From IMG/VR virus record IMGVR_UViG_3300000983_000001, positions 22,891 through 86,890 of that record: a stretch of 64,000 nt of DNA; one strand, 5' to 3'. A program made the translations under genes and the position numbers. The notes under the pieces are model-generated. The model had not been told where the DNA came from and searched no databases. It saw only the letters and a list, made by a program, of their open reading frames with translations. The DNA is from a virus. Below are positions 1-64,000 of this stretch, piece by piece. How positions within the stretch are numbered: position 1 is the stretch's first letter; the number at the start of each line of letters is the position of its first letter.

Positions 1-414
1 AACGACACTGATATAACAAACCTACAACAATGTTGTTCAGATAATGAAGATGCAATTGAGGCTTTAGATACCAGAGTAGAGGCATTAGAAGAAGATTTAG
101 AAGAATGCTGTGACTACAATTGGATGTTGAGAGAAATCCAATTAGGTGTTAACATAGACCCTAACCCTCCACCTTTAGGTATATGCTTAGATCATCTAAT
201 GATTGAAGTTTATGGTATGGGATCAGATACAGATTTTACAGGTTTTTCACCTAATAATATGTGTCCAGGTAGTAGGGTTACAATAAGAAAAGCAGGCACA
301 GACCCTTTTGTAATATCATGGACTTGTCCGAACACAGGTATAGTCTACGATCATATGGACACACAAGGAGATTATATTGAACTTTATTGGGATGGCTCAA
401 AACTAACAATTTAA
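1..414 (+). CDS. 5'-truncated tail/fibre-associated structural protein (coiled coil followed by a small beta domain)
   Basis: Frame 1 is open from base 1 (NDTDITNLQQCCSDNEDAIEALDTRVEALEEDLEECC...) straight into the tracked ORF 124..414. It has a heptad-like pattern and sits upstream of tail genes. Confidence 0.55.
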   Translation, partial: NDTDITNLQQCCSDNEDAIEALDTRVEALEEDLEECCDYNWMLREIQLGVNIDPNPPPLGICLDHLMIEVYGMGSDTDFTGFSPNNMCPGSRVTIRKAGTDPFVISWTCPNTGIVYDHMDTQGDYIELYWDGSKLTI

Positions 415-430
415 AAATAAAAAAGATAAT

Positions 431-1108
431 ATGAGTTTAGATATAAGTAAAGGTTTAAAAATAGATAAGGAGACCTTAAATGTACCAGGTGGCGGAGGTT
501 CTGTAACTTTTAGTTGTCCCCCCGATCAAGTTTTAAGTATTTGGGGTTGGAGTTATCCAAAAGTACCAGAAGAAATACAACCAATTGGTGTAGTTGATCC
601 TGATAATGTCTCAGATACTTTAAGAGAAAATAGGGTTATAGATAATAATTACACACAACTTTTTTACAATAATCTAAGTCCAGGAACTATTAATAAATCT
701 CTTCCTGGAATTGATTTAGGAGCTAGTTTTGTTTTAAAAAGCTTAAAGATATATTGGTCTTGGCTTAATTGGCAACCTTTAGATTTTAATATCCAAACAA
801 GTAATGACGGAGTTAACTGGTTGGATATAGAAACAAATTTAACTTCAAGCGGAGTAGATTTTGATGTTGATATTTTTCCAGTGAATAATGTCACTGCAAG
901 ATATATTAGGATATTTACTAATATAGGCAGAAGCACTCAATGGGTTGGTGCTGCTGAAATAGAAGTTTTTGGAGTAAAAGATGAATTGGTTTATGGACCT
1001 ATCTACCAAGACCATAACTTTGTTGTTGGAGATAACGGTTCAGGGTTTTTACAAATCACAAACTACAGCAATAATGATACAGATATTACAGTGAATTGTC
1101 TTGTTTAA
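431..1108 (+). CDS. F5/8 type C (discoidin-like) carbohydrate-binding domain protein, probably tail-associated
   Basis: Motifs F-x-I-Q-T-S-N-D-G-V-N-W, ARYIRI and AEIEVFG are typical of the F5/8 type C fold. Confidence 0.7.
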   Translation: MSLDISKGLKIDKETLNVPGGGGSVTFSCPPDQVLSIWGWSYPKVPEEIQPIGVVDPDNVSDTLRENRVIDNNYTQLFYNNLSPGTINKSLPGIDLGASFVLKSLKIYWSWLNWQPLDFNIQTSNDGVNWLDIETNLTSSGVDFDVDIFPVNNVTARYIRIFTNIGRSTQWVGAAEIEVFGVKDELVYGPIYQDHNFVVGDNGSGFLQITNYSNNDTDITVNCLV

Positions 1109-1139
1109 AGAAAGATTAAATTTTTAAAAACAAAAAAAG

Positions 1140-1168
1140 ATGCTTAGGGGAAACTCTGAGCATTTTTT
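1140..1168 (+). terminator. Rho-independent terminator
   Basis: Stem ATGCTTAGGG / CTCTGAGCAT with a GAAA tetraloop, followed by TTTTT. It implies the next CDS starts at ATG 1182, not 1140. Confidence 0.75.
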
Positions 1169-1181
1169 ATATGCAATATTC

Positions 1182-4100
1182 ATGGAAAAAAATAATATAA
1201 ATAGATTAGGCAACGGTATAGTTAAAGATGCTTCTCCTATAGATCAACCACAAAATAGTTATCGTTTTGTTTTGAATGGTATTCAGGAAACGAAAAAGGG
1301 GGATTTAAATTTTATTGGAAATGCAGAAAGTAATGTTGCTTGTGCAGAGTTTCCAGAAAACTATGTGCCTATAGGTAAAGAATATATAGGTAAAGGTAAT
1401 ACTGTTATATTTTTGGTTAATCGTGATGAAACAAGTTCTGAAATAGGTATTTTAAATGAATATTGCAGATATAAAACTATAGTAAATGCAGATTTAGGTT
1501 TCAAAATCACAAATCAAATTGATGCAACTTTCAAGTTGAGACGGGGTTGTGGTAGAACAATTTATTGGGTGGATGGTTGTAATAATCCTCCAATGATTTT
1601 TAACTTAGATAAACCAGAAGATTTTCAAGATACTAATGGAATTTGGGATATTGATAAATTTAGTTTATTTAAAACCACTAATTCAATACCTGAGATTATT
1701 AATATTCAAACAGAAGAGACAGGAGAGCTTTTACCAGGTTCTTATAATTTTGCAATACAATACTTAGATCAAGATTTTAATGGTACTGAATGGCTTTCTA
1801 CGACCGATACAGTTATTATCTACAATGACAATCCTAATGGAAAAGAATATAGCGCAATTAGAGGATCAACTAATTTAAAAGAGATTCACAGAAATTATGG
1901 AAAAACAAATAAATCTATAGTTTTTGATTTAGCTAAATTAGATGCTAATTTTATTTATTATAGAATAGCTATTATTCATTCGACTAATGGTAGTGGAGAA
2001 GTTTCTGGTGTCTTTTATACAAAGGAAATTCCACTGCAAATAGACAGTTTCACTTACACAGGTAATGAAAGTTTTACAAAAGGTACTGTAGAAGATGTCC
2101 AACAATTTCAAAATATTATTGCTCATGCAGATCACATAGAGCAAATAGAAAACAGACTTACGCTTGCTAAAACTAAAGGTAAAGATGTTGAATATTGCAA
2201 ATTACAAAATTGTGCATCTCAAATAACTGCGGACTTGGTGTTTGAAGAAATATATTTAAATAATATAGAAATACCTAATAATCCAAAAAGAGGCGTTTAT
2301 CATTTAGAAAAAGTCGGTTATATGCCAGGAGAAATATATTCGTTTGGTATAGTTTACTTATTTAAGGATGGCACAAAATCTCCTGTTTTTCATATACCAG
2401 GTCGAGCGCAAGGTTATTTATCAAGTATGAGTTTAGATAATCAAGCACAAGATGATATTTATATTGACAATAAAACTTGTTGTAACTACAGTTATTGGGG
2501 AGTAGATTCACAAGGACAAAACTTAGTTGGAACTCCAATTAGACACCATAGATTTCCTTTAAGGAGCGAAGTAAATAGGCCTTTATTTTATCAAAACAGT
2601 AGTAATCAGATAGTTACAAACTATGAGCTTTGCTTAGATATAGCAGGTAATATTAACCCTTTGTATCTTGATGATGAAGTAACTGTTTTAGTTACCTATA
2701 CAGTAGGGGGGACTACCTACACTAAACTAATTACTGTAGATTTAACAAATTATAATCCTACAAACGGTATAGCTTGTTTTTTCATAGATCAAAATACTTC
2801 TCCTTTAGTTTTTACAAGTGCGGTAGAACAACCTTCTCCTGTAAGTGGTTTAGTTCCAGGCTTAACTTATATTGGTGAATATGAGCAATCTAATTTAGAA
2901 ATAAGTGATACTGTTTACAGAAGTGAAATAATGGGCATTCGTTTTGATAATATAAAAACACCACAATTACCTGGTGATAACGAGATAATAGGTTATTATA
3001 TAGTCCGAAATGAACGAACAGAGAAAGAAAAAACTATACTAGACAATGGTATATTAACACCTTTAATTATTGAAAAAAGACAAGGGGTTGAAAGATTTGT
3101 TGCTCATGGACATTTAGCTCCAAATACAACAGACTTAAAAGAGGATGTAATGGCTTTGATTCATCCTGAGTTCAAATTCAGAGGGAGAGAATATTCAAAT
3201 ACAACTGAATATATTCAAGAGGGGGAGTATGTAATTAATACAAGAAGACTGAGTGATGAAATAGTCCAAGATGTTCAAGCAGGTACATCTTATGATCCAA
3301 GTATAAATAAAAGACGGGAAGAAGATTCAGATGGTTTTGACTTACATGTTGGTGTGAGATACAACAGCAACACTTTTACATCAGTTAATCTCATACTAGC
3401 TCAGGGGGGAGATATAGCTAAAACTTTTTATTTAGATGCATTACATGGTAACACTATAACAGATACTAATGGAGATAGAAAAGAAATATTTAATCTTTCC
3501 ACAGACAATAAGATAGGGTTTCTACAACTTAATACAAACTTAGATACAACAGTAATTAAAGATAGATTACCTTATGTTGTAATGAAAAGAGATTTAAATA
3601 ACCCTTACAGTGCGTTTAGGGTTTTACCTTATTTTAAGGAAAATGATAACCCTATATATTTTACCAATGCACAATTCAGTGCTATAAATCTTTTTAATGG
3701 TGATTCTTATATATCACCTATGAATTATTTAAGTACAGTTCAGTATGACATCCGCCTGAGAGAAAGGAGAACTAAAAAAGGGATATTAAATTGGATTATA
3801 GGTGTTTTAGCGGTTGTCGGAGGTACAGCTTTGACTATATTTTCAGCAGGTACATTAGCAGTAGCAGGTCTTGGTATTATTGGATATGGTATATCTGAAT
3901 TAGCAAGTGGAATAAAGCAACTACAAACTTCTATAATATATCAGCAGAAGTATGAGCAGGGACTAAAAGACACTGTTGATGATTTAGATACACAAGCTAT
4001 TTTTTCTCAAAACCCCCCTGATGATGAAATTCAGTTTTTTCATGATATATTACCAAATATTTTCATCGAATCTGGTGTTAATATGAATTGGAGAATGGGT

Positions 4101-5888
4101 AATACTGTAGGATTAACTGACTTCTTAGATAGTCCAAATGGTTATGATGAATTAGCTTTAAATACTTATGCGATTGAGAAACTTACAACAGTTGATCCCG
4201 AAGCAAAAGGAGGAAGAAACTATTTAGGTTATACTAAAGCAGAATTATATAATGTTAATTTAGATTATTTCAGAAGAAACAGAGAAAAAATATTTACTCA
4301 TTTAAGTTTTCAATATGACTGTTGCAGTAAATGTGCGGAGAATTTTCCTCACAGAATTGCCTACTCTAATCAATCTTTTTCTGAGGAATTAACAGATAAT
4401 TATAGAGTATTCCTACCTAATAATTATAGAGATATAGAAGGAGAAACAGGAGCTATAACAAATACATTTAGATTAAGAAATAACTTATACATTCAAACAG
4501 AAGAAGCACTTTGGCATCTTCCTCAAAATTTTCAAGAAAGAGTTACAGGAGATATTATTAGTTTTATAGGAACAGGAGAATTTTTTGGTATACCCCCAAG
4601 AAAAATCATAGAAGATTCTACAGGGCATTCCGCAGGAACACAGCATAAATGGAGTGTTTTAGAGTTTCCAAATGGTGTAATATTTGTATCTGAAAGAGAA
4701 AGAAAAATCTATCACTTTAATGGCAGTAATATTAATCCGATTAGCACTAGAGGGTTAGATTCTTGGTTCAAAGAAAATTTAGATATACAAGAAAATAAAA
4801 ATTACTCTAAAATAAACAATAGATTACACCCATTTAATGATAACCCTTCAAATCCTTTTGGTACAGGTTTTATTTCTGTCTATGATTCTAGGTATGACAG
4901 GGTTATAATTACTAAAAGAGATAATATATTAGAGAACATCTTACCTGACACTGAATATGAAATTTGCTTAAAAGATGGCAGTGTTATATTATTTGATAAT
5001 ATAGAACAAACAGTTACCCAAGAACAATTAGATGGGTGGTGTTATAGAGGCATAGAAAACTGTCAAATGTGTTTTGAAAGAGTGATACCTGGTAGCACTA
5101 TAAATGAGATCGAGTACAAATGTATTGATGGAATAAAACTAACTATTCAACCCGAAGATATTATAAAAAATTCTTGGACGATAAGTTATTCTTTAAAAAA
5201 TCAAACTTGGATTTCTTGGCACAGCTATTTACCTAACTTCTATTTACATACACCAAATAAATTTTATTCTTGGATAACAGATAACAATAATCTGTGGAAA
5301 CACAATAAACATGCACACTATCAAACTTATTATGGTGTTTATTATTCTTTTATAGTAGACTATGTAGCTATAGAAGAAGCTTTACAAAGTAAAATTTGGG
5401 ATTATATTAGATTACTAACAGAGGCAAGAAAATACCAAGACGAGAATAATTCTTTTTACGAGGAAAGATTTATCACGTTTAATAAACTTATTGCTTACAA
5501 TAGAACTCAAACTACAGGTCTTATTAATTTAATTGTAAAAAATACAGAAAACAATTTTGATGATTACCTCGAAAATCAAGTTTTGAACAATTTGATTAAT
5601 GGTATTAAAATTGATAGAAACGAAAAAGATTGGACATTAAATACAGTTAGAGATTTAAGAGTAAATCATCATGTTCCTTTATTCAATAAAAGTATTGAAG
5701 ATTTACAGGTTGATTATTATATTGATAAAGTATTGAACCAGAATGCAATAGATTATAATAAAAATTGGTGGGAATTAGAAGTATTAAGAGATAAATATTT
5801 GGAAGTTCGATTAATATTTGATATATTAGCTGACACCAAATTAATATTCCATTTTGGCATCACAAATCAAAAAACAAGTTTTAGATAA
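1182..5888 (+). CDS. Large tail stabilisation / muzzle-type protein of crAss-like phages
   Basis: About 1570 aa, beta-rich, with RIAYS/W-T-I-S-Y-S/W-I-S-W-H-S-Y-L-P blocks. It lies immediately upstream of the ejected-protein cluster, as in crAss-like genomes. Start moved to 1182 (MEKNN) because the upstream ATG lies in a terminator. Confidence 0.7.
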   Translation: MEKNNINRLGNGIVKDASPIDQPQNSYRFVLNGIQETKKGDLNFIGNAESNVACAEFPENYVPIGKEYIGKGNTVIFLVNRDETSSEIGILNEYCRYKTIVNADLGFKITNQIDATFKLRRGCGRTIYWVDGCNNPPMIFNLDKPEDFQDTNGIWDIDKFSLFKTTNSIPEIINIQTEETGELLPGSYNFAIQYLDQDFNGTEWLSTTDTVIIYNDNPNGKEYSAIRGSTNLKEIHRNYGKTNKSIVFDLAKLDANFIYYRIAIIHSTNGSGEVSGVFYTKEIPLQIDSFTYTGNESFTKGTVEDVQQFQNIIAHADHIEQIENRLTLAKTKGKDVEYCKLQNCASQITADLVFEEIYLNNIEIPNNPKRGVYHLEKVGYMPGEIYSFGIVYLFKDGTKSPVFHIPGRAQGYLSSMSLDNQAQDDIYIDNKTCCNYSYWGVDSQGQNLVGTPIRHHRFPLRSEVNRPLFYQNSSNQIVTNYELCLDIAGNINPLYLDDEVTVLVTYTVGGTTYTKLITVDLTNYNPTNGIACFFIDQNTSPLVFTSAVEQPSPVSGLVPGLTYIGEYEQSNLEISDTVYRSEIMGIRFDNIKTPQLPGDNEIIGYYIVRNERTEKEKTILDNGILTPLIIEKRQGVERFVAHGHLAPNTTDLKEDVMALIHPEFKFRGREYSNTTEYIQEGEYVINTRRLSDEIVQDVQAGTSYDPSINKRREEDSDGFDLHVGVRYNSNTFTSVNLILAQGGDIAKTFYLDALHGNTITDTNGDRKEIFNLSTDNKIGFLQLNTNLDTTVIKDRLPYVVMKRDLNNPYSAFRVLPYFKENDNPIYFTNAQFSAINLFNGDSYISPMNYLSTVQYDIRLRERRTKKGILNWIIGVLAVVGGTALTIFSAGTLAVAGLGIIGYGISELASGIKQLQTSIIYQQKYEQGLKDTVDDLDTQAIFSQNPPDDEIQFFHDILPNIFIESGVNMNWRMGNTVGLTDFLDSPNGYDELALNTYAIEKLTTVDPEAKGGRNYLGYTKAELYNVNLDYFRRNREKIFTHLSFQYDCCSKCAENFPHRIAYSNQSFSEELTDNYRVFLPNNYRDIEGETGAITNTFRLRNNLYIQTEEALWHLPQNFQERVTGDIISFIGTGEFFGIPPRKIIEDSTGHSAGTQHKWSVLEFPNGVIFVSERERKIYHFNGSNINPISTRGLDSWFKENLDIQENKNYSKINNRLHPFNDNPSNPFGTGFISVYDSRYDRVIITKRDNILENILPDTEYEICLKDGSVILFDNIEQTVTQEQLDGWCYRGIENCQMCFERVIPGSTINEIEYKCIDGIKLTIQPEDIIKNSWTISYSLKNQTWISWHSYLPNFYLHTPNKFYSWITDNNNLWKHNKHAHYQTYYGVYYSFIVDYVAIEEALQSKIWDYIRLLTEARKYQDENNSFYEERFITFNKLIAYNRTQTTGLINLIVKNTENNFDDYLENQVLNNLINGIKIDRNEKDWTLNTVRDLRVNHHVPLFNKSIEDLQVDYYIDKVLNQNAIDYNKNWWELEVLRDKYLEVRLIFDILADTKLIFHFGITNQKTSFR

Positions 5889-5896
5889 ATATAAAA

Positions 5897-7444
5897 ATGA
5901 GTAAAAGAAATAAAAATATAGATTGGGTAAAATATTTATCGGGTGGCACAATTTATCCACATGTAAAAAACCCGTATGATGTTTTAGCCAAGAATCAACA
6001 AGATATTGCTCATGCTAAATATAAAGCATCAACTAATCCTTTAACTATAGGTATGCGAGGTTTAGGTCATTTGGCTATGCAAGCCAGTATTAATTCTGGT
6101 GGATTAGGTAATTTACCGTTCTTACAAAAAAATGGTTTAGGTGACTTTGCCAATATGGTGATGGGAACTGCTGCAAATATGAATTTTGGTTTGGGTGGAA
6201 ATGTGAAAAGAGTTGGTGTTGAAGTTGAAGGAAAAGAAGTTGCGGAAAAACCCAATGGAGAAATTGTAAAATTTCAAGGTAAAGATCATGAACAAGGTGG
6301 TGTTAAAACTAACTTAGAGGTAGGTACAGATGTTTTCTCTAAGCGAATAAAGGTTGATGGTATTTCAATGGCTGACAGAAAACTGAAAAGAGAAAAATTA
6401 GAAAATAAATATAAAAAAATATTAGCTTCACCAGATATAAAAAATGATCCTTTAAGAAAAAAAACATTAGAGTCTAATCTAAAAACTTTAATGAGTGAGA
6501 ATGAAAATGATAAAAAAATACAAGAAACCTTAAAAAATTTTAGTTCAGGTGAGCAGAATTTTATGGGAGGAGGTACAGTAGAAGATGATGATGAAAATGA
6601 AACTTTTGGTTGGACATATAATAAAGAAACTGGAAATTGGGATTTATTTGATGATAAGGATAAGCAATTAAAACCAGGTGAATGGGACATGAATGGCACA
6701 GGTGTTGGCGGTTTTACACCTAGAGGGGGTCAACTTTATATACCAGAAGATAAAGAAGAACCTAAAACTAATAAAACAGGTCTTACAAACCCTTTAGTGG
6801 CTTCTGGTGAGGGTGTAGGTACTTATGGCAATGCACTTAGTATGTTAGGTACTGCTGTCGGCACTGTTGGACAATTTGGATTAACACATAAAGCACGGGC
6901 TACTGCTCCCCCTAATGTGAATAGCTTTAAAGATTATGGGAGAAGAGGTTTAGAGACATTAGATAAAAGTAAAGATTTTGTTGCTCAAATGCGAGATTCA
7001 AGCTTGCAAGATTTAGAGCTATCTAGGAATGCAAGTATTCAAAGAGGTAGAAATAGTGCTAGAGGGGTGAATCAAATGAGAGCTTTAGATTTAGCCTCAA
7101 CTCAACAGGCAAATCAGCAAGAAAGAAGTATCAACAATGATTTTAGTAACTCTATGATGGGTATATTGAATCAAGAGGCTGTTATGCAGAATCAGCAAGA
7201 TAGTGTTGTTATGCAAGGTGAAGATAACAAGCTTACTAACAATAAAAAAGATCATGGAGCTTACTATAGTAATTTGTCTAAAAACCTTTCAGATATGGGA
7301 TTAGGTTTACAGCATTTAGGTAAAAATTTAAATGATGTTCAAAGAGATAGAGCGATGCTTAGGTTAATGACAGAGTTAGAAAAATATGGTATAACTTCTA
7401 ACAGCAAAGGACAATTTGTAACAAAAAAGAAAAAGAAAAAATAA
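5897..7444 (+). CDS. Ejected/cargo virion protein 1
   Basis: 515 aa with an EVEGKE...FQGKDHEQGGV block, three [FY]xxGG motifs and a Gln/Asn-rich helical C-terminus. It lies between the tail stabilisation gene and the vRNAP. Confidence 0.6.
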   Translation: MSKRNKNIDWVKYLSGGTIYPHVKNPYDVLAKNQQDIAHAKYKASTNPLTIGMRGLGHLAMQASINSGGLGNLPFLQKNGLGDFANMVMGTAANMNFGLGGNVKRVGVEVEGKEVAEKPNGEIVKFQGKDHEQGGVKTNLEVGTDVFSKRIKVDGISMADRKLKREKLENKYKKILASPDIKNDPLRKKTLESNLKTLMSENENDKKIQETLKNFSSGEQNFMGGGTVEDDDENETFGWTYNKETGNWDLFDDKDKQLKPGEWDMNGTGVGGFTPRGGQLYIPEDKEEPKTNKTGLTNPLVASGEGVGTYGNALSMLGTAVGTVGQFGLTHKARATAPPNVNSFKDYGRRGLETLDKSKDFVAQMRDSSLQDLELSRNASIQRGRNSARGVNQMRALDLASTQQANQQERSINNDFSNSMMGILNQEAVMQNQQDSVVMQGEDNKLTNNKKDHGAYYSNLSKNLSDMGLGLQHLGKNLNDVQRDRAMLRLMTELEKYGITSNSKGQFVTKKKKKK

Positions 7445-7445
7445 G

Positions 7446-10397
7446 ATGTCACAATATTATAATAGTGCAAGATCACAATTTTTGCCAGATAGTATGTATA
7501 AGTCTCCTATAGATTTAATGAAGCTTGTTTTAAAAAAGAAACAGGCAGCACAGCAGGACTTCTTTACAAAATCTGAATTGTTTCAGGGTGCAATTGATGA
7601 TATTAGTCACCTTAATTTTAAAGCTGACAATGATAGGGTTTTAGAAAAGCAAAATTATTATAATGGTAAGGTAGATAATCTAACAAAAAAAATGCGAAAT
7701 GATCCTGTTAATTATCAAAAATATTTGCCTGAATTAAGGCAATTGCAAAGAGAGTTAATTCAGGATAAAAAAAGTGGGGAACTATTTCATATAGAAAATA
7801 GATATAATAAAAGACAACAATGGTTAAAAGATAACAAAAAAATTAAAGAAAGCAGTCCTGATTTATATAATAGAATAAATAATTATTGGAACTCGGATAT
7901 AATAGGAAGAGCAACAGAAGATTCGGAAGCTGCTTTTAACGGGCAGCAGATTATAGAAAGACCAGAATTAATCCAAGCTTATAGGAAGGTTTTTGAAAAC
8001 TTAAAAGCATCGGCCACAGAAATAACACCTGACGGAACATATATAATAAACAATACAGAAGTAACAGAAGATCAAGTTGCACAGATGGCCCATAATACTT
8101 TAATGGCACATCCTGATTTTAAAGGTTATGTTTCTCAAATGGGGAGTTTGTTAGGGGATAGTGGTTTTTTTACAAAAGATGAAGAGGGAAATACAACTGG
8201 TGGTGTGCCTGCATTTATTTATTTAGATAGAGAGAGTAATATTTTATCACCAGAAGATTTTAGCTCTTTGTCTGCAAAAGACGCAGGAGAAGTTGTTCGA
8301 GTTTTAAACCCTGAATATGCTTTTTATAATGATTTAGCCTCTGTTACAGGTACTTACAGCAATAAAGAACAGAAAATAAGAGAAAATAAATTTGGTTTAC
8401 AAGAAAGAGGATCGAAATTAAAAATAGCAGAAGATAATAATAAAAATCTTAATGCTCAAAGTTTAATTACACTTAGAAACCAATATGACGAAATTGAGGG
8501 ACAACAAAAGTATGTTCGAGATTTAGCCTTAAAAACTTTAGATCATGAAGCTAAGGCTAGGCTAAAAGCTTTAGACGCAGATTTATCTTTAAAACTAGAG
8601 CAAATTGGCATAGAAGGCGCACAAGTTGAAGAACAGTTAAAACAAAACAATAAAGTAGAACTATTAAAATATAAACAAAATTTCGGAGAACGTGATAAAT
8701 ATTTAGACTATAGCTATGGTAATTCAGAGGCACATAGGGATCACGGTTTTGATAAAGTTATAAAAAGAATTACTGCTGAAAATCAAGCAGCCAGAGATGC
8801 TAAAAAACATGAAGCTCAAAAATTATTAGAAGACCACAAAAATAAACATAGGCGTAGTGCTGCGGATAAAAAATTTGAGCGAGATGTTAAGAAGATGGGT
8901 GTTTCTCAATCTCAGAAAAAAGAAATTATTGGAATTAAAGAAGAAGTAGATAACAGAAAAAGTCAAAGAGATTATAAAGAAGCTTTTAATTTACAAGGTT
9001 CAAGATTGGCACATAAAAAAAATGCAGCAACTACTAAATATAACAGAGATGTAAAATTAGCAAAATACAAATCTGATTTAAAGAGAGGTGACGCTGCTGC
9101 TCAATTTGAGAATAAAAAAAATTATGAAGCTTGGAAACAAAAGAATATTAAAAGTAAATCCAGTGGCAAGTCTAACAACAAAGGTAGTAAAGGTGGTTCT
9201 GTTGATGGTACATTATATATGGACACTAATGAGAGAATGTACGAGCAAAAAGATTTTCAAAATCTTATTCCAGAATATAACAATTATAGTAAGTTGGTAG
9301 ACGAAAAAACTAAAGAGTTATCTGAATTAGACCCTAACTCCCCCCAATATGATTTTAAGAGGAAAGAGTTGACAGACGCTAAAAGAGATTTAGCAGATAG
9401 TTATGGTTTAATTACAGAAAGAGATTCTGACTGGGATGCACATGTTCGTAAAAAAAGACCTGATCTAGTTCACTTATTAGATGATTTAACTTTTGAGGAA
9501 GCACTAACTCTTAAAAATCAAAAATCTAAAAGAACTTTTGATAAAAATGGTATGCCTAATAATCCTATGTCAACTTTAACTCATAGTGATGAAAGAGCTT
9601 TAAGAGATTTAGCGGAAACTTTTAATGAAGATTGGTCTAAAGCCAGAGCGAACTCTGCTGTTTATAAAAATAATAATATAATAACGGCTGTAGAATCTGT
9701 GGGAGAAAAGAACGAGTGGAGGAGTTTTGGAAAAGCAGCTATGGGTGTTTCTAATGTGAACAACACTGTTTTTAAACAAAACGGTAAAGAAGTTAAATCT
9801 TTAGAATTAAAAAATCCAGGTTGGGGTAGTGATTCTCATATTGGAGGTTTAGATGAAATTAGAGCTATAACAGGTGCAGAAAGTAATGAGGAAATATTTG
9901 AACAAAAAGCTATCAGAAAAAATGATGATGGTTCTTTTGTGGTTACAGGAAGATTTACAGAAGAAGCTGCACAACATATTGATGGCTACAACGGACAAGA
10001 TATAGAGTTACATCTGTCAGGAACAAACATGAATAAAAGAATTGATGAATTTGCTAAAGGTACAGATGCAGCTAATTCTGATATGTTCTTGAACCAAACT
10101 AATCCAGATTATTTACATTATTATAATCGTTTAAACAGAGGTTTCACAAGACCACCAGATGAATTATCAAAAGACCCTAATTCTTATTCGCCTATAAGTA
10201 TGACAACTTATAATAGTCAAACAGATGAACAAACATCTTGGGAAGTTGAATTTAGCGACCCGACCAATAAAGTTTATACATTACATAATTTAAGCAATGG
10301 TAATAGTACAAGTTATTTTATAGACAAAGACGGAAAACAATATAAAATTACATCAAAAGAACAGATCGCCAGAATATTAAGCGAGATGAATAAATAA
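7446..10397 (+). CDS. Ejected/cargo virion protein 2
   Basis: 983-aa helical/coiled-coil ORF tightly coupled to its neighbours in the cargo cluster. Confidence 0.55.
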   Translation: MSQYYNSARSQFLPDSMYKSPIDLMKLVLKKKQAAQQDFFTKSELFQGAIDDISHLNFKADNDRVLEKQNYYNGKVDNLTKKMRNDPVNYQKYLPELRQLQRELIQDKKSGELFHIENRYNKRQQWLKDNKKIKESSPDLYNRINNYWNSDIIGRATEDSEAAFNGQQIIERPELIQAYRKVFENLKASATEITPDGTYIINNTEVTEDQVAQMAHNTLMAHPDFKGYVSQMGSLLGDSGFFTKDEEGNTTGGVPAFIYLDRESNILSPEDFSSLSAKDAGEVVRVLNPEYAFYNDLASVTGTYSNKEQKIRENKFGLQERGSKLKIAEDNNKNLNAQSLITLRNQYDEIEGQQKYVRDLALKTLDHEAKARLKALDADLSLKLEQIGIEGAQVEEQLKQNNKVELLKYKQNFGERDKYLDYSYGNSEAHRDHGFDKVIKRITAENQAARDAKKHEAQKLLEDHKNKHRRSAADKKFERDVKKMGVSQSQKKEIIGIKEEVDNRKSQRDYKEAFNLQGSRLAHKKNAATTKYNRDVKLAKYKSDLKRGDAAAQFENKKNYEAWKQKNIKSKSSGKSNNKGSKGGSVDGTLYMDTNERMYEQKDFQNLIPEYNNYSKLVDEKTKELSELDPNSPQYDFKRKELTDAKRDLADSYGLITERDSDWDAHVRKKRPDLVHLLDDLTFEEALTLKNQKSKRTFDKNGMPNNPMSTLTHSDERALRDLAETFNEDWSKARANSAVYKNNNIITAVESVGEKNEWRSFGKAAMGVSNVNNTVFKQNGKEVKSLELKNPGWGSDSHIGGLDEIRAITGAESNEEIFEQKAIRKNDDGSFVVTGRFTEEAAQHIDGYNGQDIELHLSGTNMNKRIDEFAKGTDAANSDMFLNQTNPDYLHYYNRLNRGFTRPPDELSKDPNSYSPISMTTYNSQTDEQTSWEVEFSDPTNKVYTLHNLSNGNSTSYFIDKDGKQYKITSKEQIARILSEMNK

Positions 10398-10406
10398 ATA
10401 TAACTT

Positions 10407-13400
10407 ATGTTTGGAGACGGAGATAAAAATAAAAAGCAGAATAAAAATAATGCTTTAGATTTAACAACAGGTAAAATTGTAGAAGTTGAAGATAGGGTTG
10501 TAGTTATTAACCCTGCTACGGGAAAGATGTATAAGACTACAAATCCTTTACGTATTGACCACAGAGCAGGTACTATGAATGTTGATCCTGTCATGCAAGA
10601 GGAATTTGAGAATCTAGGTATTAATCCCACTCAAAATGTTCGTGAGGACATAGGGAAAACAATTATTGCGAAAAATAAACCTTTTTTGGATCAAGCAGGT
10701 AACGCAGTTAAACAGTTTGGTTATAATACTGTAGGTGGATTTGGTATGGCAGTTAGTGGCAACGATCTTGGGGCAGCTATTGATATTGCTAAAGGTGCTG
10801 AAAGAGAATATGAGAATGCTTTGTTTAAATGGTCAAATGATTTGATAAAAGAAGGTAAAGAGAAATACCCTATTTTTCAAGAAGCAGAAGGAGCAGTTAA
10901 TCCAGGTGATCCTAATTGGTGGTTACAGCATGGAGCAGATTTTGGTACGTCTGGTGGATTTGCTGCATATTCTGTTGCAGAGTCAGTTTTACTTGGTATA
11001 GCAACGGCTGAAACAGGTGGAGTTGGAGCTATCGCAAATCTAGCAAGTAAAGGTCAAAAGATAGCTAAAATTAGAGAATTAAGTGCAGCTAAAAAACTTA
11101 AAGACTATTTTAAAGCAAATAATAGCACAAAAGTAATAAGAAATCAAGCTTTATTAGGAGCTTCACAGGGTTACAGAGAGGGTTTAGTTGAATCTTATGA
11201 TTCCTACACAAGTATAAAAGAAGATTATTTAAAAAAGGGATATACAGAAGAAGATGCAAAAAAATATGCCTCTTTAGGTGCAGTTAAGACTTTTAGAACA
11301 GGTGTATTACCTAATATGATTTTAAATTCTGTCAGCCTTGCTGCAACTAGCTATAACCCTATCACTAAAAAATCTAAGGGTATATTAGATAGAAAAATTA
11401 AAAACCCTGTAGCTAAGGGTGTAGCCAATACTACGGCTGATATGGCTAATGAGTTCACTGAGGAGTTTATACAAAGTGCAGCACAAAAAGAGGGTCGTGC
11501 AGCAGCCGATTTAGCAGCAGGAGAGAAAGAAAAAGGAATAAGTTTAACTGAACATTTAACAGACGAAGAAAATTGGAATGCAGGGATAGGTGGAATATTT
11601 GGTTCAATAGGATTTAAAGGTTTAAGTTACCTTAAAAATAATAAAAATGCGAAATTACAAGATGCTCATTGGGCAGAAAAACATTCACAACACATAGAAG
11701 CTTTAAATAATAGAAGTTTAGGTTATTTAAAATCTATTAAAGAAGCCGAAGATAAAGAGGATTATGGTGAATCAATTAGATTACGTAGAGAAATGAACTC
11801 TCAAAACACCTTAAAATCTTTATATCTTGATGATGTCTCTGATAACGATAGTGGTTATAAAGGTCAAATGGCTTATTACGAAAATGTTTTAAACTACATT
11901 AATACTGGACAAACAGAGCTACTCGAAGAATTAAAAATTCAACCAGAGGATTACGATTTCATCAAAGAAAAATTTCCCATATATATAAAAGATAGCAAGA
12001 ACATTAAGAAACATTATGATATTGCTAAGGAAAGACATTCTTCAAATGCAGTTCTGCCTATAACAGAGAATAAACATGCATTAGATTTAATTAGAGAAAA
12101 AAGAGAATCAGTTAAACAAGATATTGAGGATATTAAGTCTAATAATGGCTATGATAAATTGTCTGTAAGTGGGCAAAATTATTTAGAGGATTCAAGCAGA
12201 TTTACTGATCTGTTGATAGCCTCAGAAAACACTTCAATAACAGAAGATCAAAAAAATGAGATAGATGAATTAAGAAAATCTTTATCTTATAGGAGAGAAC
12301 TAAGAGATCAAAAAATAGATTTAAAAAATGACCATGAAGATTTCCAATTATCTCAGGATTTAAGCAAAGACGATGACTTGATATGGGAGCTAAATAATAC
12401 TGATAAAGATGGTAAGACTATCAATTCGTTTGAAGACAAAACACCTAAAAATTTAGATTTTAATAATAGGTTATTAGGTAATTTAAACAAAGCTGAGAAA
12501 CAACTTCAAAAAAACATTAAATATTGGAGTGACCCTAAAAACCAAATAGCAGAAGCCAAAAAAGAAACTTTTAGACAAGTTGATGAAGCTGAGACAGTTC
12601 AAGAGTTGGAGCAAGCAGAACAGCAGTTGGAGCAACTTCAAGAAGCCACTGCCCCAAAGCAAAATGCAGAACAAGTTGATGAAGCTGAGATAGTTCAACC
12701 TAAAACAACTGAAACCCAAGAGATTGAACTTAAACAAGCAGAAGCCAAAGCAAGAAAAGAGGCTTTAGAGACTACCCAAAATACGGGTCAAAATGTAGAG
12801 ACACCTTCAATACCTAAACCAAAAAAGGGGAATTTGACTTTAGGTGACATATTAGCTAGTCAAGGTGATTTTGTAGGTTTATCAGAAGAAGGCAATTCAA
12901 ATGAAGATTTTGATAGATTAGATGCTATGTTTGGAGAAACACCAGATATAAATTTTAATGAAGATACAAATAATCTCGCAGGAGAAGAAGATCATTTAAC
13001 TTTTGACCCTGTAGAGTTTACCCCTGAGATAGAAGAAGATGAAAGATTAAACGATGCTGCTGATATAGTTAAAAAAACAAGAAAAAGATTAAGTCAAGAA
13101 TTAGGTAGAACTTCTACATTTAAAGATTATATTGAAAAATATATCTCATTAAAAGGTAAAGAGTCAGCCGACAAACTTTTTAATGTGTTTAAATGGTCTT
13201 GGCAAAAGAATAAATTTCAAAAAACAAATTTTGATAAAGTTTATGATCAAGTTTTTAATACTTACGAAGCTTTAACAGATAAATTAACAACTTTAGGTGA
13301 TGCTATTGTTGAACCAAATACACCTGATGTTGTAGAAAAAACTAATAATGATTTTATAAAAGAAATAATTATGCAAGAAAAACCAGTTGAAAAATTAGAC

Positions 13401-16400
13401 CAAAACAATCAACCTGTAAATACTCCTGTTAGCCATAATTTAATTACTCACACAGGTTTAAGAGCAGACTACGAATTAGCTCAGGTGGAAGACAATAAGC
13501 TCGTGGGAGAAATTGTACAAAATCCAGTAGCACTTTTTGACAGCGAAAATCTAAACTCTAAACAATTGTTAAACCCCGACAAGTTTAATTCTGGTACTCC
13601 TATGATGGTAGAAATACCTGATAATTATAGAGAGTTAAAAGTTCAGACTTGGGAAGATGCTTTAACTAAAGGTGAAGTTATGACTTTTCAAAATTGGATG
13701 GATAAAAATGATGTGAGTCGAGGTAGTCAAGAGTGGTTAGATAAAGTTCCAATGTTTGCCTATGAATTAGATAGTAATGGAGAAAAGGGGGAGGCTATTT
13801 TCAAAATTCACTCAACCGATAACTACAATTTAACAACAGTTGGTGAAGGTTATAAATCTCAATTAGAGATGATTGAGGAAGGTCGAGGTGAAATTAGTAA
13901 AATAAGACAAAATGTATTTGCAAATGATTCAACCGAAATAACCATAACTGAAAAAAGAATTGGTAGTTGGATAACCGTAGACGAACCTATAACTCTAAAT
14001 CAAGCAAACCCTGATAGTGTACTGGTTCTAGCTACTAAGACAGGTTTTCTTGTTAATGGTACAAATGAAAGATTTGAAACAAATGGAAGAGTTATACTTA
14101 ACAAAGATAAAAACTTTCGACCAGGTAGCATATATGATTTAAGAAAAGCAACTAACAAAAACGAGTATATTGCTTTTCAGGTTATACAACCATATTTAAG
14201 TAAAGAAAATATTGAAACTGCTGCGGATATAGTAAGTATTTATATGCACCAGTTGGATGTTAAAAACACTTATGGTAAAAGAAGTATTCACAAAGAACAA
14301 GCTAAAAAAATTGAGGATATAACCAAACTTAATATCGCCAGTGGTTATAAGTATGACGAAGAAGGTCAAACTTTTATGGATGATGATTTTGAGGAACTTT
14401 TGTTTTCTTTGGTTCGAGTTAAAACTTTTAGGGGTTTAAGTAGTATAGAAGACTTACCTCAATATTTAAATAAAACTTATATAAGCCCTAGTGGTGAAAC
14501 TGTTCCTTTAATTAAAAACGGAGAAGCTTATGTTATTAAAGTAGGTAAATCTCTTGCTATTGGGATTAAAGGTAAAAAAATAGGTAAAAAATTAGATTAT
14601 TTATTTTTAAACCCTTACATGGTAGCTAAAGGTAAAACTAAACCTTTTATAATTGATAATTTTCTAAAAGTTTTAAAAGAAGATGTCTTACCTAAAATAA
14701 GGCATAATATTAACAAAGATAGTCTTAGAAATAACAGAAAATCTGTTCAAATTTCAGATGGTGTTGTTTCCGAAGGTTCAAACTATAGAGATCACTTAAA
14801 AAATACTCTGCAAACGACAGTAAAATCTTTTAATGTTGGAACTAAAAATAAACCATTTTATGCAACAATTGTAAACCCAAAGATCAGTTTTAAAGTAAAA
14901 GGAGAAAACAAAAAAGAGACCTTTAAAGAACCTGTGTTAGAAGAAGATTTTTCAGATGTTGAACCTTTGGTTGGAGAAGAAAGTGTCCCTAGTGAAGTCT
15001 CAGAGGCTTTACAAGCACTAAAAGATTTAGGCATAGATTTAGATAGTCCCGATATACAAAATGATCTTGATGGAACAGGTATTAACACAGATGACTATTT
15101 AAGTCTTGCAACTTACACTAATTTAAATTATGAAAATATTAAAAGTAGTCGCAAAGCTGTACCTGAGTTAACCTCGCTTCAAAATTATGAGTTGGTTAAT
15201 TTTATTTTCAATAAAACAATTGAAGCACTTGGAACAACTAAAAAATCAAATAAACAAGATGTTCTAAGATTAATTAAAAAGTCTTATATGGATAACATAA
15301 GACCTATCAGAACTAAAAACAGACGTTTAATAAAAACCTTAGAGGGACAACCAAAATATGTTAATATTGTAAGTAGACTAAAAAAAGAAAATAAGGTATT
15401 TGAAGATATAAACAACAGTTGGACAGCAATTGAAACTCAGGCATTTGATAAAATCAGTAAATATTTTCCTGGTGTCAAAGAAGTTTATGATATAACAACA
15501 GATGAATATGAAGAAAAAGATCATAGTAAGATTTCATTGGAATTAAGTGGTAAAAATACCGCATCGAAAAGATTAAAAAAATTCTTAGTCGCAACTAAAG
15601 ATATAACAAGTAAAGGAGAAGTGAAAAGAGGTTATTTAGGTGTTGAAACTTATATAAGTTTTGACGAAGTATATAACAATATAGAGAAAATATTGTCTAC
15701 ACCCTATGAAATGCTATCTGATTTTGATTTAATGTTATTGAGACTTGAAGAAAATACCGAAGCCTATAAGTGGCTACCACAAGTAATTAATAAGCTTAAA
15801 AATGCACCTCAAAGAGTTAAAAACGAGTTTACTTATAATTTTGCTAGGCATACATTAAGTATGAAATTTATTATGTATTCTAAAGGTAAAGATGGTAAAT
15901 ATACTTTAAAAGTTTATGACACTAACGCAGGAGAAATAACGAGAACGATCAGAGAAGCATGGCAAAATAATTTAAAGGCTAAAAATTTAGTTGGACTCAA
16001 TGAAGATACAGGTTTGCACAATATAAATAAAGTGGAAGCACAAAAACTTTTATCAGAGTATAATGATTGGGTAAAATTGCATCAACTAGACTACAGTAAA
16101 ATAAAAAATGAAAAGTTATTAACTTGGTTAGATAAATTTGGTTTATCTTTGTCGGAGGAGACTTTAGACGAACTAAAAACTAACAACACAGAAATTATAA
16201 CTAACGAAGGTAAATCAAAAGTTGCTTTTAATTCTATGTTTGTTAAGGGACAAAATACACCTGGTATATTTGGTTTATTGGCAGATTACTTAGAGGGTAT
16301 TGTTAAAAAAGATAACACAGATTTTGATGAAAACCCATCTAATCATCCTTTTAATAATGCTAATAATGTGTTAAAAACTTTATCTAAAATTGAAAGTAAA

Positions 16401-19400
16401 TACTCAACTACCACGACTACTAACTCTTTTAGAGACGGCGGTAAATCTATATACGGATTTACACAATCTAAATATATAACAGATTCAGTCAGAAGATTAA
16501 AATATGACAATGATTATAAGCAAACCTTAAAAAGTAAATCTTTTAACGGAAAATCTTTTATATTAGATTTATTAATTAACTCGGAAGATTTTCAGAATAA
16601 ATTTGGTATTAGTCATGTTGGCATCAACGCTTTTAAGGAGTTAAATAAGAAATATTATGGTGTTTCTGAATTAACAGGTTTACCAGATAAAGACCAAGAA
16701 GGAGTTAAACTTGGTTTCTTTCAAGATATGAAACAGGGAACTTTAAGTGATACTATTGGTGATAGTATCAAGATGAGAATAGCAAAGATGTTTGTTCCCA
16801 CAATGTCGGACAAATCCCAAATGACAGTTTTAAATACGGCTGTTCTAAATATCAGAGATAAGCATTTTGATATAAGTCAAAAAGGAGAATTGAAAAATAA
16901 ATATAAATTTAAAAATGAATTAAAAGAAGTTTTATATGACCAGTTGATTTTACCAGAGTTAGATCGAATAGTTAATTTTAATTCTGTGGTTGAAAAAACT
17001 AATATAGCAGGTTATGATAAAGCTGCTAAATTATTCTTAATGTTTCCTCAACTGAGTAACCTAAAATATTTTGATAAAGATATAGGTAAAGATAAGCGTG
17101 TGATTTCTCTTATGGCATCTAACCCAACGAAATTTAATAAACGTTGGTTTGAAGATAACATAAAGGAAAAAGCCATAGATAGAATTATAAATATAATAAA
17201 AACAAAACATGAAGATAAATTAGCTCAATGGGAGAGAAATGAGTTTTTCACAAGAAAAAATGGAAATATAAGTCAAGTTAAATATTTAGATAACAGCTAT
17301 TTAAATACGATAGGGGGTGCTTTGACCACTAAGGTTGAAATAGCTGCTTTAGATTTTATTATAAATAGTATGATTAGTAATGCAAATGTTCACATGACAA
17401 TTGCAGGAGATATTGCTATGTATTCAAAAGATAAAATAGGAAAATATTTTAATGACGGAAATGTTATATCACCTAAAGATGAATATGGAGATGAGGCTTA
17501 TATTTTAGCTGTGAAAGATGTTATTGAACCAAATTTAGGTAAACGAATGGCTTTGCTTATTGCACCTGGTAACAAACTAGCAGGTTCAGACAGTAAAAAT
17601 GAAAAAAATAATAAATATGTTCAAATTTTTGTTAACGATTATAAAGTTGCAACTAAAAATATTGTAACTTTAGTTGATTTATATTATACCGCAGATGATG
17701 TTAAGATAGCTGAGGAGTTAGTGCAACAGTATGAAAATGCAACTACATTTGAGGGTAAAAAATTGGTAACAGAAAAATTAGGTAAATACTATCCTGAGAT
17801 TAAAGACTACTTTGACTTAGAAGCTACAGATGCCCAAGAATATACAACATCTGCTGAACACATAAATGTACTTTGGAAACAAGGTAGACTTGATGATGAC
17901 CAGTATGTATTAATTCAAGCTAAATTAAAAAGACAGTTTGAAGCAGAACAAAAAGGAAAGGAAATAAATAAGACAGATTTACTAAACTACCAAGAGCTAA
18001 AATTAATTTTGCAACCACTTAAACCAGTTCATGCAGGCTTTAAAGATGAGGTAGATTATGATTCAATGAGAATGGTTTATGTAAAATCTTCTTCTTTCCC
18101 TTTAATACCTCAATTAACAATTGGCACGGAATTAGATGGATTGCGAAAATTGTTAGAAAAATACGAAAAAAAGCGAGAAAAATTCGTAAGGGTAAGCTAT
18201 CAGTCTGCAAATAAAGTTGGAGCTAACACCAATTCTGTAAATCTTTTTAAACCTAATGGAGATTTTAATAATAAATTAACATTAGAGATGTTAGATAATG
18301 CTTCTCTCACTTTGGACAGAACTAATTTTAGAATACAACAGGATGTACCCTATAAAAGTGACAAAAAATATTCAGATAAAGTTTCTATTGGAACTCAGAC
18401 GTTAAAAATGTTGTTTGGGGACGGTATAACTGATATTGAAGCTAAAATATTTAATTTCAAAGGTAAAAAATATAATGGTAAAGGTTTATTGAAAATTTTT
18501 AATGGTAACTTTGAAAGTTATATACAAGAACAAAAAACCAACTTATTAGATGAATTAGGTGTAGATGAGTTTGGTAAACCTCTTGATCCTGTTAAGACCT
18601 TGACTAAGCTGCAAAATATCTTAAAAGATGAAGCAAACAAAAGAGGTTATCCAATACAAGATGTCGAAGCTTTAGGCTTGTCAACTAAACTAGATAAGCA
18701 CGGTAAAGTCGTGGATATTCAATTTGATTTGCCTCTTTGGTTAAGTCCCAATTCTAACCGATATGAGGCACTTTTAAACTCTATTGTCACTAATAGATTG
18801 GTCAATATAAAAGTACCAGGTTCTAGTTATGTAGTAGGCTCAGAAGCAGGTTTTAAAACTAAATCTTTAGGTGAAATACAAAACACAACCAAAATTGCAA
18901 GTACTATTTTTGAATTGAGACCTAATATATCTGATAAAGAGATTATAACCATATATAATAGGTATAAAAAATTAATGAATATAAAGAGGGAAGGTAAGCA
19001 TATGTCCTTTGATAATTTTCAGAAATTTTTGAAATCAAGCCAAGTTTTTAATTACAAAAACACTTATATTTTTGGTAATTATGACTATAAAAATGGTGTT
19101 TTTATAACTAGAGTTAATAGTTCTCCAACCAGTAAAGAGTTGTTAGCCGAAGCATTACCTAAGCTAGTTGAACAGGGTATAGATTTTGTTTCTTTTGTTC
19201 CAGAGGATTTAGCTAAAAAATATGTAAGAAGTGGTTACCATCAAAGTAAAAGTAGTTTTGCTTATAATTTTAAGGGTGAAGATATGGATAAATTTATGGT
19301 CACTTCACAAAAAAATATTGCTAATAAAATATTTAACAAAAATCTTGAAGAAATATCAGGAGAAGATATTAAACAATATAATAAAGAAATACCTTTTAAA

Positions 19401-22400
19401 TATCAACCCACAGAAATCACAGGTGATTTAATTGAACAGGCAGGTAAAGATTTAAATAAGATATTAGAAACCTATTTAAATCAATTTGGTATTGTTGTAA
19501 AAGACTTAAAAGAAATACAAGAAAACTTAAATGTTGATAGTTTAGGTTTTGCCGACATTTTATCAAAAGTAGCTTATACAAAAAACAAAGAAGATTTACC
19601 ACCAATTGCTGGAGAATTTATTGCATATATGATGCAGTATAACCCTTTAGTCTCAGAGATAATAAAAGAGTTATCTGAAACAAAAGATTATAAAGGTTTA
19701 GATAAAGCCGATTACTTTAAAATTATTGGAGAATTAATAGCAAAAGATTTATCAAATAAACTAGATGGAGACTACAAAAAAAGCCTATTAGATAAAATCA
19801 GAGAATTGGTGGCTTTGTTTTTTGATAAAATGAAAAGTGTTCCTACAAACACTATAAATGAAAATATTGGTATTATTTCTAATAACATACTTCAACAAAA
19901 CAAAAAACTTATTACAGCAAGTCTTTATAAGCCTGGTGCATTTGGTAAACCAACAAAACAAGTTTCATTAAGTGAAGCCAAAAATTCAGATTCTTTTGGT
20001 AAAATTATAATTGAGAATTTAGGGGCAAAAGGTTTTATTCTAACTGGCTCTACAGCACTTGGAGAACAAGGTACTATACAAAGACCTAATGAAAACTTAT
20101 TGCATGATATAGATTGGGTTTCACCTTTTAGTCGAAAAGAAACAAAAGAAAAGTTCTTAGATAGTTACCCCGATGCTATTTTTGTAAGAGCTATACCAAA
20201 TCAAGATTATACAACAGATTCTTATATAATCTCACCTGATGGCACTAAAATAATAGATTACAAAACTAAAAAAATAGGGGAAAAAATAATAATAGATTCT
20301 TACAATGTAGCCAATAAAAAAGGAGAAATAATAGGCACGTACAAATTAGAAAAAAATAAAGATAATAAATTAATAGAGAAAGTTACAGGTGTTGAAGCTA
20401 AAGTTATTGATTTTTTCAGCTATGAAAACTACAAAGGTTTAAAACCCTTTAATAAAGATGGTTTAAATTTATCAAACTGGAAATCAATTTTTCAAGCTAA
20501 GTTAGATTTTGCTAGATATAAAGATATTTGGGATTATAACAGATTTATTCCTAATGAAAATTTACCTTTTATAAAAAATAAAGATATTGACCAAAAACCA
20601 AATTTATCCAAAATAATTTACACCTCCGCTTGGACAGGATCACTAAAACCTGCGGAAATAATCGAAGGTAAATTAAAAAAAACCCAAGTTTTATTGCCAT
20701 CTAAGTTTAGAACTAATGAGGGAAAACTGATAAACTTTTTCGATGAAAATGGTAATCACAATGAAACTTATGTTAAAGTAGATAATAAAGGTAACTATAG
20801 ATTAAAAGAAGATAAAATTGATCCTGAATTACTTTCGTTGACCTCTTTTAGAATACCTACATCTGGACACGTTTCAATGTCCCAACTAGAAATAGTTGGG
20901 TTTTTACCTAAAGAAATGGGTGATCTTTTGATAGTGCCTGCAAACCTGACTGCTCAAAAAGGCTTAGATTTCGATATTGATAAGGAAACAACTTATCAGT
21001 ATAATACCTATGTAGATAAAGAGGGTAATATTCGTGTTTTATCTGAGGAACATAGAAATGAGATATTAGCTGATTCAGATAAAGAACTTCAAGAGCTAAA
21101 AGCTGCTGTAGAATCAGGAGAACAAGATGCAAAGCTGCTAATAGATATTTTTGGAGATGACATATTGAATGAAAACTACACAGAGGAAGATTTTAAAGCT
21201 AATAAACACCTTAAAAAAGTAAACAGTAAGCTTACCAGTAAAATACTGGAAAATGACTTTGTAGGGGTTCATCAAGCTATTTTAGGTAATTCGGATAAAA
21301 AGGTTCAGGGTAAAATTAACAAAGTTTTATCAATGGATTTTGCTAATTCACAAAAAGAATTAGTGAGAAGTGTAACCAAAAATTCAAAGGAATTAACTTC
21401 TTATACGTTGCTTGATGACACACACCAGAAAAATAAAATGGAACTCGGAGCATCTGGTAAACTAGGCATTGGTGTCTATTCCAACTATTCAGTTTTCGCC
21501 AGTTTAGTGCAACAAGCAGAAAATAAGCTTATATTAAAAGAGCAAATAAAGTTACCTTCTGGTAATGTCGTTAAAGATATAACCTTTAATTTAGGTAATA
21601 AATACTTTGATGGTAGGATAGGCAGAGTTAACTCTATATCAGGTAGGAGTATAGCCGAAGCATTTGCAGAACGACAAAATACCGCTACAGATAATGAGAA
21701 AGAACAAATAATGGGTTCACTTAATATAAATAGTGTAACTATTAATGTTGATTCTCTGTTAACTCTAATGGGTTTTGATAAAGATTCTTTTGAAATTACC
21801 AAAGAAGAATATTTAGAAAATCCTATCAGTGCAATAGTGAAAAAAGGTAAATATTACAGGGTAGTAAGTCTACCTTACATGTTTCTTAATCAACCAATCA
21901 TAAAAGAATATGTTGATAAAATCAGAAGAAGTAAATCTTTAATATCTAAATTTGATCCAGCGGCCGAAGCTAAAATTATTGCAGAATTAAAGGATAAATA
22001 TGGAGAAAAAGATAAAATTAAAATAGCCAATGAAAGAATGCTGACAGGTAAAAATCTTTTAGCTAATATCTCAGGTAAACCAGATGGAGGCATACAACTT
22101 CGGGTATTAGAGTTATTTTTGAAATTAGATAAGATAGCTAAGAAGGTAGCTAAAATACAGAAAACTCTTAATATTAACAATGGAGGTTTAGGTAAATCTT
22201 TTTTTGAGACTATCAATAAGTTTGACAAAATAAGAAATTTAAAACTGGATTATGATATAGTTGTGAGAAAGAGTGGTAAAATTAAAATGGAAGGTTCTTT
22301 TGCTATACAAAATATAAGCAGTTTAGTTGGAGATTATCGTTATTCAGATAAGGCTATAAAAGGTTTTGTTGATATGGGAGATGGAATATACATTAGACCA

Positions 22401-24464
22401 AAAACGCCTATTGGTAGTATGGCTGTACATGCCACTCAAACAGGATTTAACCTTTGGGGTAAATATTTTCCCTATGGAGATAAATACATAACTAAAGCAG
22501 TCGAATTTATAACTTCTGAAATCGGAGGAGAAGAAATATCTCAAAGAAAAGAAGTTGAGATATATGAAACCGTATTTTCTGAAATGAAAAAATATTTTTT
22601 TACATCTAAAGTTTTAGGTTTGTATGAAGGAGATGTACAAAATAAAAGATATGAGTTATTCATAGATTATAAAGACAAGAAAAAGTCTTTAGCCACTTAT
22701 TTAAGTGATCTCTCTTTTGACAAAGAAAGTCCTGTTAAAGATAATACTCTACTATCAAGGTTTACTTATAAACTATCAAAAACAGGTGTTCCCTCTTTGA
22801 TTCAATTTAACAATACTAAAGCTGAGAATTTTGATGAAGAATATTTATATCAAGGTATTACAGAATTATTGGAAAAAAATATAGAATTACCTAAATTTAA
22901 TGATCGAGAGTATAGCAGTAGAGAACTAGCTGTTGATCTTATTGCATATGCTTATTTAGAGGGTGGTATTCAAAAAGCTGTTCAGTTTGTTAAATATATA
23001 CCAATTCCATTACTTAAACATATCCCTTTTGCTAAGTATACTAGAGAATGGGATAATAGGTATAGACCTGATATTTTTGGTAAAATGTTAGGTTACTTTG
23101 GTGATGTAAGTTCTACTACTTTTTTAGATCAATTTAGTCAAAATAATCTTGAAAAACTAAGTAAAGCCGACTTGAAAGATTCAGGTATCATTAATAGATT
23201 CTATGGAGATAATACACAAAAATTAGATTCTTTAGTTGAATTTAGTTTAGATAAAGATACTGTACAGGGACAAAAACTAAAAGAAAAAGTTTATATTTCT
23301 ATATACAATAAAAATATTAAACACGGATTACCAAAATTTCAAGTTTATAAAAAAGACGGAAATTTATATAAAAGAATATCTGTTTTAGGTGCTTTTGGTA
23401 TGTCCGAGTATGATATGAATAACCCTTCAATAGATTCTCTTGTTAACAAAAATTTTAAACCTGAATTTCATGGTGTATCTCTTGCAAGTTTGCCTAAGCA
23501 GAAGCCAGTTAAAAATTTAGATTTAATTGGTGTGACTTTGATAGAAGCTTTAAATCAAATTACAAATTTAAATTTAAAAACAGACAAACATCTTAAAGTT
23601 TTAAGTAAACTCTTGACTCGATATGTGGGTAATGACATTAAATTTGATATAGCGGATATAGTAAACAAAAAAGGGGAACATATTGGAGCAGGTAGTTTTA
23701 ATAGCAAAAAAAATCTGTTAACTATAGATAGGCGATTTTATGCAGAATATCCTGATTCAGAAATAGCTAAAACATTAGTTCATGAAACTATACATGCTTT
23801 AAGTGTAAATTATATTAGAAAATATGTTAACAGAGATGGAACTTTAGTTGAAAACACTCAAACACCAGTAGAAATAAACGAACTTATTAAACTTTTTAAT
23901 TCAGCAAGAAAACATATTGGTATTGATAAGATAAATAAATTAATTGAAAAGCAGAAAAAACATCGAATTGGAACACTAAAAGAAAAAATAACTTCCTATG
24001 AAACAAGTGTTGTATATGGTGGAACAGATATATCAGAATTTATAACCTTGATATTAACAGAACCAAATTTTCAAAAAGAAATGGCTAAAATTGAATATCA
24101 AAGTAACCAATCTATTTTAGATAAAATGGTTGATATAGTTTACTCAATTCTTAATAAAATTTTTGAAAATGGTTTGAGTAGAAACAATGTAACCTTTCAT
24201 GGTGTTAAAACTTCACTGCAAATTATTAAGCAATATGATTCCAACAAAAAAGCAGTGAAATCTGAAAATTTGAATACCCTTAAAAGTATGGATACCTCAA
24301 ATAGAAAAGCTGAAACCCTTATTGAAAATGTTGCACCTAAACCAGAAGTTAAAGGGTTATTTGGTTTACCTCCAATTGATTTAACTCATCTTCAAGCAAA
24401 TGAGGAAGATATAAATTTTAACATAAAAGAAAACATTATAACTAATCCATTTAAATGTAAATAG
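10407..24464 (+). CDS. Virion-packaged DNA-dependent RNA polymerase (double-psi beta-barrel, phi14:2 gp66-like) with accessory domains
   Basis: 4685 aa. Catalytic DFDIDK at nt 20967-20984, preceded by RIPTSGHVSM and GDLLIVP. Upstream blocks ATDAQEY, LKPVH and VKSSSFPL. C-terminal HETIH zincin motif at nt 23781-23795. Confidence 0.9.
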   Translation: MFGDGDKNKKQNKNNALDLTTGKIVEVEDRVVVINPATGKMYKTTNPLRIDHRAGTMNVDPVMQEEFENLGINPTQNVREDIGKTIIAKNKPFLDQAGNAVKQFGYNTVGGFGMAVSGNDLGAAIDIAKGAEREYENALFKWSNDLIKEGKEKYPIFQEAEGAVNPGDPNWWLQHGADFGTSGGFAAYSVAESVLLGIATAETGGVGAIANLASKGQKIAKIRELSAAKKLKDYFKANNSTKVIRNQALLGASQGYREGLVESYDSYTSIKEDYLKKGYTEEDAKKYASLGAVKTFRTGVLPNMILNSVSLAATSYNPITKKSKGILDRKIKNPVAKGVANTTADMANEFTEEFIQSAAQKEGRAAADLAAGEKEKGISLTEHLTDEENWNAGIGGIFGSIGFKGLSYLKNNKNAKLQDAHWAEKHSQHIEALNNRSLGYLKSIKEAEDKEDYGESIRLRREMNSQNTLKSLYLDDVSDNDSGYKGQMAYYENVLNYINTGQTELLEELKIQPEDYDFIKEKFPIYIKDSKNIKKHYDIAKERHSSNAVLPITENKHALDLIREKRESVKQDIEDIKSNNGYDKLSVSGQNYLEDSSRFTDLLIASENTSITEDQKNEIDELRKSLSYRRELRDQKIDLKNDHEDFQLSQDLSKDDDLIWELNNTDKDGKTINSFEDKTPKNLDFNNRLLGNLNKAEKQLQKNIKYWSDPKNQIAEAKKETFRQVDEAETVQELEQAEQQLEQLQEATAPKQNAEQVDEAEIVQPKTTETQEIELKQAEAKARKEALETTQNTGQNVETPSIPKPKKGNLTLGDILASQGDFVGLSEEGNSNEDFDRLDAMFGETPDINFNEDTNNLAGEEDHLTFDPVEFTPEIEEDERLNDAADIVKKTRKRLSQELGRTSTFKDYIEKYISLKGKESADKLFNVFKWSWQKNKFQKTNFDKVYDQVFNTYEALTDKLTTLGDAIVEPNTPDVVEKTNNDFIKEIIMQEKPVEKLDQNNQPVNTPVSHNLITHTGLRADYELAQVEDNKLVGEIVQNPVALFDSENLNSKQLLNPDKFNSGTPMMVEIPDNYRELKVQTWEDALTKGEVMTFQNWMDKNDVSRGSQEWLDKVPMFAYELDSNGEKGEAIFKIHSTDNYNLTTVGEGYKSQLEMIEEGRGEISKIRQNVFANDSTEITITEKRIGSWITVDEPITLNQANPDSVLVLATKTGFLVNGTNERFETNGRVILNKDKNFRPGSIYDLRKATNKNEYIAFQVIQPYLSKENIETAADIVSIYMHQLDVKNTYGKRSIHKEQAKKIEDITKLNIASGYKYDEEGQTFMDDDFEELLFSLVRVKTFRGLSSIEDLPQYLNKTYISPSGETVPLIKNGEAYVIKVGKSLAIGIKGKKIGKKLDYLFLNPYMVAKGKTKPFIIDNFLKVLKEDVLPKIRHNINKDSLRNNRKSVQISDGVVSEGSNYRDHLKNTLQTTVKSFNVGTKNKPFYATIVNPKISFKVKGENKKETFKEPVLEEDFSDVEPLVGEESVPSEVSEALQALKDLGIDLDSPDIQNDLDGTGINTDDYLSLATYTNLNYENIKSSRKAVPELTSLQNYELVNFIFNKTIEALGTTKKSNKQDVLRLIKKSYMDNIRPIRTKNRRLIKTLEGQPKYVNIVSRLKKENKVFEDINNSWTAIETQAFDKISKYFPGVKEVYDITTDEYEEKDHSKISLELSGKNTASKRLKKFLVATKDITSKGEVKRGYLGVETYISFDEVYNNIEKILSTPYEMLSDFDLMLLRLEENTEAYKWLPQVINKLKNAPQRVKNEFTYNFARHTLSMKFIMYSKGKDGKYTLKVYDTNAGEITRTIREAWQNNLKAKNLVGLNEDTGLHNINKVEAQKLLSEYNDWVKLHQLDYSKIKNEKLLTWLDKFGLSLSEETLDELKTNNTEIITNEGKSKVAFNSMFVKGQNTPGIFGLLADYLEGIVKKDNTDFDENPSNHPFNNANNVLKTLSKIESKYSTTTTTNSFRDGGKSIYGFTQSKYITDSVRRLKYDNDYKQTLKSKSFNGKSFILDLLINSEDFQNKFGISHVGINAFKELNKKYYGVSELTGLPDKDQEGVKLGFFQDMKQGTLSDTIGDSIKMRIAKMFVPTMSDKSQMTVLNTAVLNIRDKHFDISQKGELKNKYKFKNELKEVLYDQLILPELDRIVNFNSVVEKTNIAGYDKAAKLFLMFPQLSNLKYFDKDIGKDKRVISLMASNPTKFNKRWFEDNIKEKAIDRIINIIKTKHEDKLAQWERNEFFTRKNGNISQVKYLDNSYLNTIGGALTTKVEIAALDFIINSMISNANVHMTIAGDIAMYSKDKIGKYFNDGNVISPKDEYGDEAYILAVKDVIEPNLGKRMALLIAPGNKLAGSDSKNEKNNKYVQIFVNDYKVATKNIVTLVDLYYTADDVKIAEELVQQYENATTFEGKKLVTEKLGKYYPEIKDYFDLEATDAQEYTTSAEHINVLWKQGRLDDDQYVLIQAKLKRQFEAEQKGKEINKTDLLNYQELKLILQPLKPVHAGFKDEVDYDSMRMVYVKSSSFPLIPQLTIGTELDGLRKLLEKYEKKREKFVRVSYQSANKVGANTNSVNLFKPNGDFNNKLTLEMLDNASLTLDRTNFRIQQDVPYKSDKKYSDKVSIGTQTLKMLFGDGITDIEAKIFNFKGKKYNGKGLLKIFNGNFESYIQEQKTNLLDELGVDEFGKPLDPVKTLTKLQNILKDEANKRGYPIQDVEALGLSTKLDKHGKVVDIQFDLPLWLSPNSNRYEALLNSIVTNRLVNIKVPGSSYVVGSEAGFKTKSLGEIQNTTKIASTIFELRPNISDKEIITIYNRYKKLMNIKREGKHMSFDNFQKFLKSSQVFNYKNTYIFGNYDYKNGVFITRVNSSPTSKELLAEALPKLVEQGIDFVSFVPEDLAKKYVRSGYHQSKSSFAYNFKGEDMDKFMVTSQKNIANKIFNKNLEEISGEDIKQYNKEIPFKYQPTEITGDLIEQAGKDLNKILETYLNQFGIVVKDLKEIQENLNVDSLGFADILSKVAYTKNKEDLPPIAGEFIAYMMQYNPLVSEIIKELSETKDYKGLDKADYFKIIGELIAKDLSNKLDGDYKKSLLDKIRELVALFFDKMKSVPTNTINENIGIISNNILQQNKKLITASLYKPGAFGKPTKQVSLSEAKNSDSFGKIIIENLGAKGFILTGSTALGEQGTIQRPNENLLHDIDWVSPFSRKETKEKFLDSYPDAIFVRAIPNQDYTTDSYIISPDGTKIIDYKTKKIGEKIIIDSYNVANKKGEIIGTYKLEKNKDNKLIEKVTGVEAKVIDFFSYENYKGLKPFNKDGLNLSNWKSIFQAKLDFARYKDIWDYNRFIPNENLPFIKNKDIDQKPNLSKIIYTSAWTGSLKPAEIIEGKLKKTQVLLPSKFRTNEGKLINFFDENGNHNETYVKVDNKGNYRLKEDKIDPELLSLTSFRIPTSGHVSMSQLEIVGFLPKEMGDLLIVPANLTAQKGLDFDIDKETTYQYNTYVDKEGNIRVLSEEHRNEILADSDKELQELKAAVESGEQDAKLLIDIFGDDILNENYTEEDFKANKHLKKVNSKLTSKILENDFVGVHQAILGNSDKKVQGKINKVLSMDFANSQKELVRSVTKNSKELTSYTLLDDTHQKNKMELGASGKLGIGVYSNYSVFASLVQQAENKLILKEQIKLPSGNVVKDITFNLGNKYFDGRIGRVNSISGRSIAEAFAERQNTATDNEKEQIMGSLNINSVTINVDSLLTLMGFDKDSFEITKEEYLENPISAIVKKGKYYRVVSLPYMFLNQPIIKEYVDKIRRSKSLISKFDPAAEAKIIAELKDKYGEKDKIKIANERMLTGKNLLANISGKPDGGIQLRVLELFLKLDKIAKKVAKIQKTLNINNGGLGKSFFETINKFDKIRNLKLDYDIVVRKSGKIKMEGSFAIQNISSLVGDYRYSDKAIKGFVDMGDGIYIRPKTPIGSMAVHATQTGFNLWGKYFPYGDKYITKAVEFITSEIGGEEISQRKEVEIYETVFSEMKKYFFTSKVLGLYEGDVQNKRYELFIDYKDKKKSLATYLSDLSFDKESPVKDNTLLSRFTYKLSKTGVPSLIQFNNTKAENFDEEYLYQGITELLEKNIELPKFNDREYSSRELAVDLIAYAYLEGGIQKAVQFVKYIPIPLLKHIPFAKYTREWDNRYRPDIFGKMLGYFGDVSSTTFLDQFSQNNLEKLSKADLKDSGIINRFYGDNTQKLDSLVEFSLDKDTVQGQKLKEKVYISIYNKNIKHGLPKFQVYKKDGNLYKRISVLGAFGMSEYDMNNPSIDSLVNKNFKPEFHGVSLASLPKQKPVKNLDLIGVTLIEALNQITNLNLKTDKHLKVLSKLLTRYVGNDIKFDIADIVNKKGEHIGAGSFNSKKNLLTIDRRFYAEYPDSEIAKTLVHETIHALSVNYIRKYVNRDGTLVENTQTPVEINELIKLFNSARKHIGIDKINKLIEKQKKHRIGTLKEKITSYETSVVYGGTDISEFITLILTEPNFQKEMAKIEYQSNQSILDKMVDIVYSILNKIFENGLSRNNVTFHGVKTSLQIIKQYDSNKKAVKSENLNTLKSMDTSNRKAETLIENVAPKPEVKGLFGLPPIDLTHLQANEEDINFNIKENIITNPFKCK

Positions 24465-24468
24465 TCTT

Positions 24469-27400
24469 ATGCCTTGTGACAGTAAAAAAAATACAATCAA
24501 TTACCTAAAAAGTTTAAATGTTTTAGGTGAACAGTCTGTTATACTTAATTTAGAGGAGTTTAACAGATTAAACGGAGAATATACAAAAGAAGCTAAATCT
24601 ACCTATAAATTAGATTTTAGTGGTAATATCTTCAATGTATCTAAAGTTAAATTTGAAGGTAAAACAGTTTATGTTGCAGAGTCTAATGATAATATTTTCA
24701 AAACTATTGATAAATATATTAATGAAGATTTTGATGATAATAATTATTATTCTACACCTAATACTGAAAATAAAATAGTGCCTTTTTATGATAAATATAT
24801 AGCCTATAAGAAAAATTTAATAACACAGTTAGAGAAACTTCTAGCTAATTTAGAAAAAGATATTAAAGATAATTCTGCTAATTTAAGTAAAGTTAAAGTA
24901 TTAGTAGCTAAAAAACAGCAAGTTTTAGATAGACTAGAAGGAACAGAAGATATAGGGGATATAGGACTAAAAGAAGAAATTAGTCTATTAGATAAAAAAC
25001 CTAGTATAGATGAATTAAAGTTTTATATAGAAAAAGATTTATCAAGATTAGACACTTTAATGTCAACGGATAGTTTAGAAAATTATAAAGAGGCTCAAAA
25101 AATAATTAATTTCTATAAAGCTATGGGGACATTCCATAGCAGTGAAAAACATCCTCTTTTTTATGAACAAAAAGTTTCTGATATAGATGGAAGTGTTCAA
25201 ATATTTAATACATGGGACGATGGTTCAGGTAAAAATATACTGCCTCAGTCTACTATAGATATGTTCACAAATATAAGAAAAAAAGTAGAAGAAATTGAAT
25301 CTACTTTATATAGAAAAACAGAAAATTTAGCTGTTGAAACTTTTAATAGTGATTCAGGTGTTAGACGAACTTACGGTGATAAAATATTTACAGCAGCCGA
25401 GATATTTAGTAAAGAAAAAGGGAGGCAAGATATTAATTGGGTAGATATGTTCGTAATGGATATTACCAATGGTATTTTTACTGATGATGGTGAATTGCCA
25501 CAGGTTATGTTAACTGTACTTCAAAATAGTATGAATAGCAATTTAGTCTACTCAAAAGGTGTTGAAAAAAGAGTAGACACTATCCAAGATGATGTCGTAA
25601 AAGTACTGAAATCAATGGGATATGGGATAGGTATACCAGGAATTAAAGGGGCTAAGTATGATATTTTCAGAGCAAGTAAAGATGTTTATTATAGTGATTC
25701 AGGGGCAGTTGTCAGTTTCAATGTCTCACATGATGAAAATGGTAAACTTAAAAAAGGTTTCACTAAAAAAAGTTTGTTTAAAGACTCTATAGTTCAACGG
25801 TATTCTCCTGAGTATTTTGATAAGAGAACAGAAATGTTAGGAGACTTTAATAAACAGCTTAAAGCAGCAAATAATGGAGGTAATTTTAACACAAGACAAA
25901 CATTAAGAAAAAGTGCTTTTAATTTCCGCAACAACTGGTTGGATAAAAACACTTATATTTTAGAGGCAGGTAATATACCTGAAATTATAAATGATTCTCA
26001 ATTCTCTGAATTTAAAGAATATTTTGCTTCAAATAAAGCAGAAGGTTACAAAAATTTTTTAGTAAACCAACTAGGAGAATTTGGATATAAAGAAGAAGTA
26101 GATAAACAAATTAAACTTTTAAAAAGCTATAAAGTTGCTTTAGAAGTTAAAAAAGAAGGTTTATTAGCTCAGGAAAACGTAGAGAAAGTTGAAGATTTAC
26201 CAAACAACATATTGAAACATCTTCATATTTGGAAACAAACAAACAATCCTTTTGTGGCTGCTTCAATTATCAATGACAAAAAAGAAATTCATATAGATGG
26301 TATTCAATATCATAGTTTTATGAATTATAATTACACCATACCCCGAAAAAACAAAGCTAAATTAGTTGTTAAAGGGGGGAAATTAGTAAAACAAGAGACC
26401 CAAGAAAGTACAGGTTACTTTGATGAAAATTTTAAAGTTATTGAAGGTAATAGCACCTTAAAAGATTTTCATAACATATTACAAGAAGTAAATAATAAAA
26501 TATATGAACACATACCATTAAATAGGAGATCGGATTTTAACATCTATTCCATACCCAAACTAGAAAAAACTATCTATGAGATATTAGCTTCTGAGGAGTA
26601 TTCTTTTTTGACAAAAATATCTAAGATATATGCTGCAACAATGAATAGAATTAAAGATTTAATAGGTATAACTCCTCAAAATACTCTTTCATATGTACCT
26701 GTTGATCCTATCACGGGGAAACCAGAGTATAAAGTTAATGATGGGTTTTTAAAGACTAACAAAAAAGAAATAGAAACAAGGCTTAATCTTGAACTTGATA
26801 GGATTAAAATGGCACTCAACTTTCCTCCTAACATGAAATTAGGCAGTCTCGATACTTGGGATTTAACTGCACCGTATTTCACTAAAGAGGCTATTGCAAT
26901 TATAGCTGAATCTATGGGAATAAAACCTAATATAAAAGCTTTACAAAAAAGATTGCCAGATTTAAATATAAAAGCAGTTGATATATACAAAATTGTCAAA
27001 GCAGGTATAACTGACCAAGTAGTTAGGGAAAATAGTTTTGATTTACCTAAGATAATTAAGTTGTTTTCTCATTTAACAATGGAGTATAAAGCTCGAACTG
27101 AGGTAAAACCCCTTTTAGAGATTATGAAATCTCATTACGAAGAAATTAAAAAACCTGATATAACAAATTTAGGTGAAACTTTGATAAATGCAAGAACTAA
27201 AGAAACCAGACTAGATGGAATCAGAGAAAATGCTAACAGGAGAATGGATTCATGGTTTAAGCGATCAGTATTAGGTAATTATGGTAATCAAAATGAGTTA
27301 GGTGATACTAGAATTAATCCAGGAGAAACAGGTTTTACTGGTATAGAGCAAATAGATAAATTAACAACTATGTTGCAAACAACTGTAACAGGTAAGCTAA

Positions 27401-29214
27401 AGAAAACTAATGAAAAAGTTTTAGAAAAAAAGATTGACGATTTGTTGTTGCAATATGAATCAGTATTAAATGATAAAAATGTTTCAGATGAAATTAAAGA
27501 GGCTTTTGAACAAAAAAAAGCAATTTTAAGAGAACAAAAATCAAAATTAGGTAAAGATTTTACTATTATTACTTTTATAGATGGGGTTTTAAATTGGATT
27601 CGTTTAATGGGTTTGGGTTGGAATCTTTCATCTCACATTACAAATTTCTTAGAGGGACAAGTCGGAAATATTATTGGTGCAAGTACGGGTAAATACTTTA
27701 AACCTGAACATATATATAGAGCTAACCATATTGTCAAAGGTTCATTTATTAAAAATCTAACTTTAGGTAATTATGTAAGTGAAGGAGCAAAAAAAACTAC
27801 AATTTTAATGGGTCGTTATAGAATCCTTCAAGATGCAGCAAACGAGCTTCAACAGGCTTCGGATAAATCAAATTTTGATAGACTAATTATTTTAAATCCT
27901 TATGATGGTACACGTAGAGTTGAGTATTTAAATCAAGCTCCCTTGATGATCGCAATACTTCTAAGTACCGAGATTGTAGGTTTAAATGGGGAAAAAACTA
28001 ATGTTTGGGATGCATTAGATTCTGATGGTAAACTTTTAGCTGAGTATAGAACAAAAGAAAATATTGCAAATTGGGAAAATGCAGATGGAGATAAGTTTAA
28101 TACATTTGCAGTTCATACCTCAAAAACTATTAAAAATATACACGGGGATTACCATGAATTAAGCGGTAATTTAGCTAGTGAATTTGTTGCAGGTAAAACA
28201 ATGCTCATGTTTAAACGTTGGATGGCAAGACAATTTTATCAAAGATTTGCCACCGAGCAAGCTGACATAGAGTTGGGAATAAAAGATTATGAGGGTAGGT
28301 TCAAATCTCATAATACATCTAGTGGTATGTTACATGGTATGATCATTGGAGGAGCAGGATTAGGTGTTATTGGTAGTGGAGGTTTAGGTTTAATTCTAGG
28401 AGGAATTATTGGAGGTGGTTTAGGTAAATTCTATGGAAAATCTACTAATTTAAGTTTTGCTCATGAATTATTATTTACCATAAAACAACTAGCTTTAGAG
28501 GTAATTAAAATACCTGTGAATAACCTTACAGGTAAACAAATTGTTAAAGACAACGATTACCAAGCTTTAAGAGATAAAAAGGTTTCAGAACGTACTATAC
28601 GCAATCTTAGAGCAAATTTAGTTGATATGGGAATTACCTTATCATGGATAGCACTTTTAATCTTTATTAAAGCTGCATTATTTGATGAAGAAGATGAAAA
28701 GGAAGATTTAAAAAGACAAACTCATAACTTGTTAGTAAACCGCTTAATGCAAATGTCAGGACAAGCAACTATGTATGTTAACCCTAAAGCAGTTTATGAT
28801 AGTACAATAGGTGGGTTACCTTTAATACGATTTGTAGATAATTTAGGTAAAACTTTAGATAAAGCCACACAAGCACTTAGAGGAGATGATATTATTCCTA
28901 CAGGGATTAATGCAGGAGAATCCGCTTTAGTTAATCAAGCAAGTAAGACTTTTTTACCTGGTGTATTTAGAGATGGATTAGGTTTTGAAACTCATATGGA
29001 AAGACAATTTAAACCTTCTTATTTTGATCGTTGGTTTAAAAGTCAAGAGGGATTAGCAGGGAAAGAAGTAAAACGAATTAGAGCAAGGTATAGAAATAAG
29101 TTGAAAAATCAAGGTAAAAGTAAAACCGAAATTAAAAAACTTGTTAAGCAAAAATACAGAAACAAAAAGAAAACGGAATCTTATCAAGACCTGTTAGACT
29201 CTTATCAACGGTAA
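24469..29214 (+). CDS. Ejected/cargo virion protein 3 (large, with hydrophobic membrane-inserting segments)
   Basis: 1581 aa directly after the vRNAP. Contains a Gly-rich hydrophobic stretch GMIIGGAGLGVIGSGGLGLILGGIIGGGLG and a helix GITLSWIALLIFIKAALF. Confidence 0.65.
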   Translation: MPCDSKKNTINYLKSLNVLGEQSVILNLEEFNRLNGEYTKEAKSTYKLDFSGNIFNVSKVKFEGKTVYVAESNDNIFKTIDKYINEDFDDNNYYSTPNTENKIVPFYDKYIAYKKNLITQLEKLLANLEKDIKDNSANLSKVKVLVAKKQQVLDRLEGTEDIGDIGLKEEISLLDKKPSIDELKFYIEKDLSRLDTLMSTDSLENYKEAQKIINFYKAMGTFHSSEKHPLFYEQKVSDIDGSVQIFNTWDDGSGKNILPQSTIDMFTNIRKKVEEIESTLYRKTENLAVETFNSDSGVRRTYGDKIFTAAEIFSKEKGRQDINWVDMFVMDITNGIFTDDGELPQVMLTVLQNSMNSNLVYSKGVEKRVDTIQDDVVKVLKSMGYGIGIPGIKGAKYDIFRASKDVYYSDSGAVVSFNVSHDENGKLKKGFTKKSLFKDSIVQRYSPEYFDKRTEMLGDFNKQLKAANNGGNFNTRQTLRKSAFNFRNNWLDKNTYILEAGNIPEIINDSQFSEFKEYFASNKAEGYKNFLVNQLGEFGYKEEVDKQIKLLKSYKVALEVKKEGLLAQENVEKVEDLPNNILKHLHIWKQTNNPFVAASIINDKKEIHIDGIQYHSFMNYNYTIPRKNKAKLVVKGGKLVKQETQESTGYFDENFKVIEGNSTLKDFHNILQEVNNKIYEHIPLNRRSDFNIYSIPKLEKTIYEILASEEYSFLTKISKIYAATMNRIKDLIGITPQNTLSYVPVDPITGKPEYKVNDGFLKTNKKEIETRLNLELDRIKMALNFPPNMKLGSLDTWDLTAPYFTKEAIAIIAESMGIKPNIKALQKRLPDLNIKAVDIYKIVKAGITDQVVRENSFDLPKIIKLFSHLTMEYKARTEVKPLLEIMKSHYEEIKKPDITNLGETLINARTKETRLDGIRENANRRMDSWFKRSVLGNYGNQNELGDTRINPGETGFTGIEQIDKLTTMLQTTVTGKLKKTNEKVLEKKIDDLLLQYESVLNDKNVSDEIKEAFEQKKAILREQKSKLGKDFTIITFIDGVLNWIRLMGLGWNLSSHITNFLEGQVGNIIGASTGKYFKPEHIYRANHIVKGSFIKNLTLGNYVSEGAKKTTILMGRYRILQDAANELQQASDKSNFDRLIILNPYDGTRRVEYLNQAPLMIAILLSTEIVGLNGEKTNVWDALDSDGKLLAEYRTKENIANWENADGDKFNTFAVHTSKTIKNIHGDYHELSGNLASEFVAGKTMLMFKRWMARQFYQRFATEQADIELGIKDYEGRFKSHNTSSGMLHGMIIGGAGLGVIGSGGLGLILGGIIGGGLGKFYGKSTNLSFAHELLFTIKQLALEVIKIPVNNLTGKQIVKDNDYQALRDKKVSERTIRNLRANLVDMGITLSWIALLIFIKAALFDEEDEKEDLKRQTHNLLVNRLMQMSGQATMYVNPKAVYDSTIGGLPLIRFVDNLGKTLDKATQALRGDDIIPTGINAGESALVNQASKTFLPGVFRDGLGFETHMERQFKPSYFDRWFKSQEGLAGKEVKRIRARYRNKLKNQGKSKTEIKKLVKQKYRNKKKTESYQDLLDSYQR

Positions 29215-29458
29215 CTTAAATTTTTTAGTAAACCGAATTAAGCGAGATAAATTGTTCAGATAGTTTATTGGTTTTTTAAAATCATATCAACCTGTTTTGC
29301 TGTATGTTATCTGTTATAAAAAAATAAATTTAATTAATTTCAAAACATTTTAAACATTTTTTTTGTTTGAAAAAAGAGAACAGGGTCGCAAGTAGTATAA
29401 TCTTACTATAATCTATTAGTTAATTAATAAGTAATCTACTAAAATCTTAATTCAATTT

Positions 29459-29496
29459 AAATAGAGTTAATGCTGAAAAGTGTTAGCTCTATTTTT
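29459..29496 (+). terminator. Rho-independent terminator ending the structural/cargo operon
   Basis: Stem ATAGAGTTAATGC / GTGTTAGCTCTAT (13 bp including G-U pairs), loop TGAAAA, followed by a T run. Confidence 0.7.
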
Positions 29497-29554
29497 ATTT
29501 AATTTAAACTCTAAATAATTAATTTTTTGAGATTTAATTTAATGTATGAGCTAA

Positions 29555-30418
29555 ATGAAGTTTAGCGATTATATTGAATTAATCACCCTAGCTATAATCT
29601 CATTGCTTATAACTAATCTAAATAAATGTTTTTTAGAAAAACCTTTAAAAAATATTGATACGGTAGTAGACACTTCTACTTTAAATTTAGCAGATTTAGA
29701 AAATGCTGTTTGCAGTAAATATGGAGATTGTTTAGATACAACTGAAATTCGATTATTTAATCTTAACTTAATAGTAAATGATTCTCTGTCTACCAAAGAT
29801 AGAATTAGATTTGAAAAATGTTTGGATACTCTAAATCTAAAATTTAAACCAGCAGAGGTGTTTTTTAAGTATGCTCAAATAAATTACAAAAATATTCCTA
29901 CAATAGATAAACTAAAAGATTTTGGGTATGAAAGCTATTTTAAGCTCTCTGAGGAATGGAAAAAAGAAAATGGTATTGGATTATGGGTTGTAGATGAAAA
30001 TGTCTCTGAGGTATGCTTAAAGGGTTCTTGTAGTCGTTCTAAAGGTTTTTCTTTGGTGGGTAATACTTTTACTGGTAATTTAGTTATTACAAGATTTTCA
30101 TTAAGAAATCCACAGATACTTGCTCACGAAATGGGACATTACTTTGGATTAGATCATACTTTTGAAGAAAATAAGTATGAAAAAGATATAGGTGTGGATT
30201 GTAAAAATACTGGTGATAGGATATGTGATACCCCAATTGATCCAGGTGCTATGTATCAAGTTTTTGTTGATCCCTATGAATGTCAAATGATACATAATAA
30301 ATATAAACCTATGGTAAACAATATCATGGGTTATTATCAACCTTGCACAAAAAAATCCTACCAATTTACACAAGGGCAAACTGATAGGATTAAGCAATTT
30401 TCTCTAACAATTCAATAA
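29555..30418 (+). CDS. M43-family (pappalysin-like) zinc metallopeptidase with an N-terminal hydrophobic segment
   Basis: HEMGHYFGLDHTF (HExxHxxGxxH), GDRICDTP and the NIMGY Met-turn. Confidence 0.85.
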   Translation: MKFSDYIELITLAIISLLITNLNKCFLEKPLKNIDTVVDTSTLNLADLENAVCSKYGDCLDTTEIRLFNLNLIVNDSLSTKDRIRFEKCLDTLNLKFKPAEVFFKYAQINYKNIPTIDKLKDFGYESYFKLSEEWKKENGIGLWVVDENVSEVCLKGSCSRSKGFSLVGNTFTGNLVITRFSLRNPQILAHEMGHYFGLDHTFEENKYEKDIGVDCKNTGDRICDTPIDPGAMYQVFVDPYECQMIHNKYKPMVNNIMGYYQPCTKKSYQFTQGQTDRIKQFSLTIQ

Positions 30419-30524
30419 TATAGTATTATCTAATACAACTTTGTTTGATTCTTTTGGTACATAAAACCAAGATTCAACGTCCACCAAATATCAAAATCCA
30501 CAGTAAATTTTCCCTATTTAGATT

Positions 30525-31082
30525 TTAAAAGATGATGAACCAATCTTCGCTGAAAATGTCATCTCCTGTAAATTGATAGTATGTGGCATGATTATTTATG
30601 TAAACTAAAATAATTTGATCTCTAAATTTAAGTTCTGTATTACTTCTATTCAAAAGTTTTTTAACTTCTTTGGTGACAGAACTCATTTTTGGTATGATAT
30701 TAACTGGTATATTACTATTCACCTGTTTATAAAGAAAACTTTTTTCAAACCACTTTTTTCTTCTAATAGCAAACCCCTTTTTTAACCCAAAATCAACCGC
30801 TTGCCCAAAGGACAGTTTACCATTCTCTCTGTAATCAGCTTCAAAAACCTCAGCAGGACACCAACTTTCATAACCTGTATCATAGATTATTTGGTAACCC
30901 TTATCTTCGGGTTTACCATTTAAAACTTTAGGGAAACCTTTGCTAATACTGTGTTCTCCTCTAGTCATAGGTTTACAAACAACACCTTTACTAGAGATGT
31001 GTGTAGGGACGAAATCAGATTTCTCAAATTTCTCTTTTTGGACACCTGTACCTACTGTGTCAATGTTCAATTTACTTTTCAT
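30525..31082 (-). CDS. DUF2829 / Tad2-family protein (candidate immune-signal sponge)
   Basis: SFGQAV...KKGFAIRRKKW and a C-terminal GDDIFSEDW, plus the N-terminal GYxIxYxxGYxSWxPxxVFE block commonly fused to DUF2829. Confidence 0.7.
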   Translation of the reverse strand: MKSKLNIDTVGTGVQKEKFEKSDFVPTHISSKGVVCKPMTRGEHSISKGFPKVLNGKPEDKGYQIIYDTGYESWCPAEVFEADYRENGKLSFGQAVDFGLKKGFAIRRKKWFEKSFLYKQVNSNIPVNIIPKMSSVTKEVKKLLNRSNTELKFRDQIILVYINNHATYYQFTGDDIFSEDWFIIF

Positions 31083-31413
31083 ATTTACCGATTATATAAT
31101 TTGAATTAATAAGAACTGTATCTTTTGTTACCCCTTTTTCTCTTACCTTACAAGTGGGGTCAACATGTTCAATCGAGAAATGCTCTGAAAGGGCGATGTT
31201 ATCTCCTACAGACAATTTATTTTTATCTACTCCATCCCCTAGTTTCAATATAGTAAGTGTTGTTAACATTAGAGGGTTGTCTTTATCTCCTTTTGCACTT
31301 TCTGGTGTAATGATACCTGACTTGGTAGGTTTATCTCGTTTAACCATTTCAATTAACACATAATCTCCAATTGGGATTAATTTAGACTCTGTTTTTACTT
31401 CTGCTTTCTTCAT
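31072..31413 (-). CDS. groES: Co-chaperonin GroES-like protein
   Basis: LIPIGDYVLIE...TKSGIITPESAK...GDG...VGDNI pattern of cpn10. Confidence 0.8.
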   Translation of the reverse strand: MKKAEVKTESKLIPIGDYVLIEMVKRDKPTKSGIITPESAKGDKDNPLMLTTLTILKLGDGVDKNKLSVGDNIALSEHFSIEHVDPTCKVREKGVTKDTVLINSNYIIGKYEK

Positions 31414-31414
31414 C

Positions 31415-31897
31415 TTATTTCTGTTTGTTATAAATTACGACTGTCACTTTACAGTCTTTTAAATTTGATTGAATTATTTTTTTAACTTTATGCCAACTTC
31501 CTTTTCCTAAACCACAACCAATTTGAGGTAATCCTATATGTTTACCTTTGAAAATATGGTTTATCTTTTGCAAACATAATCGAAGGGCATCATAGTTTAA
31601 GTATACTTTATTGAAGTCTCTTCCATAATCAAATTGAGTGTAGCAATTAAGTACCATAACAGTTTGTCCATTTAAAATCTTTTTAGGAAAACCATCAATC
31701 TGTCCTAATTTATTGATATTACCTTTTTGATGAGGTAACTCTAAACTGTAGTTATCGGTATTAAATTGTTTAGCCATCTGTGCAGCTAGACCTGATTTTT
31801 GGGTATTCTGACAATTAACACCATGTCCAATAACATCGAACTCACCCCTAAAGGCAAGCTCGATTAAATCTCCTTCAACTTCTTGATAATTTTGCAT
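31415..31897 (-). CDS. Macrodomain ADP-ribosylhydrolase (DarG/TARG1-like)
   Basis: EVEGDL, HGVNC...SGLAAQMAKQF, NCYTQ and IGLPQIGCGLGKGSW motifs. Confidence 0.85.
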   Translation of the reverse strand: MQNYQEVEGDLIELAFRGEFDVIGHGVNCQNTQKSGLAAQMAKQFNTDNYSLELPHQKGNINKLGQIDGFPKKILNGQTVMVLNCYTQFDYGRDFNKVYLNYDALRLCLQKINHIFKGKHIGLPQIGCGLGKGSWHKVKKIIQSNLKDCKVTVVIYNKQK

Positions 31898-31898
31898 A

Positions 31899-33407
31899 TT
31901 ATTTTTTCTTTTCTTCTAAGTTAATGTATGTAAAAGTCTTCTTCGATCTTGTTTCAGCAACCCACAACAGATTCATTTCCTGTTGTTTCTGCTCTTTAGT
32001 TCGAGCAAATTTGTGAGGTATCAAGTTTCGGTTTAGTAGATACACATTATCTGCTTCTGTCCCTTTTGCTTTGTGTATTGTAGACAAAATTATACTACCT
32101 TTTTTTGGCTTAAAGACAGTTTCAATCTTGGTAACAAATTCACGTACTAAAATGTTTTCTGTTTTTAGAAAAAATCCTTCACTGAATGAAATAACAGTCT
32201 CATACAAAGATTTAAAATTGTCCACCTCCCATAAAGCATCTTCCTCTGCCTCTTGTGTCATTTTAAGAACTTTTTTATCTAAAAGATTAAAGGCTCTTTC
32301 TACTGACATTTTATTGTAAGGTTTCAATAGCTTCCTAATCTTAGGTAGAAAGTCATCTCCCCTAATGTAGACCTCTCTGTTTCCAATTAACTTAAAAAGC
32401 AATTTAACTAGAGGTTTAGTGTTTCTGCATAACACTAGACCTTCATCAACAATATCTTCTATAAACTCAGTTACGTCTACTACACCTGGATTCATATTAC
32501 CATACTGCAAAGTTAGTTCATTATCTTTAGTTGCATTGTCAACAACAGAGGTAGGACATCTATAACAAATATCTAAAGGGAATGTTTTTACATTAGGTTT
32601 TTTAACAAATAAGTCAAATGCCTCTACATAACTACCTGCAAAATTGTAAATAGATTGGTTTTTGTCTCCGACAGCAGCCCATTTAACCAATTGAGGTTGT
32701 GACAACAACATATTTAAAAATTCATGTTGCAGCCAACTTAGGTCTTGTGCTTCGTCTATTAGTACGTATGTAGGTTTTAAAGCTACATCTAATTTCCACT
32801 TTACGGGGAGATATATCATGTCTATATAATCTATTACTAATCGTTCTGCATTATAAGTTTCTTCCCTAATTTCGAGGTATTTTTTCCAAACTTTATAAAA
32901 AGTAAGAGGTAGCTTTTTTGGTCTATTTATCCCCATATTTTTCATGTGGAAGTATATAGTTTTTAAGTCCTCTGTTAAGAAATATCTTGATGTATTAGAT
33001 AAATGAGATAGAAAATAATTAACCTGATATTTTTCCTTGTAGGTCAAATATTTAAGTACACTTTGGTAAACAGAAGTATCCTGCAAATCAGATAAAATAT
33101 TCCAATGTTTATTTTTTTCTAATTTAATTTTTTTGTGGTGCTTTTTGAGTGTAGTGAATCCTAGACTGTGCATCGTGACAGCCTTGCCATACTTAGCTAA
33201 ACCTTTAGATTTAAACTTCGTATTGGCTTCCTTGCATGTTTGATTATTAAACGCTAAATACAACGTTCTTCTTTTGTGAATACTAACTAGCTCCATTAAG
33301 GTTGTAGTTTTTCCACAACCAGGACCAGCTTGTATTAACAAATTAGAATTTTCCTCTTTCCAACTTCGGTATATATCAACTTGCTGCTCGTTAGGTATTA
33401 GTTTCAT
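31899..33407 (-). CDS. UvrD/Rep-like superfamily 1 helicase
   Basis: GPGCGKTT Walker A, IDEAQD, VGDKNQSIY, CYRCP, STIHKAKGTE and VAETRSK. Confidence 0.92.
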   Translation of the reverse strand: MKLIPNEQQVDIYRSWKEENSNLLIQAGPGCGKTTTLMELVSIHKRRTLYLAFNNQTCKEANTKFKSKGLAKYGKAVTMHSLGFTTLKKHHKKIKLEKNKHWNILSDLQDTSVYQSVLKYLTYKEKYQVNYFLSHLSNTSRYFLTEDLKTIYFHMKNMGINRPKKLPLTFYKVWKKYLEIREETYNAERLVIDYIDMIYLPVKWKLDVALKPTYVLIDEAQDLSWLQHEFLNMLLSQPQLVKWAAVGDKNQSIYNFAGSYVEAFDLFVKKPNVKTFPLDICYRCPTSVVDNATKDNELTLQYGNMNPGVVDVTEFIEDIVDEGLVLCRNTKPLVKLLFKLIGNREVYIRGDDFLPKIRKLLKPYNKMSVERAFNLLDKKVLKMTQEAEEDALWEVDNFKSLYETVISFSEGFFLKTENILVREFVTKIETVFKPKKGSIILSTIHKAKGTEADNVYLLNRNLIPHKFARTKEQKQQEMNLLWVAETRSKKTFTYINLEEKKK

Positions 33408-34188
33408 GTATTTTATTTAAGATTATTTTAACTTGTTTGATTAAATCTTCCAATGTCCCATTATTGTAAATGGTGTAATGAAAATCTTTATTTTCTAGTT
33501 CAGTTTCACCTTTATGTAGAGTGAATAGTTCCTCAAAATTTGAGCTTTTAATAGTAGATTTAAGCACTTTAGATTTAAATTCTCCTAAAGTAATCTTTTC
33601 GTTTTTAGAAGCTTCTAAATCTGTTCTGTCCCAACCATCCCAATCTAAAATTTTGATGTGATGGTAAAGCTTTAACCAACTATCTATTGACCTTAAATTT
33701 CTTACTACCTGAATGGTTATTGGGTTGTACTGTTGTGCAAAATCCCATTCTTCCTCAAATCTTAGGTCTGAAATAATCCAACTATCTTTTTTGGGATTAT
33801 AATTTCTAAATAAAGCTTTAATAAAAAGTTGTGGGTGAATTTCTTTTTTTAAAGCTGATCCAAATTTAACCAAAAAATCTCTATGGGTCATACCCATGAT
33901 ACTCCAAGATTCAGGTAATAACTGCTTTTTAAAATTCCTATCCTCTAAATCATCTCGTTTACAACCTAGCAACTTAGCAACAGCTTCTTTTAGTGTATCA
34001 GCAAACTTTTTATTTTGATAATCCGTCCACCAATCTATGTATTGATTATCCCCTTCTGTTAAAAGTTCAATCATTTCAGGTATAAGTATTTCTTCTATGT
34101 TACTTTTTAAAGTTAACATTTGAATTATTTTGGTGACAGTATCTTTTCCTGCATCAATTTTTCCGTTGATTAATATTAATTTATTCAT
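33391..34188 (-). CDS. Deoxynucleoside monophosphate kinase
   Basis: N-terminal P-loop GKIDAGKDT, KFADTLKE, ISDLRFEEE and HKGETEL. Confidence 0.85.
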   Translation of the reverse strand: MNKLILINGKIDAGKDTVTKIIQMLTLKSNIEEILIPEMIELLTEGDNQYIDWWTDYQNKKFADTLKEAVAKLLGCKRDDLEDRNFKKQLLPESWSIMGMTHRDFLVKFGSALKKEIHPQLFIKALFRNYNPKKDSWIISDLRFEEEWDFAQQYNPITIQVVRNLRSIDSWLKLYHHIKILDWDGWDRTDLEASKNEKITLGEFKSKVLKSTIKSSNFEELFTLHKGETELENKDFHYTIYNNGTLEDLIKQVKIILNKIHETNT

Positions 34189-35048
34189 GATTGTTTTTGT
34201 TTATATAAATCTTTTAAATTAAAATTTACCTCTTTTGTTGGTATAATATGATAGTTTCCTTCTTCATCTACCAAACAAGTTTCACCAACAGGTTCATGAA
34301 AATACCCTGTTACCAAACCATCTCTATAAATACCTTTATGTTTAAAAAAGACAGGTTTACCAATTTTCTCTACTCTTGCAGAAAAATAGTTAGTTGCCCT
34401 ATCACCATTTTCAGTTAAAGCAGGTGTATAATTCAGTATCTCGTCTTCTAAACAGGGAGGTAAGGCTAATTCAGATAAGTTTTCTAAATCTTCTGGAACT
34501 AAATCAACGCCAAAAAACTCTTTGACTTCCTCAATATATAGATGTTTGTCTTGTTTGTTTTGGGTCAAGATACTCATTATATCTAGGTAAAAAGGGTTCA
34601 TATCTCGAAGAATTGTTAAAACAGCTTGTATATCTGTTAAATTATACATCTTACTGTACTGACCTTCAATAAATGCATCAAATATTCTTTGTTCCTTTTT
34701 ACTAAATTTGTAGACTAAAGTTCCAATTGAAGGTTGCTCTCCCTCCGTGTCATCTAATCTGTATATACTTAAATAATTTCTATTCAATCTAACATAACCA
34801 AATAGAGTATACCACAACTCAGGTTCTTTTGGTATAAAAAACTGTATATATAGACCTCTTTCTTTAATTTGAATAGGTAGTGCAGAATCCGCAATGCCAA
34901 CTCCAACTTTCGTGAAGGCTTTTAAATAATCCCTCAACCACACACTCAGTTTAGATAATACGTATGGGTAAAGATAGTCGTATGTTTTGTTGAAAAACAA
35001 AAAGTCTAAGTTTTCCTCAAAATCAGCGTTTCTTAATGATTGTTCCAT
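34185..35048 (-). CDS. Hypothetical protein
   Basis: 287-aa ORF with an ATGA overlap to the next gene. Confidence 0.7.
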   Translation of the reverse strand: MEQSLRNADFEENLDFLFFNKTYDYLYPYVLSKLSVWLRDYLKAFTKVGVGIADSALPIQIKERGLYIQFFIPKEPELWYTLFGYVRLNRNYLSIYRLDDTEGEQPSIGTLVYKFSKKEQRIFDAFIEGQYSKMYNLTDIQAVLTILRDMNPFYLDIMSILTQNKQDKHLYIEEVKEFFGVDLVPEDLENLSELALPPCLEDEILNYTPALTENGDRATNYFSARVEKIGKPVFFKHKGIYRDGLVTGYFHEPVGETCLVDEEGNYHIIPTKEVNFNLKDLYKQKQS

Positions 35049-35886
35049 GTTGCTTAATGTTTAATGCTTTATTAGTGTCTAATTCGTCATAATACTCTTT
35101 TGTCATTATGCATCTTCTTTTTAGAAAAGCTATTTCAGTAGCTAAACCTGTTTCTAATTTAATAGTTTTAATTCTGCTTTTCACAGGCATATTTTCAATA
35201 GCCTGCTGAGTAGCAAAAAACTTCTTCCGATCAATTCTACTGAAATATCTTATGTGATTGTCAATTAACGAGGGATGCATGGGCATCAACACATAATCAA
35301 TTACTGCTTTTTTACACTTAAACAAATGACAGTACGCTATGATTTGCCAATAATCAATATTGATAATAGCTTCTTTATTCTTAAAGGATATGAAATTTTT
35401 TGGTATTTTTATGTCTCGAATTAAAGATTCTTTTTTACTAAAAATATCACAACCTTTAGTCGCTAAGAAATGTTTTTTATCTTTGACAGCTATTCTGTTT
35501 TTTTTGTAATCATTCCCTGTAGCTAAATTCAATATCTTAATAGCATTCTCCTCTTGAAGATTACCCTGTTTTAACTGAGACATATTACCTAAACTAGTAT
35601 CATAGAGTTTGTGGTATTTTTCTAACCACAATAATTCTGCATATTTTTTTGCAGATTCAGGTAAAACATCAACAGCATTTTGGTTTTCAAGTAGTTTTTT
35701 CAGCTTTTTTGCATCTGTTGTAAGCCCCCTTGTTTCTGTGTAAAGGTCAATATTATTCTCACTATATACCAAACCTTTTTTCTCCACTTTATCTTTCATT
35801 TTCTTTACAAGGAGGCTTAACTCAGTTTGGTTAATTGATTTTGGTCTGTTGCTCATTATTTGAGCTATACTTGAAGGTCGGAACAT
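35023..35886 (-). CDS. YqaJ/lambda-exonuclease-like PD-(D/E)xK nuclease
   Basis: GNLQEENAI, GCDI, IRDIK and YWQIIAY motifs. Confidence 0.7.
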   Translation of the reverse strand: MFRPSSIAQIMSNRPKSINQTELSLLVKKMKDKVEKKGLVYSENNIDLYTETRGLTTDAKKLKKLLENQNAVDVLPESAKKYAELLWLEKYHKLYDTSLGNMSQLKQGNLQEENAIKILNLATGNDYKKNRIAVKDKKHFLATKGCDIFSKKESLIRDIKIPKNFISFKNKEAIINIDYWQIIAYCHLFKCKKAVIDYVLMPMHPSLIDNHIRYFSRIDRKKFFATQQAIENMPVKSRIKTIKLETGLATEIAFLKRRCIMTKEYYDELDTNKALNIKQHGTIIKKR

Positions 35887-35897
35887 AGTTGTATTAT

Positions 35898-36467
35898 TTA
35901 GGTTGATTGAATTATTTTCTTAAAATCTTCAAAAGTGAAGGAGTAATACCGTTTGTAGTATATTTTAGGTTTAGGGGAAATAAAAAAAAGCTCTTTTTCT
36001 TTGTTAAAGTTTGTTTTATAATGAGCTAAACCAGATTTTACTTTATTATAGCTAGTAGCTATGTTTTGATTAGTTTTTTTAATAAAAATTGTTGTTGGGT
36101 AACCTATCATAAGTTTGCTGAAATCTTCCCCTAACATACTAACAATCTCATGGTAGTCTTGTCGTTTTTTACCTCTACCTGCGTCAAGTTTATGCAGTAA
36201 CAATAAAGGGTAGTTTTTAACTTCTTCTACTAAACTACTATTAGCTATTCTCTTTTTTAATTCTGCAAGTAATTTAGGTGGGTTCATACTGGTTAATTTA
36301 CCTGCTTTAACTTGTACATTAAAAGGTAAGTGCATTAAATCTATACCTAAGTCATCCATGTATCTGCTTCCATATCGAGCAGTCAAACAACTCACATAGC
36401 CTAATTTTATAAACTCACTTCTGTAGTATCTTTCGGCATTGTGACCCTTATTTCTGTTATTCGGCAT
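35898..36467 (-). CDS. PD-(D/E)xK endonuclease, Holliday-junction-resolvase-like
   Basis: NRNKGHNAER, GIDL and NVQVK motifs. Confidence 0.7.
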   Translation of the reverse strand: MPNNRNKGHNAERYYRSEFIKLGYVSCLTARYGSRYMDDLGIDLMHLPFNVQVKAGKLTSMNPPKLLAELKKRIANSSLVEEVKNYPLLLLHKLDAGRGKKRQDYHEIVSMLGEDFSKLMIGYPTTIFIKKTNQNIATSYNKVKSGLAHYKTNFNKEKELFFISPKPKIYYKRYYSFTFEDFKKIIQST

Positions 36468-37494
36468 GTCTCAGATTTTGTTGTGTTATAAATTTATTTA
36501 GTTCTGATTCCCCTAATATTTTTCTCATATCAGAGGGATCACTAATACCTTTTCGTGCAAGTCTTTCTGGAAGAAAAAGAGGTAAAACTTTTATGTCCAC
36601 ATTTAATTTGCTTTTTATGATTTTAGTGACATTTAAGGAGGCTTTTATTCCTGCCTTATCATTATCAAAAAAAACATAAACTTCACTGTAGGATTCTATT
36701 ATAGGTCTCAGTATATTCCAATCAGGTACTACACCTTCGTTCATGAGATAGATAACATTTAAACCTAAGTTTTTTAGAACTCTGGCATCTTTGTACGATT
36801 TGGTAACTATCAATTTATTAGAAAAGAAATCCAAACATTGCAAAAAACCTATATCATTATAAGTGCAATTAGAAAGGAATCTTTTCTTCCCTTTTTTAGT
36901 TGGGAAATAGACCTTAACTCTATCTCCAAAGGTATCTATGATATAACAAATACTATTTGGATAAGTTGTTATATTACCCTTTTTTGTATTTAGCAAAGTT
37001 AATATTTCGACAGCTTTTTTGTTATCTTCTTTTAGATTTGCACTGGTAATCCCATAAGGTTTCCAATAATCTCTGTCTTTTTTGTCAAAAGGTTTATACT
37101 TAGCTAATATTTTCACTCTTTTTTTTCTGGTGATTGTTTTCTTATATTTTAAACTTGTTTTATTTAAGTCTAAATTTTTTATTATCTTTTCGTGTATAAA
37201 AGACAATGCTTCCTGAAAACAACTTAAACCATAGTGTATCTGAACTGCATCAATGCAATCCATTTTACTCATTCTGATACCATTTATAATATCAGAGTTC
37301 CCATAATCACAAAAAAAAAGTTTACCTCTTTTGAAATCATATTTAAAAAAGCATCCAGGATTGTTGTCTTTCCTAAATGGCGATCTTAAAATTATGTTCT
37401 CATCGGGGTAAACTTTAAATACAGTCTGAAAGATTTCTCTCTCAAACTGTATGTAATAGTCTTTATTTCGGAATAAATACCTGTTTTTTATCAT
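36457..37494 (-). CDS. dnaG: DNA primase (TOPRIM)
   Basis: SPFRKDNNPGC N-terminal module, KSYKDA, FFDNDKAG (DxD) and SDPSD. Confidence 0.85.
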   Translation of the reverse strand: MIKNRYLFRNKDYYIQFEREIFQTVFKVYPDENIILRSPFRKDNNPGCFFKYDFKRGKLFFCDYGNSDIINGIRMSKMDCIDAVQIHYGLSCFQEALSFIHEKIIKNLDLNKTSLKYKKTITRKKRVKILAKYKPFDKKDRDYWKPYGITSANLKEDNKKAVEILTLLNTKKGNITTYPNSICYIIDTFGDRVKVYFPTKKGKKRFLSNCTYNDIGFLQCLDFFSNKLIVTKSYKDARVLKNLGLNVIYLMNEGVVPDWNILRPIIESYSEVYVFFDNDKAGIKASLNVTKIIKSKLNVDIKVLPLFLPERLARKGISDPSDMRKILGESELNKFITQQNLRHAE

Positions 37495-37509
37495 TCACAG
37501 ATGTACTAT

Positions 37510-38259
37510 TTAATCCCAAATTTCATCTTCATCCTCATCTTCCTCTATGCTGTACTCCATATCCTCATCTTCTTCATGATCTGGTAATTCGTCCGCAGGT
37601 ATTCTTCTAACTTTTTTCTTTTTGCTGATACCTGTAGTAGTATCTTCATCTTCTTTTTGCTGTTTACCAGAAGGAGAATCCATTAAAAATGAACTTCCCA
37701 TTAATGGGTGTACAACTCCCTCAGCGTTAATGTAAGTAACCGAGCCATCTTTGTTAACCGTTTCTTCAAAAGCTGTTTCACTATCCACATGAGCGCAAAT
37801 AAATGGATTAAAAGATAAAGTTGTTATCTCCAAGTATGTTTTAGATTGATTCTTAGCGATTTTTCTTTGCCACTGACAGAAAACATCAATAGGGATTTCT
37901 TGAAAGTTTTTTGGTAATAACTTAACCATCCGCTTCAAAAAGATCACCCATGTTTTTGCGGGTTTTTCCATTGCTTTGTCAATCTGTGCTTCTTCTGATA
38001 CACCCAAAGCCATTAATGTTAAATAGATACCCTCGAAAATCGCATTTTGAACTGTTTCTTTAAGTTCTTCTGATGGTTCTCTTATGTAATCTCGGAAAAT
38101 TTGACCCTTAATTTCAATCTCTCTAAGTAAATGAGGTTCATCAGACCATGTAGGGGTTGCAATTTCAAACTTTACTACCTTTGCATTTTGGTTAAGTCCA
38201 AATTTTGCAAAATTCTTGTTGTTAACTCGGTTCATTGAACCTTTTTTCTTACTAATCAT
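37510..38259 (-). CDS. Probable single-stranded DNA-binding protein
   Basis: Lies within the replication module and has a strongly acidic C-terminal tail ending EDEDEDEIWD. Confidence 0.55.
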   Translation of the reverse strand: MISKKKGSMNRVNNKNFAKFGLNQNAKVVKFEIATPTWSDEPHLLREIEIKGQIFRDYIREPSEELKETVQNAIFEGIYLTLMALGVSEEAQIDKAMEKPAKTWVIFLKRMVKLLPKNFQEIPIDVFCQWQRKIAKNQSKTYLEITTLSFNPFICAHVDSETAFEETVNKDGSVTYINAEGVVHPLMGSSFLMDSPSGKQQKEDEDTTTGISKKKKVRRIPADELPDHEEDEDMEYSIEEDEDEDEIWD

Positions 38260-38299
38260 ATGTGATTATATTTATAAAAAATAATTAAATAAATTTGTT

Positions 38300-38536
38300 T
38301 TACTCTTTACTTGTGTCGACCAACTTAACTTTTCTTCGTATTTCTTTGATTCCACTTGGCTTTATACCTTTTAATTTAGGTTCTTCTCGAAACCAAGCCT
38401 TTACTTCTGTATAGGAGACCCCAAATAAATAAGTTAAATCTCTTTTATCATAGCCGTCTTTCAGGGCTGCAATAACTAAGTCAATAGGCACTTCGATTGG
38501 GTAGTCTCTTTTTAAGTTCTTTTTTACTTCTGGCAT
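38300..38536 (-). CDS. Small HTH-like DNA-binding protein
   Basis: 78 aa with a DLTYLFGVSYTEVKAWF helix-turn-helix-like pattern. Confidence 0.45.
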   Translation of the reverse strand: MPEVKKNLKRDYPIEVPIDLVIAALKDGYDKRDLTYLFGVSYTEVKAWFREEPKLKGIKPSGIKEIRRKVKLVDTSKE

Positions 38537-38603
38537 TTGATTATTATGTTTTATGGAAAAACATTAAAATAACCAAAAAGTTTTAAAAAAGCAAGAATAC
38601 CTT

Positions 38604-39329
38604 TTAAATAAAAATTTTACTCCAATTAACAGTTAAAACACCTGTATCTTCATCTTTTTCAGATACTATAAACTCTTTTCCTGTCAAGTGTTCACATCTT
38701 GTTCCTCCAATAAAACCAGAACTAGGATTAAAAGATAAGGTATTTTCAAAATCGTCTGATCGGTAAAGGTATCCAATGGCATCTACGCTGAGTGCAAGAA
38801 TGTGCTTAAACTTACCATCAATGGCAATTTCTTTTATACCCAATTCTTTTGTCGTTTCACCACTTTTTCTCTCTATAACGTGTGCAGAGATAATCAAGGT
38901 TTTACAATGTTTTTTTAATATTTCAATTAGTTTCATTGCAGCTTTCCACTTATACTTTAAGCCAACACCATATGCAATAGTCTCTATATCAAAGTTGTCA
39001 GGGTGTTTTTTACCATTATCTGAATTATAGAGTTTTACAGCAAAAGTATTAACGACTTCCTTATACATCGAGGTAAGTGTATCTAACACAATAAAATCAT
39101 ACATTTTCTTTTTTGCTGCTAACTCTTTTCGCAACTTCCAAAAAGTTTTAAAATCAGGAATATCAATACGATGACCTCCGTAGTAGTGTGAACCCTCTTC
39201 AAAATCCAACAATAAGTAGCTTCCTGGTAAGTTCAAAAATAGTCGAGTTTTACCTACTTTTGGGTGGGCAAACACTATCATTGTTCTAGGATTAACTAAC
39301 TTAGGTTTTTTTAATGTGTTATCTAACAT
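38604..39329 (-). CDS. Sak4-like / AAA_24 P-loop ATPase (recombination)
   Basis: AHPKVGKT, LLDFEEG, IVLDTLT, IISAH and VDAIGYL. Confidence 0.8.
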   Translation of the reverse strand: MLDNTLKKPKLVNPRTMIVFAHPKVGKTRLFLNLPGSYLLLDFEEGSHYYGGHRIDIPDFKTFWKLRKELAAKKKMYDFIVLDTLTSMYKEVVNTFAVKLYNSDNGKKHPDNFDIETIAYGVGLKYKWKAAMKLIEILKKHCKTLIISAHVIERKSGETTKELGIKEIAIDGKFKHILALSVDAIGYLYRSDDFENTLSFNPSSGFIGGTRCEHLTGKEFIVSEKDEDTGVLTVNWSKIFI

Positions 39330-39331
39330 AT

Positions 39332-40468
39332 TTAATCTATTTTAAGTTGTTTAAATGTTTTATTTGCGCCTAGCATGATGCAGGTGAAATGTTGTGGGAA
39401 ATCTGTGTGTCTTGATTGAACAAGGTGTATAGATTTCAGGTTTGGATAAAGAGCATGACCATATTGATTTTTTATTTGAACACCAAAATGATATGTCAAG
39501 TTGTATTGATCGTCATTCGGTGACATTAATGTAAAAAGGTGGTCACAATCCTCTGCTATATTACCTGAATCTTTTACGTCATCGGGTGTAGGAAACAACC
39601 GATCTTTAGCAGCTTTTTTCCTCCCCATATCTCCTATACTCCTATTGAGGTGTATAATATGTATGAAACTAAAGTTAAATAGGTTTGCCATTTCAACTGT
39701 CATAGCTGAATACTCATCAACAGTCGTTTTTAAGCTTTCTCCTTTTTTAAGCTTTATTTTTCTGACGTGATCTGTTATAATATAAGTAATAACCTTTTCA
39801 TTTAGAGGTTTATACTCAATTATTTTGTCATCTTGATAAACACATTCACCAAGATTTTCTGCATGATTATGAATTATTGTTTCATAATATTCTCTTGTAC
39901 TTCGTTTAGTAACAAAGGTTATAACACCTTTCTTTTTCACCTTATTTACCACTCCTCCGAAAAGGTTAATGATATGTTTGTTGTATATGAGTTTTATTAT
40001 TTTTATTGTAGCTACAGGTATTTTTATTATTTGTCTATCCTTTTCCTCCTCACCCTCCTCTTTGTCATAATATACTCTACCTCTCAATAATTTAGCAGAC
40101 ATTTCAACCCTGTTTTCTCCCTTGAATTTCTTCCCTTTCGGTAGTTTGATATACTTAATGCCATAATCTTCATAAAGGAAAAAAGCAACAAAGCTAAATT
40201 GTTTTTCTACTTTATTCATCTCCAAAGAAAAATAAATTATTTTTAATAAATCTAACTTACCTAACTTTAAGAAGTGCATATAAGGCTGTAAAACAAAAGC
40301 ATAATCTACTAAAGTGCTTTTACCTGTTTTGGGCGCACCTGCAAAGCCGTAGATCGTTCCTTTGTGACTACCTCCAATAGCATCAGATATATTTTTTAAA
40401 CCTTTGCCTAATGATATACCTTTGTTTAATCCTTTTTGTCCTCTTTTAAATTCCTTGATAAAACTCAT
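39332..40468 (-). CDS. dnaB: DnaB-like replicative helicase
   Basis: GAPKTGKST, YFSLEM, ITDH, HLNR and DVKDSGNIAEDCD. Confidence 0.85.
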   Translation of the reverse strand: MSFIKEFKRGQKGLNKGISLGKGLKNISDAIGGSHKGTIYGFAGAPKTGKSTLVDYAFVLQPYMHFLKLGKLDLLKIIYFSLEMNKVEKQFSFVAFFLYEDYGIKYIKLPKGKKFKGENRVEMSAKLLRGRVYYDKEEGEEEKDRQIIKIPVATIKIIKLIYNKHIINLFGGVVNKVKKKGVITFVTKRSTREYYETIIHNHAENLGECVYQDDKIIEYKPLNEKVITYIITDHVRKIKLKKGESLKTTVDEYSAMTVEMANLFNFSFIHIIHLNRSIGDMGRKKAAKDRLFPTPDDVKDSGNIAEDCDHLFTLMSPNDDQYNLTYHFGVQIKNQYGHALYPNLKSIHLVQSRHTDFPQHFTCIMLGANKTFKQLKID

Positions 40469-40935
40469 GATATATATTTTAGAAGTTCTGATTTACCTCC
40501 TTTTAAGATGAAATATGGAGGAGATAAAGGTTGTATTTTATTTTCTTCACAAAATTCTAAATACTTTTTGGTAGCAATTAAAACTTGTTCTTTGTTCAAA
40601 AAGGTATTCTGACTAAACAGTTTTACCATTTTTTTAGTGCATAATACATAACCTCCTTTTTTCTTAAACAGGGGTATGTATTTCTCATGTATCCATAAGA
40701 AGGTTTTATCTTCTTCTGCAAAGAAAATTGGAATATCTTCTTTCCAAGTGATTTTCCCTTTCTTATTTCGGGTGTATAATTCTAAGGCTTCAATTCGCAT
40801 CATTAAATCAAGGGGTATAAAACTTAAAGTGAAACCTTGACTTAGCGATAAAAGATAGCCTAGAACATCGTCTCTACTATGTTCTGTGTTATCAATTATA
40901 GGTTGAACTAAATTTAATATTTTTTGATTAAACAT
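40465..40935 (-). CDS. Hypothetical protein, paralogue of 40940..41494
   Basis: Shares the ATK/GTKxY...C.E....P..P.YFI.KG motif with its neighbour. Confidence 0.65.
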   Translation of the reverse strand: MFNQKILNLVQPIIDNTEHSRDDVLGYLLSLSQGFTLSFIPLDLMMRIEALELYTRNKKGKITWKEDIPIFFAEEDKTFLWIHEKYIPLFKKKGGYVLCTKKMVKLFSQNTFLNKEQVLIATKKYLEFCEENKIQPLSPPYFILKGGKSELLKYIS

Positions 40936-40939
40936 ATGC

Positions 40940-41494
40940 TTATTGAAGTTTATACCTATTGGAAGCTGATGGTGGTTCAGGGTCTAAATCTCTCTTTTTT
41001 ATCTTTTCATGATAGGTTTCAATCCAATCTATTAGGTCATATGTCTTATCTCCTCCTCTACCTTTGAAGATAAAATAACGAGGTTCTCTTGGGTATTTTT
41101 CTTCTTCTATGCAATAATCTACATATAATTTAGTACCCTCAATAACTTCCTTTTTTTCAAGATCATTAAATTCTTTAAATAAAGCTTTCATACGAGTTTT
41201 ACAGGTCTCTTTGGCTCTAGTGTGAGTATCAAATGGTTCAAAAATAGGTAGCCATTCAGTGATTACCCAATCGAAATCTTCTGATATTTTTAACACTTGT
41301 TTCCCTGTATACGTTTTGTTTTCGACTCGATCTAATATAAGAAAATGAAAAACTTCTGTAGCCTCTTTTCTTACACTAGACATCGTATTTTTTAGCCCTT
41401 TCAATGTATCGTGAGGAAAGAAACTGCTCTCCCCCTCATTTTCATGCATATCAGAAAAAGAATACATGAATAATAAATATCTTTTTGTTGCCAT
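40940..41494 (-). CDS. Hypothetical protein, paralogue of 40465..40935
   Basis: EVIEGTKLYVDYCIEEEKYPREPRYFIFKG versus QVLIATKKYLEFCEENKIQPLSPPYFILKG. Confidence 0.65.
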   Translation of the reverse strand: MATKRYLLFMYSFSDMHENEGESSFFPHDTLKGLKNTMSSVRKEATEVFHFLILDRVENKTYTGKQVLKISEDFDWVITEWLPIFEPFDTHTRAKETCKTRMKALFKEFNDLEKKEVIEGTKLYVDYCIEEEKYPREPRYFIFKGRGGDKTYDLIDWIETYHEKIKKRDLDPEPPSASNRYKLQ

Positions 41495-41501
41495 AAGTTG
41501 A

Positions 41502-42011
41502 CTATTTAGTTAGAAGTGTGTATTCACCAGATTTAATCTTTTTTCTGGTTTCTTTAATACCCTCGTTTAAAAATTGATTTCTGTGTTTCCCTGTAGTGTT
41601 AGAATAAGCCCAATCTTTTGTTAGATAGACCTTTTCCGTATGATTAACAGCCAGATTCTCTGTCAAAATTCTTTCTCTTATCTGATAAGCGATAATAGTT
41701 TCATAGCTAACTAAGATTGTTCCTTTTTTAAAATAAAGTATCTGGTGATTTTTCTTAAAAACTTTGATTGAAATAAAAGCACCTAATCTTTCTTTAAGTG
41801 TCTTTTCATCTTGTTCTTCAATATAATCTTTAGGTAAATTAATATATCTATCAACTAAATTTTCGTTGTTTTGAGTAATTGCATACTTTAGTTGAACTTT
41901 TGTAGGGTTTAACTTTAATCCTTGATTTAGGTAAGAGTTTTTTTCATACCTCCAATAGGCTAACTCTCTTTTAGGGTCTACGTTTTTAGATATTTGAATT
42001 TCTGTGTACAT
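41502..42011 (-). CDS. Hypothetical phage protein
   Basis: 169-aa ORF with a C-terminal SYETIIA...YSNTTGKH block of a kind common in phages. Confidence 0.65.
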   Translation of the reverse strand: MYTEIQISKNVDPKRELAYWRYEKNSYLNQGLKLNPTKVQLKYAITQNNENLVDRYINLPKDYIEEQDEKTLKERLGAFISIKVFKKNHQILYFKKGTILVSYETIIAYQIRERILTENLAVNHTEKVYLTKDWAYSNTTGKHRNQFLNEGIKETRKKIKSGEYTLLTK

Positions 42012-42038
42012 AATTTTATTTGTTTTTTAATTTAAAAA

Positions 42039-42188
42039 TTAGTGACAAGCTGCGTAGTTATCACCAAAGTCAATACTAATATCAATACTAACGTTTAATG
42101 GTACGACTTTGTTTGCCTTAATTATTGCTAATTTCAACGCTCTCTCTACTATCTTCTTTTTTTCTTTAGGGAATACAAGTAAAATTTC
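42039..42188 (-). CDS. polA: DNA polymerase A, exon 2 (49 C-terminal aa)
   Basis: Reads EILLVFPKEKKKIVERALKLAIIKANKVVPLNVSIDISIDFGDNYAACH*. Joined to exon 1 it restores motif C (QYHD-EILL) and the typical G-x-N-Y/W-x-x-x-H terminus. Not in the ORF track. Confidence 0.93.
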   Translation of the reverse strand, partial: EILLVFPKEKKKIVERALKLAIIKANKVVPLNVSIDISIDFGDNYAACH

Positions 42189-43113
42189 CATTGTTTTCAC
42201 ATAGGTTCGTTAATCCTATACAGTTCTCTAATGAACTTCTATATATCACTATATAGATAAGACTATATCTTATATAACAGCTTTACCATTTAAGATGTTG
42301 GTAAATTTTCTAGGTGTTACTGTTATACCCCTGCGTTTCAACTCAACTTTGAGCTTACTCCAATCTTGGATAGTCGTTGAACTCCACAACTTATATTTAT
42401 AACATTCTATAGGATATTTAGATAATATTTTCATTATCTCATAAGCTCCAAAATGTTTTCCAAAATAAAGATAACAAAATGATCTTCCGTCTTTTTTATT
42501 ATCTCTGTAAACTTGGGGTTTCATACCTAATTTCTCAAAAAAGGGAACAAAAATATTATAATGTGTATTTTCATCATAATTGTGAGTATTTAAATTAAAA
42601 AAACCATTTCTTCTGTGTAAAGAGCCATCATCATAAAACCAAAGTGCTAAACCTAAGTCATCTAAAAGACTTAATTTAGTTTTTATATCTAGTTCTTTTA
42701 TGATTTTTAATTCCATAGCTGTTTTACTGCTTAATGTGTATATTTCATTTTGATTGTATCCGTTTTTTTCGACATAACCAATCTTACCTGAAATATTACC
42801 TAACAGTTTTTGTTTAAACTCTAAATACTCTAAATATTTACAATTTGTTTTGTAAACACCTTTTCCACTTTTTTTAAGAGCTATATGTCCATCTCCAAAT
42901 TCACCAGACACTAACACTTGTACCTGATTTCTATTTAAGCTGCATAGCTGCTGATTGTCTATTTTTTGTATCATTTTAAATTCACGATTTAGTTATGACA
43001 CAATATACAAAAACTTTTTAAAACTTTCAAGTTTATCTTCACAGATTCCTTTGTAGTGTTTTTGTCTTTAAGAGTTTCCAGCAATTAACAGGGTTTATAC
43101 ACAACAATTATTT
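42189..43113 (-). mobile_element. Self-splicing group I intron (925 nt, IA-like with P7.1/P7.2)
   Basis: Exon ends in U (GAT) and the intron ends in G (CAATG). IGS GTTGTG (43100-43105) pairs with exon CACGAT, with the U-G wobble at the splice site. P AATTGCTGGAAA (43075-43086), Q AATCAGCAG (42948-42956), R GTTCAACGACTA (42371-42382), S AAGATATAGTC (42261-42271). P3 CCCTGT/GCAGGG, P8 TATAACAG/CTGTTATA, and P9 TCTATATA-GTGA-TATATAGA. Confidence 0.95.
42270..42974 (-). CDS. Intron-encoded LAGLIDADG homing endonuclease (two-motif type)
   Basis: LVSGEFGDGHI and LALWFYDDGSL motifs, located inside the intron. Confidence 0.9.
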   Translation of the reverse strand: MIQKIDNQQLCSLNRNQVQVLVSGEFGDGHIALKKSGKGVYKTNCKYLEYLEFKQKLLGNISGKIGYVEKNGYNQNEIYTLSSKTAMELKIIKELDIKTKLSLLDDLGLALWFYDDGSLHRRNGFFNLNTHNYDENTHYNIFVPFFEKLGMKPQVYRDNKKDGRSFCYLYFGKHFGAYEIMKILSKYPIECYKYKLWSSTTIQDWSKLKVELKRRGITVTPRKFTNILNGKAVI

Positions 43114-45102
43114 ATCGTGATATTGTAAGCAAATCCTAATCCCATGAGGGTTTAAAAGTTTTCTAATATGGTAAATCCACATATCAAAAAAGAAAACGCC
43201 AGTTGAAGAATTTAAAAGAGCAAAAATATCTTTTTCGTTCTTTACTAAATACCAAAATCGGGAAACTGGATTGTAAGCCCATTTTTGGTTTCTTTCGTAT
43301 TTAACTGAAACATCCTTCGTAGCTTCTACTATTCCAATTTCAGTTTCTACATCTACTATTCTTTCCTCTGTTTTGAATCTAATCATTTTAACAGATTGGA
43401 TGATAGTATCGGCTGCTGTTTGTTTTACAGCTTTGTTTCTTTTCCAGTAAATATCATATATTCTTTTCCCTTCTCTATAGTTTTCCCCTAACATTTTAGC
43501 TACTTTAGCTGCACCACAACCGTAAGTCATACCGAAATTCACAGGTTTTATTTTCTTTCTGTTTGCTGAAATAACTTTAAATTTAGCTATTTCTTCTGGT
43601 TTAAATTTATAGTCCTCTTTTTTAGATTTAAACCAATTGTAATAGTCAATCTCTTTTTGTGTGACAAGTCCTGCTAACTTAGCTATGTCAAGGTGTGGGC
43701 AAAATCCTGGCACTCTCATTTCCTTAACATACGTTGGATCATAATTAAAAATGTAGTGTTGCTTGGTGTTATCCTCCAAACCACTAACATCCGAACCACA
43801 CATAAGATAGTTTTTGTTAGGTACTGTTACACACCTTCTTATATCTTTAGCATAAGCTTTGTCTACACCTGGCAGATTTGCAAAGGGTTTCCGATGCCTT
43901 AACCTAAGTGTATTAGTTAAACCTAATTCTCCACTGTAAACTTTACCTTCGTTTATAGCGTTTTTAAAACTTTTTAAGACACCTATTCTGTGTCTGATAA
44001 CATAAAGTCCATCTAAATGTTTTAGCAGAGGTTCTTTATCGTAGAGAGCTTTTACAGATGGACATAAGCCCTGTCCAGATGGTAAGGAAACTTGGGGTAT
44101 TTTTTCTCCTTTATCGTTCTCTTTGAACGTTTCAGGTTTCCAACCTAATCCAGCCAACCATTTTTTCAACTGTGGAGAACTGGTTGGCTTAGGTAAATCT
44201 CTAACAATTTCTGTATCTTTTGGTAGATCATTTACAGTTAAATAGTTCATCCATCTATGTCCATGAGAAGTTAATTCTTTTGGTGGAGGATTAGCAATAA
44301 ACTTAAAATTTTCCTCTTTAAATTTCAAGTATTTTTCATACCTTTTACTGACAGTTATACCATCTTTTAGATATTTTTCTTCTGGTTTTTTTGAATCTAT
44401 AAGAGCTTTCCAATCAATCTCTTTTTTATAGATATTTTTAGGTTTTTTCTTTAAAATAACCCCAAGCTCTTTAGGCATTCCTGATCTTAATTTTTCTTTT
44501 TTTTCTTTAAAAGGTATCTCTAAAGCTGTCATTGTTTTAATAATAAGCTCTAGGTCTAATGTAATACCTTCCTGTTCTTGCTCCCACAAGCACTTAGCCT
44601 TAAACATTAAATAATTAATATACCTTTTTAAATCTTTCAGGTTGTCTTTGTAGATGCTAGTCAATGTTTTAATAAACATATGAAATATAACAGCATTTAT
44701 CTCTACATCAATTTCACATCTATGCATGTATGTTTCCAAATCTAAATTTTTCCAATCTAACACTTGTGGTTTTTCAATCCCTATAGATTTTCCCCAAGCA
44801 TCTAAGCCTGGTTTCTTTCTATATGGATATAAAACATAAGTTAATATCAAGGTGTCAATAAGTTTTGCTCCCACTTTTACACCTAATATTTGCTCTAATA
44901 CAGGAACATCGTAACTGATGATCTTGTGTCCGACAAGTATTTTTTGTTCTTTTAACCAGTTGGTTATAGACTGATAATCGGTTAAAGTACCTTCTGATAG
45001 AAGTTTGTGTTTTTTTGTATACGTTCTGTAACTCAAACAGTGTATCTTAGTTACATCTTCATATAAACCATCAGTTTCTATATCAAAAATTGAGTAGTTC
45101 AT
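43114..45102 (-). CDS. polA: DNA polymerase A (T7-like, with 3'-5' exonuclease), exon 1
   Basis: FDIET exonuclease motif, motif A GSDVSGLE, motif B RKKIKPVNFGMTYG (Phe at the 762-equivalent position), and motif C interrupted after QYHD. Confidence 0.95.
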
Positions 45103-45956
45103 AAGTTAAGTATTTTAATAATAGCTTTTGCTTGTTCTAAATCTAAATCCCAAATACCATAAGTAGGTAGACTTTTTTCAATTTTCGCTTTTAGCTCTAA
45201 TTTTAACAAATAATCTTCACACTTCTTTAAACTACGGCTTCCAAAAAGTATTTTCTCTTTTCCATAAGAGAATTTGTATCCGTCATTCTGGTGTAATCTA
45301 AAGGTTTTTTTATTAATCCGACCTCTATTCGTATGGAAATATTTTGTGCCAATTTTCTTAATTTCAAGAGATAAAAATTCTTTTTTATCCATTCTTGTAC
45401 TTCTTATATAACGGTTTATAACAAAATATAACCAATCTCCAACTTTAGGTTTCTCTACAACTACATCTTGCCAATCTTCATCGAAACCATCTTTCACATA
45501 GTAATCCCAAAGTTTCTCTCTTTCTCTAGTAGATAACATAGCTTCTGAATCATAAACATGCATATATGTACCCATGTTTTCAGAAAATATTCTATCTACT
45601 TCAACTAAATCAATAGGGGTACTTCCTCCTTGTGAAGATAGCAAGATATTAACTTTACGGTTATCTAAAATCTCAAATTCTAAATTGTAAAAATCTTCTT
45701 TGCTAATTTGTTTACCAGTAACCTTAATTACACCATTATGTTTTTTTGGGGGATTTCTCCAAAAATCAGAATCATATTTTAAAGCATGTCCTAGTATTGT
45801 TTTGTCAGGTGTTATGCTAAAATCTAATTTATAAAGTCCCATATCTCCTAATGTAACTAAGGAGTTTGAACTGTTTTCAAAAGTGCTTAACCAAATATCA
45901 TCAGCTTTGAATTTAGTATCTGATATTTTAGTAATTTTAATTTGTTGTGATCTCAT
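45099..45956 (-). CDS. Hypothetical protein
   Basis: 285-aa ORF with an ATGA overlap to the polA start. Confidence 0.65.
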   Translation of the reverse strand: MRSQQIKITKISDTKFKADDIWLSTFENSSNSLVTLGDMGLYKLDFSITPDKTILGHALKYDSDFWRNPPKKHNGVIKVTGKQISKEDFYNLEFEILDNRKVNILLSSQGGSTPIDLVEVDRIFSENMGTYMHVYDSEAMLSTREREKLWDYYVKDGFDEDWQDVVVEKPKVGDWLYFVINRYIRSTRMDKKEFLSLEIKKIGTKYFHTNRGRINKKTFRLHQNDGYKFSYGKEKILFGSRSLKKCEDYLLKLELKAKIEKSLPTYGIWDLDLEQAKAIIKILNL

Positions 45957-46008
45957 AACTATTTAGTTATTTTATAGTTTTTAAATAAGGAATTTTCAGT
46001 GCTTGTAT

Positions 46009-46542
46009 TTAATATTTCTGCTTGTAGTTTAACATTTTGAATATCGGATATATTGGGTACTCTGACCCATTATCCATAAGAGATAGATTCGGATTTTTAA
46101 ATTCGCCATCAAAAAGAACTAACATGCTATCTTTAGTTCCTGACTGAACTTTTCCATTTTTTAGTGGTAAATAAAACCTCCCGTCCTCATCTAGCTTTCC
46201 AAACTTTATTCTGGCACTGACAAAGGTTATTGTTTTTGCGTTTGGATATATTAATTCTTTAAATAATTTAGTACTCGTTGAAACGGGAACTAAAAATAAA
46301 GATGATTTACCTTTTTTCATTTGCTCAATACCTTTTTTAACAAAAGCTGTTTTAAGTTTTAGTGTATAAGGAGGATTAACAAAGTTACGCATACCCCATT
46401 CAATCTCTAACCCGTTCCATAAATTTAAATCGTGGTTGAACGGACAAGGATCAAAATCAAATTTATGCTCTTTATCTAGTACATGATATAGATCAGGTGG
46501 AGTTGCGTAGTTATTGTCGTTGTTTATGTGTATCTCTCTCAT
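46009..46542 (-). CDS. Phage DNA N6-adenine methyltransferase
   Basis: YATPP, FDFDPC and the FVNPPY catalytic motif. Likely start MREIH at 46542. Confidence 0.85.
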   Translation of the reverse strand: MREIHINNDNNYATPPDLYHVLDKEHKFDFDPCPFNHDLNLWNGLEIEWGMRNFVNPPYTLKLKTAFVKKGIEQMKKGKSSLFLVPVSTSTKLFKELIYPNAKTITFVSARIKFGKLDEDGRFYLPLKNGKVQSGTKDSMLVLFDGEFKNPNLSLMDNGSEYPIYPIFKMLNYKQKY

Positions 46543-46562
46543 GATTGTTTTATTAAATTTTT

Positions 46563-46805
46563 TTATATTATTTGCAGCAAATAAACTAATAAAATAACAC
46601 CTAATAAGAAAAGAAGGAATGTCCATGTAACATAAGCTTTGATTAAACTTAATGCAACTATTAAACTTTCTAAACCTTTTAAATCTAAAAATATTATCTG
46701 TAAAATTTTTAAAAATAAAAAGAATAAAAATATAATTATTGTAGGAGAAAAAATAAATATTAATCCTCTGAGGAGATTTTTAAAAAGGTTTTTAATATAT
46801 TCCAT
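46563..46805 (-). CDS. Small two-TM membrane protein
   Basis: Two hydrophobic segments. The start (MEYIK, 46805) overlaps the upstream stop region. Confidence 0.5.
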   Translation of the reverse strand: MEYIKNLFKNLLRGLIFIFSPTIIIFLFFLFLKILQIIFLDLKGLESLIVALSLIKAYVTWTFLLFLLGVILLVYLLQII

Positions 46806-47092
46806 AGTACTTGCCAATTTTTCTGATTTTGTTTAATTTTTCAATTGGAGCATAAGTATACTCGCTGTGAAAAAATGTTTTGTTATTCTTGATTTCCACA
46901 AAATACCTATTACCTAAATCATCTTCTACAACCGTATTTTTGTTTAATTTATATATTTTTTTACCTACTTCAATACAATTCTCAAAAACAATTTCAGGTA
47001 AACCTATATTAAATATTGTATTATAGAAAAACTTTTCTAAAAAATTTAATTAAACCCTTTAAATCTAATAGTATTATAGAAATAACTTTCAT
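46792..47092 (-). pseudogene. Frameshifted small gene (+1 shift needed at AAA TTT TTT AGA, about 47041)
   Basis: ATG at 47092 overlaps the TGA of an upstream 31-aa ORF (47089..47184) and its frame stops after 23 aa. The +1 frame is open for 82 codons (47040..46792) with no start codon near its beginning. Confidence 0.45.
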
Positions 47093-47186
47093 AATACTAA
47101 AAAAATTAAAGCTAGTGTTGTTTGATTAAAACCGTGAACAATGAAAAAAGCGAAGCCTGTTTTAATTATTTTTCGTATATCCATGC

Positions 47187-47561
47187 TTATATTAAATTAA
47201 CGTATTTACCTACAACTTTTATTTTAGTTAGTGGTTTATTAATAGTTGGTTTTTTTGTATAGTCTCCAATCAACATCAATTTCTCCTTAAACTCCAGACT
47301 ATAATAATAGTTATTGTCATCCCCCAAAAATTTTTTATTCCCTAATTTACCTTTAGTTGGTTTGTCAATTAATAAAACTTTTTCGTAAACTGACTTTACT
47401 GCTCCGATAGAACAAGCAAAATTTAAAATAAACTCCAAAATAGATAAATTAGCAAGTTTATTTTCTTGTTGCTCTAAAATGTTAATAGGTAACCAATTGC
47501 TATTTGTTTCAAGTTTAGCGTAACTGAGTCTAATAAAGCTATTTTTTAAGATTTTAAGCAT
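47187..47561 (-). CDS. Hypothetical protein
   Basis: 124-aa ORF co-oriented within the operon. Confidence 0.6.
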   Translation of the reverse strand: MLKILKNSFIRLSYAKLETNSNWLPINILEQQENKLANLSILEFILNFACSIGAVKSVYEKVLLIDKPTKGKLGNKKFLGDDNNYYYSLEFKEKLMLIGDYTKKPTINKPLTKIKVVGKYVNLI

Positions 47562-47573
47562 GATTTTTAAGTT

Positions 47574-48344
47574 TTAGTAACTGTATTTGGTTTCAAAGGC
47601 AAATGGATATTTCCCTTTTAGATGCCAGTAAATGTCTATTTTCTGTATTTTTCCGTCTGGTTTTCTCAAAGGGTATTTGTCTAATCCAGAATTTAGAGCA
47701 TAGGTTTTTGGTCTTTTGGCTTTGGTATACAAAGTGTAGAATTGATCTTTATTTACTGCACTTTGCCACAATACAGCTAAATAACAGTCAGTGAGTGTCT
47801 TTATCTTACCTCTACTTCGTTGAACATTTTCAAAATATTTATGCACATAAAACAACTGCTCGATGGCTGTCATTTTAGCTAATTTTCTAGTTGTAGTTTT
47901 TAACTCTTTAGCTGTTTTTGGCATAAATTGAATCAACCCTGTTGCACCACTACCTTGATAATTACCCACAGATTTTATAAATTTAGATTCTGAATGCATA
48001 ACTGCCATTATCCAATCTGCTTCAATCTTCAAATCCTCAGCATACTTCCTCAAAACTCTTTCAAAATTATCAATATTCTTAATTTCTTTAGCTGCGGTAG
48101 CTTTAAGATACAGAGGTTTAGATTTGTTTTTTATTTTTTTAACTACCTTTTTTGGTAAAGGGACTTTTTTATAGTCGGGTTTTTTTACACCTTTTTTGAT
48201 GGTAGATGCAACATAATTACTTATATGCTTCGGTTTTTCGTTGCTTTCTATAATAGCCGTGCAAAAAAGTCCAATAATAAATGCAATTGATAATAGCATA
48301 AATATATATACTTGTTTATTTGATTTGATTTTAGAGTTTTTCAT
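47574..48344 (-). CDS. SLT-type lytic transglycosylase with an N-terminal signal-anchor helix
   Basis: MAVMHSES (catalytic Glu), GATGLIQFMPKTA and an N-terminal TM segment VYIFMLLSIAFIIGLFCTAII. Confidence 0.8.
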   Translation of the reverse strand: MKNSKIKSNKQVYIFMLLSIAFIIGLFCTAIIESNEKPKHISNYVASTIKKGVKKPDYKKVPLPKKVVKKIKNKSKPLYLKATAAKEIKNIDNFERVLRKYAEDLKIEADWIMAVMHSESKFIKSVGNYQGSGATGLIQFMPKTAKELKTTTRKLAKMTAIEQLFYVHKYFENVQRSRGKIKTLTDCYLAVLWQSAVNKDQFYTLYTKAKRPKTYALNSGLDKYPLRKPDGKIQKIDIYWHLKGKYPFAFETKYSY

Positions 48345-48426
48345 GAGTTTATTGCTTTAAAGTTGGTGTATATATTAAAATAAGATTCTTCAATACATAC
48401 ACCAACAATTTTTACACCTTTAAAGT

Positions 48427-49299
48427 TTAGTATTCTGATACTAAATTATTTCCTGCTGCTTCATTGTACAAGTTTTGCAAAGTTTCTTCAAATGAGAACC
48501 AAGCCATTTTGTTTTTTATATCATCATCTGGTTTTAGCATAGAAACTCCTATAGATTTTTCATGCTGCGATCTCATATCCTCTATTTCATGGTAGTATTT
48601 GTCGTACCATTTGTAAGTATCAGTGTAATAAATTAACTCTGAAACTATACCAGAAGAACATCCACCTTTCATTACATCCTGACACCACATTTCCATATCT
48701 TCTTCATCTAAGATTATTTCTGCAACTCGTTTTACTAGCCCTATGTTGTTTTTCATTTTCTCTTCTAAGAAAGCTTCAAAACCTGTTTTAAGCTCTTCAA
48801 AAACATACTTAGCTTCTACTTCTGAGTATTTAAATATGTATTTATTTTTATTTTCATACATATCGACTGTGTAAAATTGAACTTCTTTTTTTAAACCTTC
48901 ATCATTTGTAACTACCTCATTATCTAATTCAATGTCGTCTAAACCTTCCTCGAAATCTATGTCATTTTCTTCAAAATATTGATCTACCTCAAAAGGATAT
49001 TCTTGTTCTGCATCCTCTATGTAATCACCAAATTCATCTAAAGTGATTTTAACAAAATTATTTTCTGTATTTTGGAAATAAAAATTGTACTCTTTGTATA
49101 CCTCAATAATATCGTTTTCATCTAACACTTCCTCTTGAACTTCAAATCTAATAAAAGTTAAATCTTCAAAATCTAAGTCTACACTTAAAAGGGTAGTATT
49201 AATATCTCTAATAAGCTGCTCATTTAGTTGTTTTTCTCTTAATTTTTGATAAAAAACATCTAAATTAGAACTTTGCTCGTTATTTGATTTATTTTGCAT
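48427..49299 (-). CDS. Highly acidic hypothetical protein
   Basis: D/E-rich throughout, with a C-terminal GGCSSGIVSELIYYTDT block. Start placed at MQNKS (49299) because the upstream ATG lies in a terminator. Confidence 0.7.
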   Translation of the reverse strand: MQNKSNNEQSSNLDVFYQKLREKQLNEQLIRDINTTLLSVDLDFEDLTFIRFEVQEEVLDENDIIEVYKEYNFYFQNTENNFVKITLDEFGDYIEDAEQEYPFEVDQYFEENDIDFEEGLDDIELDNEVVTNDEGLKKEVQFYTVDMYENKNKYIFKYSEVEAKYVFEELKTGFEAFLEEKMKNNIGLVKRVAEIILDEEDMEMWCQDVMKGGCSSGIVSELIYYTDTYKWYDKYYHEIEDMRSQHEKSIGVSMLKPDDDIKNKMAWFSFEETLQNLYNEAAGNNLVSEY

Positions 49300-49315
49300 A
49301 AAATTTGTTTTAAGT

Positions 49316-49350
49316 AAAAAGGCTGCACAAAATAAATTCATACAGCCTCT
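49316..49350 (-). terminator. Rho-independent terminator
   Basis: Minus strand GAGGCTGTA ... TGCAGCCTT followed by TTT. Confidence 0.7.
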
Positions 49351-49375
49351 TAGTTTAATTAAATAGTATTAAAAG

Positions 49376-49735
49376 TTAAAAAATTCCAATGTAACTCCTG
49401 TTAAAACACCAAAGATATTTTAGGCTGGCTACGGTGATTTCGTCAGGTTTTATTTCAATAGAAATAGCTTTTAGACCTGTAAAAGATAACTCTGCTTTTA
49501 ATGTCTTTTGAATCGCATCCGCTACTTGCTCACAACTCCCCTTTGAAGGTAAAGATTTTACTATTTCGTCAATCTTATTATGATCTACAACAAAACCTTT
49601 ATTGTCTAATTTTGGGTTCTCAAAAGCTAGACTCACATTGTATTTATAATACTTCTTTCCTGTATTAGCGCATTGATTTTGGGTACTTTTTGAAGGTTTA
49701 ATAACACCTGATCTTCTTATAATTATTATATTCAT
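49376..49735 (-). CDS. QueD/6-PTPS-like T-fold protein lacking the Zn-binding histidines
   Basis: QCANTGKKYYKYNV...LDNKGFVVDHNKIDEIVK...SCEQVA aligns by eye with QueD C-x-x-x-H-G-H-x-Y...GMVxDF...PTAENIA. Confidence 0.5.
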   Translation of the reverse strand: MNIIIIRRSGVIKPSKSTQNQCANTGKKYYKYNVSLAFENPKLDNKGFVVDHNKIDEIVKSLPSKGSCEQVADAIQKTLKAELSFTGLKAISIEIKPDEITVASLKYLWCFNRSYIGIF

Positions 49736-49800
49736 TACTAAAATTTTAATTGAGAATTCGTTCAATACAATATAATAACTTTTAGAGAGATTAACAAGTT

Positions 49801-50046
49801 TTATTTACGTTTTCTTCTCTTGTTATTGTCAACTCTTTTTCCCGCTTTATTAGGAATTATAATACACCTATAACCTTTACCTGAAAGGTAGTCTGTCATA
49901 CCCCATCTTTTGTTTCCGAGTGAGTTTTTAGGTACTCGAATTTCCTTGTTAAAAAAACTGACACCTGCTTCTTTTAAACTTTTTATGCAGTCGTCTACTG
50001 TTAAATTTCTACCTTTCATGTTTTTTAATTTTATAAGTGTTTTCAT
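49801..50046 (-). CDS. Hypothetical basic protein
   Basis: 81-aa ORF in the operon. Confidence 0.55.
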   Translation of the reverse strand: MKTLIKLKNMKGRNLTVDDCIKSLKEAGVSFFNKEIRVPKNSLGNKRWGMTDYLSGKGYRCIIIPNKAGKRVDNNKRRKRK

Positions 50047-50428
50047 AAATTTCCCACTCTACAACTGTAGGTTTGCAATCTAACCTTAAATGATTTGATA
50101 CGATAGTACTAATATATATCAAATCTACTTTAAAGTTTTTTGAGGGGGTTTTTTTGTCATTTACCCTTGCATAAGCTATTCTACCATTTTTTGAATTTGT
50201 AAACTTTATTACAGTATTCATTGGTAGATTAGGGTGACTACATGTGGGAAGATAATTTATCACTACCTCACCATTAGTAGTTGCTTGCTTAAAATCTTTT
50301 GTATTATAACAGAAAACCTTTGCATAATGTTTACCTACTTCTTTTTGGTAATCTTTGGCATCCGATTTAAACCAAAATAAAAATGAGATAAACAATAACA
50401 AAGTAAATAAAATATTATAGTTTTTCAT
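50009..50428 (-). CDS. RlpA-like double-psi beta-barrel protein with a signal peptide
   Basis: TTNGE, TCSHPNLPMNTVIKFTN..NGRIAYARVND and VDL match the RlpA pattern TAAHRTLPFGT.VRVTN..NG.SV.VRIND...IDLS. Confidence 0.7.
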   Translation of the reverse strand: MKNYNILFTLLLFISFLFWFKSDAKDYQKEVGKHYAKVFCYNTKDFKQATTNGEVVINYLPTCSHPNLPMNTVIKFTNSKNGRIAYARVNDKKTPSKNFKVDLIYISTIVSNHLRLDCKPTVVEWEIYENTYKIKKHER

Positions 50429-50799
50429 AATTTTTGTCTATTTAGATATTTTATGAATTTTTTTGATTTTTTCGCATTCACTTTCACCTCTTTAGCTTTT
50501 TTAAGGTTTAAAGCTGATATAATAGTTTTTAGCGGTGTTCCAAGTTTAGTTTTATCGGCTGCTGAAACTTCAATAGGATGAAAATTATTGCTGATAACTA
50601 GGTTCACCCACATCTTACTTTGAAACAAGACTGCATTACTGTTATTCCCTATCTTCATAGGTGCGTCTTGTTTAGGTATTGACTCTAATACATCTAAATA
50701 CTCTTGTTTCAAAGAACCAGAAGCTACATTTGTATTTTTGTCTCTAGTTATAGTTAAGGGAAGAAACAAGTTCCCATTTAATATAATATACTTTAACAT
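50425..50799 (-). CDS. Hypothetical protein
   Basis: 124-aa ORF with an ATGA-type overlap. Confidence 0.6.
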   Translation of the reverse strand: MLKYIILNGNLFLPLTITRDKNTNVASGSLKQEYLDVLESIPKQDAPMKIGNNSNAVLFQSKMWVNLVISNNFHPIEVSAADKTKLGTPLKTIISALNLKKAKEVKVNAKKSKKFIKYLNRQKL

Positions 50800-50805
50800 A
50801 ATGTT

Positions 50806-51030
50806 TTAGTTTGTTAAATTAAGTAATTTTTTACTGTGCATTCTCCCCAACCAAGAGCTAGTAATATCTCCCTCGAAAGATACCTCAAATTTATGGTCTT
50901 TTAACTTAGGAGGTCTTAGTTTGACTTTAGATACATTATGAAAACATAAATTAACACCTAATTCATCTATTAAATGTAAAGATGAAACTTTTTCTTGGAA
51001 TTTATTTTTTACATCTTTGTTATATGCCAT
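50806..51030 (-). CDS. Hypothetical protein
   Basis: 74-aa ORF, tightly packed. Confidence 0.55.
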   Translation of the reverse strand: MAYNKDVKNKFQEKVSSLHLIDELGVNLCFHNVSKVKLRPPKLKDHKFEVSFEGDITSSWLGRMHSKKLLNLTN

Positions 51031-51033
51031 AAT

Positions 51034-51570
51034 CTAATAGTGTGTGTGATTTAAAGGTTCGTAAATCCATGTACTTTTTCTCTCTAAACTGGATTCATCT
51101 TTAAACCATATGTTATTGTGATCGGTTTGCGTTATAAGGTTCTTATACCTTTCTTGAACTTCCTCTAACTCTCTAAACATTCTTTCGGCTTGTGATAAGA
51201 CTTTTTTGTTAACTAGAGTTATAAATTCTTCATAGGTAATTGTTTGGTCTTTTTCACAGAAACAAGGATAAAATAAATTACCCCTGCCATCAGGATAAAT
51301 TATCAATAAATATGGAATACCTATATTAGATTTTAGCCTGTTTTGAGTAGGTTGACTGAAAGTTTTATTATAAAACATCAAGAAATCCTTAGTTTTATCC
51401 CAAAGACCATCTATACCAACTTGAATACCAGCAGAAACATTTTTGTTGAGTAGTCCAAATTCGATTATCAGTCGAGCAGCATGTCTATAATCAAAATATA
51501 GTTCTGATTTACCTGTGGCAATATTATGTTGCAATATAGTTTCTAATTGTTTACTCGTATAATTTTTCAT
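51034..51570 (-). CDS. Hypothetical protein
   Basis: 178-aa ORF, tightly packed. Confidence 0.6.
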   Translation of the reverse strand: MKNYTSKQLETILQHNIATGKSELYFDYRHAARLIIEFGLLNKNVSAGIQVGIDGLWDKTKDFLMFYNKTFSQPTQNRLKSNIGIPYLLIIYPDGRGNLFYPCFCEKDQTITYEEFITLVNKKVLSQAERMFRELEEVQERYKNLITQTDHNNIWFKDESSLERKSTWIYEPLNHTHY

Positions 51571-51578
51571 ATGATAGT

Positions 51579-51683
51579 TTAGTTTAAGATTGTGATTGAA
51601 TCTTCTAAATCAGGTGTATGATTATATTTCCTATGTAACATAAAACCTTCATCGTATGGGTGAAACCCTAAGTAAGCTCTCAT
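51579..51683 (-). CDS. Small ORF (34 aa, MRAYLGFHPYDEGFMLHRKYNHTPDLEDSITILN)
   Basis: Fills the gap between two genes in the same orientation and has an A-rich leader. Not in the ORF track. Confidence 0.35.
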   Translation of the reverse strand: MRAYLGFHPYDEGFMLHRKYNHTPDLEDSITILN

Positions 51684-51698
51684 AATAAATGTTTTAAA

Positions 51699-52259
51699 TT
51701 AAACTGTTACTCCGTGAATATTTACAGCAGCATATCCTTTACTGTATTGTTTAGCAGCTTTTTTAGTTGAAAATGACTCTGTATTCATGTCACCTGTAGT
51801 ATTATCAACTCCCACATAATAACCTCCTGTAGTATCTTCTTCTCGGAAATAAGCTGAAAACTTGAAATCATCCCAATGAACATCGCTGTCAAAAGCTAAA
51901 AAATAATTAACTAAAACTTTTGCTGCTTTACCTTTAAAAATTAGAGGTAAGTTTAGATTTCTTTTTTTATGATTTGTTAGGATTAAAGGTACATTAAAAT
52001 ATTCATGAGATATTTTATTATCTTCTAAATATTCTTTTATTCGACCAGTACTATTTTCAAAAGATATAGTTATATAATTCTTTTTACTAAAATGGGGAAT
52101 ATATTTTCTCTCATGAAAGTGTGCTGTATCTTTGTGAACATAAGCTGTTTCACCTCTAATAAAATCAAGGAGTTCTAAGTACTTAGGCAACTTGTAAATT
52201 TTGTTATAGATACTTTTTGGTATAAGTATAACACCTCTATATAATAGTATGTTTTTCAT
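51699..52259 (-). CDS. Hypothetical phage protein
   Basis: C-terminal YVGVDNTTGDMNTESF block of a type recurrent in phages. Confidence 0.65.
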   Translation of the reverse strand: MKNILLYRGVILIPKSIYNKIYKLPKYLELLDFIRGETAYVHKDTAHFHERKYIPHFSKKNYITISFENSTGRIKEYLEDNKISHEYFNVPLILTNHKKRNLNLPLIFKGKAAKVLVNYFLAFDSDVHWDDFKFSAYFREEDTTGGYYVGVDNTTGDMNTESFSTKKAAKQYSKGYAAVNIHGVTV

Positions 52260-52633
52260 AGTTTATGGATTTGTTCTAGTCTTTCTGTTTCTGAAATTTG
52301 AATAGGACTAATTGGATTAAAAGGTTTTCCATTAGTATTTACAAGTGAATTTATTCTATAAAGCTTTTGAGTTACATAAACTTCTTTAAAAAATTCACGA
52401 AAAAATTTATGAAGATGTATTTCTCTTGTATAACCAGTCCATTGAGGAAAAATAAAGCTTTTTCCTACTAAGACATCATACCAAACAGTTTCCCTTTTTA
52501 TTCTAACAACTGTTTGAATGGTGAATTTTGTATTATCATCTTCGTTATTTTCTGTAAATTTATAGTCGGGGTAATAAGGTATGTTTATATTTTTCATGGT
52601 AAATTTTTTAGATATAAAATTGTTCTCGAACAC
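52256..52633 (-). CDS. Hypothetical protein
   Basis: 125-aa ORF; the real start may be the internal MKNIN. Confidence 0.55.
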   Translation of the reverse strand: MFENNFISKKFTMKNINIPYYPDYKFTENNEDDNTKFTIQTVVRIKRETVWYDVLVGKSFIFPQWTGYTREIHLHKFFREFFKEVYVTQKLYRINSLVNTNGKPFNPISPIQISETERLEQIHKL

Positions 52634-52922
52634 TTTTTAAAGCGTATGTTATTTCTCCGCAATTATAGACAGTATTTTTTAAAAGTTTTTTAATCGAAAG
52701 GTCTAATTGTGTTATAGATTTATATTTAACGCCTGACTCTCCTCTTTTAGTTTCTCTGCAATAAGTACCTTTATAAGCAGATAACATGCAAGTGTACTGT
52801 CCTTGACATACTAAATTTAAATTTAACATACCCCTGCCTTCAACAAAAACAACAACTTGTCTTTTTTCTTCATATAACTCTGATAAAGTTATATTTAAAT
52901 GAGATAAGTATTTATTTTTCAT
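52608..52922 (-). CDS. Hypothetical protein
   Basis: 104 aa; shares a motif with the C-terminus of 54326..55204. Confidence 0.6.
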   Translation of the reverse strand: MKNKYLSHLNITLSELYEEKRQVVVFVEGRGMLNLNLVCQGQYTCMLSAYKGTYCRETKRGESGVKYKSITQLDLSIKKLLKNTVYNCGEITYALKSVREQFYI

Positions 52923-52934
52923 GTTGAGTGATTT

Positions 52935-52968
52935 AAAATTAGTTGAGAAGAATTAACCCCTCAACTAA
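52935..52968 (-). terminator. Hairpin / probable terminator
   Basis: Minus strand TTAGTTGAGGGG-TTAATT-CTTCTCAACTAA followed by TTTT. Confidence 0.6.
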
Positions 52969-52983
52969 CTTGGATTGTGATAT

Positions 52984-53769
52984 TTAGAAATTTACTGTTG
53001 TGTCTACTCTACAAAATGTACCTTCGTCAGATAGAAATAATACATTGATTTTTTTACGTAAAGATTCTTGGATAACCTCTTTATTTCCTCCAGGTACTTT
53101 CAAAGTATTAAAAGCTTTATTTCTGAAAAAAGGAAAAGCATCTTTATAGGTTGTTTCGATAAAATCTTCTTTATTATCATTAATGTACTTACACAATTGC
53201 TCCACTTTTTCTTTAAGGTGTAAGATTTTATAGTATTCAATCTCTTGTCCACTAATCACTTCTTCTGCTGTCTCTGTTTTGTTTTGTGACCAGAAAGAGA
53301 TTAACGTCACTATTTTATTGTTTTCATTTGTAACTTCAACAACGGCGTGAGGTTTTAAAAGAATATCTTCACAAAAAAGTAAAGGCTTATCTAATTGGTA
53401 ATGAAGATAGGTTAAGCCAATGTTTTCTCCATATCGAGCCGTTAATCCACTAAATTCTGTGGTTTGTGTATCGAAATCAGGTTTATCTAATTTAATTGTT
53501 CGGGATTTAATATAAAAGTTGCGAGAAAATCTTTTTTTCATGTAACTCAAAGTGTAAGTTGACTCCACTTTTTCATAGTGTTTTTCTAAGGTGTTTAAAG
53601 CCTTTTTTACACTTCGACCATGATTCCTGTGCAGGTTAAAAACTTCTTTTAGAAATTTAGGAGTAAAAGTAAAACGTCCGTATCTCTTTTGCGCTTTGTT
53701 GAGAAATTGGATGTAAGTCCCTGCGGATTCTCTTGTTTTTTGCGATCTGATTTTTGTTGTATTGCTCAT
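52984..53769 (-). CDS. Hypothetical protein
   Basis: 261-aa ORF. Confidence 0.65.
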   Translation of the reverse strand: MSNTTKIRSQKTRESAGTYIQFLNKAQKRYGRFTFTPKFLKEVFNLHRNHGRSVKKALNTLEKHYEKVESTYTLSYMKKRFSRNFYIKSRTIKLDKPDFDTQTTEFSGLTARYGENIGLTYLHYQLDKPLLFCEDILLKPHAVVEVTNENNKIVTLISFWSQNKTETAEEVISGQEIEYYKILHLKEKVEQLCKYINDNKEDFIETTYKDAFPFFRNKAFNTLKVPGGNKEVIQESLRKKINVLFLSDEGTFCRVDTTVNF

Positions 53770-53783
53770 AAGTTAAATTGTAT

Positions 53784-54323
53784 TTAGTCTTTTGTTTTAA
53801 TTGGTGTTTTATAAATTAATATCATATGAAAGTTACTCTCAGTTAAAGTCTTCATAACTTTTACATATTTTTCCTCACTTTCTATTTGAAATTTAGTGTA
53901 AGAAAAATTATCCAACTGATATTTATAGCAAGTATTAGTGGAATTTTCAGATAAAAACTTAGCAACACTTTTCAAGTAAATAAGTGACATAGTTTTTACA
54001 AAAATATTCAAATTAAACTCTGAAACCAATAACTCGGTCATAGTTTGTTTATCCCACTTATTTAAAATTAACTCTTTTAAACTAAGATGCACCTGCTTTT
54101 TATGCAACCTTTGTACCGAAAAGTTAATTTTATTTGTTGGTAAAGGAAAAGGTGTTATGTTTATAAAAGGTGTTTTTGCATAACTAGATTTAAAGTCTCT
54201 ACTATGAAAACCTGTATCTGATAAAATTGTTCCAGTGTAAGTCCAACCCCCTTTCTGATTAAAAGTTTCCACAGTTTCAATCTCAATTGTACCAAACATT
54301 TTAGATTTAAATGTTGTTTTCAT
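53784..54323 (-). CDS. Hypothetical protein
   Basis: 179-aa ORF. Confidence 0.65.
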   Translation of the reverse strand: MKTTFKSKMFGTIEIETVETFNQKGGWTYTGTILSDTGFHSRDFKSSYAKTPFINITPFPLPTNKINFSVQRLHKKQVHLSLKELILNKWDKQTMTELLVSEFNLNIFVKTMSLIYLKSVAKFLSENSTNTCYKYQLDNFSYTKFQIESEEKYVKVMKTLTESNFHMILIYKTPIKTKD

Positions 54324-54325
54324 GT

Positions 54326-55204
54326 TTACTTTTTTTTGTGAATATAAAACTCTGGATTATTAAATTTACATTCTTTGATTAAACTGTTTAAGCCTTTTTG
54401 AACACCAGATAAAGTTTTATACTTTTCTCTTTTTTGACCTTTAATGGTTCTTTTGTAGATATTTTCACCCCAAGAAGCTAAAGTAAAATCAAAACCTGAA
54501 TGATCTATTACATTCAAAGAAAAAGTATAAACTGAATCAGAAAATCTGATCTTAACCTCTGCTTCACCTTCATATAACTCTTTCAGATTTGTATTGTAAT
54601 ATTTAAAAGCTCCTATTAATGTAGGAAAAAGCTTAACAAGATTTAAACCTTTACTGTTTTCAAAATAGCATGTATTGGTGGCATAATACTTAGGTAACAA
54701 AAGTTCGATAATATCTGTTTTATCATCAGGTTGATAAACAACCAAATCTCCAAAATGAATGTAACTTTTTAATATGCCTAAATCTAAAAGAGCAGCTATG
54801 ATATTTTCTCCCTCTGGTATTTTTTGCTCTATACCAAATATTAAGCCTTCAACTCCTTCTTTAAGTAGTGGGAATGTGTCTTCAATATCTTTTTTAAGAT
54901 TCTTAAAAGGTAAGTGTTCTTCTAAAATATATGGCGGATCATAATATATAGAACTTTTATAGGCTTTTACTCCTCTTATTTCAAGTAACATTAAAGCACC
55001 TAACAGTTCAGTGAAATTTTCAAAAATAAATCTAAGTTGGTTTTTAGCTTCATAGAGAGGTTTATTTGTTTTAAACGTAGATTTATCTTTAAGTGCTTCA
55101 AAGACCTTAGAAAGAAGTTTATCCTGATTTAAAGCGTTACTGTGAAATAAAAGATGGTGGTTTGAACCAATATAATAAACTTGATATTGATGTTTACTTT
55201 TCAT
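54326..55204 (-). CDS. Hypothetical protein
   Basis: 292-aa ORF. Confidence 0.65.
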   Translation of the reverse strand: MKSKHQYQVYYIGSNHHLLFHSNALNQDKLLSKVFEALKDKSTFKTNKPLYEAKNQLRFIFENFTELLGALMLLEIRGVKAYKSSIYYDPPYILEEHLPFKNLKKDIEDTFPLLKEGVEGLIFGIEQKIPEGENIIAALLDLGILKSYIHFGDLVVYQPDDKTDIIELLLPKYYATNTCYFENSKGLNLVKLFPTLIGAFKYYNTNLKELYEGEAEVKIRFSDSVYTFSLNVIDHSGFDFTLASWGENIYKRTIKGQKREKYKTLSGVQKGLNSLIKECKFNNPEFYIHKKK

Positions 55205-55209
55205 GTCAG

Positions 55210-55455
55210 TTATTTTTTAAGGTTATTTTTTAAGGTTATTACAGGTAGTACTGTATAAGTATTTAAACTAAATTTACTAAAGCTTAATTTATCTACAATA
55301 GCGGTTACTGCTTCCTCAAACGTATCAAAACCTGCTCCACCATTTAAATAAATAATTTCTATTTGTTTTGGGTGTTTTTTGTATCCTTCTGAGTTATGTA
55401 ATTTTGAACCAGAGGTAAAGCCAGTGATTACCTTATATACAAAATATTTTAACAT
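55210..55455 (-). CDS. Hypothetical protein
   Basis: Start placed at MLKYF (55455) to remove the overlap with the upstream gene ending at 55460. Confidence 0.55.
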   Translation of the reverse strand: MLKYFVYKVITGFTSGSKLHNSEGYKKHPKQIEIIYLNGGAGFDTFEEAVTAIVDKLSFSKFSLNTYTVLPVITLKNNLKK

Positions 55456-55459
55456 GATT

Positions 55460-56197
55460 TTAAGGTTTAGTTTGTTTAATTTCTTTTTTATCAATATAAA
55501 AGGTTTCATCTTTTTTCTTGACTGTTGCGACATAGCTACCACCAACTCCACTTGCAGGATCAAAACCTATTTTATACTCTACCTTAGTTTTACGGATTGA
55601 ATTTAAATCTGTTGTGAAATAATGAAAGTCTTTTTTATCTTTCTTGTAGTCGTAACTCACTGTTGGGTGTATTAAAGAGATAGCAGTGCCAAGTTTAGTC
55701 CCATTAGCTTCTGTTAATACCCACTCACATAATCGTTTATTGCCTTTATTGTCGATAAGGACAATCAACTCACCATCGGGAGGCAAGTTTTTAAAGGTAA
55801 TTTTTCTGAAACCAATGTATTCTAATAAATGTTTTCTTTCTTTAGGAAAATTTTCTATCTGTAATTTCAGTTCCTTTTCTTTTTGATGAACCGATTTAAT
55901 TGTGGTCAACAAATTAAAATAAGCAGGGATGACAACCGAATCAGGTTTATCTTTGTTGTTTTTTAACTTTAAGGTTGAAAAATGAATACCCATGTACTTA
56001 GATAATTCTTCAAATAAACTTTCTCTTGTTATAGGATTTTTGTCTACTGTATCTAAAATAGTTTGTCCATAAGTATCAAAAGAATAATTCATCTTTAAGG
56101 GACTCTGTTCAACAAAAGATGTAAATTTTTCGTTAACTTCTTTACATAAAAGTAATTCACCATTTTTATGCAAGTAATATTTATTACGTTTAAACAT
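55460..56197 (-). CDS. Hypothetical protein
   Basis: 245-aa ORF. Confidence 0.65.
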   Translation of the reverse strand: MFKRNKYYLHKNGELLLCKEVNEKFTSFVEQSPLKMNYSFDTYGQTILDTVDKNPITRESLFEELSKYMGIHFSTLKLKNNKDKPDSVVIPAYFNLLTTIKSVHQKEKELKLQIENFPKERKHLLEYIGFRKITFKNLPPDGELIVLIDNKGNKRLCEWVLTEANGTKLGTAISLIHPTVSYDYKKDKKDFHYFTTDLNSIRKTKVEYKIGFDPASGVGGSYVATVKKKDETFYIDKKEIKQTKP

Positions 56198-56202
56198 ATC
56201 AG

Positions 56203-56721
56203 TTATTTTAGGTAATTTTTTATTTCAATTATTTGATCTTCACTAAGTTTTTTGGTAATCAAAGTTGTTGGGATACTGTAACTGTAAATAGTTTGATATA
56301 AATTAACAATATCTGAGTGATACTTTGCTTCAACTTTATCTAAATGAGGTAATAAATCATCAACTTTCAAAAAATCTTTTAGTGGTATTTCTGAAACATG
56401 TAATAGTGATTTCTCTTCTTGGTTAACCCAAATTACCTCTTTAGCATTTAAACTATAAGCCCATGTTGTAGTTTTATTGTTTCCAAAAAGTTTGATGATA
56501 TGTGATATAGTCTCATCTCCTTTTATTACTCTAAATTCCTTCAAATCGTTTGTTTGAAAAATTAAAGAGGTTAAAGGATAACCTTTTAAAATCATATCTA
56601 GTATTTCAGTCTTCACCGATATAAAAGGAGGTAGGTTATTCTTTTTTTGGTAGCCAAAATTTAATTTTTTACCTTCGTATTTTTCTACTAGCTGTTTTAT
56701 ACTAATTTTTTTAAGTATCAT
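56203..56721 (-). CDS. DUF262 (GmrSD N-terminal / ParB-like) domain protein with a degenerate active site
   Basis: YQ...ILDMILKGYPLTSLIF...FRVIKGDETISHI matches DUF262 FQR...LIDSIL.GYPIP.I....VIDGQQRLT, but DGQQR is replaced by KGDET. Confidence 0.55.
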   Translation of the reverse strand: MILKKISIKQLVEKYEGKKLNFGYQKKNNLPPFISVKTEILDMILKGYPLTSLIFQTNDLKEFRVIKGDETISHIIKLFGNNKTTTWAYSLNAKEVIWVNQEEKSLLHVSEIPLKDFLKVDDLLPHLDKVEAKYHSDIVNLYQTIYSYSIPTTLITKKLSEDQIIEIKNYLK

Positions 56722-56757
56722 TTGAGTATGTTTTAGGTTAGGTTTTAAGGTAAGAAA

Positions 56758-57029
56758 AACTGTGTAGTGTGCTTTATGTTGGTTCTGCCCTTTTCGGGGA
56801 GATATGCCGTTCCATTTGGAGGCTCTTGTGACCTTTTTATCTAACCTAAAGGATTTTTAAGATCAATTAGGCGGTCATGTGCTTTAGCGCACGGTATTCT
56901 TGATTCTTACACCAAAAATCAAGTTCTTCATTTCCTCTACACAGTTAAAAATACTTACCAGTTACTAGGTTCGGTCTAATAATAAGCGACCGAAAGATGC
57001 TGCTCTATGGGTTGGCTGCAAACTGGTAA
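56758..57029 (-). ncRNA. Candidate structured RNA (two closed multibranch domains), family not recognised
   Basis: GC-enriched intergenic region. Closing stems TTACCAGTT/AACTGGTAA (57021-57029 with 56955-56963) and AACTGTGTAG/CTACACAGTT (56937-56946 with 56758-56767), plus six or more internal hairpins. Confidence 0.6.
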
Positions 57030-57077
57030 ATTGTGGTTACATGAACAAAATAACAAAAAGTTATCAGTTTAACAAAT

Positions 57078-57584
57078 TTAAACCTGTAAAAGTTTATTGT
57101 AAAGATCACAAGCTTCTTTTTTAGGTAAACTATATTTAGCAAAAGCATGATCTGATTCTGCTGACTTGCACAGTTTTTCATTAAAATAACCATCAAAACA
57201 ATAAAAGTTTTTATCTCCATGATTATATACTTCTAGTCTATAAGTATGACAAGTAAATTCTATTCCACTTTTAGTTTCAAAATGTAAAAACTTATCTATT
57301 GAAAACAGTTTTTCAAATTGATCTACAGTTAATTTTGCTTCAACTTTTTTAAAGTCTTTTAATGAAACTTTAATCTGACCAGATTCTTCACCTATTAAAG
57401 CGTGTTGTTTATCTTCAAAAACTGCACTAACAAGAAATTTTTTACCTTTCATTCCTGGATAACCTATACCATAAGATTGAATAATATCTCCTTTAATAAT
57501 TTCAGCCTTATTTAAGTTTAGATACCAAAGGATTAATTTTCTAACCCAATTTGGTAAACACCAACTGTTTATATATTTAAGCAT
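57078..57584 (-). CDS. Hypothetical protein
   Basis: 168-aa ORF. Confidence 0.65.
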   Translation of the reverse strand: MLKYINSWCLPNWVRKLILWYLNLNKAEIIKGDIIQSYGIGYPGMKGKKFLVSAVFEDKQHALIGEESGQIKVSLKDFKKVEAKLTVDQFEKLFSIDKFLHFETKSGIEFTCHTYRLEVYNHGDKNFYCFDGYFNEKLCKSAESDHAFAKYSLPKKEACDLYNKLLQV

Positions 57585-57588
57585 AATA

Positions 57589-57954
57589 TCAATTTAAGTT
57601 TTGTAAACGATAAAATAATTCTCTCGCAAATTGTTCAGGTAAAGCATAAGTATCTCCATATTTATCTTCGTATTCTTTTATTAAAGGGTGTTCCATTTCA
57701 AAAATAAATACAGGTTTATCTTTATCAGATTCAAAAATACTTATTTCAAATAACATACCATTAGAAAAAGAAACTTCTCTAAAAATACCACCTAAAAAAT
57801 AATCTGGTCTATCCTCTTCACCTTTGAAATCAGCTTCCCAATCAAGTTCGGGCTGTTTAATGGTATCTCTGAGTATTTTGTCGTAATCTGAGTAGATGTT
57901 ATCTATTAGTTCTGTAAAAATTAAATCTTTATATTTCATAATATGATTAACCAT
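57589..57954 (-). CDS. Hypothetical acidic protein
   Basis: 121-aa ORF; the real start may be the internal MKYKD. Confidence 0.6.
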   Translation of the reverse strand: MVNHIMKYKDLIFTELIDNIYSDYDKILRDTIKQPELDWEADFKGEEDRPDYFLGGIFREVSFSNGMLFEISIFESDKDKPVFIFEMEHPLIKEYEDKYGDTYALPEQFARELFYRLQNLN

Positions 57955-57968
57955 TTAAAAATGATGTG

Positions 57969-58127
57969 TTAATGATTTGTTTTTCTAAGTAACTGTGTCC
58001 CAAAAAAGTCACTTTTAGCTGAAACATAAGCATGTTCTACACTACTATAAATATAACCTTTATAAAGTATATTTACTGGTGTGAAATTACTTAGCCACCT
58101 ATGTTCACCTTGAAATTCTTTAATCAT
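57969..58127 (-). pseudogene. Truncated NADAR/YbiA-family gene (52 aa)
   Basis: MIKEFQGEHRWLSNFTPVNILYKGYIYSSVEHAYVSAK matches the NADAR N-terminus (F.G...LSNF.P..I...G..Y.SVEH.Y.A.K), then stops. Not in the ORF track. Confidence 0.75.
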
Positions 58128-58245
58128 CAGTTATTGAATTTATAAGTAAAAAATTAAATATAACATAAAATAATTAAGTTTATGTTTTTTATAGTTTTAA
58201 TGCAGTAAATTTGGGGATTTTTTAGGTTTTTGAGGGGTTGAAAAG

Positions 58246-58341
58246 GGGTTAGTGTCCAAAGTACACTAAGCTTAACGTAATAAATACACTAAGCTTAACG
58301 TAATAAATACACTAACCTTAGTGTAAAACTGACACTAACCC
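58246..58341. repeat. 23-bp-period direct repeats with inverted copies (iteron/origin-like)
   Basis: TACACTAAGCTTAACGTAATAAA twice (58262-58307). ACACTAA at 58263, 58286, 58309 and 58332; inverted TTAGTGT at 58249 and 58318; flanking inverted repeat GGGTTAGTGTC/GACACTAACCC. Confidence 0.85.
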
Positions 58342-58346
58342 TAATA

Positions 58347-59585
58347 TTAACAAGGATCATTATACTTATCAACCACACTCTCATTATGATAACTAGCTAA
58401 AACTATTCTGCTTTCCCCTTCACCACTACCAATTCTAGTTACTTTTAGATCACAAATATTTTCTGGTGACACCCAAGAATTATTAAGCTGATAGAATCCT
58501 TTATTTTCTAAATGATCGAACCATTTTGTAGCTTCATAATCTTCTATTTGTTCCACAATTGATATTTCAGTAGTTTCATCAGACATAGGGTGCATCTTTC
58601 TGGCTTCTTCTTCACTCTCCACAACACAGACGAAACTATCATATTCTTCCCAAAGTTTATCACCTTTTTTGTAGTTTGGTCTTTGAACTAAGTATATAGA
58701 TTTACCTTTACCTATTAATTTTTGAAACATGTTATCAATATCTATAAAAGGTTTAATTGTATATTTCTCTGGTATACCAAGTGGTAAATCTTTGTCAATA
58801 TCATGATCCAAACCTTTCAAGAAATGTTCACCAAGTTTATTTAGAATCAACTCTAATTCTTCTTCTTTTAATTGAGTGTTTCTGGTTACACTTACAATTA
58901 TATCCTTAGCTTCATCTGTATTCCAAGCTTTCTCTAAGTATAATAGATAATAGCTGTTTTCAATATTGTATACATCTTTACATATAGATAACTTCTTTTT
59001 CTTATTTGTGTAGAAGTATCCCCATTCTGTATAGTTTCCATCATGTTCATCTCCCTCAAACTCAATATCACTTAAAGATAAATACTTTTTAACTGGATGA
59101 TTTTTCAACAATCTTAGACAATGTAGTATTTCATTCTTACATCTTGCGTACTTAGTTCTGGCTAAGTGTTTAATGACTTCGGGTAAAGTTTCTTCTCCTA
59201 CCTCTAAGTAATATCCATCTTTTGTGTAATATGTAATCTTAACTTTATGTCCGCCTATTTTACCAGAATATAGATTATCTGTAAGTGTGAGTTCTGAGAG
59301 TAAATCTTTTGTTGGTGTATCTAAAGATTGTAGATAATCTAATAGGTTATTGACATAACTTTCTCCAACTGTTATACCTTTTGAAATATCAATTGTTGTA
59401 TTAGTTGAGAGTATATCTAAGACCTCTTGACTATTCTTGTCTGATATGACTACATAATACTCGTCAAGGTTAAGTTCAGTAATACTCAACTGAACCCCAT
59501 TGATTTCACCATCAAACTCATAGTTATCAAATTGAGTTTCCTTATAAGGTAAGTCTGCGAAAGTTTTATATTTTTTACTTGGCAT
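58347..59585 (-). CDS. Multi-domain hypothetical protein (three divergent N-terminal repeats plus a C-terminal phage domain)
   Basis: Repeating 'DL...G......V.I.....YY..V.E....EV...L' units, then YDSFVCVVESEEEARKMHP. Confidence 0.65.
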   Translation of the reverse strand: MPSKKYKTFADLPYKETQFDNYEFDGEINGVQLSITELNLDEYYVVISDKNSQEVLDILSTNTTIDISKGITVGESYVNNLLDYLQSLDTPTKDLLSELTLTDNLYSGKIGGHKVKITYYTKDGYYLEVGEETLPEVIKHLARTKYARCKNEILHCLRLLKNHPVKKYLSLSDIEFEGDEHDGNYTEWGYFYTNKKKKLSICKDVYNIENSYYLLYLEKAWNTDEAKDIIVSVTRNTQLKEEELELILNKLGEHFLKGLDHDIDKDLPLGIPEKYTIKPFIDIDNMFQKLIGKGKSIYLVQRPNYKKGDKLWEEYDSFVCVVESEEEARKMHPMSDETTEISIVEQIEDYEATKWFDHLENKGFYQLNNSWVSPENICDLKVTRIGSGEGESRIVLASYHNESVVDKYNDPC

Positions 59586-59697
59586 AATAATATTGTTTTA
59601 TCCTGATTAACAATTGAACCTAATATAAAGTTTATTAATTAAACCTTATAAAAACTCATTTTTCCTTCTATTTGTTGGGTTGAGGTTAGATTAGTGA

Positions 59698-59922
59698 CTA
59701 CTCAAACACAATTTCACAACCTAAAGACTTCATGTAATCTATTAGACTACCTAAAACTAATTTAGATTTAGTATATACAACTCCATCTAAACTGATCTCA
59801 TTTAACTTTTCAACTATAATACTCTGAGTAGTATTTAATTTATTCCAATCTATTATAGAATATAAATAACTAGGTAGTAGAAATAAATTATTGTATCCAC
59901 TAAGAATAATAATCTTTCTCAT
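59698..59922 (-). CDS. Hypothetical protein
   Basis: 74-aa ORF. Confidence 0.5.
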   Translation of the reverse strand: MRKIIILSGYNNLFLLPSYLYSIIDWNKLNTTQSIIVEKLNEISLDGVVYTKSKLVLGSLIDYMKSLGCEIVFE

Positions 59923-59985
59923 GTCAATAAGTTTAGTTTATTAAATATTAAACCTGTTATAAATCGTTTGACCTACACTCAAATA

Positions 59986-60029
59986 AAACCAAATCAAGCA
60001 TACCGTTGATGGTACACCTGATTTAGTTT
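59986..60029 (-). terminator. 19-bp RNA hairpin downstream of the 60061..60579 gene
   Basis: AAACTAAATCAGGTGTACC-ATCAAC-GGTATGCTTGATTTGGTTT pairs fully only on the minus strand (G-U pairs). Confidence 0.65.
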
Positions 60030-60060
60030 AGTGGTTGTTGGATTACCTACTTAGGCTGTC

Positions 60061-60579
60061 TTAGCTGCTTTTTGTTTTGCTTGCTGCTGCTACTGCTTTA
60101 GCTTTCGCCTCTGCGTCTCCGTCAGTTGGTTCGGCAGTGTCATCTTCCGTAGCAGGATTAACACCAAGAGGAGATTTGTCAAAAGTATCTACTGCATTTA
60201 CATCCTCCGTAAACTCTGTGGAGTAATACAACATTTTTCCTGTTTTAAACTCTGGTTCAGGCATTGGTTTGTGACCTTCCCACTGTGGTTTGTAAGATTT
60301 GTGAGAAATGATTTTACCCACAATCTCAGAACCTTCCGACCAACCCTGCTGTTCTGCTAGATGTGCTAACAAAATACCACTATGTCTAATGTAAGCTTTA
60401 CGAGGTTTTTGTGGGATACCGTTTTTAAAGGTTAATGGAGATTCCACAATGATTTTACTCCAAACTTTAGGTTTACCTTCTGCATCCCGATATGGAGTGA
60501 TGAAAGTACCTTCCTCGCTGTTGATGATTTTAACAGTTGGTAAATAAGCTGCTGTTGTTTGACTTTGAATTGTTTGCAT
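60061..60579 (-). CDS. Hypothetical protein, probably highly expressed early gene
   Basis: 172 aa, higher GC than its neighbours, Ala/Lys-rich tail, with its own structured leader and downstream hairpin. Confidence 0.75.
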   Translation of the reverse strand: MQTIQSQTTAAYLPTVKIINSEEGTFITPYRDAEGKPKVWSKIIVESPLTFKNGIPQKPRKAYIRHSGILLAHLAEQQGWSEGSEIVGKIISHKSYKPQWEGHKPMPEPEFKTGKMLYYSTEFTEDVNAVDTFDKSPLGVNPATEDDTAEPTDGDAEAKAKAVAAASKTKSS

Positions 60580-60864
60580 AAAATTAAAATTGAAATGTTA
60601 AAGAAAAATATATACCCAAAATTGGTATGGGTATATAGTGAGTTAATTGTCAGGTATGATTAGAGTGTTATACCGTCAATGATGTAACACAAATCTAAGA
60701 TGTATTTCTACATTTAAATTTGTGCGACAAAAAATAAGTTATTGCTCAAAATGGGTCGGGGTGTTTTAAGTGGGGCAGGTTGGGGGGCAAGGATTAGTGT
60801 GGGTTTACGTTCCCGTAAATAACACCTAAAAAATTTTTTAAAAATAAATTTTGAATAACCCCAC

Positions 60865-60872
60865 TAATTTTG
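60865..60872 (+). promoter_or_regulatory. Bacteroidota-type -7 promoter element (TAnnTTTG)
   Basis: TAATTTTG ends 13 nt upstream of the ATG (60885) of the first GIY-YIG gene. No clear -33 element. Confidence 0.4.
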
Positions 60873-60884
60873 TATATTACCTGT

Positions 60885-61772
60885 ATGGAAAATAAAAACA
60901 AAGGTATTTATATAATACTGAACTTAGTGAATAATAAATCTTACATTGGTTCTACAGTTAACTTTAAAACCAGACGAAAACAACATCTTAGGGTTTTAAA
61001 AAGAAAAAAGCATCATAGCAGTCATCTTCAATACGCTTTTGATAAGTATGGAGAAGATAATTTTGTATTTGCGCCTATAGAATTTGTAGAAAACAAGGAA
61101 GATTTAATTACCAGAGAAACCTATTGGATAGAAGTTAGGAAATCTTTAGACAGAAATTTTGGTTATAACATGAGGTCGCCTGTTGATTCCCACCTCAATT
61201 TTAAATCAAGTCAGCAAGTACCTTGTTACCTCATATGTAAAAAAAGCAATAAGATACTGGTTAAAGTTGACTCTATTAACCTGGCTAAAGCTACAAAAGA
61301 AAACAATCCTGATATAAAAATAGTTAGAGTAAAATCTTATGATCCCAATTTTGATTATCGTTTGAAGAAGTATATACCAAAAGTTAAAAAAGTTAGAGCA
61401 AGTGGTTATGGTAAACCAATAGAATCTTTTGATTTAACCACATTAGAAACGGTGATTCAATACAAAAATTCTTATGAAGCAAGTTTAGTTTTAGGTTGTA
61501 CTAGAAAATCTTTAGGAAAAATTTTATGTGGAGAAAGGAAATCTTATAGAGGACTAGGTTACAGGTACTTAGCAAAATCTACAAAAGAAAAAAGAGAAAA
61601 AATGGGAATAAGTTGTTTTATAGTTTGCACTTCAACAAACAAAATAATTAAAAGAGTTCTCTCTAAAGCAGCAGCTAAAGCTTTTAAATCAGGTAACCAA
61701 CATAAAATGGTTACAGTCGTAGAATCTGAGTATGATCCAAATAAAGATTACAGACTAAAACAAAACAGATAG
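60885..61772 (+). CDS. Free-standing GIY-YIG homing endonuclease 1 (NUMOD1-like C-terminal modules)
   Basis: GIYIILNLVNNKSYIGST...R...H, ETYWI and FGYN. Start placed at MENKN (60885). Confidence 0.9.
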   Translation: MENKNKGIYIILNLVNNKSYIGSTVNFKTRRKQHLRVLKRKKHHSSHLQYAFDKYGEDNFVFAPIEFVENKEDLITRETYWIEVRKSLDRNFGYNMRSPVDSHLNFKSSQQVPCYLICKKSNKILVKVDSINLAKATKENNPDIKIVRVKSYDPNFDYRLKKYIPKVKKVRASGYGKPIESFDLTTLETVIQYKNSYEASLVLGCTRKSLGKILCGERKSYRGLGYRYLAKSTKEKREKMGISCFIVCTSTNKIIKRVLSKAAAKAFKSGNQHKMVTVVESEYDPNKDYRLKQNR

Positions 61773-61848
61773 CACTAAAACTATTTTGAATTAAACAAAA
61801 TTTATCTTAATTTGTTTGCTTATTAGATATATCATAAAACTAAAATCA

Positions 61849-62559
61849 ATGAGTAAAGATAAACAACAAGGTATCTATAAGATATTAAATACAGTTAATA
61901 ATAAAGTTTATATAGGTTCTACCAGTAATTTTGAAAGGAGGAAAAAGCAGCATAGAAAAGCTTTAGATGGTAATAAGCACAGAAACAAATATTTACAAAG
62001 TTCCTATAACAAGCATGGAAGAGATAATTTTGAAATTATTTTTATTGAATCAACGGAATTACCAAAACTATTTGAAAAAGAAACATATTGGATAAAACAT
62101 TTCAAATCTTTAGATTCAAAGTTTGGTTATAATGCATGTCTACCTAGTCAAATACCAGCAAATAGGTTTACAGGCTATTTAATTGAATCCTACGACAATA
62201 TTACAGGAGCGACTATAGAAGTGTACGAAAATATCTTAGATGCCTCACAGAAGCTTAAATTGAATCCTGAGAGTATTAGGAAAGTTCTATGTGAAGCAAG
62301 GAAACAAAATAAAGGTCACTATTTCCGTTATAAAGATGAGAGAAAAAGAAGAAAAGTAAGCTATGAAATTAAAAGTAAACTGTCTAAAAAATTTGGAAAA
62401 CCTTGCTATATTATATCAAACATAGATAATTCTATAATAGCAGAAGTACCATCTAAAGGTGCTGCAAGAAGATATAGAAGAAAAACTTATGGTAAAATGT
62501 TGATAGTTGAGGTAAGTAAATATAATTCTAGGGTAGATTATAGAAAGAAACCCAAATAA
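61849..62559 (+). CDS. Free-standing GIY-YIG homing endonuclease 2
   Basis: GIYKILNTVNNKVYIGST...R...H, ETYWI and FGYN. Start placed at MSKDK (61849). Confidence 0.9.
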   Translation: MSKDKQQGIYKILNTVNNKVYIGSTSNFERRKKQHRKALDGNKHRNKYLQSSYNKHGRDNFEIIFIESTELPKLFEKETYWIKHFKSLDSKFGYNACLPSQIPANRFTGYLIESYDNITGATIEVYENILDASQKLKLNPESIRKVLCEARKQNKGHYFRYKDERKRRKVSYEIKSKLSKKFGKPCYIISNIDNSIIAEVPSKGAARRYRRKTYGKMLIVEVSKYNSRVDYRKKPK

Positions 62560-62585
62560 ATCTTAGGTAGACTCATTTGGGTTTC
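62547..62585. terminator. Hairpin at the convergent junction
   Basis: GAAACCCAAAT / ATTTGGGTTTC perfect 11-bp inverted repeat. Confidence 0.55.
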
Positions 62586-62622
62586 ATATTTTATATACTT
62601 ATTTATCACTATGGGGGGTAGT

Positions 62623-63120
62623 TTAAGTTGGCGATCGGATTCTAGGTCGGCTTTCGCCTTGTGATCGGATTAACTTAGTATTATGTTTCTTTGCGTTATG
62701 AATTGACACCGAACAACAACCTTGAACTTCGCCCGTCACCTCTGTTGATAGAGTTATTATCAGGTTAGTAGCTTTATAGAGTTCTTGGATGTATGTTGGG
62801 TGTACTATCATATTTAGTAGTTTCTTTAATAAGTAAACAATAAACCTGAAAATAAGTTTTAATTTTTCTTTAAAATTTTCTGAATTTATATTAACAATGG
62901 AATAAAACAAAAGATAAAAACCCTCTTTTGGATCATACCTAGATTCAACCATTATTTTATCTCTATATAAAATATCTCCCAACTCTCTGTTATTTAAATA
63001 AAAGTCATCTAATATTTCTCCTAATATTTGTTTTATTCTTTCTTTTTCTGGTAAATTTTTAAACTTTAGTTTCTCTACGTACTTTTGATTTCTATAACTT
63101 TTTAATCCTCTCAGTTCCAT
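62623..63120 (-). CDS. Hypothetical protein; the last ~55 codons run through a compositionally distinct segment
   Basis: 165-aa ORF with an AT-rich first two thirds and a GC-richer tail. Confidence 0.55.
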   Translation of the reverse strand: MELRGLKSYRNQKYVEKLKFKNLPEKERIKQILGEILDDFYLNNRELGDILYRDKIMVESRYDPKEGFYLLFYSIVNINSENFKEKLKLIFRFIVYLLKKLLNMIVHPTYIQELYKATNLIITLSTEVTGEVQGCCSVSIHNAKKHNTKLIRSQGESRPRIRSPT

Positions 63121-63135
63121 AATATTATTTTTTTT

Positions 63136-63176
63136 AAAAAAGCTAATACCGAATTACTGATATTAGCTTTTATTTT
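63136..63176. terminator. Bidirectional-type terminator hairpin
   Basis: AAAAGCTAATA / TATTAGCTTTT with T/A runs on both sides. Confidence 0.65.
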
Positions 63177-63205
63177 AGGATTTAATTTACACCTTTTCTT
63201 TTAAC

Positions 63206-63829
63206 CTATTTTTTGATTTCCCAAACTTGTCTCCAAGTAGGTGTCATCTGGTAAAATTCTAAAATATGTTGAACTTCTCCTGCGGATTTATAATTAATGT
63301 ACCTTACTCCAATAACCCCTACACCTTCTATTTGAATAACTTCGGTTTCTTTGTTGTAATATTCGTATTGTACAATATCTTTAAAAATTAAAGTTTTAGC
63401 ACTACATAATTGATCTGATAACTTTCCTTCTGGTATATCATCTCGCCAATCTAGGTTATTTTGAGGTATTTGAAGTTTGTTAAGTTCTGCTACGATTTCT
63501 TTGGTTTTATCTACAACAGTGGTTACAGGCTCGTTTTTTGACCAAATAAATTTTTCATAGTGTTTTACTTGGTTTTCTCTCGGGTGCTTTTTGGGATACC
63601 TTGTAGCTGTCTTTTCATCTCCCATAATCAAATCTCTACGCTTATCTTTATTGGCTTCAAACTTCTCTTTAGAGACTAAATAGACAACACCCTCTTTTAC
63701 TCTAGGTATACCATCTTTGTCATTGCATTTAAGTTTGGGGTCTCTTTTTGGGTATGTTGTTGCAATACCGCCCGAGTTGATTATTGTTTCTGTGTCTCTT
63801 ACTGACACAACCTTACTTAGATTATACAT
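63206..63829 (-). CDS. Hypothetical protein
   Basis: 207-aa ORF with an A-rich leader. Confidence 0.7.
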   Translation of the reverse strand: MYNLSKVVSVRDTETIINSGGIATTYPKRDPKLKCNDKDGIPRVKEGVVYLVSKEKFEANKDKRRDLIMGDEKTATRYPKKHPRENQVKHYEKFIWSKNEPVTTVVDKTKEIVAELNKLQIPQNNLDWRDDIPEGKLSDQLCSAKTLIFKDIVQYEYYNKETEVIQIEGVGVIGVRYINYKSAGEVQHILEFYQMTPTWRQVWEIKK

Positions 63830-64000
63830 TCTTAATTGTTTTTCGTGAATATGTTATTAATAGTGCGACACTAAATTAAAGTAATTTTTTGATATATCCT
63901 AATTTCTTTTTAAGATTATATCAATAACTTGTTTTGCTGTCAAATCTTTTGGTTCGTCTCATTTTTCTTCAACTTTATATAATTCTTCTTCTGTTAGTAC

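Follow-up and report, generated by a model that had tools for sequence, protein, structure and literature searches.

A predicted GNAT–helical–nucleotidyltransferase cassette within the virion RNA polymerase of a crAss-like phage

The giant polyprotein P0001 of a crAss-like phage carries a 573-residue insert within its virion RNA polymerase (vRNAP), and we consider it likely that this insert is a horizontally acquired GNAT–helical–nucleotidyltransferase (NTase) effector cassette, injected together with the polymerase for host takeover or counter-defence. It would be a module of the kind that is shuffled among giant virion-packaged polyvalent or cargo proteins and that here came to lie in a surface loop of the vRNAP that tolerates insertions. 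The window analysed is a 64,000-nt stretch of the phage genome, which is complete (87,646 bp with direct terminal repeats); the features discussed are collected in Table 1.

Table 1. Features of P0001 and its inserted cassette (nucleotide positions are those of the window)
Feature	Residues (aa)	Position (nt)	Strand	Basis or remarks
Giant ORF P0001	4685 aa in total	10407..24464	+	crAss/FpV4-like virion RNA polymerase polyprotein; uninterrupted frame
Polymerase block N-terminal of insert	1422-2819	14670..18863	+	36% identity to FpV4 gp32 1608-2982 (BLASTP)
Inserted cassette	2828-3400 (573 aa)	18888..20606	+	absent in most vRNAP homologues; lowest GC in ORF
Domain 1, predicted GNAT fold (acyl-CoA N-acyltransferase-like)	about 2829-3000	18891..19406	+	AF2 model, Foldseek, VIA-align
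Domain 2, helical	3005-3170	19419..19916	+	AF2 model; homologue alignment
Domain 3, predicted Pol-beta superfamily NTase, DUF1814 (AbiEii/MenT/JHP933) + ANT(2'') type	3176-3394	19932..20588	+	structure searches, motifs
NTase motif I	G3214-S3215	20046..20051	+	starts helix after strand 1; G 47/47, S 46/47
NTase motif II	H3233-D3234-I-D3236	20103..20114	+	on strand 2; H, D, D invariant 47/47 and 57/57
Third carboxylate (K3332-x-I-D-F-F strand)	D3335	20409..20411	+	K3332, D3335, F3337 invariant; model strand 328-334
DUF1814-type motif IV	K3365-x4-R3370-x-K3372-D3373-x-x-D3376	20499..20534	+	all invariant; like JHP933 RTKARDLFDL
Polymerase block C-terminal of insert	3401-4608	20607..24230	+	32% identity to FpV4 gp32 2991-4218 (BLASTP)
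Catalytic DFDID of second double-psi beta-barrel	3521-3525	20967..20981	+	equivalent to gp66 1361-DFDID-1365
HETIH zincin-like motif	4459-4463	23781..23795	+	weak SprT-like match, E 0.0034, below Pfam cut-off

The polymerase and the boundaries of the insert

P0001 matches phrog_16227 ('virion structural protein', E = 0) and is homologous by BLASTP to FpV4 gp32 and phi14:2 gp66. It is the single vRNAP encoded in the complete genome, so the cassette-interrupted gene must be the working polymerase. The homology to both proteins covers both sides of the insert and includes DFDID, and all three belong to the same giant cargo gene block. On the N-terminal side, aa 2465–2816 align to gp66 952–1246 (BLASTP), and the block stops at a GSEAGFK strand aligned with gp66 ~1235–1246, directly after the Connector domain, which spans residues 1095–1238 of phi14:2 gp66. 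The homology restarts at S-K-I-I-Y-T-S-A-W, in a block that is 45–47% identical to the closest metagenomic homologues. This places the insert in the loop that separates the two catalytic barrels, directly C-terminal to the Connector and N-terminal to the DFDID barrel. Its residues are missing from FpV4 gp32 and phi14:2 gp66, which have only a short loop here; between the flanking blocks FpV4 gp32 has 8 residues where P0001 has 581, and the 573 extra residues of P0001 carry two enzyme-like domains. The exact limits were set by eye from the alignments. At its C-terminal end the polyprotein carries HETIH, a candidate processing metallopeptidase site by its motif, with a conserved HEVIH as the FpV4 counterpart.

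A large insert in the virion RNA polymerase is thus confirmed: the original prediction, made from the DNA sequence alone, had placed about 580 residues at 18870–20600, which agrees with the limits found here within about 20 nt. The blocks that it quoted all lie in the one uninterrupted frame, namely IKVPGSSYVVGSEAGF at aa 2801 (nt 18807), ILTGSTAL at aa 3211 (nt 20037–20060), LHDIDWV at aa 3232 (nt 20100–20120; exactly 13 residues separate the two), VIDFF at aa 3333 and AKLDFARYKDIWD at aa 3364, followed downstream by LKPAE (aa 3413), QVLLPSKF (aa 3427), FRIPTSG (aa 3481) and DFDID. Comparison with phi14:2 gp66 and other crAss vRNAPs, which it had suggested as a check, showed that the segment is not continuous with them, as 115 of the 118 closest vRNAP homologues are without any insert at the cassette site. 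Its description of the insert as AT-rich holds only modestly; the GC content of 0.266 is the minimum among equally long segments of the ORF (mean 0.296, sd 0.015).

Three domains of the cassette

None of the three domains is recognised by Pfam, PHROG or NCBI-style models, and the assignment of domain 3 as an NTase is supported by predicted structure together with motifs. The AF2 model of this domain (pLDDT 88.9, pTM 0.85) is assigned a Pol-beta NTase fold with high confidence, as had been proposed for the C-terminal part of the insert. The top Foldseek match in the PDB is JHP933 (4ok0/4o8s, E 5e-4, probability 1.0), followed by Megavirus PAP, MenT1, TM1012, LnuA and TglT, while the best VIA-align match is ANT(2'') (Z 7.5, 130 aa, rmsd 3.7), ahead of TglT (Z 7.2), MenT1 (Z 6.9) and a CCA-adding enzyme (Z 6.3). 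AFDB clusters repeatedly give AbiEii/AbiGii (probability 1.0), and the ESM Atlas gives AbiEii, Aminoglyc_resit and Poly_A_pol_cat clusters (TM 0.49–0.67 by hit). Among PDB sequences, JHP933 is the sole match of the A5 profile (E 0.075), aligned over motifs I–II. The structural scores are middling, with a best Z of 7.5 and a TM by query of only about 0.2–0.3, the latter because the query model has two domains.

Conservation was assessed in sets of 47 and 57 homologous sequences, down to 22% identity. All residues expected for Pol-beta/DUF1814 catalysis are kept while the homologues otherwise fall to 22–30% identity, so the motifs are not chance matches and the NTase indeed appears intact, as originally suggested. 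D3234 and D3236 are the predicted metal-binding carboxylates of motif II. The anticipated hG[GS]-x9-13-DhD spacing is not kept, with 18 residues intervening between S3215 and D3234; this longer spacing resembles that of JHP933. Motif IV, which has been described as unique to DUF1814 (PMC7450476), had been read as AbiEii/MenT-like, in agreement with its JHP933 counterpart. With the DUF1814 proteins (AbiEii, MenT1/3/4 (TglT) and JHP933) the domain shares the Pol-beta core, G-[GS] at a helix start, the D-x-D strand, the third Asp and the C-terminal helical K...R-x-[KR]-D-x-x-D, and MenT1, TglT and MenT4 score Z 5.9–7.2 against it in VIA-align. However, the Pfam model PF08843 fails to detect it, it is without an antitoxin partner and fused inside a giant virion protein, and in its sheet the DxD strand and the strand with the third Asp are separated by an inserted beta-meander of ~70 aa. 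At the position of the MenT auto-phosphorylation Ser/Thr, two residues ahead of the first Asp, it has Leu3232, followed by the invariant His3233, and whereas DUF1814 proteins have a large helical domain after the NTase, the cassette has one of 166 aa before it. This helical domain invariably accompanies the NTase in homologues and has conserved residues at F3027-G3028 and G3069..I-A-x-M3075-x-Q-x-N3079; its matches, to zincin-like or IrrE-N-like folds, are weak and none is confident.

The cassette opens with a GNAT-fold domain, which the original prediction had overlooked. Its AF2 model (pLDDT 92.1, pTM 0.87) retrieves only GNATs among the top 50 Foldseek matches in the PDB (probability 1.0), SpeG polyamine acetyltransferases among them, and the best VIA-align entry is 3ey5 (Z 10.1, 149 aa aligned, rmsd 3.4). 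The domain carries a motif-B-like P-x-D-x-A-x-K-[YL]-x-R-S-G-Y (alignment A4). As R-x-N-S-S-P stands in place of the canonical R/Q-x-x-G-x-G/A acyl-CoA loop and many homologues have Leu for the motif-B Tyr, this domain may lack activity or depend on a different donor. Most homologues have acidic NTase and GNAT domains (median pI 5.2 and 5.7, respectively), which does not favour nucleic-acid binding.

A mobile module and an insertion hot spot

The cassette is also a widespread module of phage polyvalent or cargo proteins, which had likewise been overlooked. It is found in about 227 clusters at 50% identity, nearly all of them giant phage cargo (polyvalent) proteins, in which it is N-terminal, C-terminal or a separate gene; 57 giant proteins carry it at varied positions, some of them without detectable polymerase similarity, and only in P0001 does it lie inside the polymerase. 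For instance, it occurs beside ART-PolyVal in the protein encoded upstream of the DFDID gene (L003), two genes downstream of the polymerase (L006), or as a stand-alone core (L004). Homologues also contain ART-PolyVal, helicase, NADAR and kinase domains. The cassette copies are 50–64% identical to that of P0001 while the polymerase flanks are only 23–46% identical. It is a mobile cassette whose history does not match that of the polymerase. Three relatives (P0201, P0220 and P0258) have other inserts in precisely the loop that follows the Connector and precedes the DFDID barrel, those of P0220 and P0258 being SF1 helicases, and this site is an insertion hot spot.

Delivery, function and alternative explanations

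Since the cassette sits within a virion polymerase homologous to virion-proven proteins, its enzymes are probably injected into the host together with the polymerase. phi14:2 gp66 and its neighbours have been identified as virion proteins by MS/MS, gp66 is translocated into the cell, and the cargo proteins of crAss001 leave the virion partly unfolded. We hypothesize that the capsid contains the polymerase with its attached cassette, that both enter the host before or together with the DNA, and that the NTase, once refolded, would draw on an NTP and on two metal ions coordinated by D3234, D3236 and D3335 and attach a nucleoside monophosphate to a hydroxyl of a host target, while the GNAT domain would acylate either that target or another one. 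The cassette may remain linked to the polymerase, or the zincin-like protease of the polyprotein may set it free. The most likely function appears to be that of an injected host-modifying or counter-defence enzyme pair, with a role in early host takeover or counter-defence rather than in transcription itself. For the acceptor, we infer an approximate ranking: MenT-like modification of host RNA 3' ends or tRNA is a tentative first candidate and AMPylation-type modification of a host protein a slightly less likely one, a small molecule or signalling nucleotide is rather unlikely, phage early transcripts are improbable, and an inactive NTase is highly improbable. A tRNA-blocking enzyme would hurt the phage's own translation too; no tRNA genes are present within the window.

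Alternatively, the NTase might act in cis with the polymerase by tailing (poly(A)/(U)-like), capping or priming phage early transcripts. In poxviruses and giant viruses a poly(A) polymerase is packaged alongside the virion RNAP, and in P0001 the cassette is physically within the polymerase, where an insertion beside the catalytic barrel would put the NTase near the RNA exit; the match to the Megavirus poly(A) polymerase 4p37 (probability 0.96, Z 6.6 over 150 aa) and a cluster of Poly_A_pol_cat proteins from Uroviricota in the ESM Atlas (TM 0.61 by hit) are also consistent with such a role. However, cassettes at 50–64% identity lie at termini far from the barrels, in cargo proteins distinct from the polymerase and in giant proteins without detectable polymerase similarity, the closest polymerase relatives work without one, and the attached GNAT domain has no obvious tailing role. 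The loop itself looks permissive rather than functional because unrelated modules such as the SF1 helicase occupy it elsewhere, and we regard a cis-acting NTase as quite unlikely. The pair might instead detoxify or modify a small molecule, such as an aminoglycoside- or lincosamide-like cationic metabolite with antiphage action, a polyamine or a nucleotide that signals in defence, in the manner of the AAC (GNAT) and ANT (NTase) resistance enzymes. ANT(2'') heads the VIA-align list, which also includes LnuA (Z 5.8) and LinB (Z 5.7), the Aminoglyc_resit (PF10706) cluster gives the longest ESM Atlas alignment (154 aa, TM 0.63 by hit), ANT(2'')-Ia, LnuA and LinB share the fold and a G..A...R..H-D-I-D-type motif, SpeG is among the GNAT matches, and enzymes that bind cationic substrates are often acidic, as both catalytic domains are. 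Yet by structural score ANT(2'') and MenT/TglT cannot be told apart (Z differences < 1), JHP933/AbiEii ranks first by Foldseek, PDB profile search and AFDB, and aminoglycoside/lincosamide NTases and GNATs have no sequence-level family match to the cassette. Moreover, these are resistance genes whereas the cassette is part of a presumed injected protein, with no clear reason to inject a detoxifying enzyme in few copies rather than express it; this explanation seems unlikely.

That the cassette is catalytically dead, serving as a structural spacer or as a packaging or ejection domain of the cargo protein, would fit the lack of family HMM matches and the non-canonical GNAT cofactor loop, but is very unlikely given the invariant Pol-beta/DUF1814 catalytic residues and a cassette better conserved than its carrier polymerase. 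A selfish element, either an intein or a homing cassette spliced from the polymerase, might be suspected since the insertion interrupts an essential gene cleanly and in frame and is lineage-specific. However, the junctions (...QNTT/KIAS... and ...KPNL/SKIIY) have no Cys/Ser at the N-terminal side and no His-Asn preceding the C-terminal side of the insert, the predicted folds (GNAT, helical and NTase) include neither a Hint nor a homing-endonuclease fold, and flanking direct repeats do not exceed chance, which makes this extremely improbable and bears out the original reading that intein signatures are lacking.

An injected effector cassette, the explanation we favour, has parallels in the polyvalent proteins of phages and conjugative elements, which include N4-like vRNAPs fused to ART, lysozyme, PBECR and MPTase domains (Iyer et al. 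2017, PMC5512222). The giant virion-delivered multi-domain form, effector domains shuffled between positions and proteins and a C-terminal zincin-like HExxH are shared. Virion polymerases with fused effector domains are therefore already on record, and the initial impression that this fusion had not been described stands only for the internal insertion and for this NTase family, both absent from that survey (PMC5512222). Its Pol-beta NTases occur solely in those polyvalent proteins that belong to conjugative elements, are minimal and MNT/NTox45-like and are fused to ArdC-N, whereas the cassette NTase is DUF1814-like, belongs to a phage and has a GNAT and a helical domain attached. In addition, the P0001 polymerase is of the two-barrel crAss type rather than N4-like, and its module lies within the polymerase core instead of being appended to it.

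The polymerase gene and the limits of its insert

The virion RNA polymerase (vRNAP) of the window is encoded by a single uninterrupted ORF of 4685 codons (nt 10407-24464), within which all the sequence blocks quoted in the original prediction were found at the places given for them (Table). In PHROGs, the protein matches phrog_16227, 'virion structural protein' (E = 0), and the best matched stretch stops at aa 2823. It carries the DFDxD motif and is homologous to phi14:2 gp66 on either side of the Connector, as expected of the crAss-like two-barrel vRNAPs of the gp66 family; as a phmmer search with aa 2400-3900 found nothing among PDB sequences at E <= 0.001, the homology to gp66 rests on pairwise BLASTP. 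A tblastn search with aa 2600-3600 yielded two pieces of the giant structural gene in FpV4-type Flavobacterium phages, which span only 375 codons, and also the region of phi14:2 g066 that surrounds DFDID. By eye, the insert comprises aa 2828-3400 (nt 18888-20606), between ...GSEAGFKTKSLGEIQNTT and SKIIYTSAWTG..., and at this point FpV4 reads GSESGFRMKENLEGVDK-SRIIYLDSYNG.

Positions of sequence blocks, aligned polymerase segments, inserts in the same loop and cassette copies
Feature	Protein	Position	Counterpart or size	Remark
IKVPGSSYVVGSEAGF	window protein	aa 2801		block quoted in the original prediction
ILTGSTAL	window protein	aa 3211, nt 20037		NTase block
LHDIDWV	window protein	aa 3232, nt 20100		exactly 13 residues between ILTGSTAL and this block
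VIDFF	window protein	aa 3333		third-Asp strand block
AKLDFARYKDIWD	window protein	aa 3364		block quoted in the original prediction
LKPAE	window protein	aa 3413		
QVLLPSKF	window protein	aa 3427		
FRIPTSG	window protein	aa 3481		
DFDID	window protein	aa 3521		polymerase catalytic motif
aligned segment	window protein	aa 1422-2819	FpV4 gp32 1608-2982	pairwise BLASTP
aligned segment	window protein	aa 3401-4608	FpV4 gp32 2991-4218	pairwise BLASTP
aligned segment	window protein	aa 2465-2816	phi14:2 gp66 952-1246	pairwise BLASTP
aligned segment	window protein	aa 3455-3945	phi14:2 gp66 1299-1767	pairwise BLASTP
insert in same loop	P0201	aa 2713-2916	202 aa	no family found
insert in same loop	P0220	aa 2785-3506	720 aa	SF1 (RecD/PIF1-like) helicase
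insert in same loop	P0258	aa 2098-2981	882 aa	SF1 (RecD/PIF1-like) helicase
cassette	P0005, P0006, P0011, P0014	C-terminus		polymerase-bearing proteins
cassette	P0032	directly before polymerase block		
cassette	2600-3000-aa proteins	near N-terminus		without detectable polymerase similarity

The insertion postulated in the original prediction is real and has no counterpart in nearly all the vRNAP homologues aligned. With the downstream polymerase block as query, 209 homologues were retrieved, the best 119 of which (<= 47% identical) were analysed; 118 could be anchored on both sides, and in 115 of these the gap at the insert point amounts to -10 to +19 residues. GNAT and NTase domains were absent from every part of these homologues, drawn from the best of the 209. 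The virus record, of metagenomic origin only, is complete (87,646 bp, with direct terminal repeats) and contains one copy each of the polymerase and the cassette, hence it is the interrupted gene that has to supply the working polymerase. The description of the insert as AT-rich is borne out to a modest degree, its GC content of 0.266 being the lowest among equal-length windows of the ORF (mean 0.296, sd 0.015). A search for direct repeats around the junctions gave AT-rich chance matches only and thus no recombination scar. Inteins are recognized by a Cys, Ser or Thr at the N-junction, a His-Asn plus Cys, Ser or Thr at the C-junction, and a Hint fold. An intein was rejected for this insert, whose junctions (QNTT/KIAS and KPNL/SKIIY) lack the required residues and whose predicted folds are GNAT, helical and NTase, with no Hint fold.

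Predicted folds and conserved residues of the cassette

The model of the helical-NTase core (aa 3005-3400), built from 47 sequences, has a pLDDT of 88.9 and a pTM of 0.85, the NTase part corresponding to aa 3176-3394. In Foldseek searches of the PDB, the top match is JHP933 of Helicobacter pylori (4ok0/4o8s; E 5e-4, probability 1.0), followed by Megavirus poly(A) polymerase, MenT1, TM1012, LnuA and TglT. VIA-align, run against 48,161 chains, returned ANT(2'') (Z 7.5), TglT (Z 7.2), MenT1 (Z 6.9), the Megavirus enzyme (Z 6.6), a CCA-adding enzyme (Z 6.3), MenT4 (Z 5.9) and LnuA (Z 5.8), all of which span model residues ~186-384. The 'AbiEii/AbiGii toxin family' was returned repeatedly from AFDB clusters (probability 1.0), and AbiEii, DUF6036/NTP_transf_5, Aminoglyc_resit and phage Poly_A_pol_cat from ESM Atlas clusters; an ESM Atlas feature search gave no usable match. 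Every single score is middling (best Z 7.5, Foldseek E 5e-4), but because the four independent fold searches agree and conserved motifs accompany them, aa 3176-3394 are predicted to form a Pol-beta-type NTase, in support of the original reading of the insert.

Conservation was scored over 47 core sequences and 57 NTase domains, with identities to the window copy down to 22%. The h-G-[GS] motif is present as L-T-G3214-S3215 (G in 47/47 and S in 46/47 sequences), and in the model strand 1 (residues 207-209) precedes a helix (211-215) that starts with the G-S pair. Model strand 230-235 carries D3234-I-D3236 and the later strand 328-334 carries D3335, all three aspartates being invariant in the 57 sequences. 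As modelled, this layout of G-S, D-x-D and third Asp is the classical Pol-beta arrangement. Also invariant or nearly so, together with these, are the K3175-P-G turn, R3226, P3227, N3230, H3233, K3332, F3337, A3364, K3365, R3370, K3372, D3373, D3376 and N3378; the catalytic residues are defined precisely enough for direct mutational tests. PF08843 matched neither the window protein nor, at E <= 5, any of its 47 homologues, and was also missing from all six translated frames of the genome; no NTase family of any kind appeared when the 47 core sequences were scanned with Pfam at E <= 5. The complete protein, the insert and its NTase part, scanned with Pfam and PHROG models, returned no meaningful family, just sub-threshold noise such as CTD8 and Annexin, and all three cassette domains go undetected by the models of both databases.

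The closest solved structures are members of the DUF1814/AbiEii/MenT family (JHP933 first in Foldseek; TglT, MenT1 and MenT4 at Z 5.9-7.2), tied with ANT(2''). A profile of the 57 NTase domains searched against PDB sequences found JHP933 alone (E 0.075), aligned via the N-terminal helix and motifs I-II. The C-terminal motif IV is specific to DUF1814 (PMC7450476), and the invariant K3365-x4-R-x-K-D-x2-D resembles RTKARDLFDL of JHP933, which is matched by ARYKDIWDY in the window, the second HMMER domain over that stretch not being significant. MenT-type toxins are regulated by auto-phosphorylation of a Ser or Thr placed two residues ahead of the first Asp (PMC7450476, PMC11375011), whereas the window protein has a Leu two residues before D3234, followed by an invariant His. 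In contrast to the MenT-type toxins, the NTase sheet also contains an extra beta-meander of ~70 residues. Furthermore, no AbiEi/MenA-type partner of DUF1814 toxins is adjacent in the window, the NTase being fused within the 4685-aa ORF.

The original prediction recognized the NTase but missed a second putative enzyme domain at aa ~2829-3000, which was found here by modelling and fold searches. Its AlphaFold2 model, from 32 homologues (pLDDT 92.1, pTM 0.87), retrieved only GNAT acetyltransferases among the best 50 Foldseek PDB matches (probability 1.0) and only GNATs among the best 50 VIA-align matches (top 3ey5, Z 10.1, 149 residues, rmsd 3.4). The segment is thus predicted to adopt a GNAT fold (beta1-alpha1-alpha2-beta2-4-alpha3-beta5-alpha4-beta6-7), although no Pfam acetyltransferase family matches the window protein at E <= 1. 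A motif-B-like P-x-D-x-A-x-K-[Y/L]-x-R-S-G-Y is present in the alignment of these domains. The R/Q-x-x-G-x-G/A pyrophosphate-binding loop (beta4/alpha3) is absent from it, and a conserved R2902-x-N-S2905-S-P-x-S-K stands in its place; use of acyl-CoA or another cofactor is therefore only putative. Between the two lies a helical domain (aa 3005-3170) with a conserved F-G (aa 3027-3028) and G..IA.M.Q.N (aa 3069-3079). As its matches are weak (Certhrax/lethal-factor-like, Z 4.7-5.5, and one IrrE-N-like AFDB entry) and an HExxH zincin motif is absent, no fold is assigned to it.

Distribution of the cassette and its site in the polymerase

A word-indexed search among giant proteins identified 57 carriers of the cassette (2577-6631 aa), and an exhaustive HMMER search of 1.84 billion cluster representatives returned 227 with E <= 1e-3, 64 of them with E <= 1e-30. 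Tblastn of the insert against 50,697 GenBank phage records gave no match, hence no cultured phage among those records carries the cassette. Its position varies between carriers (Table), and the carrier genes are found together with the DFDID polymerase gene in one block of giant genes. For instance, the NCBI phage contig L003 (87,692 bp) encodes the cassette, 62% identical, within a 2958-aa protein (P0009, L003:10001-18877) upstream of a DFDID-bearing gene (L003:18886-23898), and on contig L006 it lies two genes downstream of the polymerase. On L003, an ART-PolyVal ADP-ribosyltransferase domain directly follows the cassette. The 91.7-kb contig L004 encodes a stand-alone helical-NTase core of 453 aa (P0106, L004:550-1911), and the neighbouring 1208-aa protein (L004:2012-5638) opens with a second helical-domain copy, 35% identical to aa 3015-3119. 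The GNAT domain occurs without the core in P0099, P0101 and P0154, and the core without the GNAT domain in P0036-P0059; a Pfam scan upstream of the core in nine GNAT-less homologues found no families. Cassettes share 50-64% identity with the window copy in proteins whose polymerase flanks share 23-46%, and the closest polymerases, among the best 119 of the 209 homologues, lack the cassette entirely, a pattern expected for horizontal acquisition.

The carriers are giant multi-domain proteins, encoded in the virion gene block, whose effector domains are shuffled from homologue to homologue, and hence are 'polyvalent proteins' as described by Iyer et al. 2017 (PMC5512222). That study already reported effector domains fused to N4-like virion polymerases, whereas Pol-beta NTases were seen only as minimal MNT/NTox45-like versions in conjugative elements. 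Polyvalent virion proteins with fused effectors, including fusions to virion polymerases, are an established theme, but no phage-side DUF1814-like NTase cassette embedded in a two-barrel RNA polymerase, and missed by family databases, was found in the literature searched.

In gp66, the Connector linking the two double-psi beta-barrels comprises residues 1095-1238, and DFDID is at 1361. The pre-insert block of the window protein ends opposite gp66 residue 1246, which places the cassette just past the Connector, at the entry of the second barrel. Unrelated inserts occupy exactly the same loop (GSEAGFK.. / S.IIYT.W.GELK) in three related metagenomic polymerases (Table), those of P0220 and P0258 matching the helicase families AAA_30, AAA_19, PIF1 and UvrD_C_2. 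The Connector/second-barrel junction is thus a recurrent cargo-insertion site, at which a two-barrel RNA polymerase can accommodate 200-880 extra residues. This hot spot and the cassette nature of the insert, like the GNAT domain, go beyond the original prediction. In cellular RNA polymerases, the two barrels sit in different subunits, which makes a long excursion or a chain break at this junction structurally plausible. Such tolerance bears on polymerase evolution (single-chain versus split beta/beta') and on engineering.

Proposed delivery and possible targets

Among the viruses of Bacteroidota, crAss-like phages and their relatives rank with the most abundant, and the role of their multi-megadalton protein cargo after ejection is largely obscure. 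Here, two predicted enzyme-like activities, NTase and GNAT, can be named in hundreds of clusters of phage cargo proteins in which they are invisible to family databases. DUF1814/MenT-like NTases have so far been known as bacterial toxins and abortive-infection effectors, and the cassette would place such enzymes with the phage, on the other side of the conflict. MS/MS identified gp66 and its neighbours as components of the virion, gp66 enters the host by translocation, and the crAss001 cargo is ejected partly unfolded and refolds afterwards. By analogy with these homologues, the window polyprotein would be packaged and ejected into the host, where the refolded NTase may move an NMP from an NTP onto a host target's hydroxyl group and the GNAT domain may acylate a target. 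Near the polyprotein C-terminus, a zincin-type HETIH motif (aa 4459-4463, window 23781-23795) is conserved as HEVIH in FpV4 gp32, and its SprT-like Pfam match is sub-threshold (E 0.0034, 17.7 bits versus a cut-off of 25.6). The region is a candidate self-processing metallopeptidase and could process the polyprotein.

Several acceptors can be considered for the NTase. The nearest characterised relatives, of the MenT type, modify tRNA 3' ends (PMC7450476, PMC11375011), whereas protein substrates have been favoured for polyvalent NTases and GNATs (PMC5512222). Small cationic molecules are left open as acceptors by the ANT(2'')/Lnu-like matches and the acidic pI values; the domains are acidic in most homologues and basic in the window copy, a property that does not separate RNA from other substrates. 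Tailing of the phage's own transcripts, as also envisaged in the original prediction, is disfavoured, since in most carriers the cassette is distant from the polymerase or not part of it. In P0025, another carrier, an AAA_33 domain (polynucleotide-kinase-like P-loop kinase, aa 647-776) directly follows the cassette, which may be a hint of nucleic-acid end chemistry.

Taken together, we tentatively propose, as a combination that is possible but rather unlikely to hold in all its parts, that the cassette represents an undescribed, widespread family of injected effectors (~227 clusters at 50% identity), through which a host target would be nucleotidylylated and acylated at the very onset of infection, candidates being the acceptor ends of tRNA and proteins of defence or transcription. 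The loop linking Connector and DFDID barrel would be a dedicated cargo dock into which this cassette, SF1 helicases and others are swapped, at a junction that would be equivalent to the border of the beta and beta' subunits in cellular RNA polymerases. The protease of the polyprotein may then cleave before and after the cassette, which would set it free while a functional polymerase of two chains remains.

The N-terminal part of the window protein (aa 1-1421, window 10407-14669) matches no Pfam family, contains an acidic, Gln/Glu-rich low-complexity stretch at aa ~720-800, and is weakly similar to FpV4 gp32 only at aa 871-1240 (26% identity). Further giant ORFs of 1582, 515, 983 and 1581 aa flank the polymerase gene on the same strand (window 1140-10397 and 24469-29214), the layout of a crAss-like cargo and RNAP-associated gene block.

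Follow-up and report, generated by a model that had tools for sequence, protein, structure and literature searches.

A LAGLIDADG-encoding group I intron between the aspartate and glutamate codons of motif C in a phage family A DNA polymerase gene

Here we describe a split DNA polymerase gene, polA, on the minus strand of a 64,000-nt stretch of viral DNA (IMG/VR record IMGVR_UViG_3300000983_000001, positions 22,891 to 86,890; hereafter the window). The locus consists of two polA exons, a predicted group I intron between them and, within the intron, a LAGLIDADG homing endonuclease gene (Table 1). In the minus-strand reading, exon 1 ends ...CAA TAT CAC GAT, with T 43114 as its last base, and is followed directly by AAA TAA, so that the unspliced frame halts at TAA 43110..43108 and appears in the ORF list as a 664-aa reading frame ending QYHDK. 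Downstream of G 42189 the sequence resumes with GAA ATT TTA CTT... and stays open in frame until TAA 42041..42039. Deletion of 43113..42189 gives an in-frame CDS of 2139 nt, encoding 712 aa, and this restored frame confirms the splice boundaries proposed in the initial annotation of the window.

Table 1. Features of the polA locus, in window coordinates and in the order of the minus-strand reading
Feature	Position	Strand	Description
polA exon 1	45102..43114	minus	663 codons; 3'-5' exonuclease, polymerase motifs A and B; ends with QYHD of motif C
P1	43119..43100	minus	exon CACGAU (43119..43114) pairs with guide GUUGUG (43105..43100); U-G at splice site
Group I intron	43113..42189	minus	925 nt; subgroup IA-like, P7.1 and P7.2 present, P2 absent
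P3, 5' strand CCCUG	43093..43089	minus	partner CAGGG at 42333..42329
P4, 5' strand UGCUGG	43083..43078	minus	partner UCAGCA at 42954..42949, within the endonuclease ORF
P5 (UCU/AGA) and P5a extension (ACAAAAAC/GUUUUUGU)	43073..42958	minus	both covary
LAGLIDADG homing endonuclease gene	42974..42270	minus	234 aa, in P6 loop; Pfam, PHROG, alignment and fold search
P6, 5' strand	42947..42936	minus	partner 42393..42382 across the ORF body; 11 of 12 pairs form in the window
J6/7 and P7 5' strand (UUCAACGACUAU)	42381..42370	minus	classical R element
P7.1	42369..42360	minus	hairpin
P7.2	42355..42340	minus	hairpin; 4 pairs covary
P8 (GUAUAACAG ... CUGUUAUAU)	42328..42272	minus	stem in every lineage
J8/7 and P7 3' strand (AAGAUAUAGUC)	42271..42261	minus	S element; overlaps ORF stop codon 42272..42270
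3' domain	42260..42189	minus	hairpins at about 42257..42238, 42237..42222 and 42220..42200, then tail and omega-G 42189
polA exon 2	42188..42039	minus	49 codons and stop; EILLVFPKEKKK...NYAACH; begins with the motif C glutamate

Comparison with homologues supported the joined product. An alignment of the 712-aa protein with seven homologues lacking the intron spanned all of it (residues 1-712); the C-termini of these homologues read ...QYHDE(I/L)LL...NYAECH, and exon 2 by itself was 47-53% identical to their last 49 residues (E 1e-8 to 1e-11). Two earlier claims, that polA is split within motif C between HD and E and that a normal C-terminus had been overlooked by the ORF track, are thus borne out by the frame and by the homologue alignment. 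Exon 1 alone matched RNase_H_2 and scored 32.2 bits against Pfam DNA_pol_A, slightly below the cut-off of 34.3; 1810 polymerase homologues, carrying PF00476, were collected. The assignment to family A follows from motif B (R..K..NFG..YG), motif C (QYHD plus E) and full-length similarity of the spliced product to homologues with PF00476. The phage genome is complete, 87.6 kb long with terminal repeats, and holds one family A polymerase gene; a search of the whole of it for a second polymerase returned no family B gene and no other polymerase gene, which rules out a dispensable polA backed by another enzyme. Because this is the sole DNA polymerase gene, and because exon 1 by itself ends before the glutamate of motif C and so also lacks the 49 conserved residues of the C-terminus, it can soundly be inferred that replication of the phage would depend on splicing.

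All of the core elements named in the initial annotation could be located, and P4, P5, P5a and P6 were found in addition. The U-G wobble of P1 is present at the 5' splice site, as had been claimed, and the loop of P1 contains the in-frame stop UAA 43110..43108. The predicted omega-G is present as well, as G 42189, and a G precedes GA[AG] in 22 of 22 unique relatives. The start codon of the endonuclease ORF (42974) falls in the P5a extension. P7.1 and P7.2 lie between P7 and the 3' strand of P3, a trait of subgroup IA2, and P2 is absent; the two hairpins point to an intron of subgroup IA, probably IA2-like.

Covariance-model searches gave a low score. The Rfam search of the window at gathering thresholds gave no match, and a permissive search gave 29 bits for RF00028 (gathering score 50), with E values of 4e-5 over the region searched and 6e-7 over the genome; the score is low because the endonuclease gene sits within stem P6 and splits the match. 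An ORF-less relative at the identical site (L010) reached 51.6 bits, over the curated gathering score of 50. Recognition of the window's intron as group I therefore relies on comparative evidence rather than on the Rfam score.

This evidence came from 36 viral-contig loci in which an intron occupies the same codon boundary, representing 12 lineages of the intron in crAss-like phages; they were collected with a DNA pattern taken from the P3-P5 stretch of the window's intron, so that the sample is biased to conserved cores. Across 69 base pairs, 96.7% of cells were canonical, and double changes occurred at 38 pairs, against a mean of 21.7 and a maximum of 29 in shuffled controls; when partners were shifted by 1-2 columns, 4-75% of cells could pair. 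Compensatory changes were strong in P1, P3-P6, P7.2, P8 and P9. In P1 the exon and guide strands covaried between lineages (UACGAU/GUUGUA, CAUGAU/GUCAUG and others), the inner positions of P3 showed four pair types with no mismatch in 22 unique sequences, and in P4 half of the sequences carried U-A in place of G-C. P6 carried double changes at seven pairs across lineages, and the P8 stem was formed from differing sequences in every lineage; P7 (GACUAU/AUAGUC) is invariant and hence uninformative for covariation. From P9 onwards the window's 3' domain is unlike its counterparts in the other motif C introns, with which the alignment is poor, so that its structure there is taken from a single-sequence fold. 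The 3' stretch (about 42294..42186) was 78-86% identical to intron segments of Staphylococcus, Enterococcus, Bacillus AR9/PBS1 and Thomasclavelia phages. Judged by these comparisons, the element is a group I intron core, P3-P8, with a predicted P3/P7 pseudoknot.

The claim that the intron carries a LAGLIDADG gene was upheld by a Pfam match over the cut-off (LAGLIDADG_2, PF03161; 35.3 bits, cut-off 25) and a match to PHROG 11023 (E 8e-9). Two LAGLIDADG motifs, ...SGEFGDGH... and ...LALWFYDDGS..., contain the predicted catalytic aspartates D28 and D116, and G27, D28, D116 and G117 were invariant across 50 endonuclease homologues. The closest homologues of the endonuclease were 66% identical to it. 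A sequence search of solved structures yielded nothing useful. An AlphaFold2 model (pLDDT 92.1) had a two-domain alpha-beta-beta-alpha-beta-beta-alpha fold, for which the top Foldseek matches were I-SceI and I-WcaI (E 6e-10, TM 0.65-0.69 over about 217 columns), with I-SceI (1r7m) the best of them at TM 0.66-0.69. According to this model, the product is an I-SceI-like monomeric LAGLIDADG enzyme with its fold and catalytic residues intact. The ORF doubles as ribozyme core over 163 of its 705 nt, namely its first 39 nt and its last 124 nt (42393..42270).

Distribution of the intron is sporadic. Single-protein searches of viral contigs, with the endonuclease and with the polymerase, found no relatives; through a polymerase alignment search we recovered 70 IMG/VR relatives of the window's polymerase clade, and the intron was absent from all 70. 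One homologue (P0051) is likewise truncated at QYHD, ending QYHDR.

Taken together, the sequences point very strongly to a mobile group I intron that separates the Asp codon of motif C from the Glu codon (QYHD-E) in the phage's only DNA polymerase gene. The boundaries, the restored frame, the covariation-backed fold, an endonuclease whose fold and catalytic residues are intact and the sporadic distribution were established directly, whereas splicing, cleavage and homing are inferred. In the pre-mRNA, the guide GUUGUG would pair with the exon end CACGAU, and the ribozyme core (P3-P9) would fold round the endonuclease gene, looped out of P6; guanosine-initiated splicing would then link GAU to GAA and yield the mRNA for the 712-aa polymerase. 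On unspliced RNA, ribosomes would halt at the UAA two codons inside the intron. During co-infection the I-SceI-like enzyme presumably cleaves intron-less polA alleles at the conserved site, the putative substrate being ...CAATATCA[CT]GATGAAAT..., and repair of the cleaved allele would copy the intron in. About a quarter of the endonuclease gene is ribozyme core, so that translating ribosomes would be expected to disrupt P4-P8 and thereby prevent splicing. A given transcript could then serve either endonuclease synthesis or maturation of the polymerase mRNA but not both, making the element an RNA-level replication timer and not merely a selfish insert, a role that we consider improbable.

Several other explanations of the split gene were weighed. 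An intein is ruled out by the stop two codons beyond the junction, which leaves no in-frame fusion, and a group II intron by the group I core elements and the Rfam match. Frameshifting or an alternative genetic code is also ruled out, since restoring the gene takes the excision of 925 nt, with the exon frames in exact register. The intron might be real and yet unable to splice without help from a protein, which could be a host RNA chaperone or the intron's own LAGLIDADG product in the role of maturase. Maturase activity is known for some LAGLIDADG proteins, one of them bacterial, from Thermotoga (PMC3984707; PMC3073962), the 163 nt shared between ORF and core tie protein and RNA tightly together, and P2 is missing. 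However, the window's core helices are all intact, self-splicing in vitro has been reported for related introns from T7-like phages and from Pf-WMP3 (PMC3428280), and the polymerase gene in which the ORF-less derivative L010 persists is otherwise intact, which suggests that the endonuclease protein is not needed in cis. We regard dependence on a helper as unlikely.

Decay into a non-splicing relic, leaving polA a pseudogene or the source of a truncated, inactive enzyme, is much harder to credit. Although the Rfam score lies under the threshold and the 3' domain has diverged from its relatives, the genome, complete and bounded by terminal repeats, has no other DNA polymerase gene, the reading frames of both exons are uninterrupted and conserved, every core helix pairs, and the endonuclease ORF is intact and keeps its catalytic residues. 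Least probable of all is that two polypeptides, exon 1 and a 53-aa peptide starting at GTG 42200 in the frame of exon 2, assemble without RNA splicing: this GTG falls within the 3' tail of the intron, the split point lies between adjacent catalytic residues, and the homologue search contained no family A polymerase split in such a form. The layout is, moreover, fully accounted for by a covariation-backed ribozyme with exact splice-site pairing.

The closest characterized systems are the introns of the T7-like phages PhiI, W31 and K1F, which also lie in motif C of family A polymerases, carry an endonuclease gene in P6/P6a and have a core stretch (AGAGACUAUCC-GAAA-GGAGUA) similar to that of the window. 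The PhiI and W31 introns sit at E. coli residue 881 (PMC3428280), and the K1F site, read from its sequence, falls between VH and DE, with P1 GUGCAU/GUGCAC and an Rfam score of 35.7 bits. Insertion in the T7-like phages is thus 3 nt (one codon) upstream, between H and D, whereas that of the window is between D and E, a second motif C insertion point in family A polymerases. The T7-like introns encode HNH endonucleases, reside in phages of enterobacterial hosts and have been shown experimentally to self-splice; the window's intron encodes a LAGLIDADG enzyme and is known from its sequence. Mobile group I introns also occur in polA of SPO1, SP82, Bastille and Pf-WMP3, but in the fingers subdomain (sites 674/676; PMC3428280) rather than in motif C, and mostly with HNH nicking enzymes.

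Some crAss-like gut phages, among them the uncultured phage cr128_1 (MT774392, Steigviridae) and MT835492, carry a homologous ribozyme at the identical position, after ...[CT]A[CT]GAT and before GA[AG]..., with LAGLIDADG proteins 46-49% identical to that of the window, although the P9-P9.2 domain of the window is of another type than in this crAss-like family. Their polymerases scarcely align with that of the window (BLASTP E 0.04). The intron family appears to have passed from one family A polymerase to another although these enzymes have little in common beyond the few motif C codons, and its presence at one point in unalignable polymerases suggests that homing elements exploit the most conserved codons. 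In crAss-like phages, core genes are known to host endonuclease-bearing group I introns, including LAGLIDADG types (Yutin et al. 2021, PMC7886860); the hosts named there are MCP, PolB, primase, ATP_43b and the RNA polymerase block, and we came upon neither a family A polymerase nor motif C among the intron hosts of that paper.

The initial annotation had remarked that LAGLIDADG enzymes are less usual among phage introns, in line with a 2014 review (PMC3984707); such an intron is no longer striking, because crAss-like phages (PMC7886860) and the polymerase gene of a Bacillus phage (PMC11878797) are reported to carry others. The LAGLIDADG_2 ORF in the polymerase-gene intron of Nitunavirus belongs to the same PHROG family as the window's endonuclease (PHROG 11023, PMC11878797). 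The element is of a familiar selfish type and leaves the known workings of such introns unchanged; its novelty is modest, given the T7-like intron one codon away, the published crAss-like LAGLIDADG introns and the same intron in cr128_1.

Gene callers present the polymerases of the window and of many crAss-like phages as a truncated protein accompanied by small 'hypothetical' ORFs, and the actual product of such split genes would be the spliced full-length enzyme. In GenBank the cr128_1 intron is unannotated, and the entry lists a shortened DNA polymerase I and two hypothetical proteins.

The T4 td intron (I-TevI), of subgroup IA, likewise has its endonuclease gene in P6, with coding sequence entering the core helices (PMC3073962). 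In the compilation of this 'core creep' by Edgell et al. (2011, PMC3073962), the overlap of ORF and core is 20 nt for td and at most 81 nt in the table, against 163 nt in the window, where the ORF overlaps the core at its start as well as at its end; this unusually long overlap makes the window's intron a useful natural example for core creep.

The window's 664-aa polA reading frame is assigned by Pfam to the family A DNA polymerases, with a DNA_pol_A score of 32.2 bits, slightly below the cut-off, together with an RNase H-like exonuclease domain. Among 5.8 billion proteins searched, 1810 were homologues of the polymerase, and nearly all of the 119 listed end in ...LQYHDE(I/L)LL....LNV.I.IS.D.G.NYAECH, an ending that corresponds to the last four residues of exon 1 followed by a stretch matching exon 2 (EILLVFPKEKKK...LNVSIDISIDFGDNYAACH). 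When the two exons were joined by script, the resulting 2139 nt were in frame and encoded 712 aa. This product aligns over residues 1-712 with seven intron-less homologues, covering them from end to end, and exon 2 by itself is 47-53% identical to the last 49 residues of those seven (E 1e-8 to 1e-11). One further homologue, P0051, breaks off at the same point, QYHDR. The real gene, as judged from these alignments, is the joined reading frame. The initial annotation, which had proposed an intron with a LAGLIDADG gene between the Asp and Glu codons of catalytic motif C, thus described a real feature, read it correctly and placed the end of exon 1, the intron and exon 2 at exactly the positions listed in the table.

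Coordinates of the motif C intron, its flanking exons and two related loci
Feature	Position	Strand	Details
polymerase ORF, 664 aa	45102..43108	minus	ends ...CAA TAT CAC GAT AAA TAA
polA exon 1	45102..43114	minus	
group I intron (predicted), 925 nt	43113..42189	minus	subgroup IA (P7.1 and P7.2 present), without P2
LAGLIDADG endonuclease ORF, 234 aa	42974..42270	minus	Pfam LAGLIDADG_2, 35.3 bits (cut-off 25)
polA exon 2	42188..42039	minus	frame GAA ATT TTA CTT ... after G 42189; stop 42041..42039
crAss-like phage cr128_1 (L001:1923-5069)	MT774392, 30639-33785		GenBank: 656-aa 'DNA polymerase I' ending ...TPYDK and two hypothetical proteins
ORF-depleted intron copy (IMGVR_UViG_3300045988_166835)	L010:5103-5432		330 nt, same polymerase site; ORF body lost, remnants of ORF start and end kept

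The sequence and its covariation identify the intervening stretch as a group I intron. A default Rfam search of the window gave no matches. Under permissive settings Intron_gpI was found with a score of 29 bits (E 4e-5), the match being anchored by P9 and the classical AAGAUAUAGUC element; so low a score is to be expected of a copy that has a 705-nt gene within its core. The 3' end of the intron (approximately 42294..42186) shares 78-86% identity with segments of introns from Staphylococcus, Enterococcus, Thomasclavelia and Bacillus AR9/PBS1 phages. For covariation analysis the ORF body was excised from each copy by script, the 22 resulting mini-introns were aligned, and pairs were counted over 12 lineages mutually less than 95% identical. 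The 69 proposed pairs were 96.7% canonical, and in 38 of them both members had changed; shuffling gave 21.7 such pairs on average and 29 at most, and shifting the partners by one or two columns left just 4-75% of cells paired. Covariation was clearest in P3, which had no mismatches (CCCUG/CAGGG in the window; CAGUG/CACUG, CGAUG/CAUCG, CUACG/CGUAG, CUGAG/CUCAG and CCUUG/CAAGG elsewhere). Furthermore, the P1 guide sequence covaries with the exon side (e.g. UACGAU/GUUGUA, CAUGAU/GUCAUG), and P8 is present in all lineages, built from unrelated sequences; P7 is invariant and thus uninformative either way. The 3' domain of the window intron, which in a single-sequence fold forms three hairpins between 42257 and 42200, is unlike that of the other motif C introns and resembles that of the Gram-positive phage introns and of other introns carrying the search pattern described below. 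We infer that the intron splices, and likewise infer cleavage and homing.

Relatives of the endonuclease, 46-49% identical to it, occur in the records of two human gut phages, the crAss-like cr128_1 and MT835492, which is unclassified; both records have the same layout after a shortened 'DNA polymerase I', with alignable flanks and the junctions ...CGAT|AA[AG]TAAT... and ...TG|GA[AG]AT.... The GenBank pieces of cr128_1 correspond to exon 1, the LAGLIDADG gene and an ORF containing exon 2. A 25-nt pattern from the P3-P5 region matched 62 viral contigs, 36 of which (22 unique sequences) carry the intron at the same polymerase codon boundary, [CT]A[CT]GAT|GA[AG]. The copy in L010, whose exons still read PVHD|EINIEAPKE, aligns to the full RF00028 model at 51.6 bits and is the sole copy to exceed the gathering score.

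The endonuclease has 266 homologue clusters, and the 50 sequences aligned keep both LAGLIDADG motifs, with G27, D28, D116 and G117 invariant. Its AlphaFold2 model is confident (pLDDT 92.1, pTM 0.87) and matches I-SceI and I-WcaI best, over almost the whole chain (TM 0.65-0.69); therefore, the enzyme is predicted to be monomeric, with two motifs and an active site that is intact. The ORF overlaps the ribozyme helices by 163 nt in total, more than in the table of examples given by Edgell et al. (PMC3073962), where overlaps run from 20 to 81 nt. It begins within the P5 extension. P5', P4' and the P6 5' strand come from the first 39 nt of the ORF (42936..42974), and P6', J6/7, P7, P7.1, P7.2, P3' and P8 from the last 124 nt (42393..42270), with J8/7 overlapped by the stop codon. 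Core RNA also encodes the peptide WSSETIQKWSKLQEELKS, near-invariant in the family. The most conserved peptide of the endonuclease (WSSETIQKWSKL...) is encoded by core RNA, and this C-terminal part (residues 199-228) is confidently helical in the model. L010 keeps the same RNA despite its broken frame, so the constraint acts at least partly on the RNA.

The source virus record is a complete genome of 87,646 bp with direct terminal repeats. Because its DNA polymerase genes comprise one of family A and none of family B, dependence of replication on splicing is a reasonable reading. The nearest named polymerases, from Pseudomonas phage PA11 and Cellulophaga phages, are 34-39% identical at best. 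Although the window and cr128_1 polymerases can hardly be aligned (BLASTP E 0.04), their introns are homologous and occupy the same position. The intron is rare in the window polymerase's own clade, where all 70 IMG/VR relatives are uninterrupted through motif C; such a sporadic occurrence in unrelated hosts is as expected of a homing element. The motif C histidine codon is CAT in at least 90% of those relatives and CAC in the window and most intron-bearing alleles, a single-base difference that may be a trace of exon co-conversion.

Phage family A polymerase introns have been described at sites 674 (SPO1, SP82, Bastille, Pf-WMP3), 676 (phiL7) and 881 (PhiI, W31) in E. coli numbering (PMC3428280). 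In T7-like K1F the annotated polymerase consists of two pieces joined across an HNH gene, and the sequence reads ...TGG GTG CAT | intron | GAT GAG TTA..., or VH|DE (P1 GUGCAU/GUGCAC; Rfam 35.7 bits); the window intron therefore lies one codon downstream of a known site, within the same motif, and its endonuclease is of a different family. LAGLIDADG genes are less usual in phage introns than HNH or GIY-YIG genes (PMC3984707), as the initial annotation had stated. They have already been reported in introns of crAss-like phages (PMC7886860) and in a Bacillus phage polymerase intron (PMC11878797), whose gene belongs to the same PHROG family as the window endonuclease. The mechanism and biology of the window intron are standard. 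No paper that we found describes either the D|E insertion point or the spread of this family over divergent family A polymerases, and the motif C intron is unannotated in GenBank records.

Approximately 26 further contigs have the 25-nt motif in genes other than polA (L008, L012, L014, L015, L019-L022, L025, L027, L028, L030, L031, L033, L037, L039, L041, L042, L047, L049, L055, L058, L059, L062-L064), with upstream exon endings such as ...TPIYLGLEEKWL, and most also have a GAAGATATAGTCT element; several crAss-like phage genes thus harbour this ribozyme family. In one lineage of 121-178 kb contigs (L005, L018, L023, L032, L044, L045, L054, L060) the intron ORF contains a TGA replacing a Trp codon invariant in all other family members (YK.W SSET), a change that also falls in the 3' strand of P6; this would fit stop-codon recoding in those large crAss-like phages. 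Just past the P5a 3' strand, ahead of the endonuclease start, TAnnTTTG, the -7 box of Bacteroidota promoters, occurs in several lineages (L003, L004, L005, L010, L051 and L052); at the same place, approximately 43000..43014, the window has a near match, TATATTGTG. The endonuclease gene may thus have an internal promoter. Three polymerase homologues (P0073, P0085, P0109) stop at ...FSTLNQN..., an ending that points to a second site for insertion of an intron or other element, within the conserved LNQ.TG region that lies between motifs B and C. The matched spans of two relatives intron-less at motif C (L127:1052-3847, L128:246-2352) exceed gene length by 0.3-1 kb, hinting at insertions elsewhere in polA. 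Elsewhere in the window, a single 4685-aa ORF (10407..24464) matches PHROG 16227, a 4401-position 'virion structural protein' profile of a giant virion protein family.

Follow-up and report, generated by a model that had tools for sequence, protein, structure and literature searches.

Genomic context of the RNA element

The window, a 64,000-nt stretch covering positions 22,891 to 86,890 of IMG/VR record IMGVR_UViG_3300000983_000001, belongs to a phage record that is complete at 87,646 bp and has terminal repeats, a G+C content of 30% and a crAss-like layout. The phage is closest to Flavobacterium phage Fpv3, and its helicase is ∼40% identical to the helicases of Flavobacterium phages Fpv1-4. 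Owing to this likeness and to the origin of the DNA, an algae metagenome, the host probably belongs to the Flavobacteriia. The RNA element lies on the minus strand within a 356-nt spacer (56722-57077), in an early block of small minus-strand genes. The spacer is preceded by a 168-aa ORF (57078..57584, minus strand), which is a singleton without relatives, and followed by a 172-aa ORF (56203..56721, minus strand). One DNA sequencing run, which may be the source sample itself, matches the element and carries no variants; no RNA sequencing run is listed as containing it.

Several other features were noticed nearby. At 57969-58127, a 52-aa ORF matches phrog_1017 over its first third only (E 2e-8), as fits a truncated NADAR gene. 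The overlapping interval 57955-58346 contains three to four direct repeats of 23 bp within nested inverted repeats, predicting a long hairpin; it adjoins an AT-rich tract, and a −7 promoter-like box at 58206 points opposite to the gene direction. Two tandem GIY-YIG-like endonuclease genes (60870-62559) sit on the plus strand within the minus-strand early block, with −7 promoter-like boxes before them at 60715 and 60865 and relatives in Fpv3 and G043. Long near-perfect hairpins occupy the spacers 59923-60060, 63121-63205 and 62560-62622; on the minus strand, U-runs come after the first two, which resemble host-type intrinsic terminators.

Two folded domains

The original prediction described a GC-enriched, two-domain RNA on the minus strand. 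Sequence checks and folding located all its listed stems at their minus-strand places, with 36 nt between the end of the last stem and the ATG (56721) of the 172-aa ORF. The G+C enrichment is genuine but modest, 38% versus 30%, within the top 5% of windows.

Domain 1 (56953..57031, minus strand) contains an 11-bp closing helix (57031-57021/56963-56953; nine Watson-Crick pairs and two more), one weak inner arm and one 7-bp hairpin (56994-56988/56976-56970). Domain 2 (56758..56946, minus strand) forms a multi-way junction whose closing helix is 10 bp long and perfect (56946-56937/56767-56758); its five inner arms, 56923-56913/56909-56899, 56892-56889/56882-56879, 56877-56867/56849-56844 with 56833-56829, 56823-56818/56813-56806 and 56798-56796/56790-56788, are joined by A-rich linkers. 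The mean pair probabilities of the helices are 0.66-0.99, and 46% of the unpaired positions of the element are A. Two details of the earlier model needed revision. The bulged hairpin is present, but its 4-bp upper stem would need a 2-nt loop and becomes 3 bp with a 4-nt loop; the 5-bp pseudoknot (56915-56911 with 56783-56779) is unsupported, as three of its bases are engaged in the 11-bp hairpin.

Compared with 200 dinucleotide shuffles, the whole element gave a z of −5.4 on the minus strand, which beat 200 of the 200, and of −2.1 on the plus strand. Folded alone, domains 1 and 2 gave z values of −5.3 and −5.2, respectively, each likewise outdoing every shuffle. In a genome scan, noisy at eight shuffles per window, the element ranked with the most stable of the 200-nt windows. 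A z of −4 to −6 is also reached by other spacers and by some coding windows of the same genome, the high values of the spacers being mostly due to one or two simple hairpins. These results confirmed a candidate structured RNA of ∼300 bases that folds strongly, beyond chance.

Candidate signals at the boundaries

One candidate Bacteroidetes −7 promoter element (57073..57080, minus strand) overlaps the stop codon of the upstream ORF. It fits TAHHTTTG, the Flavobacterium −7 consensus (PMC6847099), and predicts a transcription start at ∼57068. Such boxes number 69 on the minus strand, or 0.79 per kb, and four of them touch intergenic DNA; therefore, its position at the element boundary is suggestive only. 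Just downstream, an AU-rich hairpin of 6 bp with a U-rich run behind it (57049..57065, minus strand; pair probability 0.78) may be a weak terminator of the upstream gene or the 5′ hairpin of the RNA.

Domain 1 is followed by a run of five U (56947..56951, minus strand), a feature found at 1.4% of background positions. At the closing-helix end of domain 2, a U-tract with seven U in eight (56752..56759, minus strand; 0.4% of background positions) forms a predicted terminator-like 3′ end, at which a standard terminator scan made no call. Domain 2 also contains a 15-codon small ORF (56884..56931, minus strand); it was rejected as a leader peptide, since 38% of shuffles carry one. The promoter box, both U-runs and the alternative helix described below had all been missed in the earlier description.

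Predicted alternative helix over the start-codon region

Besides its main fold, domain 2 can pair with the start-codon region of the 172-aa ORF through a helix of 10, 5 and 4 bp (19 bp in all). The 5′ strand (56824..56850, minus strand) is made of segments 56850-56841, 56835-56831 and 56827-56824, and the 3′ strand lies at 56732..56755 (minus strand). The first segment complements 56741-56732 perfectly over 10 bp, and the two shorter helices extend this pairing in register; positions 56741-56732 correspond to −20 to −11 and include the A residues at −12 and −13. In Flavobacterium, structure and A residues at −3, −6, −12 and −13, not Shine-Dalgarno pairing, tune initiation (PMC6847099).

In the main fold, bases 56849-56844 and 56833-56831 of this helix are paired inside domain 2, and the helix competes with the domain 2 closing stem. 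The alternative duplex has an energy of −18.7 kcal/mol (shuffle P 0.005-0.018), second best among the 76 leaders of the genome, and the nested alternative fold costs 5.3 kcal/mol more than the main one. Blocking the 5′ strand of the closing stem in silico increased the probability of the helix from 0.003 to 0.95. The helix was found after the fact, and C/A-rich words like its sequence occur in other spacers of the same phage and as repeats in unrelated phages.

The adjoining DUF262-like ORF

The 172-aa ORF, a singleton, had been called a DUF262-like gene lacking DGQQR. The family assignment is weakly but consistently positive in targeted profile tests and negative under every curated cut-off. 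Pfam, PHROGs and PADLOC made no call, the PF03235 cut-off being 33.2 bits, and the atlas and PDB sequence searches were empty. With a profile of 14 Flavobacteriaceae DUF262 domains, the ORF, at 15 bits (E 1e-4), led all 92 ORFs and scored above 3000 shuffles and its own reversed sequence; hhalign against DUF262 gave a P of 1.2e-4 and a probability of 55%. The alignment is colinear over residues ∼7-82, suggesting a very distant DUF262/GmrS N-terminal (ParB/Srx-type) relative. The absence of DGQQR is borne out: KGDET stands in its place, and QK replaces QR. As DGQQR is the proposed NTP-binding motif (PMC4619093), it is a fair inference that the protein has lost NTPase activity.

The single-sequence structure model of the protein reached a pLDDT of only 39. 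Modelling on the DUF262 alignment raised it to 66, with matches to ParB and GmrSD-N, a result that is circular. The structure search also returned stand-alone GmrSD-N proteins in many viruses. Among 31 related phage records, none has a DUF262 gene above cut-off.

Searches for relatives and targets of the RNA

The RNA element is known from one single sequence, and none of its helices is confirmed by covariation. No homologue was found by blastn against GenBank phages or, after the matches were checked, by DNA-pattern searches (five in IMG/VR, two in metagenomes and one in genomes). Single-sequence covariance models found none in 49 related phage records plus 608 kb of their early regions, nor in phage phi14:2, and gave only weak AT-biased matches in sets of 50 and 151 Flavobacteriales genomes. 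Such models have low sensitivity and are blind to distant relatives, so that a blank does not show absence; it is weak evidence here, because a core protein of the nearest phages is only ∼45% identical to that of this phage and the flanking genes are singletons.

Three kinds of target were tried. Positions 57026-56993 are a near-complement of Flavobacteriaceae 16S helix 16 (∼27 bp, −40 kcal/mol); with the whole rRNA operon as target, its alignment score and duplex energy are equalled by 21% of shuffles, and the pairing was set aside as chance. No second phage copy of this stretch was found by pattern search. Docking on host tmRNA was also rejected, the longest complement being 7-10 nt in 27 Flavobacteriales tmRNAs (P 0.53). 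Complementarity to the phage's own genes yielded no target.

Comparison with catalogued RNA families

Rfam 15 gave nothing at the gathering cut-off; the best in-region matches are at chance level, with E values of 0.59-9.5, and no Rfam aptamer matches. A Dicistrovirus IGR IRES (RF00458), which is marked by three pseudoknots with conserved SL-IV and SL-V loops, was rejected with 17.9 bits against a cut-off of 44.5 and a match lying partly inside the upstream coding sequence. Words resembling RNase P, group II domain V, c-di-GMP, Moco, c-di-AMP and HEARO-like RNAs were also weighed, but in no case are the elements correctly ordered or is there an Rfam match.

The unlikeness to tRNA and tmRNA holds. 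No tRNA-like acceptor and T arm with a CCA end is present, and the genome is without tRNA or tmRNA genes. Six-frame translation of the element revealed no tag frame ending in Ala-Ala, and a profile of four phage tmRNAs did not match. In the related phages, by contrast, the matching early region often holds genes for tmRNA and tRNA. A tmRNA gene is a common feature of Fpv3-like phages, as the early regions of L351, L352, L355, L356, L359, L363, L364, L368, L371 and L384 show. Several of these genes share a frame of ∼25-45 codons with an Ala-Val-Ala-Ala-like end, far longer than the host tag of 10 residues, and ARAGORN placed their resume points differently. In G009, a complete phage that is also related, several spacers are rich in G+C and fold strongly (L354:2312-2671, 2957-3414, 6597-6837 and 8228-9194); they have no Rfam match but tRNA and differ from the element here.

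Group I intron identity was rejected by eye: compared with the phage's own polA intron, the element has only isolated Q-like and S-like words and no P4-P6 domain, short of the full P, Q, R and S core with a U-G pair in P1 and a G-binding site in P7. Rfam reported no group I match in the element, but at cut-off it also missed the polA intron (42012-43107), probably because an endonuclease ORF splits its core. Group I P, Q and R elements could also be read by eye in gaps of Fpv3 (L080:8164-8391) and L367:6150-6920; the Fpv3 gap separates gp70 from gp69, and these two annotated genes may be a single gene split by an intron.

One part of the earlier proposal of a novel ncRNA or cis-regulatory element stands: an uncatalogued structured minus-strand RNA is supported by the fold statistics, the Rfam blank, the promoter box and the U-runs. 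The alternative helix, lying over the start-codon region, adds support for its cis-regulatory part.

Interpretation of the locus

With two folded domains, a promoter-like box, U-runs and a competing 19-bp helix in place, we tentatively favour reading the interval as a structured leader that is promoter-driven and can take either of two folds, at somewhat below an even chance. Transcription would run from ∼57068 to ∼56752 and give the early gene block a leader of ∼315 nt. By default, the closing stem would form and act with the U-tract as a terminator, releasing a discrete RNA, and transcripts that read through would leave the next start-codon region open. A protein, ribosome or ligand keeping the 5′ strand of that stem unpaired would prevent the terminator helix from forming; domain 2 would then pair over −20 to −11 of the DUF262-like gene and damp its translation, and transcription would continue into the downstream genes. 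We infer the start at 57068, termination at the U-tract and the masking of the start-codon region from these features; the DUF262-like protein would be the regulated neighbour, its one link to the RNA being adjacency.

This two-state leader is supported by the sense-strand fold (z −5.2 to −5.4) together with the A-rich linkers, and by the promoter box at the boundary with U-runs after both closing helices. The 10-bp complement to the start-codon region, with its in-register helices and its rank of 2 among 76 leaders, argues in the same direction, as do the small energy gap of 5.3 kcal/mol, the shift from 0.003 to 0.95 upon stem blocking, and the dependence of Flavobacterium initiation on structure and on A at −12/−13 (PMC6847099). 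Several points argue against it: without a homologue, covariation backs no helix; the alternative helix was a post hoc finding, with similar C/A-rich words elsewhere; the 10-bp helix could be a pseudoknot within one fixed fold; and the small ORF, a possible trigger, is at chance level. A terminator helix that closes over 180 nt is unusual, and the standard scan is silent. In phi14:2, the virion polymerase reads the early genes, which have no common promoter motif (bioRxiv 10.1101/2020.03.07.982082); host-type signals here may therefore go unused.

Close behind, possible yet doubtful, comes a stand-alone trans-acting ncRNA gene, encoding either a single RNA or a pair of ∼80 and 190 nt, with paired ends. 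The RNA would occupy the early slot where relatives keep tRNA or tmRNA, the neighbouring gene would be incidental, and the 10-bp helix would be a pseudoknot or chance. The paired ends followed by U-runs in both domains agree with this, and so does the matching early region of the relatives, which holds tmRNA or tRNA genes that this genome lacks; the early intergenic ncRNAs of phi14:2, abundant and stable, offer a parallel (bioRxiv 10.1101/2020.03.07.982082), although the element has no similarity to the phi14:2 region. No target emerged (host rRNA P 0.21, host tmRNA P 0.53, none in the phage's own genes), and a stand-alone RNA by itself leaves the start-codon-region pairing unexplained. It is not exclusive of the two-state leader, as termination would make the leader, too, a discrete RNA. 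We consider it unlikely that the interval is a neutral spacer or a decayed, orphan piece of a cassette (RNA plus eroded DUF262 gene) that folds without present function. The lost motifs of the DUF262-like gene, the truncated NADAR-like ORF 0.9 kb away, the lack of conservation of anything here in any relative and the z values of −4 to −6 elsewhere in the genome would all fit decay; however, ten helices are intact, including the perfect 10-bp and 7-bp long-range stems, which is hard to maintain without selection, the scores of the other spacers come largely from one or two simple hairpins, and the ORF is open across 172 codons.

The original prediction had the RNA possibly partner a protein that decoys GmrSD/Dnd-type defences. 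In this reading, the RNA and the motif-less DUF262 protein would form a ribonucleoprotein that decoys or inhibits GmrSD/Dnd/Ssp-type defences; a variant has the protein bind its own leader. The two are adjacent on the same strand, the protein keeps the DUF262-like N-terminal pattern with its NTP-binding motif gone (PMC4619093), and self-binding would supply the trigger of the switch. Nevertheless, both RNA and protein are singletons, 0 of 31 related records has DUF262 above cut-off, and many viruses encode a stand-alone GmrSD-N protein. To our knowledge, no DUF262 protein binds RNA. Adjacency was all that lay behind the decoy claim, which found no support, and we hold any such partnership to be highly improbable.

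Returning to the two-state leader, the multi-way junction itself might close the terminator helix, and a factor-opened flip might mask a start-codon region without Shine-Dalgarno; this would be a new class of regulatory RNA, which we consider quite improbable, though less so than the ribonucleoprotein. The opening factor would be of phage or host origin, possibly the motif-less DUF262 protein. Structured RNAs of crAss-like phages are almost uncharacterised, and the transcribed ones of phi14:2 have no known function. If correct, the two-state leader would show how crAss-like phages tune genes in hosts whose ribosomes ignore Shine-Dalgarno sequences; for now, its value is limited, as it is a single sequence from an uncultured phage.

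Relation to known systems

Among protein families, the 172-aa ORF resembles the DUF262/GmrSD N-terminal domain (PF03235) in its colinear N-terminal pattern over residues ∼7-82. Different from PF03235 proteins, it has no Pfam match and no GmrD/HNH partner, its motifs are altered, and it stands alone. Among RNAs, the tmRNA (RF00023) of Fpv3-like phages occupies a similar genome region and has a similar total length, ∼380-450 nt versus a spacer of 356 nt here, whereas the element has no tRNA-like ends, no Ala-Ala tag frame and no match to the model. Like GOLLD, ROOL, raiA and HEARO in Rfam, the element has a multi-way junction, is phage-borne or mobile, and is of uncertain function; it is smaller than these RNAs and matches none of them up to E 10.

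Cis-acting leader switches include riboswitches, attenuators and the put antiterminator RNAs of phage HK022. The promoter, folded domains, U-tract and mutually exclusive start-codon helix predicted here are like theirs, the two mutually exclusive folds that mark riboswitches and attenuators being predicted in silico only. Different from those leaders, the candidate terminator helix has no short loop but surrounds a multi-way junction of 170 nt.

Phage phi14:2 produces abundant, stable non-coding RNAs from early intergenic regions (bioRxiv 10.1101/2020.03.07.982082). Transcription is shown there and predicted here, and no sequence or structure similarity was detected between the two. Nonetheless, being intergenic, sense to the early genes and carried by a crAss-like phage of a flavobacterial host, the pair of early ncRNAs of phi14:2 is the nearest precedent for the element described here.
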